From Malacoraja senta (lineage: Eukaryota): a stretch of DNA of 64,000 nt. Of this stretch, positions 1 through 64,000 are shown piece after piece; position 1 is the stretch's first letter, and every line of letters starts with the position of its first letter. A model generated the notes under the pieces. It was not told the origin of the DNA. It searched no databases and saw nothing but the letters and a program-made list of their open reading frames with translations. Location: positions 4,404,001 to 4,468,000 of the forward strand of contig CM075992.1 in NCBI GenBank assembly GCA_038087875.1. The letters run 5' to 3'. A program made the position numbers and the translations under genes.

Positions 1-1
1 G

Positions 2-412
2 ATGTTAAATCGGGAAATATTTACAAAAATTATAACACAATTTGGAATGCCAGATATTGATTTATTTGCATCAAGACTAAACCACCAATTGCCTAAGTAT
101 GTTTCATGGGAACCTGATCCTGGTGCAGTAGCGGTAGATGCTTTCTCGCTAAACTGGGGTGGTATGTTTCTGTATGCTTTTCCACCATTTTGTTTAATCC
201 ACAAATGCATACAGAAAATTAAACAAGATTCAGCCTCAGGGATTTTGGTAGTACCAGATTGGCCTACACAGGTATGGTACCCATTGGTGTTAAAAATGAT
301 CAAAAAAACCCTTATGGTTATTCCAAAGCAGATTAAACTGCTTGTGAACCCTGTGACTAATGAGTCACATCCTTTACATAATCGTATTGGTTTGTTGATT
401 TGCAGATTCTAA
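2..412 (+). CDS. C-terminal end of DIRS pol ORF (N6-adenine methyltransferase-like domain), partial
   Basis: DLFASRLN...DAFSLNW...YAFPPF...LVVPDWPTQVWYP motifs typical of the DIRS1 MT domain; open to stop at 412. Confidence 0.85.
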   Translation: MLNREIFTKIITQFGMPDIDLFASRLNHQLPKYVSWEPDPGAVAVDAFSLNWGGMFLYAFPPFCLIHKCIQKIKQDSASGILVVPDWPTQVWYPLVLKMIKKTLMVIPKQIKLLVNPVTNESHPLHNRIGLLICRF

Positions 413-1395
413 GAAGGCCATATCTTGGAAAAGGATTATCAGACCATACGGTGGATGTTATGACAGCAGCCTGGAGGAATAGTACCCAGAAGCAGTACAT
501 TTCCTATATAAAGAAATGGGAGGAGTTTTGTTCAGTAAAGAATATTGCATATAACACAGTAGACATTTCAGATGTAATAGAGTTTCTTTCAACTCTACAC
601 TATGAATTGAAATTAAGTTATAGTGCAATTAATACTGCACGAAGTGCACTCTCTGCATATTTAAGCAGTGAATTAGAACAAACTCCAATTGGATCACATC
701 CTTGGGTCTGTAGGTTTATGAAAGGAATTTTCAACTCTAATCCTCCCAGACCCAGGTATACAGAAATTTGGAATGTAAAAGATGTACTGATGTTCCTAAG
801 GAGTTGGAATCCAATTGAAACCCTGTCATTATCCAAAATTACCATGAAATTGGTTATGCTCATGGCATTAGTTTCAGCGCAGAGAGTTCAAACATTACAG
901 AAACTCAGAATTGATAGAATGAAAATAGGGCAAAATGCCGTGACATTCTATATCTATGATTTACTGAAGCAAAGTAGACCTGGGTCCACAGGATGCAAGG
1001 TGGAATTTTTAGCATATCCTACAGATTCACGACTGTGTGTAGTAACATATGTGAAATGTTACATAGAAACAACAAAAGTTTTAAGAGGCGCTGAATTGGC
1101 ATTGTTTATTAGTCATAAAAAGCCTCATAAGAAAGTATCGACACAAACAATCTCACGATGGTTGAAACAGGTTTTGAGATATTCAGGTATTGATACTGAT
1201 AAATTTAAATCTCATTCCACCAGGGCGGCATCAACATCAGCGGCCAGGGATTCAGACGTGCCAATAGACCTTATTCTCGCGGCCGCAGGATGGGCAAGTG
1301 AACAGATGTTTCACAAGTATTACCACAAGGAGATTAAAGATCTCAGAGGGTTTGGTGATGCCGTGCTGGATACAGTATTAAATCCCCCATTATAA
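400..1395 (+). CDS. DIRS tyrosine recombinase (YR); first in-frame ATG at 460
   Basis: Uninterrupted 331-codon ORF with catalytic R (SAQRVQ), HSTR, GW and KYY; N-terminal SAM-like region (YSAINTARSALS). Confidence 0.92.
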   Translation: MQILRRPYLGKGLSDHTVDVMTAAWRNSTQKQYISYIKKWEEFCSVKNIAYNTVDISDVIEFLSTLHYELKLSYSAINTARSALSAYLSSELEQTPIGSHPWVCRFMKGIFNSNPPRPRYTEIWNVKDVLMFLRSWNPIETLSLSKITMKLVMLMALVSAQRVQTLQKLRIDRMKIGQNAVTFYIYDLLKQSRPGSTGCKVEFLAYPTDSRLCVVTYVKCYIETTKVLRGAELALFISHKKPHKKVSTQTISRWLKQVLRYSGIDTDKFKSHSTRAASTSAARDSDVPIDLILAAAGWASEQMFHKYYHKEIKDLRGFGDAVLDTVLNPPL

Positions 1396-1554
1396 ATGGG
1401 CCTAATTTTTTTACTTTTATAAAATAAAACCATTAACTGATTACATTCAAATGTTGTGGTTATGCATTGTTGCTTGTGCTTACTCAAATAGAGTCAATCG
1501 ATGCAGTGAACACCTGGATTAAAATCCACGGTGTGAAATCACAGAGCTTTGAAA

Positions 1555-1894
1555 TCTTCACGTAGTCACTCACGTGACTCCGAAGTAAAATAGTAAGATT
1601 AAACGAGAACTTACCAAGTTTGAAGTTTGATCTTTATTTTATGAGGAGTAACGTTGAGGGATTACGTGCCCTCCGCTCCCACCCTCATAAAAAGATCAAG
1701 CTGGTAGTTCTAAGTCTTTATGCATCTTACTATCGTACTTCAGTAATTATCGTCTGTGATTGTCACTCCGCTGTTTTGAATGATTGACGCGTGTGCGGCT
1801 GGACGGGGCTTCTTCACGTAATCCCTCAACGTTACTCCTCATAAAATAAAGATCAAACTTCAAACTTGGTAAGTTCTCGTTTAATCTTACTATT
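1555..1894. repeat. DIRS ICR and right terminus: perfect 80-bp inverted repeat (1589-1668 / 1815-1894)
   Basis: aatagtaagattaaacgagaac...gggattacgtg is the exact reverse complement of cacgtaatccc...cttactatt; the adjacent 1555-1590 segment is complementary to a DIRS 5' end like the one at 18517. Confidence 0.95.
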
Positions 1895-2254
1895 ATAACA
1901 GAACAGGCACATCAGTCCTTGCAATAATCTTGCAGGCTTGAAAGAACAGACAACCCATTGGGATGTTCACTAAAGGGACCACTAGCTTGTTCCATGTGCA
2001 ATTAACCTCTGTAAGGTGAAAGCTGTGGGTATATCAGGTCACAAGAACTGTGGGTACTACTAATAACTAACAAGCCTATTGTCTACAAAGGACCTGAAAT
2101 TAATGTGACTGATTGAATGGATCAAAGGATATTTTATTATGATCAGGTCCAGAACATATCTCCAGTTAATCAAGAAGTAAAACATATATAGGTACACAAA
2201 AATGCTGGAGAAACTCAGCGGGTGTAGCAGCATCTATGGAGCGAAGGAAATAGG

Positions 2255-2283
2255 CAACGTTTCGGGCCGAAACCCTTCTTCAG
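2255..2283 (-). ncRNA. Minimal hammerhead-ribozyme-like motif in PLE pLTR
   Basis: Minus strand CUGAAGA-A-GGGU(UUCG)GCCC-GAAAC-GUU; conserved core, 4-bp stem II, palindromic loop-less stem III; stem I only about 2 bp. Confidence 0.65.
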
Positions 2284-2393
2284 ACTGATAGGGGGTGGGG
2301 AGAAGAAAGGAAAAAAGGTGGAGGAGGAGCCCGAGGGCTGGGGGATGGGAGGAGACAACCAGAGGGCTGATGAAGGGGAGGGGACAGCAAGGG

Positions 2394-3751
2394 CTAGCAG
2401 AGTTGGGAGAATTCAATGTTCATGCCCCCAGGATGTAGACTGCCCAAGCGGAATATGAGGTGCATTTCCTCCAATTTCTGGTGTTGCTCGCTGTGGCCAT
2501 GGAGGAGACCCAGGACAGAGAGGTCAGATATGGAATGGGAGGGGGAGTTGAAGTGCTGAGCCACCGGGAGGTCAGGTAGGTTATTGCGGACCGACCGGAG
2601 GTGTTCGGCGAAACGATCGCCAAGCCTCCGCTTGGTCTCACCGATGTAGATCAGCTGACATCTAGAGCAGCGGATGCAATAGACGAGGTTGGAGGAGATG
2701 CAGGTGAACCTCTGTCGCACCTGGAACGACTGCTTGGGTCCTTGAATGGAATCGAGGGGGGAGGTGAAGGGACAAGTGTTGCATCTCTTGCGGTTGCAAG
2801 GGAAAGTACCCGGGGAGGGGGTGGTACGGGAGGGAAGGGAAGAATTGACAAGGGAGTTACGGAGGGAGCGGTCTTTGCGGAAGGCAGACATGGGGGGAGA
2901 TGGAAAGAGGTGGCGAGTGGTGGGGTCACGTTGGAGGAGGCAAAACTGACGGAGGATCACTTGTTGTATGTGACGGCTGGTGGGATGAAAGGTGAGGACT
3001 AGGGGGACTCTGCCCTTGTTGTGAGTGGGGGCATGGGGAGAGAGAGCAGTGTTGCGGGGTATGGCAGAGACCCTGGTGCGAGCCTCATCTATGGTGGAGG
3101 AGGGGAACCCCTGTCCCCTGAAGAATGAGGACATTTCGGATGCCCTGGTGTGGAACGCCTCATCCTGGGAGCAGATGCGGCGTATACGGAGGAATTGAGA
3201 GTGGGGGATGGAGTCCTTACAGGAAGCAGGGTGGGAAGAAGTGTAGTCCAGATAGCCATGGGAGTCAGTAGGTTTGTAGTGGATGTCGGTATGAAGTCTA
3301 TCACCTGCGATGGAGATAGTGAGGTCAAGGAATGATAGGGAAGTGTCGGAAATGGTCCAGGTGTATTTGAGTGCCGGATGGAAGTTGGTGGTGAAGCGGA
3401 TGAAGTCAGTCAGTTGTGTGTGGGTGCAAGAGGTGGCACCAAAACAGTCATCGATGTAGCGGAGGTAGAGGTCGGGGATGGGGCCCTGGTACGTATTGAA
3501 CAAGGATTGTTCTACGTACCCAACAAAGAGGCAGGCGTAGCTGGGGCCCATGCGTGTGCCCATATCTACGCCTTGTATTTGGAGGAAATGGGAGGAGTCA
3601 AATGAGAAGTTATTGAGGGTTAGGACCAGCTCCGCTAGGCGGAGGAGGGTGTCAGTGGCCGGGTATAGGTTGCTTCTTCGGTCGAGGAAAAACCGGAGGG
3701 CTTCGAGACCATCCTGGTGGGGGATGGAGGTGTACAATGACTGGACGTCCA
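2394..3751 (-). CDS. Penelope reverse transcriptase + GIY-YIG endonuclease, 5'-truncated but uninterrupted
   Basis: DVQSLYTSIP, QIQGVDMGTRMGPSYA, RYIDD, FLDL, CxxxRCxTC and VYCIRCSRCQLIYIGETKRRLGDRFAEH motifs; residues N-terminal of DVQSLY in the ORF track are flanking DNA. Confidence 0.9.
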
Positions 3752-4401
3752 AAAATATATGTTTAGAGATTGAGGAAAAAAATGCTGGTCTAGGATGTAT
3801 TATGTTAAAATTAGGTGACACGGGCCATACAATTATTTTAGGGCAAAATAATCATTGTTTGATTTGCAATTTTTGTCACCTCCTTTGCTCCCCCTCTCTT
3901 TTTCCCCCTGTCCCCTTCCACCTTCCTCTGGCTTCACATTTCACACCCCTTTTATCCTTAAATCTCACACTTCGTGTCTTTTCATCTCTGCCAATCAAAA
4001 CCCCCTCTCACCCAAATGCCAGACTTTGTCCCACTCCAACCTCTCGTGATCAGTTTTGCTAGATCACTTTTGCCTTATCTGAAGTGGAAATTAGCAAAGG
4101 ATGTAACTGGTTTTCTATGTTAGCCAGGGTTTGACAGAGTAAGACGTGGCAGCGATAGACTAAAGAACAAAGATTTAACAAAGTTAGCAGAAAATCCCTC
4201 ATAGATGTTATAATTTGGATTGTGCTGCATGCAAGAATGGTGTAAGCAAATTCAACAGTAACTCCCTAACTGGAATTGGATAAATATTTGAAGAAAAATA
4301 ATTTACAAGGCACAGTGACTAGGGAGTGGGACTAATTAGAATGGAGTCCTCTACTTTGTTATTTCATTCTATGAGTTTATATCAAATGGCTTATTTCTTA
4401 C

Positions 4402-4548
4402 TTCTACATTAAACGGCTGTGCATTTCCAGGTGTATTCACTGTCAGTGAGGTCACTCCGTCAGCATGAGTTTTAGACTTGACATTGAAACCATCGACCTT
4501 CACAGCAACTCGATTGGCAGGAGAACCGTCGGGATTTGCTACATAGAC
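4402..4548 (-). CDS. C3: C3 exon 11 (147 bp) VYVANPDGSPANRVAVKVDGFNVKSKTHADGVTSLTVNTPGNAQPFNVE
   Basis: aag| acceptor, |gtaaga donor, NPDGSPA motif; 85-bp intron to exon 10. Confidence 0.92.
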
Positions 4549-4633
4549 CTTGGGTGACAAAGACGAACAGAATGAATGTCTTCCTTCAGATTTAGCAAAG
4601 ATGCACTGTGAAGGGATAGAAAGGAAACTGTAC

Positions 4634-4749
4634 CATCAAGTCAAAAGGCATCCCAGGCTTGTAATACTTGGAGGTTTTGGAGAAAGAGATTGTATATGGG
4701 CTGCAAACTATTTTTATGTCAGTTTTTTCTGCTTCTACCATGTCACTGC
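4634..4749 (-). CDS. C3: C3 exon 10 (116 bp) (G)[38 protein letters not shown]
   Basis: cag| acceptor, |gtacag donor; KPGMPFDLM motif; size equals human exon 10. Confidence 0.95.
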
Positions 4750-5032
4750 CTGCAATGAATGAGAAAATTGCACAAATAAGTAACAATATATTGAACTACT
4801 TACATTATTGCAATCGTGAAAGATATCTGCTCTGGACTTGCTAAAATTGCAATATTGGCATTATTACTTTATTTTATTATGGCTTGTGGAAGCATTTGGG
4901 CAGCTTCTGCAATCCGCCGGGCCTTCAGGTCTTCGGAGTGGGCATTCTGGGAACAGCTCTTCCACAGTAAACAAGCATTTACTTTAAACAAATGATGCAG
5001 GCACTCAATCTGAAACATTTACCATTCATCAT

Positions 5033-5328
5033 GGCAGCTCAGTGGCCCAGTGGTAGAACTTACGGCACCAGAGACCCCCATTCGATCCTGACCATGGGTG
5101 CTGCCTCCAAGTAGTTTGCATGTTCTCCCTGTAACCTCACTGTTTCCTCCTAGATCCCATAGACATCCAGGTTTGTAGATTAATTGGCTTCTGTAAATTG
5201 CCCGTAATATGTAGAATGCTAAAGTGGGATAACACGGAACAAGTATACGGGTGATTGATGGTCGGCATGGACCTGGTGGGCTGACGGGCCTGTTTCCACA
5301 CTGTATCTTTAAACTAAACAAGCTAAAC
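5033..5328 (+). mobile_element. tRNA-derived V-SINE (HE1-like) with CR1-type 3' tail
   Basis: A/B-box-like head, V-domain agtttgcatgttctccc, tail gggcctgtttccacactgtatc(taaac)n; other copies at about 26790-27060(+), 29395-29541(+), 41517-41890(-), 44607-45142(-), 56175-56475(-), 59640-59865(-). Confidence 0.75.
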
Positions 5329-5489
5329 CATCCCTTTGCCTCCACAGATGTTTCTTTACCTAATGAGTTCCAGCAAATTTTGTTTTATTTACATCAGAAA
5401 ATGTCTTAAATAAAGCATTTTCGTTAATTTAGACAGTTGCTTGATAAATGGGCTTGATGAAACGATTAAACAAAGTATGAATATAATGC

Positions 5490-6001
5490 AATTTTAAAAA
5501 ATGTACAAAAGATATATCTTTGAAAAGTACAGTAATGAGGAAGGAGAATGTAAATCTCACAGATGTTAATGGTGCTTGTTCTTTTTGTTCTTTTCTTGTT
5601 CTTTTTTTCTTAATAGCTTGATTGGAGTAGTTTTATTTGAATTGTCTGTTTAGTTTATTTTATTGAATTTTGCATTTGTTAATGGTGAAGAATGGGGGTA
5701 GGACTTGACAAGCATAGGCTTCTTCCTATCCCTTTTCGAACGAGTGTATTATGTTGAAATTGGCTTTTGATTTTTTAATTTATGTATGTACATATATGTT
5801 ATGTATATGTGTATGTGTGTATATGTGTATATGTATGTATGTATATATGTACATGTATAAGTATGTATGTGTGTATGTATTTATGTATATATATATGTAT
5901 ATATATAATTTTCATTTATTTATTATTCATTTTCATCTTTTCTTTTCTTTTTTTTTTTAATCGTTCGAAATAAAAAGATATCAAATCAAATCAAATCAAA
6001 T
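5490..6001 (+). mobile_element. 3' end of an L2-group (Crack-like) LINE with internal (TA/TG)n microsatellite and (TCAAA)n tail
   Basis: ggggtaggac...cttcttcctatccc stem, aataaa, (atcaa)n tail; family assignment from memory. Confidence 0.45.
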
Positions 6002-6961
6002 GTTTTATTCACTGCAACAAAGAGCAGAGAACCAACTTGGAAATTGCCTGTCAGACAAAAGTTCATGAAAACTAGTAACATCTAACATTCATTTTGTTTG
6101 ATTCAACAAAATGATTGTGCTAAATAAACAAGCTACATATAACGGGGAAAAAAGAACAAGCTTGATCATTTGGATGGTCATTGCTTACTTCGGCTTGTCA
6201 AAATATGTCCAGTCTGCTCTTGATTTCCCGCATCCTTACAGGGAACAGATTAACTAGGTTCAGACTTCTGTCCTTAACATCCATGGCAGGTGGTATGAAC
6301 CACAAAAGGATGTGCCGTACCTCCCGCAATAGAAATATCCATAAGACAATGGATTCTTTTGGGACCCAACTCCTTCATTAACTGTGAGAATGCTGTATAT
6401 CCAAATCAGAGGGGCAATTTTCAGATGGTCTCATTTTGATGAGCCTGTACTATTTGTACTTCAAGGCAGTAGAGGTTGTGTTTTAGAAAACTGAACCATT
6501 TAATAGTTTGATTTGAACACTGGTAATTCAATTCAATCATTTTTTGATATATCTCGTTGCTATATTTTCAGGATAAATTAGTAATGTTTAAAGTACATTC
6601 CTGGACTGCTCCAATAAGCAAAATTATGAAATCCTGACTTGTGGATGTGCACAGTTTCATGGGTCACAAGACTTGCAATTTGAAACTTAAGCGAGTGCAA
6701 AAGTTCATAGGATACACAAATGCAAGCAGCTGTATGGGGAACTCACTCATTTAAATTGGACCTGTCTTTTGCTTTTGTCTCATTGATTGTGACCAGTTGT
6801 GTTGATAACCTGAGAGGAGACTCGACCACTTCACACAGTGCCAGCGAAAGCAAATGCAGGAATACCCAGGCATAGATAGAAAATTAAAGACAAGATCTTC
6901 AAAGATGCTCTCATATGCATTCTTAGATAGTTCTTTAAACTACATTAAGGCACAAACTCAC

Positions 6962-7082
6962 CAGCATGAGTAATAACACTTGCAGTAACATAAATTGAAC
7001 TCCCAACCAGTTCGTCAATGTTTTTGAAGTTTTCAGTCAAGTGCTCCTTTTTCAGGGTGGCTTCTCCACTGCCATCTATAAC
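6962..7082 (-). CDS. C3: C3 exon 9 (121 bp) VIDGSGEATLKKEHLTENFKNIDELVGSSIYVTASVITHA(G)
   Basis: cag| acceptor, |gtgagt donor, phase 0/1, homologous to human IEDGSGEVVL...LVGKSLYVSATVILHSG. Confidence 0.95.
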
Positions 7083-7529
7083 CTGCAAGTACAGAGTTTA
7101 GTTAGTTCTCAATATTCTAGCTGATTTTCTGTGGCAATGCTTATGGTAATTTTTTTAAAGTAAACATTCATGTCACCCCTGAATCTCTCTTACACTGACT
7201 AACTGTTACTCACCCTGTTCCCTTTCCCACACCATTACTTTTCCCATTATTCATTGTAGTTATCCCCCCTATGCTGATTACATCTTTCATTATATTACTG
7301 TGATATTATTTAGTTTGTATATAAAATCAGTAATAACTAAAGAAGTCACCCCAAAAATGCTACTTTAAATAATTAGCTATTTATATTTTACACCAATGAA
7401 ACAATGCTATTGATGCACTTTATAGAGGTCAGTCAACCATTTTGTTTTAAGAATGTCACATTTAATTTGCAGTTGCTGTGCATCGATCATTCATATATGT
7501 TTGTGAATGTAAGAGAAAGATTTATCAAC

Positions 7530-8020
7530 GACATTGCTGAGTATCTCAGTGATGTTAGGAATGAGTAGGTTAACCTATGATGAGTGTTTGTCAGCACTGG
7601 ACCTCTACTTGCTGGAGGTTGGAAGAATGAGGGGGGGAACTCATTGAAATGTAGAGAATAGTGAAAGGCTTGGATAGAGTGGATGTGGAGAGGTTGTTTC
7701 CACTAGTGGGAGAGTCTCAGACAAGAGGTCATTGCCTCAGAATTAAAGGACTAACTTTTAGGAAGGAGATGAGGAGATATTTATTTTGTCAGGGGGTGGT
7801 GAATCTGTGGAATACTTTGCCACAGAAGGCTGTAGAGGCCAGGTCAGAGGATATTTTTAAGGCAGAGATAGATATATTTTCGATTAGTACATGTGTCAGA
7901 GGTTATGGGGAGAAGGCAAGAGAATGGGGTTAGGAGGGAGAGATAGATCAGCCATGATTGAATGGCGGAGTAGACTTGATGGGCTGATTGGCCTAATCCT
8001 AATTTTACTCCTATCACTTA
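7530..8020 (+). mobile_element. CR1 LINE 3' fragment (representative of many copies)
   Basis: MKGLDRVDVERLFPLVGESQTRGH...VVNLWNTLP; similar CR1 fragments at about 11330-11630, 12150-12560, 17600-19410, 19600-20240, 27885-28270, 28470-29245, 46300-47105, 47110-48330(-), 51025-51990, 55200-55620, 59300-59630(-). Confidence 0.85.
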
Positions 8021-8803
8021 ATTTTTATTAAAGTTTATTATTATTATTACTTATGCCCTTATGACATTAGATTAATTATAGTTACAAAAAGTTGATGAAT
8101 CTTTCAAATAAAGGGAGCCATTAGCTAGAGAAATGTTAGTTTGGTTTTTAATATATATTTGTTAATTATAGGTGTTAAGTTGATTTTAGTGTTCAAAAAG
8201 TGTCTTCAACTGCTTAAATACAAAATAATTAATATTTTAAACTTTTCAAACCTTATTTTATGTGGTCCATGAATTACTGAGTAGTTGTGAATATAAAAGG
8301 TAATGCAGGCAAATGGGACTAGCATGGATAGACATCATGTCTGCGTTGACGACTTGAGAAGGCCTATATCTGTGCTGTATAACTACTGTACATGACTCAA
8401 TGACGTTAACATGTTCCTGTTTAATTCCTTAAAATTTGTAATGCCCCAATTTAGCACTTTAACTTGTGGGTGTGTCTAACTTGTGGGCGAATCCAATCCT
8501 TGTCAATAAACATTTTTCCGTCAATATTTAAAACCTCTTAGAATTAAGGTCACTGACCCCAAAGGCCTTCTCCGCTGACACTTGAGTCACTTGCCCTGCC
8601 TCACTACTCCTTAGGAGGTCAAGAGTTGCCCGCTCTCTCTAGTTGGACAATCTGCATATTATTTGAGACAACATTCCTGTGCACTTTTAACAGATTCTGC
8701 CCTAGAGAAGTCCTTTCAACAAAAACAGTCCCAATCAATTTGAGGGGAATTGAAATCACTTACTATTCCCAAAGTTTAGGAAAATCTACCTGTTTGTACT
8801 TAC

Positions 8804-8906
8804 AGGCACTGATTGAAGTGACTTTGCAATGCTCAACTTTTCACCATCTTTCATTATTCCAAACAGGATAAAGGCTCGTCCTTGGACAGGTTTCCCATAT
8901 GTGAAT
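8804..8906 (-). CDS. C3: C3 exon 8 (103 bp) FTYGKPVQGRAFILFGIMKDGEKLSIAKSLQSVP
   Basis: cag| acceptor, |gtaagt donor; YGKPV motif; size equals human exon 8. Confidence 0.95.
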
Positions 8907-9479
8907 CTGTCATGTATAAAACCAGAATAAGAATCTCTACCAAACCAATGTGAATGATCAATTCATGGAATTATGGCAGCATTGCACTCGCATGCCCATT
9001 CTGCCTCACAGTACAGAAATCTTTTAATTCCCATTTCCCCATTAGCCTACAAATTAGTATCTTAACAATGTTCTTTCAACAGCGCTGATTGCTGTAAGAT
9101 TACCCTCTCTATATCTCTTCTCAGATCCCCCTCATATCATTTACCCAAGGTGTTAAATCTGCCTACCATGCACTCGAAACATGCATTGATTGAACAGCTT
9201 TTCTCTGTCCATCTGATTCAAACTAGTTTGGTGATAACTGAATTTCATTCCTCTTTCCTTGAAGAGAATGTCCATCAAACCTTGCAGGTGCAATACTTCT
9301 CTAAACTCAGACCATTCCAGTAAATCATATCTGCACTTCCCTCTGCTTGTCATATATAATCTGCCCAAGGTGTGACAACCAAAGTTGGACATGGTACTCC
9401 TGTGGATAAGTACAGATGTGGATAAACGACTGGTTTATGCAGGTTGGAATTTACCATTTGCCAACATAAAATACATGGT

Positions 9480-9720
9480 GTAGAAACAAAGAACTGCAAA
9501 TGCTGGTTTATACCAAAGATAGACAAAAAGTGCTGGACTCAGCAGGTCAGGCAGCATCTCTGAAGAAAAAGAATGGTTGACGTTCTGGGTTGGGCTCCTT
9601 CATGAAGGGACTTTACAGACCGTTATTCTGAAGATGGGTCCTGGCCCGAAATGCCGCACAACCTTTTTCTGCAGAGATGCTCCCTGACCCACTGAGTTAC
9701 TCCAATACTTCTGTCTACAT
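9480..9720. repeat. Inverted (tail-to-tail) pair of Penelope pLTRs forming a MITE-like palindrome
   Basis: gctggactcagcaggtcaggcagcatctctg...cagagatgctccctgacccactgagttactcc; similar inverted pairs at about 22146-22340, 52600-52790, 60070-60265. Confidence 0.75.
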
Positions 9721-9845
9721 TCAAAATGCATGGTAATTGCCTGATACCAGACATGCACCAGTTATGAATTAATATAATGCCATCAATCAAAGCCAAAAAC
9801 TCCATCATTTTTTACACCGTTTTTCTGTTTGAAGAGAATACCAAC

Positions 9846-9933
9846 CTTGCAGTGATTGTGATGTGCAATTCTTGGTCATCGACATTGAAAAATGGCTGCA
9901 CTGATCCCAAGGTAACTTCAAAGCTTGGCAACA
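9846..9933 (-). CDS. C3: C3 exon 7 (88 bp) (V)LPSFEVTLGSVQPFFNVDDQELHITITA(R)
   Basis: cag| acceptor, |gttggt donor; completes the conserved EYVLPSFEV motif. Confidence 0.95.
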
Positions 9934-11804
9934 CTGGCAAAGATATATCAAGATAAATAATATAGACAAATCCAGGACATAACCAATTAACTTACATATA
10001 TTGCTTCATATCATAACATCCACTTGTCCCAAAACTCTTTACAACAAATGGGTTAATAACTTTTGAAGGGTGTAATAACAACACCAATCACCATTTAAAT
10101 GCAGTCTTTAATCTAACCAAATTTTTCAACTTCAGTCACAATAATGTAATCAAAATGTATTAATGCTGAGTCACATCAGAAGTGATTGGAATTAAAGCAG
10201 AAAATACTGGAGATAGTGGATTCAGTCCCTTTCTCACTTTGATTTCTAGTGGAAGATCGTCAACTTGAAATATTGTTTATCTCTCCATAATTACTGTCTG
10301 ATCTGTTGCCTATGTCCAGAATTTGTGTCTTATTTCAGATTTCCAGCATCCGTGGTATTTTGCTTCAGAGGATATTGGAATAGTTGACCAAAAGCTTGGT
10401 CAAAGAGGTGGATACAGGGCATCACAAAGGATAATGTAAGAAGGTTCAGAGAAGGAACTCCAGAGCTGTAGGATCAACCAACAATGTTGCACAGTTGTGT
10501 TCAAGATGCTCAGGAGTATAGATATCTCAGAGGGGAATAGACCAGGATGTTATGGAACTAGGAGAGTTGAAGTTGGTAAAATATGGAAATAACGATGAAA
10601 ATTTTATAATCTGGTGATTGCATGTCCAAGTGGCATAACAGATTAGAAAACAGAAGGGTGATGTGTGAATAGAAAGGTGCAGGGTAGGACATAGAGACAA
10701 GAACAGCATAACCTAGAGAGCCCATGGTGTCATTAAAGGGGCTAAAAGATTGTTTCTGGTCATCTTTCTGTCACAGGAATGACTCTGAAATTCAATTGTG
10801 ACCAAGGCTCAAGAAAATATGTCACAGATCTGTGGGCAAGGGCAGGGATGGATTGGTGTAGGATGTGAATGCCCAGCACTGAGTCCTTATCTGAAAAGGT
10901 GGCTTCTTAGAGACCCAGGCTTTGGGGTGAGCAAAGATTGAATCTGAAGATCAGGACCTATGATGAGGTACAGTAACTGGGTGGTAGTGATGAGTGTATG
11001 GGTTCAGCACAAGCCACCCTTGAAGGATATCAGGTTGATGATACATAATTAAACATGTTTTTATTGCATTGAGATCACTGCATTGGTACAACAGAAGCCA
11101 TCAAAGAGAAGCATGAGCATTGTGAAATAAATGTTGTTCCACTTGTAACTGATGATGGTTGCATTTTGGAACATGGCGAGTAAAGCTATCACTAAAGCTA
11201 AAGGTCTCATTAATGTGCTGCCGGTTCAAAACGAGTTGTGAGTACCATGATGTGGCATTTTTGATGGGATGTCGGAGGAAGGGAACTACTGGAACATTAA
11301 GAATATAATCAAAAACCTTCAATCAAAAGAGAGCCTAGAACCTGAGGGCACAGCCTCAGAATAAAAGGAAATACCTTCACAAAGTAGAAGAGGAGGAATC
11401 TCTTTAGCCAGATGGTGACAAATCTATGGAATTTATTGTCACAGACAGTGAAGGAATCTGTCAGTGGGTATTTTTAAAGCAGGGATTAAAAGATTCTTGA
11501 TTAATAAAGGTGTCAAAGATTACAGGGGAGGAGACTGGGGTTAAGAGGGAAAACCAGATCAGTCATGATTGAATGGTGGAGTCGACTCAATGGGCTGAAT
11601 GGTCTAATTCTGCTCCTATGTCTCATGCTCTAAAATACTGGCATGTCTTTTGTCAATTGGATGTCAAAGCAAGGTGGAAGAATTATTATATCAAGGTACT
11701 CGGAAATGGGTTTTCACCTCATCATAGCTTTAAACCTTAACTTTTATACCGCAGGAAATTACACCTTTGCTTTTAATTTCATTACACTGATTAATTTTCC
11801 TCAC

Positions 11805-11887
11805 CATATTCTTTCACTTCAAATAGGGTTGTGAAATTTAAGGCGGCAGCATCTTTGTAACTTGCAATAATCTTCCACATTCCAATA
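11805..11887 (-). CDS. C3: C3 exon 6 (83 bp) IGMWKIIASYKDAAALNFTTLFEVKEY
   Basis: cag| acceptor, |gtgagg donor; GxWKI...FEVKEY; size equals human exon 6. Confidence 0.95.
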
Positions 11888-13258
11888 CTGAAAAATAGAT
11901 GTGAAAAGTTACTTTGCATTATTAAACCATTATATTATATCATATTTTTAACCTATTTGATATTGGTATGTCAATTTTGTCCATAATTACTGGTGATAAA
12001 TCAACTTACGATTAAAATATTTTCTCCTGGCAGTGCAATGAAAATTAGCAACCCTTACGTCTGATTACATCCTCACTTAATATCAACGAGTCAAGTCCTA
12101 AATCAACTATGAAATATCCATGGGAAAAAGAAATATAGTAGATAATCCAGAGACTCTCTCTTCTCACTACAAGGATTAGGCTGGGGCTTTTTCTCCAGAG
12201 CACACAGACTGAGGGGTGACCTTATAGAAGTATACAAAATCACAAAAGGCATAGATAACTTGAATGGTCACAGTCCGTTTTCAGGAGTTAAGTAGTCTAG
12301 AATTAAAAGTCATAGCTTTAAGATTACCTGAGGGAAAATTTCAACAAAAGAGGCTGGTATGTACATGGAATGAGCAGCCAGAGGAAGCTGCAGAGACTGA
12401 TTCAATGGCAATATTTATAAAACTACAGACAGGTACATAGATAGCAAAGGTGTAGAAGGATATGAAAAACATGCAGGTAAATGAGACTAGGTCAGTTATA
12501 AAACCTGGTCCACGTGAACAAGCTTGGCCAATGGGCCTGTTTCTGCACTGCATGTCTCTGTGACTTATTTGGTACTGGTATTGGTTTATTATTGTCACGT
12601 GTGTGTCCAAAATGCAGTGAAGAACTTTTGAAATGCAAATCATACCACGCACAAGTACAGTCAAACTATGCACAACTACAACAGGCAAAGGGACAAGGGA
12701 CAAAGAAAACAGAGTTCTGAATATATTGTTACAGCTACAGAGAAAGTGCAGAAATACGTGCAAGGGCTGCAATTAGTATTTTTAAGGTGGAGATTGCCAG
12801 ATTCTTGGTTAGTATGGGTTTCAGGGGTTATGGGGAGAAGGCAGGAGATGAGACTGGGGTTGAGACGGAAAGAAATCAGCAGAATGGCCTAATATATCCT
12901 GAGTTTATGAGAGACCCGTTCAAGATTCTGAGAGGGATATTCCGAACAACACAATAGGTTGGATCATACCACACGCTTGATATTAAACACATTAAGTTCA
13001 GCTGACAAGGTAGAAATCAGCTTTGGGAATCAGGCACAACCTTTTCTTAACTAAGGATATCAAACAACTTCTAACTGAAATGCACCGTAAATGGGGAAGA
13101 TGATTTGGTTATTGGAACTCAGTCCTGTGGTAATTCTTGTATCCCAGAAGGACTGGAAGAGACAAAAAGAAGTCAAGCCCAGGGTTGTTTAAAACTTCCC
13201 AGGAGAGTACTTATGCCTGAGGGAATGCCTGATTCCAAAAGCTGACAATGCCTGAGGG

Positions 13259-15478
13259 CAGGGCCGGCCTTAGGAGGTGCGGGGCCCAATTGGGAATAAT
13301 TTTGGTGAGCCCCAGGTTCCCAGCAAAGTCAAGTCAAGTTTTATTCGTCACGTGCACATAAAGTGCAGTGAAATGAATTTGCCAGCAACGGTACAATAAA
13401 AAAGAACACACAAAAACACAATCAAAATTTAACACAAACATCCACCACAGCATTCATCACTGCGGTGGAAGGCACAAAATTTGATCAGTCCTCCTCCATT
13501 TTCCCCCGTGGTCGGGACCTCAACCCTCCGCACTCGCCGCTGCGGGCGTCCAGATGTGCAGACAAGGTAAGTCCTGAATCGGTGCCTCCCCACTGGAGAC
13601 CGCGAATTCAAGATGGTGTAGGCCGCAGGCCGGCGGTCGAAGATCTAAACTCCCCGCCGCGCCGCAGCCAGAAGCACCGCAGACTGCAGGGCCGCCGGTA
13701 GGAGCTCCTCTCCAGGGATCCCCGGCGCGGGATCCCAGGCTCCGGACGCCACGCCAGCCGGAAGCACCGCAGTCCGCGGCTTCTGGATGATGTAGGCCGC
13801 GGATCAGCGGTCGGAGCTCCTCTCCAGGGATCACCGGCGATGGACCCCGCTCACGATGTTAAGTCTCCGCCGCGCCCGCGGTAGAAGTAGGCCGCGAGCC
13901 GGCGGTCGGAGCTCTACTCCCCCGGGGTCCCCAACGGGGGATCCCAGGCTCCGGTTGCCGCGCCAGCAGGATCTCCGCAGACCGCGGCTTCAGGCTGCCG
14001 CGGGCCAGCGAACGGAGCGCTCCCCTCCGGCGACCACCGGCGAGGGCTCGCCCGCTCCGCAACAAAAGATTCCTCGCTGCGCCCGCTTCTGAAGTCCCGG
14101 GCGCGTCTCCGGGAAATGCCGCACCGATCCTTTATGTTAGGCCACAGGGGAGACGACATGGAAAAAGTCGCCTCTCCGTGGAGGAGATCAAAGCGGTTTC
14201 CCCCATACCCCCCCCCCCACCCCACCCCACACCACGCCCCACACAAGACACACAGAGAAACATTAAAAACTCACATTGACACACACTTAAAAACAAAAAA
14301 GTAGAAAAAACTAACACGCTGCTGGCAGTGCTGCCGTCTCGCAGCGCCCCACCGACCTGTACCAAGGTCTGTAGAATCATAGAAATACAAATACAGTGTA
14401 TTATAGACTTTATATCTCTGTGGTAGAATGGAAAGTAATCAAATTGGGCGCTTAAAAAGTGCCTGCGAGTTAATGGACCAACAGATCGAAGCTATATTTT
14501 AATATAAAATGGCATACATGTAAGCCCACAAGTAACAAACAAAATGTGTAGATCACCTCTGAAAAGTACATAGTTACAATACCACTTGTTTTAGTGACTG
14601 TGAAATGAAAAAAAAAAACTAGATCCAGGAAAACCATTAACTATTGGCGAAAAAACAGTCCAGGCATTACATTTTGGGCTTCAGCCCCATCCTACCCTTT
14701 GGGCTTCTACCCCATCCTAAATTTTGTCGTGTGTATGTGTGTGTTAGTTGTCTGTGGGTAATGTGTGTCTGTTAGATATCTGTGCATTATGTGTGTGTGT
14801 GGGGGGGGAGGGGGAGAGAAGGGAGGGAGGGGGAGAAGGGAGGAAGCAGAGAAGAGGGTGAGGGGAGTAGAGAAAGAAGGGAAGGAGGGAAGGTGAGAAA
14901 GAAGGGAGGGAGGGAATGAGAGAAGGAAAAGAGAGAGAGGAAGGAGATAAAGAAGGGAGGGAGAGAAAGAGAGAAGGGAAGAGAGAGAGAGGAAGAAGGG
15001 AGGGAAGGAGAGAAGGGAGGGAGGGAAGAAGGGAAGGGAGGGATAGAAGGGGAGGAGAGAAGGGAAGGAGAGGGCCGGCGGCAGGAGCGGGTGCCGGGGT
15101 CCGGGCGGACGGGTGTGAGCTGAGGCCGAGGTTTGTAAACGTTGCTCCAACCCCGGCCAGGCCCTCCCTGTATTGTTCACTGCGGGAGAGAGAAGGGGCA
15201 GGGCTTTGTGCTTGAAGCACGGCGACTGGAAGGGCGGGAGTGCTGCCCCGGGACCGTGCGGGAACGACCCACCTCCCCCTTCTCCATTCCCCCTCCCACC
15301 CCCTCCCCTTCTACCCCTTTCTTCCCCTCCACACCTCTACTCTCTCTCCACCCCTCTCTCCCCCCTCCACCCGGGGTAGATCTACCTGAGCCGAGAGTAG
15401 ATTACTCTGGCGCGGGCCCCCCTTAGGCGCGGGGCCCAATTGGGAGCAATTGGTCCAATCGGCTTAAGGCCGGCCCTG
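13259..15478. mobile_element. Non-autonomous hAT-type DNA transposon
   Basis: 14-bp TIRs cagggccggcctta / taaggccggccctg; 8-bp TSD cctgaggg (13251-13258, 15479-15486); subterminal ggggcccaattggga at both ends. Confidence 0.9.
13327..14357 (-). mobile_element. GC-rich non-coding retro-element with (CTTGA)n tail nested in the hAT element
   Basis: Minus-strand aataaaacttgacttgactt tail, internal GC-rich repeats, ends similar to the element at 43890-44606. Confidence 0.6.
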
Positions 15479-16997
15479 CCTGAGGGGAGGTAAGAATCAG
15501 ATATGGTCCTGACCAGGGAAAGAATTCTACATATTAGCTTTGTGGTTACTGTTGCGGATGCTAGCAGTTCAGTCCAAATTCATCTAATAAACTGCATTTA
15601 ATTGTGGACGGAGTTAAATTCATGCCTCCATACTTAGTCGCAGCCTCTGGATTACTTGTCCAGAAATTCCCACATCTTGTAAATCAGTAAACAGAATCAT
15701 TCATCACATTGGGATCAGGAAAACTGAAACCAGTTCCAAGATCAGAAAACCATCCGATCATTGCTGACATTAGGATGTAGGAGCCTGTAAACTGTAATGT
15801 CCAGGTTTAGGAACAGCTTCTTCCCTACAATCATCAGGCTATTAACCACTAGAACCTCCACATAAGCTCCGAACTACATATACTTGGGGGCATTGGTTTT
15901 ATGTGTATGTACATATATATATATATATATATATACACAGTATACTGAATCTTTTTTTCTTGTTTATTATATTATTTACAGAGTACTATGTTTACATATT
16001 CTGTTGTGCTGCTGCAAGTAAATATTTAATTGTCTGGGACATATGACGATAAAACACGACATCTTGACAATAGACATCAGAAATAGCTGTAAGAGCCTGC
16101 CCTGCAGCAAAAGACCCAAACCCTACCTTATAGTAAAAATTGAGGCTGATCTGATTGTCACACCGCATAAAAATAGGCCATTCGTCCCAACTCATCCATG
16201 CTGACCGTGATGCCCCATCTATGCTAGCCCTAATAACTCGCATAGGTACTATCCATGTACCCGTACAACTGTATTTTAAATGTTGTTATTCTACCTGCCT
16301 CCTCTAGCAGCTCATTCCACCCTGTGTGTAAAAGTCGCCCTCTCAAGTTCCTATTAAATCTTTCCCCTCTCACCTTAAACCTGTCTTTCATTCTTGAAAA
16401 AACAAGGAACTGCAGATACTGGTTCAAATACACAAAATGACGCAAAGTGCTGGAGTAACTCAGTGGGTCAGGCAGCATCTCTGGAGAACATGGATAGGTC
16501 TTGTTTCGGGTGGGGACCCTTTTTCAACATTTTGTATCTTTTTTACCTCGGGTTCTTGATTCCACTATCCTGGGAAAAAGACTCTGTGCATTCACCCTCT
16601 CTATTTCTTGATCTTGGTAGTTCATGCTGATTTTGCCATTGACCTAATCTTTGTCCCACTCTGCATCGATATATAAATAAAATAATTTGCCTTCCACCAC
16701 TCAAAACCATCCCAAAAGAGCAATTATTTCTCATTTCAATTTAAACAGGAGATGCCTTTTCCTGCTCCCAATTTAGATTATCCAATAATGCAAAACATTA
16801 TCCCATCATTTAGTCTCTGAAAGTTGCTCAGAATCTCATGCTGCCCGGGTGCCCACCTTGCTGCCTGTGCTCAGTAGTTTGAGGTTGATATCCCCTCCAA
16901 ATGTTTCAATCGGATCTACCACCATTCTTTGTAACAATAAACCTAGGCCTAAACAGTACAACAATAATCTCTCATTATGGCAACAATTTGTACATAC

Positions 16998-17092
16998 TTC
17001 ACAATCTCTGGTACTGGAAAGGACTTTCCAACGATTCCTGAAGCATCTTTCACACGAACTTCAGTCCGCTCAACAATAACATCTTGTGGATT
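16998..17092 (-). CDS. C3: C3 exon 5 (95 bp) NPQDVIVERTEVRVKDASGIVGKSFPVPEIV(N)
   Basis: cag| acceptor, |gtatgt donor; size equals human exon 5. Confidence 0.93.
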
Positions 17093-18516
17093 CTGAAAGT
17101 AAAATTATTTGTGAAAAACAAATTGAGATTTTGATTATACAAAGTATCACATTGTAAATTAAAGTGGTGATGCACAGAATGGCGAGGCTACCAAGCTCAT
17201 TATTTTGTGGGGCCCTCTGTCAGCACAAATCTGTGCCACTCAAGGTCCAAGGCTTTCTAGGCATCTATGTCCATACAGGCCTTGCATGCCAATACAATCC
17301 TTTTGTCTCCCACCTTTCTTCATCTCTGGCCTATGTCCGACCATCTGCCTATCAAAAACGTCCCTAGCCTGTGTTCACCTTTTACTTGTCACGCTTTGTC
17401 CTCCCTCCCCCTCCCTCCCTAACTTTCTTCCTCCTCCTACTCAGTCTAAAGAAGGGTCCCGAGCTGAAAAATCACCCATCCATGTTCTCTAGGGATGCTG
17501 TCTGACCCACTGAGTTACTCCAGCACTTTGTGTCTTTTTTTTTAAAGGAAATATATGTGAGGTTTGAAAAGATGTAATCAGACAGGGACATTGAGGAATG
17601 TAAATTAAACTATTCAGGCAGACAATTAGAAGTGTTAAATTGGACAATGAAATGTCTTTGGTGAGTCCATTTAAAGGAAATCCCAAGGCTTTATAGGCAT
17701 ACTTTAACAACAAACGGTTAACCAGGGAGAAGTTATCACCACTCATGGATAAGGGGAGTCTTTATCTTTTGCTTTGAAGTCAGAGCAAAAGAATCAGGTT
17801 ACTAAAGAAGTAACCTGTCTCCATCTTGCATTAACTTGCTTGCATTCACCAAGGTGAAGGAATGAAGGACATCAATGTGCAGAATATCAATAATGGTATG
17901 GCAGTGGATATTGTCTGTATGTATTTAGTAAAGCATTTGATAAAGTCTCTAATGGCAGGCTGGACCAGCAGATGAAGATGCAGTGACTTGGTCATTTGGA
18001 TTCAGAATGAGTTTACTCCCAGAAGACAGAGGGTTGTGGTGGAAGGGTGGTATTTGGGCTGCAGGTATGTGACTAGGGGAGTTTTTCAGGGATCTAAGCT
18101 GGAATATCACGTTATTCATGATCTATATAAATGACTTGGGTGTAAAGTGTTGTGAGTTTGCAGACACCAAAATTTGTGAAATTGCAGACGGTGAAAATGG
18201 CTGTCAAAGTATACAGCACGATATAGATGAGCTACAGAAATGGCAGATGGGTTATAATCTGACTGTGCAAGGTGTTGTATTTTGGGAAACCGAATGTAAA
18301 AAGACATAAAATTAATGGCAAGTCCCTTAAAAGCATTGATATACAGAGGGATTTTGGGTTCCAAGTCCATAGCTTCCTAGAAGTGGCAAAACAAGTAGAT
18401 AGGGTGGTAAAGAAGGCATATGGTATTCATTGGTCGAGGTATTAAGTATTTGGCTGAAAACCATGTTGCAGCTTAATAGGACAATGGTTAGTCTGCAGTT
18501 GGAGTAATGTGTGCAA

Positions 18517-18925
18517 TTTTACTTCGGAGTCACCTTAGTGATTCCGTGAAGAAGACCCGTCAGGGCGCATGCACGTCATTACGTCAGTCGCATTGCCGCA
18601 CGGACAGCGGGAGGACAGAGCTCCTCCCATGGTAAGTACTTTTAGAGTAATTTTAAAGAGTTTTAAAGGTCCAGCTAAGTGAGAAACTTAGCTGGAGTAA
18701 AACAGTTTCCTTTACTGTGGTGCTGTGCTCTGTGTTTTGTCACAGGCAGCACCATGGTGAAGACGAGCAGGAGAGGACAGAGCTCCTCCTGTAGTAAGTA
18801 CTTTTAAAGTACTTTTATAGTTTTATTTTTTGTGGTGCTCTGTGTTTTTTATTACAGGCGGCACCATGATGAAGACGACCAGGGGGAGGGCAGCCGCAGG
18901 TAAAGCATAGGAGAGCCGCGGGAAA
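18517..18925 (+). mobile_element. 5' terminal fragment of a DIRS element inserted into a CR1
   Basis: ttttacttcggagtcac...gtgaagaagacccgtc matches the reverse complement of the ICR (1555-1590) and right ITR (about 1780-1820) of the DIRS at 1-1894. Confidence 0.8.
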
Positions 18926-20945
18926 GGTTTTGGAGAGGGTGCAGAGGAGGTTTACCAGAATGCTGTCTTCATCAGAGGATATTAGCTATAACAAGAGGTT
19001 GGACAAACTTGGGTTGTTTTTTCTGGAACATCAGAGGTTGAGGGAGATCTGATAGAACTGTACATATGAGACATGCTGAAAGGGTAGATAGTCAGAATCT
19101 TTTTCCCTGGGTGGAAATATCAAAGATTAGAGGACATAGATTTAAGGTGATTGGGGCAAAATGTAAAAGAGATGTGCTAGGAAAGTATATTACACACTGA
19201 AAGTGGTGGGTATCTGGAATGTGCTGCAAAGCGTGGTGGTGGCAGCAGATACGATAGGGGAATTTGAGAGGCTTTCGGATAGGCACATTAAAATGCAGAG
19301 AATGGAGGGATATGGATCAATGCAGGCAGAGGGAATAGTTTAAGGTGGCATCATGTTAGGTGCAGGCATCTTGGGCTGAATAGCCTGCTGCCGTGCTATA
19401 CTGTTCTATGTACTATATAGAACTATTGATTCACTTGTTGTGAAACAGACAACTTTATGAATTATATCTAACCCACTTGCTGGTAGATGTTTTCTTAGCA
19501 TATGGTTAGAAGCCTAGACCAAATATCTAGCTCAGATTGCAGAGGTAAATCTGTTTGGCACCAATCTTTTAACATTTTACCTCAGTAGCTACCTCAGTTT
19601 GCATTTATTTCAAGAGGACTAGAATATAAAAAACAGGGATGTAATACTGAGACTTTATAAGGCACTAGTCAGTCTTCATTTGGGGGTATTGTGAGCAGTT
19701 TTGGGGCCCATATCTGAGGAGGGATGTGCTGGCTTGGAGGGATATGTGAAGGTCCAAATGAGGTTTATGCAAATGATCCCAGGAATAATTGGGTTAACAT
19801 ATTTATGAGAGTTTGACAGCACGGGCCTGTACTTGCTGGAGTGTAGAAGGATGAGGAGGATCTCATTGAAACGTACCGAACCGTGAATGGCCTGGATAGA
19901 GTAAATGTGGAGGGAATGTTTCCACTAATGGGAAAGTCTAGGACAAGAGACCACAGCCTCGTAATAAAACAAGAGCACCTTTAGAAAGGAGATTAGGAGA
20001 AATGTCTTTAATCTGTGGTGAATCTGTGGAATTCATTGCCACAGATGGCTGTGGAGGCCAAGTCAATGGATATTTTTAAGGCAGATAGTTTCAGATTCTT
20101 GATTAGTAATGGTGTCAGGGGTTATGGGGGAAAAGGCAGAAGAATGAGGTTGAGAGGGAAAGAAAGATCAGCCATAAATTAATAGATGAGTAGACTCAAT
20201 GGACCGAATGCCCTAATTCTGCTCCGAGAACTTATGAACTGTTGGATTGGCTCACTCCTGCTGAGTCTGTTGGAAGAACAAAGATGTCACTAATATTAAG
20301 CAACTGCAAAGCAAGAATTTCATTGTCCTATCTGGGACACATGACAATAAACTCTCTTGAATCTTGAATCTTGTACAGCAAAATAAAAGGGCCTGTCAGG
20401 TGTTCACTCATTCACCAACTGTGGTGAACTAAAATGGTAAATACCAATTTGTCAGGTTTTGTTTCATTATTAATTTGTTGCTGTCTCCTAAAGTCCTCAC
20501 AGTGTGGTCCTATTTCACTGGAAGCATCTGGTTCCTCTTCTTCAGCAAGAACAATTAATGTCTAATATTGCTCTTGCTCATGATCCACATCGAATTAAAA
20601 GTCAGTATCCCCTCCCTTACAGTGCAGCCCTCCATGATTTTTGAATTAATCTAACTTTTGCCTTTTGCTCAAACCCTCTTTCAGCATGCAGCATATTATC
20701 TTTTTACTTGTCCAAATATCTTAATGCAGATCAGGCTCAGAATTAATTTGATGTCGCTACTTTAAAGACTCCAATGTTGAGATCTTGCTTAAGATGAGCT
20801 GTTCAGGGACAGTAAATGCCATTTTTCAATGCTCATTTCTCACCCCCAGTCTGGACAATACCTTGACAGTCAATGAAAAACTACAAATCTCCAAAATCTA
20901 TTGCGGTGAAATTACTTTCTTAAAACATAGAACAATGCACCTTAC

Positions 20946-21016
20946 CACAAGTTGAACTATTGTGGCTTTTTTGTTTGGCTTCATTTCATTGTCCACTGAG
21001 AGCAAGCGATAAAGCA
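20946..21016 (-). CDS. C3: C3 exon 4 (71 bp) (V)LYRLLSVDNEMKPNKKATIVQLV
   Basis: tag| acceptor, |gtaagg donor; size equals human exon 4. Confidence 0.94.
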
Positions 21017-21708
21017 CTAGAAAAAAGTAGAACACAATGATTAACCTGAACTGCAGCTTCTCACAATCGGAACAACCACATTCAGTGTCATTACCATCAC
21101 TGAGTACCTTCACATCTATATGATGGGGGGGACTCTAATGATCAAAAACTCAACTGGACCACTGCATACAATAACAAGTCAGAGACTGGGATTTCTGTGA
21201 TGAACAATGCACCTTATATCATTAAGACTGTCCACCACCTATAAAGCACAAGTCACAAATTTGATCTCTTACACAAATCTCCCCTTACCTGGATGATTAC
21301 AGTTTAATAAATCATTTGGAAATATATTTTTTCAATATCTGGGTTAAATCAACATTTATACCTGAACCAAAAGTCACTAAAACAGAGGATCTAGATGTTG
21401 TCACATTTTTGTCTGTGGACGGTTCTAACGAAATATTTGGCAACTGAGTTGGTTATAATTTTTACGGATTACTTTTCAAATCTATAATTCATTTGCTGTC
21501 GTAACATTGGAATGATGTGCTATGTAAAACAAAGTCTCTTTCTCTCTTTCTGTGATGGCCAAAATAGAAACGCTCTATTAAAATATATTTCCTCCGTGAT
21601 CTGCGTGCTTCTTCCCCCCCCCCCCCCCACCCACCCCCCCCATCCATAATCAGTGGTGTGCCCATGTACAGTGAAGGTATAATTTTAGGAACTTTGAGCC
21701 ATAGTTAC

Positions 21709-21871
21709 CAGTTTGAGTGGGTGTGTAGATTGGTTTGTCAGTCTGGATAAAGATGTGTCCTGCTTGATGTGAAACAAGGATAACAGTTTGCAACTTAAAA
21801 TTTGGTGATGATGCTTCCAAATATACATACTGGTTCCCTCTGGATTGCTTTGGCAATCTATCTGCAGGTAT
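21709..21871 (-). CDS. C3: C3 exon 3 (163 bp) IPADRLPKQSRGNQYVYLEASSPNFKLQTVILVSHQAGHIFIQTDKPIYTPTQT
   Basis: cag| acceptor, |gtaact donor; hallmark FIQTDKPIYTP motif. Confidence 0.96.
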
Positions 21872-22904
21872 CTGGCAATAACAAAGACAAAAACAAAATT
21901 GATGTGGTTGCTTTTCAGTATTGTATTCACCCCCCCCCCCCACCCACCCCACTCCACGCTATGAAGAATCCACAATGTGTAGAAATCTATCCTTGTGTCA
22001 GTAATGTTAACCATGCAACACCAACCACATATTGTGCTGCATTTTTATTGTATTTATTTGCAATGGAAGTGATTTTCAGAAACTTGACCTGACCCAAAAG
22101 TCATTATTACAGTTCGCATTTAATGCCACTAATCTGAGAATTAAGATAGACACAAAAAGCTGGAGTAACTCAGACAGCATCTGAGGAAAAATCGGTGATG
22201 TTTTGGGTCAAAACCCTTCTTCCTACCCTAAATGTCACCTATTCCTTTTCTCCAGAGATGCTCTCTGACCAGCTGGGAGTTACTCCAGCTTTTTGTGTCT
22301 ATCTTCGGTTTAAACCAGCATCTGCAGTTTATTCCTACACAATTTGAGAATTCATTTCCACTCTTCAATCCCCACCATCAAGTAGTTTGTTAATGTCCAG
22401 CGAGGCAGTATTTGGCATTAATTAGCCCGATATCAGGATTCTCACGGGTCTAGAGAGTACAGACGAGTTCAGTATTGATAAGTAAAAATCTTTCAGACTT
22501 GTAACACTAATGGAGATAACAGGTTCAGGCATGAACTGTGATCAGCAGGTATTCCCAGCCTCTTTACATTGTTTCTTGGCATTTATTTTTTCCCAACGTC
22601 ACTTTTTTTGCCTTTCTTACTGGTGAAATTCGTCAGGAGAGAGACTTAAGAGTTTGCTGCAGTGTTCTCAGCAACCATTCATGCACAAAGCAGTCTGCTC
22701 TGATATAGATGAATAGCTTAATTTTCCTGCTGCAACCATTCTGCAGACTAATCATAGGTACTAACATGAGCCTTGCAGACTGCACAAATCATTGTTGGAT
22801 AGTATCTGAGCCCCCAACTGCAGAGTACACAAGACACAGTCCTCCCAAGTTTTAAATTATTTGTCCAGATAACATTTGAATCAATAGAGACCCTGTGATG
22901 TTAA

Positions 22905-24410
22905 TGCTGCAAAATGCTGGAGTAACTCAGCGGAGAGAAGGAAGCGCTGACATTTTGGGTCGAGACCCTTCTTCAGACTGATGTCAGGGGAGTGGGCGGG
23001 ACAGAGATAGAATGTAGTCAGAGACAGTAAGACTGGTGGGAGAACTGGGAAGGGGGGAGGGAATGGAGAGAGAGGGAAAGCAAGGGCTATTTGAAGTTAG
23101 AGAAGTCAATGTTCATACCGCTGGGGTATAAGCTACCTAAGCGAAATATGAGATGCTGTTCCTCCAATTTGCACTGGGCCTCACTCTGACAATGGAGGAG
23201 GCCCAGGTCGGAAAGGTCAGATTGGGAATGGGAGGGGGAGTTAAAGTGCAGAACAACCGGGAGATCAGGTAGGTTAAGGCAGACTGAGTGAAGGTGTTCA
23301 GCGAAACGGTCACCGAACCTGCACTTGGTCTCACCGATGTATAGAAGTTGACACCTGGAACAGCGGATACAGTAGATGAGGTTGAAGGAGGTGCAAGTGA
23401 ACCTCTGCCTCACCTGCAAAGACTGATGGGTTCCGTGGATGGAGTCAAGGGGGGAGGTAAAGGGACAGGTATTGCATCTCCTGCGGTTGTAGGGGAAAGT
23501 ACCTGGGAGGCGTGATTTGGGTGGGGACGAGTTGACCAGGGAGTTGCGGTGGGAACGGCCTCTACAGAAAGCAGAAAGGGATGGAGATGGGAAGATGTGG
23601 CCAGCAGTGGAATCCCGTTGGAGGGGCGAAAGTGATAGAGGATTATATGCGGTATGCATATATTATCAGTCTGAAGAAGGGTTTTGGCCCAAAACGTTGC
23701 CTATTTCCTTCGCTCCATAGATGCTGCTGCATCCGCTGAGTTTCTCCGGCACTTTTGTCTACCTTCGATTTTCCAGCATCTGCAGTTCCTTCTTAAACAC
23801 ATATATGCTGTATGCGACGGCTGATAGGGTGGAAGGTGAGGACGAGGGGGACTGTCCTTGTTGCGAATGGGAGGAGGAGAGCAAAAGCGGAGCTGCGGGA
23901 TATCGAGGAGACCCTAGTGAGAGCCTCATCTATAATGGAAGAGGGGAACCCCTGTTTCCTTAAAATGAGGGCATCTCCGATGATCTAGTATGGAAAACCT
24001 CATCCTGGGCGCAGATGCGGAGTAGATGGAGGAATTGGGAGTAGGAGATAGAGTCTTTACAGGAAGCAGGGTGGGAAGAAGTGCAGTCTAGTTAGCTATG
24101 GGAGTCAGTTGGTTTGTAGTAGATGTCAGTCAATAGTCTGTCTCCTGTGATGGAGATGGTGAGATACAGAAATGGTAGGGAGATGGTCCATGTGAATTTG
24201 AGTGCAGAATGGAAATCAGTCGTGAAGTTGATGAAGTCAGTGAGTTCTGCATGGGTGCAGGAGGCAGCACCAGGGCAGTCGTCAATGTAGCGGAGGTAGA
24301 GTTCTGGATAGGGCCAGTGTGCGGCTGGAACAGTGATTGTTCGATGTACGCCTGATACAGTGATTGTTCGACGTTACGGCCTGGAACAGTGATTGTTCGA
24401 CGTTAAGCAT
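22905..24410 (-). mobile_element. Degenerate Penelope-like element (GIY-YIG and RT C-terminus) containing an inserted opposite-strand solo pLTR (about 23658-23800)
   Basis: ORF 23087-23659 LIYCIRCSRCQLLYIGETK; insert flanked by atatgc(g/t)gtatgc duplication; 3x ~28-bp tandem repeat at the 5' truncation. Confidence 0.88.
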
Positions 24411-24944
24411 AACTGTGATTGGAATATAGTTATATGATTTCTGTAGTGCAAAATGCAATTTTCTCACTGTTATCAACTCTGCTCTAGACTGGCACCAACT
24501 GCATGAAAGTAAATGTGAATAGAAATTGGCACTCAGGAAGATTGCCCACCTTTAACTCTACTATATTTTCAACCAATGGTAGCCATGTTCTCACTGTAGT
24601 AACGCAATTCTGGTCACTAAAGGGAAACGCACATGCTAAAATACCAGTCCCAGCCTTTACAGCAAGTGACAATTACAATCAGCACAAGGGTAACTTTTCT
24701 GCAAAGTTTATCAGCAGGTTGTGCCCATAATGTCATTATAGTGAGGAGATATTTGGCACAATAGAGAGAATTTTAGTTTTTCGTGAGTCACACCCTTGCC
24801 ACAAATTGATGAATACTTACATAGTGAAAACAGCAAAATGCAATAAATTTGGTGGCAAAATCACCCCACACTTTGCTTGTTGGAAAAACTATTGTGGAGA
24901 ACCATTGTGGAGACTGAGGCCATTCGATTTATCTGTCCATTTAC

Positions 24945-25135
24945 CTTAACAGTGGCGGCAGCTATATATTTATTCGTTGAATTCAAAGAGATATGGTATC
25001 ACATAGGCTGCGCTCACGAGCAGGAAAATCCTGCAAAGTTATAGCAACCTCGATATCAGAACGGAAATCATTGGCTTCTAGAACCACAGTTTCTTCACTT
25101 TCAATTCGCAAAACATTGGAGCTGTTAGTATAAAT
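24945..25135 (-). CDS. C3: C3 exon 2 (191 bp as assembled; two 1-bp deletions) FILTAP/NVLRIESEETVVLEANDFRSDIEVAITLQDFPARERSLCDT/HISLNSTNKYIAAATVK
   Basis: cag| acceptor, |gtaaat donor; PNVLRxESEETVVLEA motif; restoring 2 bases gives 193 bp, the human exon 2 size. Confidence 0.88.
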
Positions 25136-26329
25136 CTGTAGGAATAAATTAAAAAATGAATGTATCATCACAAACACATTAGGAATCAAGAAAACATTTT
25201 TATTCATCAACATTTTATTCATTGAGCACCATTATCAAGGCCAGTATTTTTAGATACCCTGAATTGCCCTTTGAATATAGAGGTGAACCATTTTTCTAAA
25301 CTGATGCTGTCCAGGTACATGAAAGTAACACAAGGTGTTGGGCCCTTAAATACAAAGCGATGTAAACAGTCAACATATCAAGAGTCAGGAGTATTGTTTT
25401 ATTGTCATACATCTCGAAATGGAGCAATGAAGGTCTTACTTCCAGCAGCTCAACGGATATGTAATAATACACGTGTACTTCATCTTGGGTATTTATAAAG
25501 AACAGTGCTCAACATCCTGACCCACAACATAAATGCTTAGACAAATAATTCATAGAATTCAATTTAAAGCATGCTACTGAAGCAGAACATTTTAAAAACC
25601 AGTTAATTAAATATCCAGAACAAAGATTGCAACAGTGGATGAAACTATTGAGTGCTGTCTGTGTGGAGATTGCATGTTCTTTATGGAAAGAAATCTGCCA
25701 TTTCCCACACAGTTTGGATAACTGAGTGATTCTATACCCACATTAAATACAACCAATCCTTATCTGGCCTCTATAAAGTCCTAGCCGTTCAAGGGAAGTA
25801 ATGCTTACATTGGTGGCTTGGATGAAAGACAATCGTTGTGACAAAAAGTGCTGGAATAACTCGGTGGATCATGCAGCATCACTGGGGAGCATGGATAGGC
25901 TACATTTCTGTTTTCTACATTCTTACTGAATGCAGTAAGGGGGAGAAAGCTGGAAGAGAGGTGATTGTGGGACACTGGCAAGTAATAGGTAGATGTAGGT
26001 GAGAGACCGTTTTTGATTTGTAGGTAATTGGACAAAGGCCAGAGATGAAAAGACAAAAAGTGTGAGATAACGATAGAAAAGTCCTAAGAGTGAAGCCAGA
26101 GGAAGGAATATAGATGGAAGGGGACATGGAGTGGATAAAGAGAGAAATGGGTGCGCGTTGAGGTAGGGCACAGAGAAGGATGGGGAAAAAGTATGTGGGG
26201 GGGAATGTTTGTCGGTCGGTCACCTAAAATTGGAGAATTCAATGTTCCTTGTATCTGCAGTCATTTCTAACTCCCATTCCTAGTTGCCCTGGAGAAGATG
26301 GGAATGCAATAGCATTGTAGGGAATGTCA

Positions 26330-26668
26330 ATCATAGAGAGGAATTTCCAGAATTTAAATTCATTGACAGTGAGGAAATGGAGATATATGCAATGGCTAGA
26401 TTACTATGCTACTCGGAGAGGGCTTTATATTTTGTGGTCTTGCCATGGGCGAACCACTGTGTACGGTAGTAAATGTCCCATGTGGTTATTGTCAACCTTG
26501 ATGACTGCATCAACTTGGATGATAAAATGTTCCTCTGAGCGAGGGCTATATGTATATATGTATGTAGTTTGTTTGTTTATATTATTCTTATAACAAATGT
26601 AAAGCACTTTGGCCAACAAGAGTTGTTTTTTAAATGTGCTATATTAATAAATGTGACTTGACTTGACT
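26330..26668 (+). mobile_element. L2-type LINE 3' end
   Basis: tgtaaagcactttgg...aaatgtgctatattaataaatg(tgact)n terminal signature. Confidence 0.55.
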
Positions 26669-29541
26669 AATGTTTCTCAAGTGTAATTGGAGTTGAATTT
26701 CACCAGGCAAGTAGATGGCATTCCATCGCACACATTGCTCATCTCTTTTGACAGTATAAAGGCCCTGGAGTCAGAAGACGAATCAGAATTAGTGGTCGGA
26801 ACAGTGACGCAGTCGGTAGAACTACTACCTCACAGCACCAATTTACTATGTGGAGTTTGCATGTTCTCCCTGTGGGTTTTCTCCCACGTTCCAAAGACGT
26901 ATGGGCTTGTAGGTTAATTAGCCTCCATAAATTACCCCCAATGTATAAGGAGTGGATGCGAAGCGGAATGACATAGAACTATAGTGAATGGGTGATTGAT
27001 GGTCATCATGGATGTGGTCGGCTAAAACATCTGGTTCCATGCTGTATCGTTCGATTAATCAATCAAATTCACAAGAGTTGGGTGGCCATTAATGCAAAAT
27101 TGAGCTCCCAAATGCCAGAGATATTGCAAAATAGTAAATTGAGGCCACAGGTTTGGGGAAGAATTACAAATTCATCACCAAGCAAACAATGCAATTTTAC
27201 TCGGTTTTACTGACAACTTCTGCATGGTGGTGCTGGAGATGGTAACTGGGCAAACGGAAGTGAATCTAATCCCAAACAAAAGCCCCATTCATACACTGTC
27301 AGTAAGGAAGTTGCAACTAACAGTGGTCTCATATGTTGACAGTGAGACAGACCCACATTGAGGTGATGAGACACCAACAGTCCTTGTTACTCCCACCTTC
27401 AATCATCCAACACAATCTCTCTACAGCAGAGGTAGAATCATGAGAAAAAATCTTTAATCAATGCGAAACGTAAAAAGGAACATATCACCAAAGCTTTACA
27501 CAAAATGCCACCACACATTTTGCATTTCCAATTTGACTATTAAGCTAAAGAATGGATTATTCTTCTCTTTAAACTGTTATTATCCAATGGAAAACAGTGC
27601 AATTTTAAAAAATGTTCATGGAAAAGAGATTTCGGTCACCATGGTCCAATCCTAAAATTGCAGGTTATCGGGTTACCGGTGTACCAGAAATCCGTGGCCA
27701 TTTGGGAATATCCTAGAAAGCACTGCATTAAATTTGATCTGGGGAAGATACTGCATCACACATTGTTAAAGCTGCATTTCTGTAAGATATTCTATCAAAA
27801 ATTTACAAAAATAGTTAATTGCAATGGCATTATTTCATCTCCTTATCTGTGATTAGCTACCAGCCTGCTCGGAATCAGTGACCTAAACAGTTGAGGGAAG
27901 ACCTGATAATGTATAAAATTATGAGAAGAATTAATGTGGTTGACAGTGAGAACCTTTTTCCCAGGGTGCAAATGTTCAACACTAGAGGGCATAACTATAA
28001 GGGGAGTGGGGGAAAGTTTAATAGATATGAAAATAACTCTGGGCAAGTTATTTTCACAGAGGATAGTGGGGGTGTTGCGAGAGGTGGTGGTGGGGGCAGA
28101 TATGTTAGTGGCATTTATAAAGTTTTCTAAATAGTCACATGGAAGTGCAGGGAATAGAGGGATAATAGATATATCACGTGCACGCAGATGGGATCAGTTC
28201 AGCTAGGCATCATGTTTGGCACGAACATGGGCAAAAGGGCCAGTTCCTGTCCTATACTCTTCGACTTTCTATACAGACACAATGAAATCTGTGCATACTC
28301 AAATAATGGATGAAAACATAAATCATACAGAAATTACACAACAATAGCAAAGTGATTGTTTAGTATTCAGCCTTAGTTGGAATAAAATGTTAGTGGAGAT
28401 CTTTGGTTTGAACACAAGGGAATAAAAGCTGTGTTGAATGCACAACAATTGCATGGAGTAGTTGGAATACGGTGTAGCAAAGTGTGGAGTCATGCATTTT
28501 AGTAGTTGGAATAAAGGCATGGACTGAATGGAGGGAGAATTCTGAAATTGGAGGTGAAAAGGGACTTGGGAGTGCTGGTGCAGGATTCCCAAGTCGATTC
28601 GGTAGTAAGGAAAGCAAATGCAATGATAGCATTTATTTTGAAAAGCATTTATATAAAAACAGGGATGAAATTCTGAGGCTTTATAAGGCACACTGGTTAG
28701 ACCACAGTTGGAGTATTGTGCGCAGTTTTGAGCTCCATATTTGAGGAAGGATGTGCTTGAGTTGGAGAGGTTCCAAAGGACGTTTATGAGAATGATCCCA
28801 GGAATGAGTGGGTTAATATATGATGAGCTTTTGAAGGCACTGGACCCGTAATCACTGGAGTGTAGAAGGATGAGGGGTGACCTCATTGAAACTTCCCGAA
28901 TAGTGAAAGGAGAGAGTGGAAGTGGAGAGGATGTTTCTACTAGTGGAATGTCTAGAATGTCCCTCAGAATAAAAGGGCTTACCTTTAAAAGAAGCTGAGG
29001 TGAAATTTCTTTAGTCAGAGGATGGTGAATTAATGGAATTCATTGTCACAGAAGGCTGTGGAGGCCGGTCAATGGATATTTTTTAAGGCAGAGATTGATA
29101 GATTGCTGATTAGTACAGGTGTCAGGGGATATGGGGAGAAGGCAGGAGAATGGAGTGAGAGGGAAAGATAGGTCAGCCTGAATTGAATGGCAGAGTAGGC
29201 TTGATGGGATGAATGGCCCAATTCTGCTACTATAACTTATGAGCTGATGAACAAATGGCAGCATCAATGAGTCAGAGTTTCAAAATCCCAAAGAGAAAAG
29301 TCTTTATCCATTTTCATGGTACCTATTCCTTACTGTACTTGTGATGCAGCTTGCAGCCTGTGCTATACTGTGAGAATACATCTTTATCCTTAGGTTAAGA
29401 CCAGTGCAATGGCACAGCTGGTAGAGACCCAGATCCAATCCTGATCTTGGCTGCTGTATGGTGTTTGCATTCCCTGTGACTGCATGGGTTTCCAACAGGC
29501 GCTCTGCTTTCCTCCCACATCTCAAAGATGTGTGGTTTGTA

Positions 29542-29741
29542 NNNNNNNNNNNNNNNNNNNNNNNNNNNNNNNNNNNNNNNNNNNNNNNNNNNNNNNNNNN
29601 NNNNNNNNNNNNNNNNNNNNNNNNNNNNNNNNNNNNNNNNNNNNNNNNNNNNNNNNNNNNNNNNNNNNNNNNNNNNNNNNNNNNNNNNNNNNNNNNNNNN
29701 NNNNNNNNNNNNNNNNNNNNNNNNNNNNNNNNNNNNNNNNN
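29542..29741. other. Assembly gap (200 N)
   Basis: Run of exactly 200 N; truncates a V-SINE on the left and a Helitron unit on the right. Confidence 1.
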
Positions 29742-32700
29742 GGTGTAAATGCATTGTGAGGTCAGCGGGGCGGGGCCAGCAGGCAGGTTGGGGGGGCGGG
29801 GCTGGGTGGGGCCAGCAGGCAGTTGGGCCAGGTGCAAAGGCATCGTGAGGTCAGCAGCTGGGCAACCTTAATATTTTTTTAAAATGTCAGTTTGGTTATA
29901 AATATTAGTAAATATCTCGGGAAATAATTGACCAAATGTATAGAGGATTGGATTTTTGAAATCATAAGGAAACTTCTACCAGAAGATGTAAAAATTGAAC
30001 TGTTATCGTAACGTCAGCAGCTGGGCAGCGGTGGCATGAGATGGCACTGTGACTCATGCAGCAGTTTGATTTAGTGGGACCACGTGAAGGTTGCAATCTC
30101 CCACCCCTGTCCCATTGTGATGTCATTTCATATGTAAATGAGATCCATTGTGATTGGACATCTGTGAGGTGGCACTGTGACTCATGCAGCAGTTTGATTT
30201 AATTTTTTTTTGATGTTTTGTGAATAATTTTATTCAAAATCTGGGGAAATAATTGACCAAATATAGAGAGGATTTCTGAAATCATAAGTTAAATCACTAC
30301 CGAATTATGTAAAAGTCTCCGCGTTTTTTGCGTCTGGTTTTCGAGAAAATACGTTTCAAAGGCAAAATGACACTCACCCACAGAGTTTTAAAACTATACT
30401 AGACCAAGTGCAGACACGTTGGGGTCTGTTCCCCCAATGCGTGTTTGCGGGGGGGGGGCGGCTTGCGGCGTCACACACACTAACTAAGGGGGTGGTGGGA
30501 AGGGGGTAGGGGAGGGGGTTTAGGAGAGGGGGAAGGGGGTTTTAGATTAGGGGATGGGGGAGGGCAGGGGGAGAGGAAGGGGGAGAGAGAGGGGGAGAGA
30601 GGGAGGGGGAAGAGAGAGAGGGAGGGGAAGAGAGAGAGGGAGGGGGGAGAGAGCGAGGGGAAAGAGAGAGGGGAGGGAGAGAGAGAGAGGGGGGAGAGAG
30701 AGAGACGAGTGCAGCGGGCGGCAGGTCACGGGGACTCGAGCGAGGCACGGAGCGATCCGAGGAGCAAAGATTCTATAGCACGCTATAGGCTCTTTGCTGA
30801 GCTGCCAAAAGGGGATGGTCCCCTGTGACTGGGTAGAGGGGGAGAGGGAGGGAGGTGAGAAGAGGAGGGGGGGAGTGGAGGAGAGCCGGGCGGCAGCAGC
30901 CGTTATCGTCGCGCGGGGCACGCGATGACAAGGTGCCCTGGCGGCCATTACTCCCTCTGGATCTTTGGTCCGCAGCACAGCGGGAGGCGAAAAAATGAAT
31001 GGGGGGGGGAGGGGGAAGGGTGGTGAAAGTGCGCCTATGCATTGAGAGCATCTGCTTTAATCGAGAGCGGGGAGGGGGGGCGGTGCCGCGAGCAAGGGCA
31101 TTGTGACTTCCGCAGCTGCTGCTGCGGTTTGATTTTTTTTTAAACAGTCCGTTTTGTGAACAACTTTATTAAACATCTGGGGAAATGTGGGGGGAAGGGA
31201 GGGGGTGAGAGGGGGTTATGGATGGGAGGTGTGAGGGGGGGAGAGGGGGAGTTGTTACCGAACTGAACTCACTCTGGAATGAATCCATTAACGGAGACAC
31301 TCTGCTGCTGGATTTTAAGTTGTCCCTGCCTTCCCTCTGGAAGACTCCTCGTCCCATCAGATGCCGAGTTCCCACAGCCCTGGTTAAACGCGGGGGCCGC
31401 TCACGGTTAAGTCTGTGAAAGCGGCCCCATCAGAGACTGTGAGCAGCAGCAGGGTTCACTATAGGATGGACCATTGCGCCTATCGTAGCGGGTGGCTGCT
31501 TGTTCCCTCACACCCCGGCCTTTACCCCACCCGCCCGTCGCCTTATCTCTTCTCCCCTGAAGCAGTTCAGTCGGGCACAGCTGCCAGAAGCTGAAAACTA
31601 AATATTGCAGCGGGAAAACTGCGGCTGCGGTTCTGGCAACAGCCGCCGTTCTGCTCTGTCTGGGGGAGAAGGCGAGTGGGGGTGAAGGGGGTGGGGGGGG
31701 GGGAGGAAGCGGATAAATGTGAGGTTATCCACTTTGGTAGCAAAAACAGGAAAGTAGACTATTATCTGAATGGTGGCCGATTAGGAAAAGGGGAGATGCA
31801 ACAAGACCTGGGTGTCATGGTACACCAGTCATTGAAAGTAGGCATGCAGGTGCAGCAGGCAGTGAGGAAAGCAAATGGTATGTTAGCATTCATAGCAAAA
31901 GGATTTGAGTAAGAGCAGGGAGGTTCTACTGCAGTTGTACAGGGTCTTGGTGAGACCACACCTGGAGTATTGCGTACAGTTTTGGTCTCCTAATCTGAGG
32001 AAAGACATTCTTGCCATAGAGGGAGTACAGAGAAGGTTCACCAGACTGATTCCTGGGATGGCGGGACTTTCATATGAAGAAAGACTGGATAGACTCGGCT
32101 TGTACACGCTAGAATTTAGAAGATTGAGGGGGGATCTTATAGAAACTTACAAAATTCTTAAGAGGTTGGACAGGCTAGATGCAGGAAGATTATTCCCGAT
32201 GTTGGGGAAGTCCAGAACTAGGGTCACAGTTTAAGGATAAGAGGGAAGTCTTTTAGGACCGAGATGAGAAAATCATTTTTTACACAGAGAGTGGTGAATC
32301 TGCGGAATTCTCTGCCACAGAAGGTAGTTGAGGCCAGTTCATTGGCGAGGGAGTTAGATGTGGCCCTTGTGGCTAAAGGGATCAGGGGGTATGGAGAGAA
32401 GGGAGGGATGGGATACTGAGTTGGATGATCAGCCATGATCATATTGAATGGCGGTGCAGGCTCGAATGGCCTACTCCTGCACCTATTTTCTATGTTTCTA
32501 TGAAGGGGAGGATGGGGGAGAGAGGTGAAGTGGGGGGGGAGGGTTGGAGTGAGTGGGCGGGAGTCCAGCTGCGGGAGGCGTGGCATGAGCGTACTTGGAT
32601 GCATACTGGAGGCAGGTGGGCTGGATTGGTCGGCATGTGCGCATTGTGACATCAGCAGCTGCTGATTTAAAGAAAACAGTAAGTTTTGTGAAGGGTTTTA

Positions 32701-33794
32701 TTGAAAATGTGTATAGAAAAATGACCAAAATTAATGAGGAGTGGATATGCGAATGTAAAAGAAAAATCGCTAGCGAAATGGTAAAAATCAAAATGACATA
32801 CACCCACACACACACAGAGTTTTTAAAGTATACTAGACCAAGTGCAGACCCATTGGGTCTGGCCCACGAACGTGCTTCAGACCCCAGGGTGTGGTTCCCG
32901 AACGTGCTTCAGCGTCTTGACAGTGTAGACAGAGGACGGAGAAAAGCAGAGGGGGAAGAGCCGATGTTTGGCTTGAGCCAGGTGTGAGAGAGCCGGCCGG
33001 GGGGGGGGGGGGGTGGAGGGGTAGTGGAGGAGAGAAGGTCGGCAGTTGCGAAAATCGCCAGCGAAAGAAAAAAAATGTCGGCATTTTTGGAGCAGAGCCG
33101 GGCGGCAGCAGCCGTTATGGTGGCTGGCCAGCAGGAGGCGACAAAATGAGTGAGTGGGGGGGGGGATGTATTTTATTTTAAAATGTGTACATAAAAATGT
33201 CCAAATCTAATGTGTTAGGGTATGTAAAAGTGTAATGTCTAGCGAAATGGAAAAATCTCGGAGTTTTCGCGTGTGGTTTTTGGCGGAGCAAGAAATCAAA
33301 GGCCAAATTTGACACCCACAAACTCCCACACACACACACACAGAGTTTAATAGTATACTAGACCAAGTGCAGACCCGTTGGGTCTGGTCCCCGAAAGTGC
33401 TTCACACCCCGGGGTGTTGTTCCCGAACGTGATTCAGGACCCCGGGGTGAAGTTGCGGAAAAAAGATGGCGTAGGTGTCGGAAAAAATCGGATAAAATCG
33501 GCGAGAAAAAGATGGCGTCGTTTTCGGAGAAAATCGGCGAAAAAAGATGGCGTCGTTTTCGGAGGAAATCGGAGAAATCGAGTGGGGGGGGATGGATTTT
33601 ATTTTAAAAAACGTGTACATAAACACGACCGAATGTAATCAGGAGTGGCTAATCGTAAAGATAAATGTCATCTCTTTGGAAATGGTAAAAAAATATGGGC
33701 CTTTCCGCGTGCTGTGTGGGCCAGGGGCGGTATCAAAGGGATTTGGTGGCAGACGGAAGTCAGGCGGACACAAGTCAGGCAGCCACAGAGTTTT
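29742..33794 (-). mobile_element. Head-to-tail array of at least 4 non-autonomous Helitron-like units (29742-30398, 30399-32832, 32833-33357, 33358-~33794)
   Basis: The three unit ends visible outside the gap read on the minus strand hairpin CAGACCC-NNN-GGGTCTG + CACTTGGT + CTAG|T (CTAG at 30399, 32833, 33358); all units share a 5' region starting TATA(C/G)T..AAAACTCTGTG. Confidence 0.8.
31709..32500 (+). mobile_element. Young CR1 3' fragment nested in Helitron unit 2
   Basis: DKCEVIHFG...[19 protein letters not shown]...[14 protein letters not shown]; (tatgtttc) tail. Confidence 0.9.
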
Positions 33795-33842
33795 AGAGAG
33801 AGAGATAGAGAGAGAGAGATAGAGAGAGAGATAGAGATAGAG

Positions 33843-33877
<35 letters not shown>

Positions 33878-33945
33878 TATAGAGAGAGAGAGATAGAGAG
33901 AGAGATAGAGAGATAGAGAGAGATAGATAGAGAGAGATAGATAGA

Positions 33946-34024
<79 letters not shown>

Positions 34025-34030
34025 GGAGAA
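33795..34030. repeat. (GA)n/(GATA)n compound microsatellite
   Basis: Directly visible; further (GA)n tracts at 35981-36046 and 37985-38238. Confidence 0.98.
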
Positions 34031-35976
34031 TCCAACAGAATGCAGGATTTCCTTAACAAACACAACATTCTCAGTAAAAAACAAATTGGCTTCCTCCCAA
34101 AACATCGTACCACTGACCACATTTACACCCTCCACACTCTCATTGAAAACATGTACACCAAGCAAAAAATGGAAAAATATTTGCCTGTTTTATTGACTTT
34201 GAGAAAGCATTTGACTCTATTTGGCATGAAGGGCTCTACTACAAACTCCTCTGTTGTGGTATAGGAGAAAGGTATATGACCTTATCAAATCAATGTATCT
34301 GAATAATAAATGTGGCGTTAAAATTGGGGAGGCGTCCGGCAAGGCTGCAATCTGAGCCCGACACTGTTTAATTTATATATCAACGATTTGGCAATAAAGC
34401 TGGACCAGAGCACTGCGCCGGGCCTCTGTCTCCTGGACGGAGAGGTAAAATCTCTGTTTTATGCGGATGACTTGGTTCTGCTGTCCCCCACAGGGACTGC
34501 AGCAACAGTTGGACCTACTTGATGAGTACTGCCAAAATTGGGCCCTGGCAGTAAATCTAAAGAAAATCAATATCATGATTTTCCAGACAAAACCCAGATG
34601 TCAGGAAGATAAATACAAATTTACTCTCAATGGTATTATTATCGAACACACTATGAGCTATACTTACCTTGGTCTGTTGCAGCATCAGGGAGCTTCAATA
34701 TGGCAGTGAATGCACTAAAAGAGAAAGCTCGAAGAGCTCTGTATGCAATAAAAAGAAGATTCTACAACATCCAAATTCCCATTAAAATCTGGCTTAAAAT
34801 ATTTGACAGTGTAATCCAGCCTATTGCGGTTTATGGTAGTGAAGTATGGGGGCCGGTCAGTCACCATAGTTATAGTAAATGGGAAAAACATACAACGGAG
34901 GCCCTGCATGCGGAATTTTGTCGGAACATCCTCCGCATCCAAAGGAAAACACCAACAAACGCATGTAGGGCAGAATTAGGCAGATACCCACTGATAATAA
35001 ATATCCAGAAAAGAGCACTACATTTTTGGAATCACCTTAAATCTAGCCCACCAGATACCCTCCAGTTTAAATCCCATAAAACACAAGAGGGGAGCCCAGA
35101 AAAGAGTTCCCTGTGTCAGTTGGTACGGAGACTAACTACCCCCATTCAGTTAAACCCTATCCAGTTAAATCCTGACCAGCCTCAGATCAATACTTATCCC
35201 CAATCACCAGTTAGAGTGAACCAAATTATCAAACAATGTAAGAAACATATTTGGAACATTGGGATAAAGAAACCAAAAGCCAAAGCAGATTAGAATGCTA
35301 CCGTGCCCTAAAAAGAGATTATAAATTGGCAGACTATCTCTCAACTGTTAGAGACATAAAACAGAGACAGACCCTCACCAAATACAGGCTAAGTGACCAC
35401 TATTTGGCAGTTGAAAAAGGAAGACAGAAGAGATTCTGGCAACCAAGAGAAAACAGAATATGTGGCCACTGTTTGACAGATGAGGTTGAAACAGAGGTGC
35501 ACTTCCTCCTAAAATGCAATAAATTTGACAAAACAAGGAAAACATACTTTGACAAACTCAGTCAGGCAACCCCTGACTTTAAGGAACTCGATGATACATC
35601 GAAACTAAGAATAATCCTTGGTGAAGGAAATACGGCACATCTTGGTGCACAATACGTAACAGCATGCCATAACCTGAGAGACGGTGAATGACCAATATGC
35701 ACATATGTACGCACACACTAATTGACATTAACTGACACTAAGAAATTAATATTGAATTGCTAAATTAGCTATCCTGTTGTACTGATTACAGCTACAAGAA
35801 CGTGTAGCAATCAATAAAAGGCTATAGGCCTCTTGCGAGTTTATGTACAGGGACATATCTATCTATGCACTGTATACTTGTATTTATAATTATGCATCTT
35901 AAATATGTATGTCATGTTTCATACTTTGGCAATATAACAATGTCTTTTGTATCATGCCAATAAAGTTTTTAAATTG

Positions 35977-35980
<4 letters not shown>
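34031..35980 (+). mobile_element. 5'-truncated non-LTR retrotransposon (RTEX-like) copy 1, flanked by (GA)n
   Basis: QIGFLPKHRTTDH, FIDFEKAFDSIWH, GVRQGCNLSP, YADD, C-terminal RICGHC...ETEVHFLLKC; aataaa at 3' end; several frameshifts. Confidence 0.85.
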
Positions 35981-38242
<2,262 letters not shown>

Positions 38243-38925
38243 CTAGCAAGCAAGGATTCTGTCATACAAGCAATTACCCAGTAGCTGAGCAGACCACCAT
38301 CTTAAATATTAATGGTTCCTTCATCGAATACAACACCTTGTACTCAATGTCTTTGAAACCTTCAGTGCTTGAAGAGTGTACACCTGGAGACTTGACGACT
38401 GAACCCTGGATCCAGCATCTGAGGTCTTGGGACTCCAGTATCTAACTTCAATTACCATCCAAAATACAAAATGGTAATTTTAAAGAGACCCTTCAATAAA
38501 TAATTACAACATGTTCCAAAGTCCTTTATAGACACAAAATTCCTTTTAAGATGTCACAGTTGCAATGTGATATATGTGGCAAACTATTGTCACATAGCAG
38601 GTTCCTAAGCAACAAATGACCAGAAAATCTTCAGTGTGGCTGAAACGCAATAATGTTCCTGAAATTACAAGTAATTAAAATGATCAGCAGTTCAGTACAT
38701 TCGCACCCATTTGTACTTCTAAAAATGTCTTTCAAAAAATTTCACATTTGGAAGTAAGAGAGGCATTGATAGCATAAACAATTAGAACTATTCTCCGAGG
38801 ATGGAAATGTCACAGACGGCATAGCTTTAAGGTGTGAGGGGCAAAGTTTAAAGGGAATGAGCGGAGCAAATTTACACAGGTAGTGATGGGTGCTTGGAAC
38901 ACACTGCCAGGAATGATGGTGCAGA

Positions 38926-41448
38926 TTTCACAGGGGGAGCTCTGTGATGAACAGCCTTAGGGAGGAGGACGGCTCGGTAACATCCTTGCAGACGGATATG
39001 CTGAGGATCTGCAAATTCTTTTGCACGGATTTGTATGACAAAAAGGCCACAGACAGCACCGCCTCCCAGAACTTCCTGTCCTCTATCACGGAGGTCTTGG
39101 AGGACAGCAAGCGGGAGAGTCTGGACCAACCACTGACCCTAGAGGAGCTGACTGGCTCCATTCCTTTGACTCGAGTAAAAATCCCGGAAGCGATGGCTTA
39201 CCGGCCGAGTTGTATTCGGCTCTGTGGGACTGGGTGAGCCCGGACCTGCTGGAAGTGTACAACGACATGCTTCTAGCCGGCAGCATGTCAGACTCGATGA
39301 GGAAGGGCAGCATCACCCTAATCTACAAGCAGAAGGGGGAGCTGAAGGACATAAAGAATTGGAGACCCATAACACTGCTGAATGTAGATTATAAGATCCT
39401 GTCTAAGGCCATCGCCAACCGGGTCAAGTCTGCTCTGGGACAGGTGATCCAACCGGACCAAACCTGTGCTGTACCTGGCAGGAAAATCTCAGACAGCCTA
39501 GCGCTGCTGAGAGACACCATCGCCTACATGCAGGACAGACGGGTGGATGCCTGCCTAGTCAGCTTGGACCAGGAGAAGACCTTCGACAGGATATCGCACA
39601 CGTACATGAGGGACGTGCTCTCCAAAATGGGTTTTGGGGAGGGAATCCAAAATTGGATCAAACTGCTCTACACCAATATCCGTAGTGCAGTCCAAATCAA
39701 TGGGTGGGAATCAGACAGTTTCCCTGTAAGGTCTGGAGTCAGGCAGGGGTGCTCTCTCTCTCCTGTCTTGTTTGTCTGCTGTATTGAACCTTTTGCCGAG
39801 TCCATCAGGAAGGATGTGAGCATAAGAGGAGTGACATTGCCAGGCAGTGGGGGCATTCAAGTCAAAGCCTCCCTGTACATGGACGATGTCGCTGTCTTCT
39901 GCTCGGATCCAGGGTCGGTCCGCAGATTGATCAGTATCTGTGACCAGTTTGAGTCGGCCACCGGAGCCAGGGTGAACCGCAGGAATAGCGAGGCCATGCT
40001 CTTTGGCAACTGGCCCGACCGAACTTCTGTCCCCTTCACCATCAAGCCTGACTTCTTGAAGGTGCTGGGGATCTGGTTCGGGGGGGCTGAGGCGTGTAAC
40101 AAGAATTGGCTGGAGCGGATAGTCAAGGTGGGGAAAAAGCTGGAGCTGTGGAAGCAACGCTCCCTCTCCATAACCGGAAAAAATTTGGTCATCAGGTGTG
40201 AGGTGCTCTCGGGGCTGCTGTACTTGGCGCAAGTGTGGCCTGTCCCTCCCTCCTACACCACAGGGATCACCCGGGCCTTCTTCCAGTTCATCTGGGGGTT
40301 GAGGATAGACCGGGTGCGACTGGCCACAATGTACAAGTCAGCAGACAACGGGGGTAAAAGCGTGCCCAACGTCGCCCTAACCCTGATGGCCACCTTTGTG
40401 TGTGGCTGCATCAGGCGGAGTGTAGAACCAAGGCACGTGGGCACCAAGTGTCACTACCTGCTGAGGTTCTACCTGTCCCCGGTGTTGCGAAGGATGGGCC
40501 TGGCGCAGATGCCACGCAATATGCCAGTCAGCTGGACATTGCCGCCCATCTGACGTCTGTGGAAAGGTTCTTCCGGACCAACACCTTTGACCACATGTCC
40601 ATTGGGCAGTGGTCAGCACGGAATGTCCTGCAGGCAAAGGACTCGATGGATCCGGTGGCGTAGTTCCCAGAGCAGACTGCCCAGCTTGTCTGGCAAAATG
40701 CCTCATCGCCAGAACTCACCAACAAGCACCAAGACCTGGTATGGCTGGCGGTGAGGGGAGCCCTCCCAGTCAGATCCTTCCTGCACCGTCGGAACCTCAC
40801 TACCAGCGCACGCTGCCCTCGGGACGGCTGCTATGGCGAGGAGGCGGTTGCCCACCTCTTTGCAGAGTGTGGATTTGCAAAAAGAGTCTGGAGAAGTATG
40901 CAAGGGTCCCTGGAACGCTTTATCCCGAACAGCTCCGTCACAGAGGACTCTGTGATTTACGGACTGTTCCCAGGGACACATTCAGAGACTGACATCGAGT
41001 GCTGCTGGAGGGTCATCAACTTGGTGAAAGATGCTCTTTGGTCTGCCCGAGCATTGTTCACCACCCAGCAGAGCGAGATGTCGGTCAGGGAATGTTGCCG
41101 ACTTGCCCGCTGCAGACTGCAGTACGTGCTGAGGGACGCACTGAAGCTTGGTGCAGCCAACGCCAAGGCTCGGTGGGGGAGGGCCACAGTCTAGGGTCCT
41201 TCCGCTGCTGGACATGGGGGGCACAGTATGGTGGAGACGCCCCTCAAAATAAGGGAAGGTATCCCACGCCAGGGGGCCACATGAGTGGCACGGGTGGGGG
41301 ACAGTCTGGAATTGGAAAAAATGTATTAACTGCATTGAACAATTTGTATAGCCTCCGAAAATGTCGGATGAATGTTTCGCACGGTTCACGTATTGTATAT
41401 ATTTATTACTTGAATAAAGTCTATTTTGAAATTTAAATTTTTTTTTAA
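38926..41448 (+). mobile_element. Tx1/L1-clade LINE, 5'-truncated ORF2 (RT + zinc knuckle), inserted into a CR1 tail
   Basis: NWRPITLLNVDYKILSK, GVRQGCSLSP, YMDD, RCPRDGC...EAVAHLFAEC; frameshifts at about 39160 and 40545, stop at about 40661; TSD aatgatggt(g/a)caga at 38912-38925 / 41449-41462. Confidence 0.9.
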
Positions 41449-42796
41449 AATGATGGTACAGACATCATAGTGGCATTTAAGTGGCTTTTAGATACACACA
41501 TGGATATACAGGGAATGTTTAGTTTAGAGATACAGCATGGAAAAGGATTATTCGGTCTACTGCGTCCATGCCAAACATCAATCACCCGTTCACACTAGTT
41601 TTTTTTAGCTTAGTGTTCGAGATACAGTGTGGAAACAGGCGCTTCGGCTCACCAAGTCCACGCTAACTAATCATCACCCGTACACTAGTTCTATCCTACA
41701 CACTAGGGACAATTTACAGAAACGAATTAACCTACCAATCTGCACGTATTTGGAATACAGGAGGAACCCTGACCATCTTGAATAAACCCACATACTCACA
41801 GGGAGAACGTGCAAACTCCGTACAGACAGCACCCATGGTCAGGGTCGAACCCAGGTCTCTGGAGTTACCAGTTGTGGTACTGTGCCACCACATTGTCTTG
41901 TCGAAAGATTCCTGTTAACTTGGAGCAAGCATTGACCACTCAACCCGTCGAGTCCCATCTTTCTATAACCTTAACAACATTCTCATCTACACATGAATAT
42001 GCTACACATTTTCTCATCCACTCCCTTATTAGGGGCAAATTACAGAGGCCAATGCAACTATAAAACTGCACATCATTTACATTCTTAATATTCCTGTAAG
42101 AAATTGCTGGGTTCACTTTTGTTATAAATGCTTTCCCATTCTAAACTTCACTCTTTTTCAGAGAGAACCGGAGTCAGAGGAAACCCTGCTAGGCCACAGG
42201 TAGAGCTGCTGCCTCAGTGCTAGAGACCCATATTTTATCCTGCATTCCAAGGAATAAAATCCGAGCCTGCCTAATTTCTCCCCACTGCTCAGTTCCTCGA
42301 GTTCTAGCAACACCCACGCAAATCCTTTCTGAACTCTTCCCATTGACACTCTTCTCAGAGTTGGGGACCAAAATTGAACATGATACTCTTGGTAGTTCTT
42401 TTGCCTCCATTAGGTTCCAACCAAACTCTTACCATCTACTCATTATTTGTATTCCAGTAGGAGATTGCTCAGTTCACTTTCACAATAAAAGATTACCCGT
42501 TCTAAGCTTCTCTCTTTGCCACTTATTTTTCTTGCCATTTTCTCTCTCAATTTGATTTGTTTAGCTCAATTTACACTTGAAGAATACATTTGGCATTCAC
42601 TCACAATTTGATATTCTCCATCTCCTTTTCCTTTAAATGAAACCTTCTTTGTTTTCCTACCATTTCTTCACATGCCCAGCCTGTGCCTGTAACATCTCCT
42701 TAAAGATCTCCCACTTTTCCTGAGAATAGTCTTTCCTGTCATTCGTTGGTATCATTTTTCAGATAGGATTCCCCAATCTCAGAAGTTGTCCCTTAC

Positions 42797-42936
42797 CGTA
42801 ATTTCTTTATCATGATAATTGTAGAGGACTGCTCTAATTTCCACTTGTTCATGGCGTACGGTTGCGTATGGAAGTCGAAGGTCAATGAAAAAGTCTTTTA
42901 GAACTGTGACTTCATAGGGTTGTGCAATACACACAG
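42797..42936 (-). CDS. C3: C3 exon 20 (140 bp) (A)[46 protein letters not shown]
   Basis: cag| acceptor, |gtaagg donor; FFIDLRLPY...[12 protein letters not shown] nearly identical to human C3. Confidence 0.97.
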
Positions 42937-43889
42937 CTGCATGAAAGAAAGCTAAAATTCAGAAGCGGCACCGCAATTATTTTTTGAAATGACTAACCCT
43001 GCAAGGTAATATTTCTCAAAACGTTCAATTTACTCCCAAAGCTGAAAAAGAGGATAAAGTTCATTTCCTTCACAATTCATCCTGGTGTTTCGATAGAGTG
43101 AATCACATTCCCATGAAAAAGTATGGTTTTGAATTGACCAATATACCACGAAAAACCACAAATCATCTCCAATTTGAAGTGGAACCCTTATAAATTATGG
43201 TATCGTTACACTGAGCAAATTGCCATGCATTTTCTTAGAGATGGGGGATGTCATAGAGTCTTACAGCAGAGCACTTCCCAGCAAGTCCCAGCTTACACCC
43301 TCAAGAATCTTTATGATTGCAACGCAGACCTACTCCCAATTTTATCTACATTCTATCCATATTATTAGTACCAGCAACATGTTCCTCTCACTATCATTTC
43401 CTCTCTGGCTTCTATCTCAATCAAAACATTCTATATCAACCCTTGCTTCCTATTTTTTCTGCACACGTAAACCTTCTATGACCTTGTGTCATTTCACTCT
43501 CCCTTATATTTCTGGTGGTTATGATCAAAGTTATGAAAGCACCCATGATGCAAGTTCCTTGTAGTGATGAATCAGCTGCCAATAGCAACTGTTTAATTAT
43601 CGCTGCTTTCATATTTAAATACTACACTTTGACAAATAAATGGATGGACCAACTGACAAGGCATTATTTTCTTCCTGTGAACTACAGCATTGATATGTAG
43701 CAAGTGCAAGAAGATCCGAAATTAAAAGAAAATGCCTGTCTCCATTTGCATCAGATACCAGCACAATTATTCATCCATTCCTTTTATCCTTGAAACATTA
43801 TCACTGTGTCACTCTACTTCTATTTTTGTCCCTTTTCTTTTATTTTCTAAATCGCTGTTTTGTTTTATCTTTAAGTTTAGTTTAGTTTC

Positions 43890-44606
43890 CAAGGTTCAAA
43901 GGTCAGTTCATTGTCATATGTATCAAGGTACAGTGAAACTCATATTACCATACAGCCATACTAAAAAAAAGCAACAAGACACACAACTACTTAAAAGTTA
44001 ACATAAACATCCACCACAGTGGATTCCCCACATTCCTCACTGTGATGGGAGGCAATAAAGTCCAATCTTCTTCCTGTTTATTCTCCCGCGATCGGGGCAG
44101 TCGAACCATCCGCAGTTGGGGCGATCGAAGCTCCCGCAGCTGGTGATCGAACCTCCCGTGTCGGGGCGATTAAAGCTCCCATGATCGGGGCGATCGAAGC
44201 TCACGCGTTGGGGCAGTCGAAGCTTCCGTGATCAGGGCGATCAAAGCTCCAAAGTTGGGACGATTGAAGCTCCTGCGGTTTGGAGCTCCCGAAGTCGGTC
44301 ACTAACCAGAGACCGCGAGCTCCACAATGTTAAAGTCCATAGGCTCCTGCAGTTGGAGCTCCCGAAGTCAATCTCCAGCAGAGGCTGCCAGCTCCTCAAT
44401 GTTACGTTGCAGTGCGGACGGAGATACAATACGGAAAAAAATTCCATATCTGTCGAGGTATGAGATGAAAAAAAATTCCGCCCCCCCCCACATAAAACAA
44501 GCTAAAGAACACTAAAACATACATTTAACATACTAAAAAAAGAACAAAGAAGGAAGGGACAGACAGACTGTTGGCGAGGCAGCTATTGCTGGTGCCACCT
44601 GGTGGT
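43890..44606 (-). mobile_element. Non-coding retro-element with internal ~21-bp tandem array, inserted in a V-SINE tail
   Basis: TSD tt(t/a)agtttagtttc (43876-43889 / 44607-44620); (tcggggcgatcgaagctccc)-like units at about 44090-44295; Rex1-like 3' tail. Confidence 0.65.
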
Positions 44607-44820
44607 TTAAGTTTAGTTTCGCGAAACAGTGCAGAAACAAGACCTTTGGCCCACCGAGTCCGCAGCAACCAGTGATTCCCACACATTAATGCTATCCTAC
44701 CCATACTTGGGACAACTTACAATTATACCAAGTCAATTAACCCATAAACCTGTACATCTTTGGAGTGGGGAGGAAACCAGAAATTCCGGAAAAAACCCAC
44801 TCATGGCAAAAGGAGAATGT

Positions 44821-45035
44821 CCAACATGCATCGCTGGGGGCTGCGTTCATCAGCAGCCTGCATGTGTGGAGCACACCAGTAAGCAGCGCAGCAGCACGTC
44901 ATTTTCGACTGTGCTGTCCTCCGCGCCCCTGGTGGATTGGTAGACCTCACGGCCCTCGACAACAGCACAGCGAACTGGCTACAGCGCCTGGAGGACGTTA
45001 CGTAACCTCTGCTGCCTCAAACGCAAGAAGAAGAC
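44821..45035 (+). mobile_element. Vingi (I-group) LINE 3' end inserted into a V-SINE
   Basis: Translates NMHRWGLRSSAACMCGAHQ*AAQQHVIFDC...LDNSTANWL* (CxC..H..C knuckle); (GAA)n tail; ggagaatgt TSD. Confidence 0.75.
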
Positions 45036-45527
45036 AGGGAGAATGTACAAACACTGTACAGACAATCACCTGTAGTCAAGATCGAACCTAGGTCTCTGGC
45101 ACCGTAAGGCAGCAACTCTACTGCTGCGCCACCATGCCACCCTTAACTTTTCCTACTTCTGATGACAGATCGCCAGAACTACTTTTCTATTATTTATATT
45201 GCCTGGTCGAATAAGTATTTCAACCTCTGGAATATTTTATTTTTGCATATATTGAGCCTACATCTTATAAACCCTTTGCCCTGCGCTCTCGGATGGCACT
45301 GTAGATTTTCATAATTGATCATCAAATTTTCACACTCTCAATAAAATAAATTCGCAGAGACGATTTCCTGCTGTGTTTAGTACTTTGGTTGTTCCATTTC
45401 CAAGTTCACAATTTCCAGTTATGGAAGGAAAGAAAAAGGGAAATTTTGATCAAATTCGCATCTATTGGTGCTCCTTAAGATATGTAGCTATTGATTTCAA
45501 CATTTATATGACGCATTAAAATCTTGC

Positions 45528-45613
45528 CTTTTTCTGGAGACACACTGACAGCTTGTATTTCCCAGGTAGTTATCGAATCTTTAAGATACCGCGTTATCCG
45601 CATTGATGCTTGG
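45528..45613 (-). CDS. C3: C3 exon 19 (86 bp) QASMRITRYLKDSITTWEIQAVSVSPEK, GC donor
   Basis: cag| acceptor; LKDSITTWEI motif; donor AAG|GCAAGA; size equals human exon 19. Confidence 0.94.
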
Positions 45614-48600
45614 CTGTTTAAGAACAAAAAAAAGACTATTAAACTCATTTTTCACATGCAGTCAGACTGTGGCTCTTTGCTGTGAACAACACATTTGTTG
45701 TGAAAAGTTCAAATGAGAATTTACCAAGATTCATATTTGAACATATACCAAATAATCTAATTTTTCTGCAAATCACCACATATCTCTTTTCTATTTATTC
45801 ATGAACTCATAGAACTATACAGCATGAAAACAAGACTTTCAGACCAACTCGTTCATACCAATCAAGTTGCTAAACCAAGCTAATCTTACTTGCCTGTGCC
45901 TAATGTATACCCTCCAAGCCTTTCCTGTTGTATGCATGCCCGTTTCTTTTAACTATCATAATTGTGCCCCACAACTAGATCTACTGTTGCCTAAGTAACC
46001 AGGAACCCAAAGACTACAGGTGTGGTACAGATAATTCTTGAAAGGTTGGCTAGTGATTTATTTTTAAGTGAAGAGTGTTATTCAGTTGTTATTTCCTCTG
46101 CACTGCATTATTGTATGCACCTCGCACATGATGTACAACTGAACTCCAACATGCAAATAGGCCAAAATCTTGCAACAGAAGCCGCACAGGGAGCAGCAAG
46201 GCATTGTGCAAACAGGTAATGGAGTGAATTGTGTGAAGAAATCCTAGTTGCAAGCAACCGTGGAAATCTTTGTGCCATGTATAATAGCATAAATCGAGCT
46301 ATAGATGTAGCATAGTGTGGAGTCATGCATTTTGGAATTAGAAATAACAATGTCAACTATTTTCTAAATGGGGAGAGGATTCAGAAATCGGAGATGCAAA
46401 GGGACTTGGGAGTACTGTGCAGGATTCCCAAAAAGTACATTTGCAAGTTGAATTAGTAGTAAGGAAAGCAATTCCAATGTTAGCATTTATTTCAAGAATA
46501 CTAGAATATAAAAACAGGGATGTATTGCTGAGGCTTTATATGGCACTTGTCAGACCACATTTGGAGTATTGTGAGGAGTTTTGGGCCCCATTTCTGAGGA
46601 AGGATGCATTGGCTTTGGAGAGGGTCAGAGGAGATTTATGAGAAAGATCCCGGGGATAATTGGTTAGCATATGATCAGCGTTTGATTGCACTGCGCCTGT
46701 ATGCACCGGAGTTTAGAAGGATGAGGGGAGACCTAATTAAAACTTACCTAATAGTGAAAGGCCTGAATAGAATTAATTTGGAGAGGATGTGTCCACTGGT
46801 GGGAGAGTCTAAGACCAGAGGGCATAGCCTCAGAATAAAATGCCTTACCTTTAGAAAAGAGACAAGGAGGCATTTCTTTAGTCAGAGGGTGATGAATCTG
46901 TGGAATTCATTGCCACAAACGGCTGTGGAGGCCAAGTCAGCGGTTATTTTTAAAGTGGAAATTGACTAATTTTTGATTAGTATGGGTGTTGAGCCTTATG
47001 GGTAAAAGACGGGAGAATGGGGTTATAAGCGAAAAATAGATCAGCCATGATTGAATGGTGGAGTAGACTCAATGAGCCGAATGGCCTAATTCAGCACCTA
47101 TGAAATTTTTCTGAACTATTCCTCTCATGATCTTGTACACCTCTATAAGATCATCCCTCATTCTCCTGCCCTCCAAGGAATTAAATCCTAGCCTACTTAA
47201 CCTCTCAACAGCTCAGGCCCTTGAATCCTGGCAACAGCCTCATAAATATTCTCTGCACACTTTCCAGCTTCACTACATATTTCCTACAACATAAGGTGAC
47301 CAAAACTGAACACAATACTGTAAATGTGACCTCACCAATGTCTTATACAACTGTAACATGACCTCCCAACTTCTATACTCAGTAGATGGACACCATGAGC
47401 TGGAGTAACTCAGTGGGTCAGAAAGTATCTCTGGAGACAAGGAATAGGTGACGTTTCGGGTCGTGACCCTTCTTCAGACTGAGAGTCGGGGAAAGGGAAA
47501 CAAGAGATATACGGTAGATGGTGATACAGTGAGATATACAACAAATGAATGAAAGATATGCAAAAAGTAACAATAATAAAGGAAACTGGCCATTGTTATC
47601 TGTGCTAGGTGAAAACAAGTTACAGACAATGAAACTCACCAGGACGACAGTGAAACTAGAACAGCTAGGGTGGGGAAGGGACAGAGAGAGGGGCAGCAAG
47701 AGTTACTTGAAGTTGGAGAAATCAATATTAATACTGCTGGGTTGTAAGCTGCGCATGCGAAATATGAGGTGCCGTTCCTCCAATTTTCATTTTTTCTCAC
47801 TGACAATTGAGGCGGCCCAGGACAGGAAGGTCAATGTGGGAATGGGAAGGGGAGTTAAAGTGCTTGATAACCAGAAGATCATGTAGGCTCATGCGGACTG
47901 ATGCGAAGGTGTTCAGTGAAACAATCATCCAGTCTACGATTTGTCTCACCGATGTATAAGAGCATCTTTTCTCTGATTGATGAAGGCTAATGTGCCGAAA
48001 GCTTTCTTGGCCACCATATCTACCTGTGTCGCCACTTCAAGGAACTATGTACCTGCACTCCTGGATCCCTCTGCTCTACAACACTCCCCAGAGCCCTGCC
48101 ATTCATTGTGTTGGTCCTATCCTTGTTAGACTTCCCAAAAAAGAACACCTCATATTTCTCTGTATAAAATTCCATCAACCATTTCTCGGCCCACCTGTCC
48201 AATCGATCAATATCCTGCTGCAATTTTTGACAACTATCTGCACTCTCTACCATACCACCCACTTTAGTGTCATCTGCAAACTTGCTGATCATGCCTTGTA
48301 CACTCATGCAAATCATTGATATAGATGATAAACCGTCTTCCTATGAAATAAGCATGGAACAATCCAATGGGACGGCGCTGCATCAGACAGTTCCCCATGA
48401 GAAGTGCAGTGGAGCAAGGCTGCATCCTAGCCCCCATCCATTCGGCATCTTTCTCTCTGCCCTCCTGACTTTGTCTTCCTGACAGACACGGAAGAAGTGT
48501 TTCTTCATACCAGAACTCTCTTGAATCTTGAAGCGAGGGGAAGCTCTTCAATCTAGCAACGTTAAAAGCTAAGATGAAGGTAGGAATTATGCCTATAAGG

Positions 48601-49184
48601 GAACTCCTGCATGCTGATGATGCCGCACTCATTGCCCCAAAGAAAGAAAGACTTCAGGAGCTGATGGACAGATTGTATCAGATTTGCGACGAATACTGAC
48701 TAACAATCATTGTTAAGAAGACTGTTGTCATGAGTTAGGGAATTACTCCTCCATGAAATCACCCTGAATACCACTCTGCAGGAAATTGTCAAGATATTCA
48801 CCTGACTAGGATATACGGTGACTGACACCCTCTCTCTGGATGTGGAAATCAACTCACATATGGGAAAGGAAGCAACCACCTTCAGGAGGCTAACCAAAGG
48901 GGCATGGAAGAACAGGAAACTCACAATCACGACAAAGATAACTGTTTACAAACCATGTGTTTTGAGCATTTTACTAAATAGCAGTGAAACGTGGACGACT
49001 TACCCAAATCAAGAACGGAAATGGAATACTTTTCATTTCCTCTGTCGTTGTTGCATTCTGGGAGTTTCTTGACATGATAAAATCACCAATGAATCTGTCC
49101 TCTCCCTGACAAACATGCCTGGCATCCTGATGAACTAAATGTTTTCTATGCTTGCTTCGAGCAGGCCAACCATGCGGTGACACC

Positions 49185-50730
49185 TGGCCCCTCAGACTCC
49201 AGTGTGACTCTCCCCAGGGTGACTGTAGCAGAGGTTAGATTGGCCTTCCTGAGGGTAAATCCACGAAAAGCAACTGGTCCAGACGGAGTTTCTAGTGGGT
49301 GTATTCGCGGACATCTTTAATGTCTCCCTACTCAGTTCTGAAGTGCCTACCTACTTCAAGAAGACCACCATCATCCCAGTGGCCAAAGAAAAGCAAGACC
49401 TTTGCCTAAACGATTGCCATCCAGTGGCCTTGACATCCACCATCATAAACTGTTTTGAGAGGCTAGTTATGGAATGGATTAAATCTAGTCTACTCATCAG
49501 CCTTGACCCACTGTAGTTCGCCTACCGCCACAACAGGTCCACGGACGATGCCATCGCCCCAGCCCTACACTCATCCCCAGAACACCCAGATAAGAGAGAC
49601 ACCTATGGCAAACTCCTATTGATAGACTACAGCTTTGCCTTTAATACCATTATACTATCCAAGCTTATCACCAATCTTGTGGGACAGTGTCAGCACTCAT
49701 CTCGGCAACTGGATCCTTGACCTCCTGACCAACAGACCCCAATCAGTGAGGATAGGGGACAAGTCATCCTCTATGATAATCCTCAACAAAGAGGCTCTGC
49801 AAGGATGTGTTCTCAGCACCCTTCTTTACTCCTTATACACCCACGACTGTGGAGCCATGTACAAATCTAATTCAATTTTCAAATTCGCAGAGGACACCAA
49901 CATTGTGAGCCGGATATCAAATAATGATGAGATGGAGTATCGAAGGAGATCGAGAACCTTGTGACCTGGTGTCGAGACAACAGCCTTTCCCTCAGTGTCA
50001 GCAAGACAAAGGAGATAGTGATCAACTTCAGGAAGTGAAGCGGTACACATACTCCGGTTTGCATTGACGGTGCTGAAGTAGAGATGGTTGAAAACTTCAA
50101 ATTCCTAGGAGTCAATATCACCAACAACTTCTCCTGGACCTCCCTTAGAAGGCATATTCCCTACAACTCTCAGTAACTTCTACAGATGCACCATAGAAAG
50201 CATTTTATTGGGATGCATCACAGCTTGGTTTGGGAACAGCTAAATCCGAGACCGCTAGAAATTGCAGCGAATTGTGGACTCAATTGTAGACCATCACACA
50301 AACCAACCTTCCTTCTATTGACTCCATTTATACCTCACGCTGCCCCGGCAAGGCCAGCAGCATAATCAAGGATGAGTCGCACCCTGGCCACTCCCTCTTC
50401 TCCCATTAGGTAAAAGGTATAGAAAACACACACCTCCAGATTCATGGACAGTTTCTTCCCAGCTGTTTTCTTCCCAGCTGGCAACGGAATCATCCTACCA
50501 CAACCAGAGAGCAGTACTAACCTACTATGTACCTGCTTGCTGACCCTTACACTATCCTAGATCGGACTTTGCTGGCTTTACCTTGCACTAAACATTATTC
50601 CCTTTTCATGTATCAATACACTGTAAATGGCTCGATTGAAATCATGTATTGTCTTTCTGCTGACTAGGTAGCACGCAACAAAAGCCTTTCACTGTACCTC
50701 GGTATATGTGACAATAAACTAAACTAAACT
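49185..50730 (+). mobile_element. Rex1/Babar LINE, degenerate
   Basis: VFADIFNVSL...FKKTTIIPV, QGCVLSTLLYSLYTHDC, KFAED; aataaa(ctaaa)n tail; further Rex1 fragments at about 15790-16060 and 61560-62160. Confidence 0.85.
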
Positions 50731-51715
50731 GCGATCCTCAAGCAGAAGCTCCTCTGCTGGCTTGGACATATACACAGGATGGAAAATGGACGCATCTCAA
50801 AAGATGTTCTATATGGGCAGGTCACCAATGCCCAGTGACAAAGATGACCAATGCCCAGTGACCAAGATGACCAATGCCCAGTGACCTAGATGAAATCCCA
50901 AGCTCCGCTCTAAGGATGTGATATAAAGAGATATAAAAATGTTAACGTTAGCACTGAAGTGGCTCTAAATGGGGGAGGTGGAGAAAGAACATCTAGAAAA
51001 GTAAGCAGCACAACAGCCACAGAATGCTTCCGATGATACAAAAATGGGTGGTTTTGCAGATAGTGAAGATGGTCATGAAAAAATGGCAGGTGGGCTGAGG
51101 AATGGTTGATGGAATTTAATACAGAAATGTGAGGCATAGCATTTTGCAAGCACTAACATGGGCAGAAACTACACAGTGAACAGTCGAGCTCCGGGAAGTG
51201 TTGTAGAACAGAGGGATCTAATAGTACAGATTCCTTGCAGGCGTAGTTGCAGGTAGATAGGGTGGTGAAAAAAGCTTTTGGCATATTCGTCTTTATCAGT
51301 CAAGCTGGGAGGTCATGTTGCAGTTATATAAAACTTTGGTGAGGCCACATTTTGGGTATTGTGTTCAGTTCTGGGCACCATGTTATAGGAGAGATGTGGT
51401 CAAGCTGGGAAGGGTACAGAGAAGATTTATGAGGTTGTTGCCAGGACTATAGTGAGCTATAGGGTGGGCTTGAGTAGGCTGGGACTATTCCTTGGAGCAC
51501 AGGAGGATGAGGGGTGATCTTATAGAGGTGTATAAAATCATGAGAGGAATAGATTGCGTAGATACACAGAGTCCCTTGCCCAGAGTCGGTGAATCGAGGG
51601 CCAGAGGACATAGGTTTAAGGCAAAGTAGAAAAGATTAAATAGGAATCCGAGGGGTAACTTTTTCACACAAAGAGTGGTGGGTGTATGAAACGAGCTGCC
51701 AGAGAACATAGTTGA

Positions 51716-51803
51716 AGAAGGGTTTCGGCCCGAAACGTTGCCTATTTCCTTCGCTCCATAGATGCTGCTGCACCCGCTGAGTTTCTCGAGCATCTTTGTG
51801 TAC
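51716..51803 (+). mobile_element. 88-bp solo Penelope pLTR / hammerhead-motif insertion with 20-bp TSD
   Basis: TSD ctgccagagaacatagttga at 51696-51715 and 51804-51823; insert matches the reverse complement of about 2192-2279 with 3 mismatches. Confidence 0.9.
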
Positions 51804-53033
51804 CTGCCAGAGAACATAGTTGAGGGAGGGGCTATTCAACGTTTAAGAAATAATTAGACAGGTACATGGATAGGACACGGTTTGTGGGATATGGGCCAAA
51901 GGCAGCCAGGTGGGACATGTGTAGCTGGGACATGTGACCAGTGTGAGCAAGTTGGGCCAAAGGGCCTGTTTCCACGATGTATGAATCTATGACACAAATG
52001 ATCAACGGCAACAGCAACACACTCCCCAATCTAATGTCCAGAGACAAACTTCACCTGTGAAAGCTATGGGAGTGTCTGCCTGTCAAGGATTGGCCTTGTC
52101 AGCCACAGCAGAAAATGCAACCACGGATGAAATATTCCCCTCTCCAAACAGGACATCAAAACCGCACCATCGTCTCTCTCATATGAACGGATGCTAACTC
52201 ACTGGCTGGCAATTTATTTTTATGTGAAAAAGTGTTATTCAGTGTTTATTCCCTCTGCACTGCATCATTGTATGCTAACATCAGTTCACTTGCAATGCCG
52301 AATTTGTGTCTATCATTTGAAATAATTTCCTGCTCAATAGGTTTTCATAATTCGCATTCCATAGCCTTGCATCCACCGCTCAGTCCAGTGCTAGGTTAAA
52401 TGTGTCCTAGGGAGGAGCATTCCACCTTCACCATCAGAAATCATTGGGCATCTTGCTCCAGACATTTATGTGTAAACAGGTACATTTGCCCTTATAGTAC
52501 TATTATAAGATGACAAAGCTTTTCAACGGCTTCTCAAAGTGATTTCCTCAATCAATGTCAGATTGCTGTTTTTTTACACAGGGAACAACAGAGGCTCATG
52601 TACAAAACAATGCACAATGTGCTGGAGTAACTGAGCAGGTTAGGCAACATCTCTGGCGAACATACTGTAGATATGTGACATTTCAGATTGTTATCCTTCT
52701 TTAGACACTTCTTCCCAACCCAAAATGTCACCCATCTATGTTCTCCAGAGATGCTGCCTGACCCGTTGAGTTACTCTAGCACTCTCTCTCTTTGTTGTCT
52801 CGCATCAGTGCATGTTGGACTTTGCAAGCGACAATATAGCTCCTGTTTTTTTTCTAAATTACAAATTTAATTCTTTGAACAAAATATCAGTCAAATGATA
52901 ATATTTTAAAAATCTTCATTGCATGTAAATGTTGCAGCACCCTGCGTGAATTTTGCACCTAAAAAAAATTAATTGAATCGTGTCGTACAGACAACAACGA
53001 TCATTGAATTCTGTAAGATTTCACGATAGGTAC

Positions 53034-53142
53034 CCATTACTGTCCAGCATGGTTGGAAGATTTTCCGAATCCCAGAGCCAGCTTTCCTCGAACTGAGACC
53101 TAACTGTTATATCCTCATAAGGAGTGTATTCGTCATCAGTAC
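53034..53142 (-). CDS. C3: C3 exon 18 (109 bp) (S)TDDEYTPYEDITVRSQFEESWLWDSENLPTMLDSN(G)
   Basis: tag| acceptor, |gtacct donor; RSxFxESWLW motif; size equals human exon 18. Confidence 0.95.
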
Positions 53143-53460
53143 CTAAAGGAAAAGAGTAAATTATGCATTTAGATATTATTTACCATAAGAGATAAAGAAT
53201 TAAACACTGAAAGCAATGAACTGACATTTGCTGCTCAGACTGGGAACACAATGCATCAAAATACACAATTGCCAACCAAGTTCCTCTTCAGTTTCCAGGT
53301 TCATAAGCAATGTCTATGTTTCCGTAGTAGGGTGGAATGTAACATGTGCATTTTCTTAATAGATCAGCAAAAACAAAATTATGAATTTCTGGCACTTCAG
53401 CTTACCAGTCAAACACATAATTGTGTTTTCAGAATAAATTATACCCTTGCATCCCACAAC

Positions 53461-54143
53461 TTCAGATTCAGATTCAGATTCAGATTCAACTTTATTGTCA
53501 TTGTGCAGTGTACAGTACAGAGACAACGAAATGCAGTTAGCATCTCCCTAGAAGAGCGACATAAATATGAGCAGTAAATAAATAAATCTAATAAATCCTG
53601 GTGGAAGGAGTGTCCGGGGGGGGGGGGGGGTGTGATTGGCAGTCACCGAGGTACAGTGTTGAGTAGTGTAACCGCCGCAGGGAAGAAGCTGTTCCTGGAC
53701 CTGCTGGTCCGGCAACAGAGAGACCTGTAGCGCCTCCCGGATGGTAGGAGGGTAAACAGTCTGTGGTTGGGGTGAGAGCAGTCCTTGGCGATGCTGAGCG
53801 CCCTTCGCAGACAACGCTTGCTTTGGACAGACTCAATGGTGGGGAGTGAGGAACCGGTGATGCGTTGGGCAATTTTCACCACCCTCTGCAGTGCTTTCCG
53901 GTCGGAGACAGAGCAGTTGCCATACCATACTGTGATGCAGTTGGTAAGGATGCTCTCGATGGTGCAGCGGTAGAAGTTCACCAGAATCCGAGGAGACAGA
54001 TGGACCTTCTTTAGTCTCCTCAGGAAGAAGATACGCTGGTGAGCCTTCTTGACCAGAGTTGAGGTATTGTTGGTCCAAGAGAGGTCATCGGAGATGTTGA
54101 CCCCCAGGAACCTGAAGCTGGAAACACGTTCCACCTCCGTCCC
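53461..54143 (-). mobile_element. Rex1-type LINE 3' end, young
   Basis: ORF VERVSSFRFLGVNISDDLSW...KKAHQRIFFLRRLKK...LPSGRRYRS...SFFPAAV; (TCTGAA)n tail. Confidence 0.9.
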
Positions 54144-55930
54144 TTCTTTCCAAGCACTAGCAAACTCCACACCACAAGATCAGCAACAATGCTATCTAAA
54201 TGCCCCTAGAACTCTGCAGCAATGGCCTAGAGTGGAACAGCATTTTAAACAAAACTAACAAAACAGTTTAACAAAACTACCAAATTTAGCATAGCTGAGA
54301 AAATCTATGAACAATTTGTTAACTCTGTCTACAATGCCTAACAATCTTCCTGTCATCATAGAAGTCCTGTCCATATTAATGATGGTTAATATGATCTAAT
54401 GGTCGTAGTTGTGAATGCTCTCACTCACCTCTTCCTGGACCTTAGATAGACACAAAATGCTAGGGTAACTCAGCGGGACAGGCAGCATCTCTGGAGAGAA
54501 GTAATGGGTGACGTTTCGGGTCGAGACCCTTCTTTGGACTATTGGAAGAAATTCCGAATTAACCCATCTTCCCAGACCTTTTTTTCTTAATAAACTCCTG
54601 ACTTCCATTCAGAACCCTTTCTGATCCCTGAGATTTCCTCTTGGAAAAGAGAAGTCAATTCAACTTTTAAATTTTGTTCTAATTTGGAAACACCTTCCCT
54701 TCATTCCTCCCTTTCCTGGAGGAACAAAAATTAACTGGGAGAAGCAACGATAGATCCATTTCACTCTGCATGGACCAGGAAAACACATGGACAGCCAGAG
54801 CAAATTGGCACACATTTGTTCAATTCTAAATTACAAACAGCGCATGGGAGAAAATGTAAAAACAGTGCCAGCTGAGAGAAAAGGCTGGACTGGCGAGGAC
54901 AAACTTCTTCAGTAAGGTGTGTTGGGATAAACTAATTCATGCCTTGTAATTAAAATTGGTTGGAATTCTGGTGACCAGAAACCTGATAGATTTTGTGAAA
55001 AACTATTTCAGTCACTAGAATCCTTCTGGGGGAGAAATGTGTCATCCTTGCCTGATCTGATATTTCTTAATCACAGATCCTCAGCTGTACATCTGACTAA
55101 ACTGAAAGGTCTACAACATTTTGAGATATAAATATATGCCATGCCACAATACACACATCCAGTAAATTAATTCAAAGGAAATTATGAACAGCTCCAGGGA
55201 AGAGCCATTAACTTGCAAAGTTTGATCGGGAGAGTCTGGTTGGTAGGTAAGATGGTAGCTGGCAAAAGGCTTTCAAAATTAAGATAGCGAGATGTTCAGA
55301 GGCAGCATGTTCTGTTAGGGTGAGAGGCGAGGTTGGCAAGTTTAGGAAACATTGGTTGATGAGAAATGTTGAGGCTCTGATCAAGAAAAAGGAGGCATAC
55401 ATCAGATTCAGATAGTTGGGATCAAGCAAATCCCACTGTGAGTATAAGTATAGTGGTATATTTAACAAGGGAATCAGGAGAATTAAAAGAAGATGTGAAA
55501 TCGATCTGACAATTAAAGTAAAGGAAATTCCGAAATGATTCTACCAGTATATTCAAAGTAAAAGCAAGGCTAGGGAAATAATTGGTCCCCATAAAGATCC
55601 CCATGGCCATCTTGGTATAGAGTCACAAGAGATATTATCAGACTTTATCTTGCACTAAATGTTGTACCCTTCATCCTTTATCTGTGCATTTTGGATGTCT
55701 TGCTTGTATTAATGTATAGTCTCTTTGACTGGATGCACCACAAACCAAACCTTTTCAATGTACCTCAGAGCACATGACAATAATAAACTAAACTAAAAAA
55801 ACTAAACTAAAATCAAAATATCCAAGCTAAGCTTTTCCTTTCATTAGAAACCATTCACTTTCTCCCTCATTTATAAAATCCTTTTATTCCAACAGGGATA
55901 TTCCCTTTTTGAAAATAATTCAATACTTAC

Positions 55931-56128
55931 TTCGACTTAAACTCAGCCTTCTTTTGTCAAGCTGTTCCAGATATTTGTGAACATTTTCACAACAGTGCAA
56001 GAAGGCATCAACGCATTCTTTTCCCTTTTGTATTACTCTGGATCTTCGACTGCAGTTGTAACCAATAAGGTTGTTCATCATTCCAGCATTGCAACAATTT
56101 TGTAGAGGCTTGGTATTGAACTTCTTCA
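55931..56128 (-). CDS. C3: C3 exon 17 (198 bp), anaphylatoxin C3a: (L)KKFNTKPLQNCCNAGMMNNLIGYNCSRRSRVIQKGKECVDAFLHCCENVHKYLEQLDKRRLSLSR(S)
   Basis: cag| acceptor, |gtaagt donor; CC-C-C-CC anaphylatoxin pattern; convertase site LxLxR|S. Confidence 0.97.
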
Positions 56129-58227
56129 CTGAAATAAAAAGCAAAGTCTTAAAAACTCATCCACACAGAAAAATATTTAGTTTATTTATGTAGCCAAGAA
56201 ACAAACCTCTTAGCCCACCGAGTCTATGCCAACCATCGATCATCTACACATGTTCTACGTTATCCCACTTTGTCATCCACTCCCGACACACTAGGGCAAT
56301 TTTACAGAGGCCAATTAAGGTACAAATGTACACATCTTTGGGATGTGGGAAGAAAATGGAGCACCTGGAAGAAACCCATGTGGTCACGGAGGACGTGCAA
56401 ACTCCACATAGACAACAGCCGAGGTCAGGATCGAACCCAGATCTCTGGCACTAAGAAGCTGCAACTGTGTCACCCAAAACTAAAAAGAAGGCTGAGTTTG
56501 TGAAATATGAGAGATGATCTGAGGTGCTGTTATTAGAGGAAAAATTAAGCTGAATTTGTGTTCTCTGGAGTTCAGAAGACTAACATTTCAGCTCATTAAC
56601 ACGTAATATGCTGGGTGTCTTGACTGCATGGATACTGTAAGGATCCTGCCTTGGTAGGGGAATCTGGATAAACATAGTACAATACAGCAGACGAACAGGC
56701 GCTTCATCCCACAATGTCTGTGCCGAACTCAATGCCAAGACCAAAACTTACATGTCCGCACAAAATCCATATCCTTAAACTTCGAGTTGCATCAATCTTA
56801 AGGGACACAGATTAAATGGTCAGTCATTTCATTTACTTTCTCGCTCTTGGAATTGTATATGCAAGAGTGCTGTCAATATTAAATTAATGAGCATAAGAAT
56901 ACGTGAGCTTGGGATTGATTAAAAAAATTGGACAAGGGACTGAAAGCTCTTTAGGACCGGATCTATTCAGATGTGTTCTTATCGAAAGATGCAATTGTTT
57001 AAAAGACCTTATGGCTAACCACATCATATCTAGTACATTCTTCCATGGCTTTGCAAGCAACAGACATTTTTCTTATCCAAGCTACACATTTTTCAGGATC
57101 TAAGCATTATTGCAAAGCCAGCATTCCTTGTCCATCCCTGAGAAAATGGTGGCAAAACACACTCTTGAAATGCTGCAGTTCATCCAATGATAGTGCTCCC
57201 TTTGAGTTGTTAGGCAGGGGGTTCCAGGATTTAGAACTAGTGATGAAGAAGGACCAGCAGAATATTCTAAATTATGATAATGTAAGATTTGGAGAGGAAC
57301 CAGCAGGTGGTGATGTTTCTATGGTTTTGGTGCCTCTGACCTTCTTGGTGGGTACAGACTATGGTTGAGGGGGTGGCACTGGAATAGCCGAGGTAAGTAA
57401 CTGAATTGTATTTTGTAGATGGAGGTGATGGAAGAACCTAATGTTTAGAATGGCCAAAAGTTGTTGAAGCTTCTCACGTCAAAGAAAGTGGAGAATTTTC
57501 CATCATGCTCCTGACTTGTGCCGTGTGATTTTTGAAAAAGCTTTGAGGTATCAGGGGGGCTGAGTCGCTCACAACTAGTCTCTGACCGGCTTATGTAACC
57601 TGGGCATTCATGTTACAACAAAACTTGGGTGACACCTTTGCAGAACATTTCTGTTCCATCCACCGCGCAACCTCCATTCAACTATCATTTTTATTCCCTA
57701 TCCCACTCTCAGTTTAACATTTCAATCTTCTGCCAAGTTCTCTATGAAAACTTCAATGTAAGTCAAGGATCCCATGTTGCATCTGGGCTCATTTGGGACC
57801 TAATAGTAAATTTATCTATTTCATGACTCGCTCACCATTTCGTCAAATGCTGGTTTTCAAACTAGGTACCATCTTTTCAACTTAGGTCTGCATCCTATCA
57901 CAGACATTCCCCCTGTTCTCTCCATCCTTCCCCACTATGCAACTTAAAACATTCCTCACTTATCTATTAATTGTCAAGAATAAGTTAATCTTCCTCCCTC
58001 CCTGGCACACAAGCAAAATTGTTCCGCTGTCAGTGCATGTGACTATAATAAACCAAATTAAGCTAAGCTATTTTTTGCCACTTTTGTGGTGCAGTTTTGC
58101 TTCCCACTTATCAGCCTGTTTGAACATATCCATGAGTGAACAAATAAACCTGGACCTTTACAGCAGCATTCAGTCTTTTGCATATTCAATCTCTCATCAA
58201 AGTATGAAATCAACAATAAATACATAC

Positions 58228-58299
58228 GTGTCTCGGCCTTGAATTCTGCCAGTCCTGTTGCACGACGCTTGCGTAGATTTGGCTGTTTACACATCAGCT
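58228..58299 (-). CDS. C3: C3 exon 16 (72 bp) (E)LMCKQPNLRKRRATGLAEFKAET, beta/alpha processing site
   Basis: tag| acceptor, |gtatgt donor; RKRR furin site; size equals human exon 16. Confidence 0.96.
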
Positions 58300-60484
58300 C
58301 TACAATAAATATTGGGGAAAGGTACATATATGAATGTTAATTTGTAACCCTGTTGTTTCACGAGTATCCAGTTGCATTTAAATTTACAACACATTAAATG
58401 TACATATTTTCCAAATGGTCTTTTGGAAATTACAGGCACCTTGTGTTTTATGTGGGCTTGAAAAGTAGCATGTAAATCAAACACATGCCAGGCACTTCAA
58501 ACGATTACACTGCCATGCGGTGCCTGGCATAAATTTGAGCACATTCTGAAAAAAGGAATGTATTAATTAAAATTTGGTAATTATTAAGCAAGCACTTTAT
58601 TGTATGTGTAAATAAAGCACACATAAAAGGCGAGATGCCTGGATGAGGTTTCACCATGGATGAGGCAACACCATGCAACCATTGCTAATATGTTTTTTCA
58701 TCCAACGAGCAAGAATCTTGAGAATGTGAAGCAATATTAAAATCACAAACTGAAGACTGAAACAGTCACATGCTGGAGGTAACTGTATGATCTATTTAAT
58801 AACTCATAGTACATGCTGAAATAGCAAGAAGTAGACACCATTTCAGTAGTACCTTCATTATGGTCAAGGCACTTTACAGCCAATAAACTACTCCTGAGGC
58901 AGAAAATGCAGCAGACATTTTGCGAACACTACATGTAGGTCTCCACAGACAGCAATTCATAACCTCCACGTTATGTTTTATGTTAGAATTATAAATATTG
59001 TCTGAGGAATGATGGACATTTCCCATGTTCTTCAAATGAATACAATGGGATGCATCACAGCCAGCTAGAACTGTTAAACAGTTTAACCTTCCCTTCAGGT
59101 ATTATTCCCTCGTAAAGTATTGATGCGATAGTAATGGTTGATGAAAGATAGATGAAGAATGAGAATCTTCTTCCTGGTGCCTTTCGAACATCTGATGTTT
59201 TGTTTAATTTAGAACTTAGTTTAGTGATACAGCATTCTCCCCACTGTCCACGCAGACCATCATCCACCCATTCACTCTGGTTCTCTGTTAAGACTTAGAA
59301 TCATACAGCTGAAAATGGGGTTTCATCCCAACTTGATCACGCTGACCAACATGCCCCATGTACACTAGTCCCACCTGCCTGTTCTTGGACCATAACCCTC
59401 TAAACCTATCCTATTTTTATGTACCTGTTCAAATGTCTCTTAAATGTTATGATAGTCCCTGCCTCAACTACCTCCACCGGCAGCTCATTCCATTTACCAA
59501 CCACCCTTTGTGTAAAAAAGATACCCCTGAGGTTCCTAGTAAATCTTTCCGCCCTCACTCAAAACCTATGTCTTCTGCTTATTGATTCCCCCACTCTGGG
59601 CAAAAGACATTGGGCATTTACCCGATCTTTTCCTGCATTTACGCAGGCTATTCTGTCACTTTCACATCGACTCCCTACACCGTATGGATAATTTACAGTC
59701 CAATCAACCTACAAACCCGCATGTTTTTGGGATGTGGAAGGAAACCAGACCACATGAAGGAAATCCACGTGGTCACTGGAAAACATGCTAACTCCACACA
59801 GACACGGGTCAGGATCAAACCCACATGTCTGGCACTGAGTTAGCAGCTCTGCCAACTGCGTCACTGTGTATTCAAAGTGTTTCCTCATACAACAATAATG
59901 AGAAGACTTCAGCTCACTTTCAAATCTAAATTCGGGTGACAATTCTTGCAAGCTTCAATATTCTTAGTAGCCTATAGTTTGGCAATTTATAGACATTGGA
60001 GGGATCGTGAGAATTGATGGAAAAGTAAAGCTGGCAATATCAATGTATCTGGGGATACAAGGATTATTATAAAACAAAGTGCTGCAGTAACTCAGCAGGT
60101 CAGGTAGCATCTCTAGAGGACATGGATAGATAACTTTTCAGGTCAAGAACCTTCTTCAGACTATCCTTACGCGTGTTGTCGTGAGATGCTGCCTGACCCG
60201 CTGACTCACTCCAACATTTTGTGTTTTATCCAATATTCCAGCATCTGCCTTTCCTTGTGTCTTTATTTTGAGATTACATTGCTGAGGGGCAGGTGAAGGG
60301 TTGGAAATAGGGCCTAAAATGGAACTGTGGGAGCTGCCATGGATAATAATTACAGGGCATTCCATTTAAGCATTACCTCCTTGATCTCCCACCAAGCGAC
60401 TGTCATAATTAAAAAATGATCAGAAACACCCCATTCAGTTTATTAAAAAATAATTTAAAACAGATTTCTTTCAGAAACCAGTAC

Positions 60485-60614
60485 CTGCTCTTGCTTCAGT
60501 CTTGAGGTTAGTGTTTGTTACAAAGGCTAATCCAGCGTCCGAGAACACACCAAAGACATCTCTGCCACTTCCAGGTGTGCAACCAATATCATTTTTCTCC
60601 ACCACACTCCAGAT
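60485..60614 (-). CDS. C3: C3 exon 15 (130 bp) [43 protein letters not shown]
   Basis: cag| acceptor, |gtactg donor; DIGCTPGSG motif. Confidence 0.97.
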
Positions 60615-61147
60615 CTGTATAGAACACATACACAGAATGCATGTTAACCAGGCTGAAAGTACTCTAAAGTCAGTTAGCAAGTTACTAGCGGTGGAGAAGA
60701 CCAGAGTCAAATACATATCCATCTGTTTGCATTTCGTTTTGAGAAGACTTTGGGCAATGCTCATGATAACAGCACATCATTGACCCAGCAAGTTGATAAT
60801 CTAACTTGGGCTGTTAAATTCAGCCAAGGATTCAAACCCTACCAAAAGCCTACAAACTCTAAAACCATTTAACTAAAATAACCTGAACGAAAAAGGTATC
60901 ATTGAGAAAAAAGATCATAAAAACAAATGGACTGCAACATTAAAGGCAGAAGTACCTAAGAAAGGTGCAGAAGTAGACCATCAGCCATTGAGCCTACTCT
61001 AACTTTCAGCAAGTTTATGGGTGGGGGTTTTCTGCAGCATTATTTTACTGTACAATCCCCATATTTGTGTCTAACCTTGATGAATATGCCACTGTTGTCA
61101 CAGACTTTATTAGCAAGTGTGCAGAAGACTGTGTAGAAAGACCAAAG

Positions 61148-61499
61148 TAATAATAATAATAATAATGGATTGGATTTATATAGCGCCTTTCTAATACCCA
61201 AGGCGCTTTACATCGCATTATTCATTCACTCCTCAGTCACACTCGGTGGTGGTGAGCTACTTCTGTAGCCACAGCTGCCCTGGGGCAGACTGACGGAAGC
61301 GTGGCTGCTAATCTGCGCCTACGGCCCCTCCGACCACCACCAATCACTCACACACATTCACACACATTCACACGCAGGCAAAGGTGGGTGAAGTGTCTTG
61401 CCCAAGGACACAACGACAGTATGCACTCCAAGCGGGATTCGAACCGGCTACCTTCCGGTTGCCAGCCGAACACTTAGCCCATTGCGCCATCTGTCGTCC
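61148..61499 (-). mobile_element. Full-length tRNA-derived CORE-SINE with L2-type tail (resembles teleost AFC family)
   Basis: Box A TGGCGCAATGGG (61478-61489), box B GGTTCGAATCC (61435-61445), CORE gtgtccttgggcaagacacttcaccc, tail tgtaaagcgcc..aaaggcgctatataaat(ATT)n. Confidence 0.85.
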
Positions 61500-62213
61500 T
61501 AAGTAGACAATTGGTATAGTGTCCAACATGAAACAATGGATGAACCATGAGGTCCACCCCCAGAGTATTTAAGTCAAATGATTCCAAGCGGTACAATAAA
61601 TGTATTTACGACTTTTGCAGAGCCATTAAGAATGCCAAGAGGGAATTCCAGACTAGGCTGCAGGCTCGAGGCAATGACACTGACACCCGTAGCTTGTGAC
61701 TAGGCTTGCACGTTGTAACGGGCTACAAATCGAGGGTGGGCAATATCGCTGGCAACAATGGTTCCCTTCCAGATAAGCTCAATGCATTCTGTGCCCGCTT
61801 TGAGCAGAAGGTCGTTGGTAGAGTGCCACCTGCCCGTCAGCCTCGGGTGCGCCTGTATCACTAGATAATGTGGCAGGCAGACTTCCTGAGAGTGAATAGC
61901 CAGAAAGAAACTGGCTAAGATGGAGTCCCTGGCCATGTCCTCAGAACCTGCGTCGATCAACTGGCACAAGTATTCACAGACATCTTAAACCTCTCTCTGC
62001 TTCTTTTGGAGGTGCCCACCTACTTAAAAAAGACCACTATCATCCTGATGCTGAAGAAAAGTAAGGTAATGGGCCTTAGTGACTACCATCTAATGCCTCA
62101 GTCATCCAGCATCATGAAGTGCTTCGAGAGACTGATGATGGTGCACATTAACCCCGCCTCCAGCCAGTAATGTCTAGATATTAACATTTGGAGAAAGATT
62201 GATGTTTTCTTAC

Positions 62214-62372
62214 CTTACTCTGGGTTATTTTATTTTTCTTACTCAGTGCAAATACTGCTTTATCCACAACAACAAGTCCAACCTTTGCTCCAGGATCACC
62301 TGTCAGTTTCAATGTAAACCCATCTCCGGGGTTGAATGTTTTCTTGTCGTCATTTACGATAGAAACCTCCAG
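62214..62372 (-). CDS. C3: C3 exon 14 (159 bp) [53 protein letters not shown]
   Basis: cag| acceptor, |gtaaga donor; GLVxVDKAVF motif; size equals human exon 14. Confidence 0.96.
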
Positions 62373-63114
62373 CTGGGAAGAAATGTGTTAGTTTTGAATA
62401 TTGTCACATAAATTTAGGTTAGTGCAGAAACAACAATTGTTGCTGACTAGCATCAAATGAGTCCCGGCATATTGAATTTACACCCCAGTAATTGTGAACA
62501 GACGGGAAATTGACAACATTGAATGAATGCTGATTTCAAAGCCATTCCGAAGCACGCGGCACTATTAGTTGCATGGACCTTTCCTTCCTGTTGTTGTCAG
62601 TTCAAAGGGTTCATGGCATCCACCACAAAGTTATTAGTTTTGCTCTGCAATCTACCCACATCTACTAGACCTCATTGAAGGCAAAGCAGGAAGCAAAAAG
62701 TGTTAATTCTTAATGAAATATTTATGTTTTGTAACTTTATATGAAATATTTCATTAGGAATTACACTGTTTCAAAACTTACAGTACACGACTGAAAAGCT
62801 GGTAAGTTGTACATAGGTATCTGAACAGTAAAGGGGAAGCCAAGAAGACACACTGTCCTTGTTAAACAACAATTTTCCAACCCAGCTAGTAGAAGGTAAT
62901 ATGCTCCATTCCTGTGAGAAAGACTGAGAAGTGAACTGACGCAAAGCCGTAGCTTCACACAAGCTCAGCTGCACTGGGATTTAGTCTGATTTGGATATTT
63001 TGTTAAAAATAATGGCTCATGCTACAAATGTTATTCTTATCTGATGTTTATACGACTCTGTTACCCTCCCTTTCCCAGACTCCACTTCAGAGAAAATAGA
63101 TATACAGCACTTAC

Positions 63115-63318
63115 TTTTCCCATGCATGTGTCCTCCACATCAATCCACACAGAATCAGCAACAAGATCCACCTGTCCTCCACTGACAACGTAGTAATAAA
63201 CTAACAATCTGAATGATGGAATTAAGTTTGTTTCGATTGGGAACTGTAAGGTCGTCACACGTTGATTTATTTTTCTCTGTTGTCTCCCAACTTTGACAAT
63301 CTTCCCTTTGCTAATCAC
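63115..63318 (-). CDS. C3: C3 exon 13 (204 bp) VISKGKIVKVGRQQRKINQRVTTLQFPIETNLIPSFRLLVYYYVVSGGQVDLVADSVWIDVEDTCMGK
   Basis: cag| acceptor, |gtaagt donor; IPSFRL and VADSVWxDV.DTC motifs. Confidence 0.97.
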
Positions 63319-64000
63319 CTGGCAAATACAAGCAAAACAGAAAAGTAGAAATTTACAGTACAAACGACTGAAGACATGGATTACACATTTTCTTCGGATG
63401 ATGGCACAGAAAGTACTATACTGCATTGGCCACTTGTCAGACTACAATATTTAATCACATTGATTCGAATTGAATTAAATTAAATTCTTGTTTTGCGACA
63501 GCCTCAGACAAACCACCTCTGGTGTATATGTGGAGCCAGAATCAAAATGTAATAACCAATAACCATAAATCTTCAAACAAGAATAAAGTCCACAGTCATA
63601 ATATTATCCTAGTATTCAATGCAGGTATTCATGAACAAAGTTGAATGAAAACCCATCTCTCCTACAGCAGGAATTTGAGAAAATGGACAACAGAGGAACC
63701 TTGTGTTTTGGAGAGCCCAAACATTTTGAACACTTTAAAAAAGATAACATTGAGAATTCATGTTGGCACTAGGTACTCCAGGAAGAATGTCAGGACTCTT
63801 GTCTTCCTGCTTCTCATGTCTCATTTTCATTATTTTATTTCCTTCATATATCCAAATAATCCTCCATCTCCATACCAAGGGATCCTTCAGTCAAATCAAC
63901 CCCTCAATCCCTCTCCCAACAACGGTTACAGGCTGAGCCAGATGTTACAATCTTGCCTCTTTTAAAAAGCTGCCCTTCAGGTTCCTATTATGTACTTCCT

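Follow-up and report, generated by a model that had tools for sequence, protein, structure and literature searches.

The window (the whole 64-kb stretch of DNA that was analysed) contains, on its minus strand, a head-to-tail train of different non-autonomous Helitrons (Table 1). As reported in the earlier note, the train has three junctions (CTAG at 33358, 32833 and 30399), each of the form CTAG|TATA(C/G)T, where the bar marks the joint; a 19-nt terminus is matched three times in the window as compared to 0.05 matches expected from shuffled sequences, and AAACTCTGTG is found near the start of all four units. The units are also alike in their last 30–80 nt and in a subterminal block of about 90–108 nt (68–74% identity; the block itself holds up, the 150 bp first given for it does not), and the rest differs. 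Four units are indeed present, the fourth without its 3' end: because it runs into a gap of 200 N, the outer 3' boundary of the train and its empty site are hidden. The lengths had been put at 525 bp to 2.4 kb, which is right for units 2 and 3 and too long at the lower end (unit 1), and unit 3 reaches its length with a LINE-like insert, which, judging by its protein motifs, may be CR1-like; many loci match this insert (positions 331–1122 of unit 3), at up to 93% identity. The hairpin described before each junction is found in units 1 and 2 (folding z ~ −1.9, weak by itself), and that of unit 3 has one extra C and one mismatch and does not fold as a terminal hairpin.

Table 1. Features of the window (strand and positions as in the window)
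Feature	Position	Strand	Remarks
Tyrosine-recombinase frame, 337 aa	382–1395	+	PF00589 and PF13495
Reverse-transcriptase frame	2394–3851	-	weak GIY-YIG match, Penelope-like
Assembly gap, 200 N	29542–29741		hides the end of the train
Unit 4, 5' part, 657 nt	29742–30398	-	head without TCTA; cut by the assembly gap
Unit 3, 2434 nt	30399–32832	-	5' type TGTGTG; head without TCTA; degenerate 3' hairpin
LINE-like 3' fragment, ~790 nt	31711–32502	+	high-copy; nested antisense in unit 3
Unit 2, 525 nt	32833–33357	-	5' type TGTGTG; starts TATACTAT-TAAA
3' hairpin of unit 2	32845–32861	-	7-bp stem; ends 8 nt before CTAG
Unit 1, non-autonomous Helitron, ~438 nt	33358–33795	-	5' type TGGCTG; ends with hairpin and CTAG
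3' hairpin of unit 1	33370–33386	-	7-bp stem, 3-nt loop; 8 nt before CTAG
Head microsatellite (TCTC/TCTA)n, 235 nt	33795–34029	-	leads into TAAAA of unit 1
Paired frame, first	34613–35293	+	
Paired frame, second	36628–37701	+	
Reverse-transcriptase frame	39039–40553	+	

Other frames of the window are included in Table 1. The tyrosine-recombinase frame presumably belongs to a DIRS-like or Crypton-like element. The paired frames start 2015 nt apart and have identical translations over ~215 aa, which points to a duplication, either a recent local one or one introduced by the assembly. When sequencing reads were compared with the train, none of 21 runs contained half of its words; four runs were aligned on part of the train (the head and the flanks were outside this part) and gave short multi-copy pieces, with almost no coverage from the raw-read run; neither an insertion event nor a presence/absence polymorphism showed up among these pieces.

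Relatives of units 1, 2 and 4 are found elsewhere with different neighbours, and for the first two units there are solo relatives as well. The relatives of unit 1 (87–92% identity) have many different neighbours, and those of unit 4, which is of the TGTGTG type, are 1.3–1.9 kb long. A unit 1-like copy is followed by a unit 2-like copy at three of 24 loci, with junction letters differing from those of the window. Solo relatives of unit 2 begin with A|TCTATATACTAT-TAAAA (L143, L152 and L155 start with TCTATATACT after A), and unit 2 in the train lacks their TCTA.

A search of the 1.94-Gb genome gave 5800 exact matches to the 3' end and none to the reversed pattern used as control. Among 132 of these 3' ends (73 loci from the first 100 matches, contig C1), 131 are followed by T. 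One common host repeat, which matches the target motif described below, took 127 insertions at one position (L181–L250), a hot spot that serves as a ready empty site. At 17 of 46 loci this repeat is cleanly split between A and T by an insert TC...CTAG without any duplication (at the remaining loci the head was not found within ~7 kb, lies behind a long microsatellite, or the flank is altered), and the unsplit form occurs 13 times among the sampled loci. Copies at split repeats have 5'-TC after A, and window units 2–4 are without the first four bases; 85 of 102 called heads follow A (heads being called by their TC). Where the empty site is known, intact single copies carry heads of 10–17 nt (one of 28 nt) that start with TC. 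The 5'-TC, the hairpin with CTAG-3' and the A|T insertion without duplication bear out the assignment to Helitrons made in the earlier note, as does the autonomous partner that its checks called for.

Open frames of 1364–1766 aa were identified between a TGGCTG-type head (the 5' type of unit 1) and the 3' end that the units have. They carry PF14214 (Rep; 112 matches in the genome) and PF05970 (PIF1) and match Helraiser with E 8e-210, with the HUH-type and Y-x-x-K-Y motifs aligned. Judged by sequence, the elements are canonical Helitron1 (HLE1) with an autonomous partner whose activity is predicted. Like Helraiser/Helibat1 (HLE1, PDB 7lcc), they have 5'-TC, a hairpin, CTAG-3' and duplication-free A|T insertion. 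Membership in the Helentrons or Helitron2 (HLE2, DINE-1-like) was rejected on the A|T insertion and on the Pfam search, which gave no endonuclease domain; as far as the accessible text of PMC11417382 goes, HLE2 is characterised by subterminal inverted repeats, T|T insertion and an endonuclease domain. No inverted pairs were found in a search for pairs of at least 25 nt. We note that most autonomous copies contain an internal hairpin-CTAG about 1.0–1.6 kb before the apparent final 3' end, followed by A instead of T (L124:8224, L125, L127–L130), which is likely a fixed record of end bypass. Autonomous copies also sit in mixed trains, and on four small contigs of this genome (C4526, C3619, C4719 and C2570 of G000) such trains of autonomous and non-autonomous copies extend over 10–30 kb, with more TC-retaining junctions than elsewhere.

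Trains are common across the genome. A tabulation of how often a 3' end abuts the 5' end of another copy gave 2995 of the 5800 exact 3' ends with a 5'-end motif within 5–14 nt (reversed-pattern controls, 0), and with type-specific motifs 73 of 132 ends abut a head (73 loci, first 39 Mb of contig C1), i.e. about half of the family's copies are arranged head to tail. All 21 multi-copy clusters in the contig C1 sample are on the same strand; maize Helitrons, too, have been reported to cluster in one orientation. Two pairs of trains are near-identical (L057/L058 and L271/L272). As L271 and L272 share their downstream flank, they are segmental or haplotype duplicates; transposition of whole trains, for which this one pair was tested, was rejected on the same observation.

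The junctions follow a simple rule. Intact heads read TCTATATACT..TAAAA and junctions read CTAG|TATACT..TAAAA. Among 188 distinct junctions, 145 have the (T)AAAA motif at offset 7–8 after CTAG (18 could not be placed); a TC start is seen in 14 of the 188 and in none of the three window junctions, and TCTA follows 391 of the 5800 ends genome-wide. In non-element host flanks, TAAA lies at offset 7–8 in 53 of 87 cases (103 non-junction ends minus 10 degenerate elements and 6 internal ends) as compared to 1670 of 101189 (1.7%) background AT sites, and TAAAACT is found in 7 of these 53 targets versus 25 of the 1670 background sites, a ten-fold enrichment. Because host targets share this spacing (A|T-N6/7-TAAA), the element's own 5' end, TCTA|TATACTTT-TAAAA, which holds the motif four bases in, is an ideal target. 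The proposal of a TATA-rich target at the 5' end is thereby sharpened: the 5' end is hit, at a site 7–8 nt before TAAA (TCTA|T in the 12-nt head), and this site matches the motif of ordinary host targets. Where an old-type head is 10 nt long, this offset would place the cut behind TC, at C|T; heads of 12 nt are found in that type as well.

We consider it highly probable that the window train consists of four different non-autonomous Helitrons joined by serial insertion, each four bases inside the preceding 5' end, and both the form and the frequency of the junctions support repeated insertion into the 5' ends of earlier copies, as first suggested. The same serial insertion could be guided by the short motif alone, with survival of harmless insertions and no recognition of the end, an explanation that also has serial insertion at its centre and departs from the first solely in how the transposase is brought to its target. 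By a matrix built from the host flanks, one head weighs 2,000–12,000 times the average site, and the host repeat with its 127 insertions carries the motif. The matrix predicts 0.6–8.5% self-insertion with the empirical background versus ~52% observed (10–26% with a cruder normalisation; both predictions assume 10,000–30,000 heads). Under the empirical normalisation the motif by itself thus falls well short of the observed rate, and selection strong enough to close the gap seems unlikely in a repeat-rich 1.9-Gb genome; we regard guidance by the motif alone as unlikely.

Rolling-circle read-through, in which the stop hairpin is missed and tandem copies integrate in one event as a concatemer, is the account of bat and silkworm arrays given in the available text of PMC4067079, and Helraiser, according to the part of PMC4778049 at hand, forms precise CTAG|TC circles. 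In the present family a full TC head is retained at some junctions, chiefly those of young arrays, runs of similar 450–470-nt units at 93–97% identity are found, and the autonomous element has its internal, bypassed 3' end. However, CTAG|TC is predicted at the junctions and found in just the 14 of 188 given above, several of them at offset 8. Identical neighbours are also predicted, whereas 11 of 59 adjacent pairs have similar lengths and neighbours are mostly of different types or not closest relatives: in 24 short adjacent pairs, the upstream unit has a closer relative at another locus in 20, the neighbour is at least as close in 3, and 1 had no comparison. Nor does read-through give a reason for the age polarity of the trains. 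It fails already for mixed trains such as that of the window, whose units differ and whose junctions all lack TC, and we reject a rolling-circle concatemer there, in line with the earlier reading that simple read-through is not involved. For the TC-retaining minority of junctions, which may be read-through, and for some homogeneous runs it is possible; as the general explanation we find it distinctly improbable.

Trains tend to run from young to old, starting from the head. Median divergence is 3.3% for the TGGCTG, 8.1% for the TGTGTG and 14.4% for the ATCTTG head type. Of 50 adjacent pairs, 34 have the less diverged unit upstream (p=0.015), as do 22 of 32 unselected pairs (p=0.05); within one type the polarity is not significant (21 of 32 pairs, p=0.11). 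By type, younger-before-older pairs number 35 and the reverse 6 (automatic calling; a few trains overlap). New-type 3' ends are followed by old-type heads at 477 junctions and old-type 3' ends by young-type heads at 16 of ~551, a ratio that overstates the polarity because the 477 include old-type elements with new-type 3' ends. In the window, one TGGCTG type is followed by three TGTGTG types, an order consistent with young-to-old polarity; the best-hit identities of the four units (89–93%) give no age order.

The same data bear on insertion at G|T just after an older 3' end, a model proposed for a maize pair (PMC2267711, as far as its accessible text goes), and on spread by unequal crossing-over or segmental duplication. 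Behind a few old 3' ends there is indeed a full young head, and duplicated trains with shared flanks exist, as noted for L271/L272. However, under the G|T model the TC heads should be complete and older units should precede younger ones, the reverse of what is seen, and duplication cannot join units of different types at a single fixed offset. Both are refuted as the main route by the absence of TCTA and by the polarity, and we consider them extremely improbable. At L275:3762, L054:3752, L162 and L274:5397, young TCTA-headed copies directly follow older 3' ends that have A or T in place of the terminal G, as though the original target had been used again once A was restored before T.

Runs of (TCTA)n are found at the heads of trains. 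For young-type heads, head length correlates with the number of units (rho 0.69, p=0.002, n=18 unselected; 0.60, n=43 pooled); over all unselected heads the correlation is not significant (rho 0.18, p=0.25, n=44). Train heads are longer than four bases per unit, which requires a further contribution from slippage or inherited heads, and some solo copies have long heads; on both grounds a simple counter with one TCTA per unit was rejected. In some head microsatellites (L274:3879, L285:1632, L288:5206) the repeat run is divided into blocks that have TCT as their last letters, which might mark separate insertion events or inherited heads.

With serial insertion as the preferred reading, the train could have formed as follows, the insertion order being read from the sequence. 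The RepHel transposase would nick its target at a fixed distance from TAAA, which would make an existing head a near-perfect target. Insertion into that head would leave TCTA upstream and decapitate the older copy, which would lose its 5'-TC and give the junction CTAG|TATACT. The incoming copy would bring a fresh head, the target for the next round, so the train would grow at its 5' side with the youngest copy first. A (TCTA)n run would accumulate at the head, and slippage as well as heads carried over from donors would probably make it longer. Because the motif predicts 0.6–8.5% of insertions instead of 52%, wider left-end recruitment or a survival bias is needed; binding of the transposase to the wider 5' end, as in donor recognition, likely recruits the incoming copy. 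In general form, we tentatively propose, as one possibility that we do not favour over its opposite, that the transposase recognises TAAAACT in targets just as it does at the left end of its own element, and places its cut at a measured distance from the motif. The 5' end would then be a landing pad that renews itself, receives half of all insertions, decapitates older copies, records the order of insertion and seeds (TCTA)n/(GATA)n, and many published 'read-through' arrays may share this origin.

Directly adjacent Helitrons are already published. Unrelated Helitrons lie next to each other in maize and bat (accessible parts of PMC2267711 and PMC4067079). The maize pair was read as consecutive insertions of unknown order with a CTAG|TC junction; it is one case, whereas the present family has thousands of junctions, most without the first bases and polar in age. 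In Fusarium, one FoHeli4 was inserted 2 bp from the 5' end of another, and a three-copy tandem was left open between 5'-end insertion and rolling-circle replication; these are isolated cases of non-canonical elements, for which the text seen of PMC5148889 describes no target-motif rule or polarity. Head-to-tail arrays like those described here are cited for bat, for silkworm and for the centromeres of plants (PMC5876387 and PMC4067079), and the passages available explain them by missed termination or by circular intermediates. Helraiser, too, favours AT-rich sequence 3' of its insertions (PMC4778049); in contrast to our family, no fixed TAAA spacing or self-targeting is described for it in the portion of text accessible, and its head-to-tail junctions keep TC. 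The accessible text of PMC13286980, PMC13085455 and PMC4224331 contains nothing on self-targeting at the 5' end, and full-text searches, with subscription papers mostly outside, yielded no fixed-offset self-target, polarity or TCTA seeding. The fixed offset gives the growth of mixed arrays a precise rule, one that is probably undescribed.

The origin of Helitron tandem arrays, by run-on replication or by repeated insertion, is open in the literature as far as accessible, and serial self-insertion offers a testable alternative to the run-on account. The target of Helitrons is usually given as an AT dinucleotide only; here a base-exact rule emerges over thousands of junctions. If the proposal is true, structure-based finders should be used with caution, as about half of the copies would lack the 5'-TC that they require, and the family would illustrate both a strategy of harmless landing built from the transposon's own end and a way in which a common tetranucleotide microsatellite can arise.
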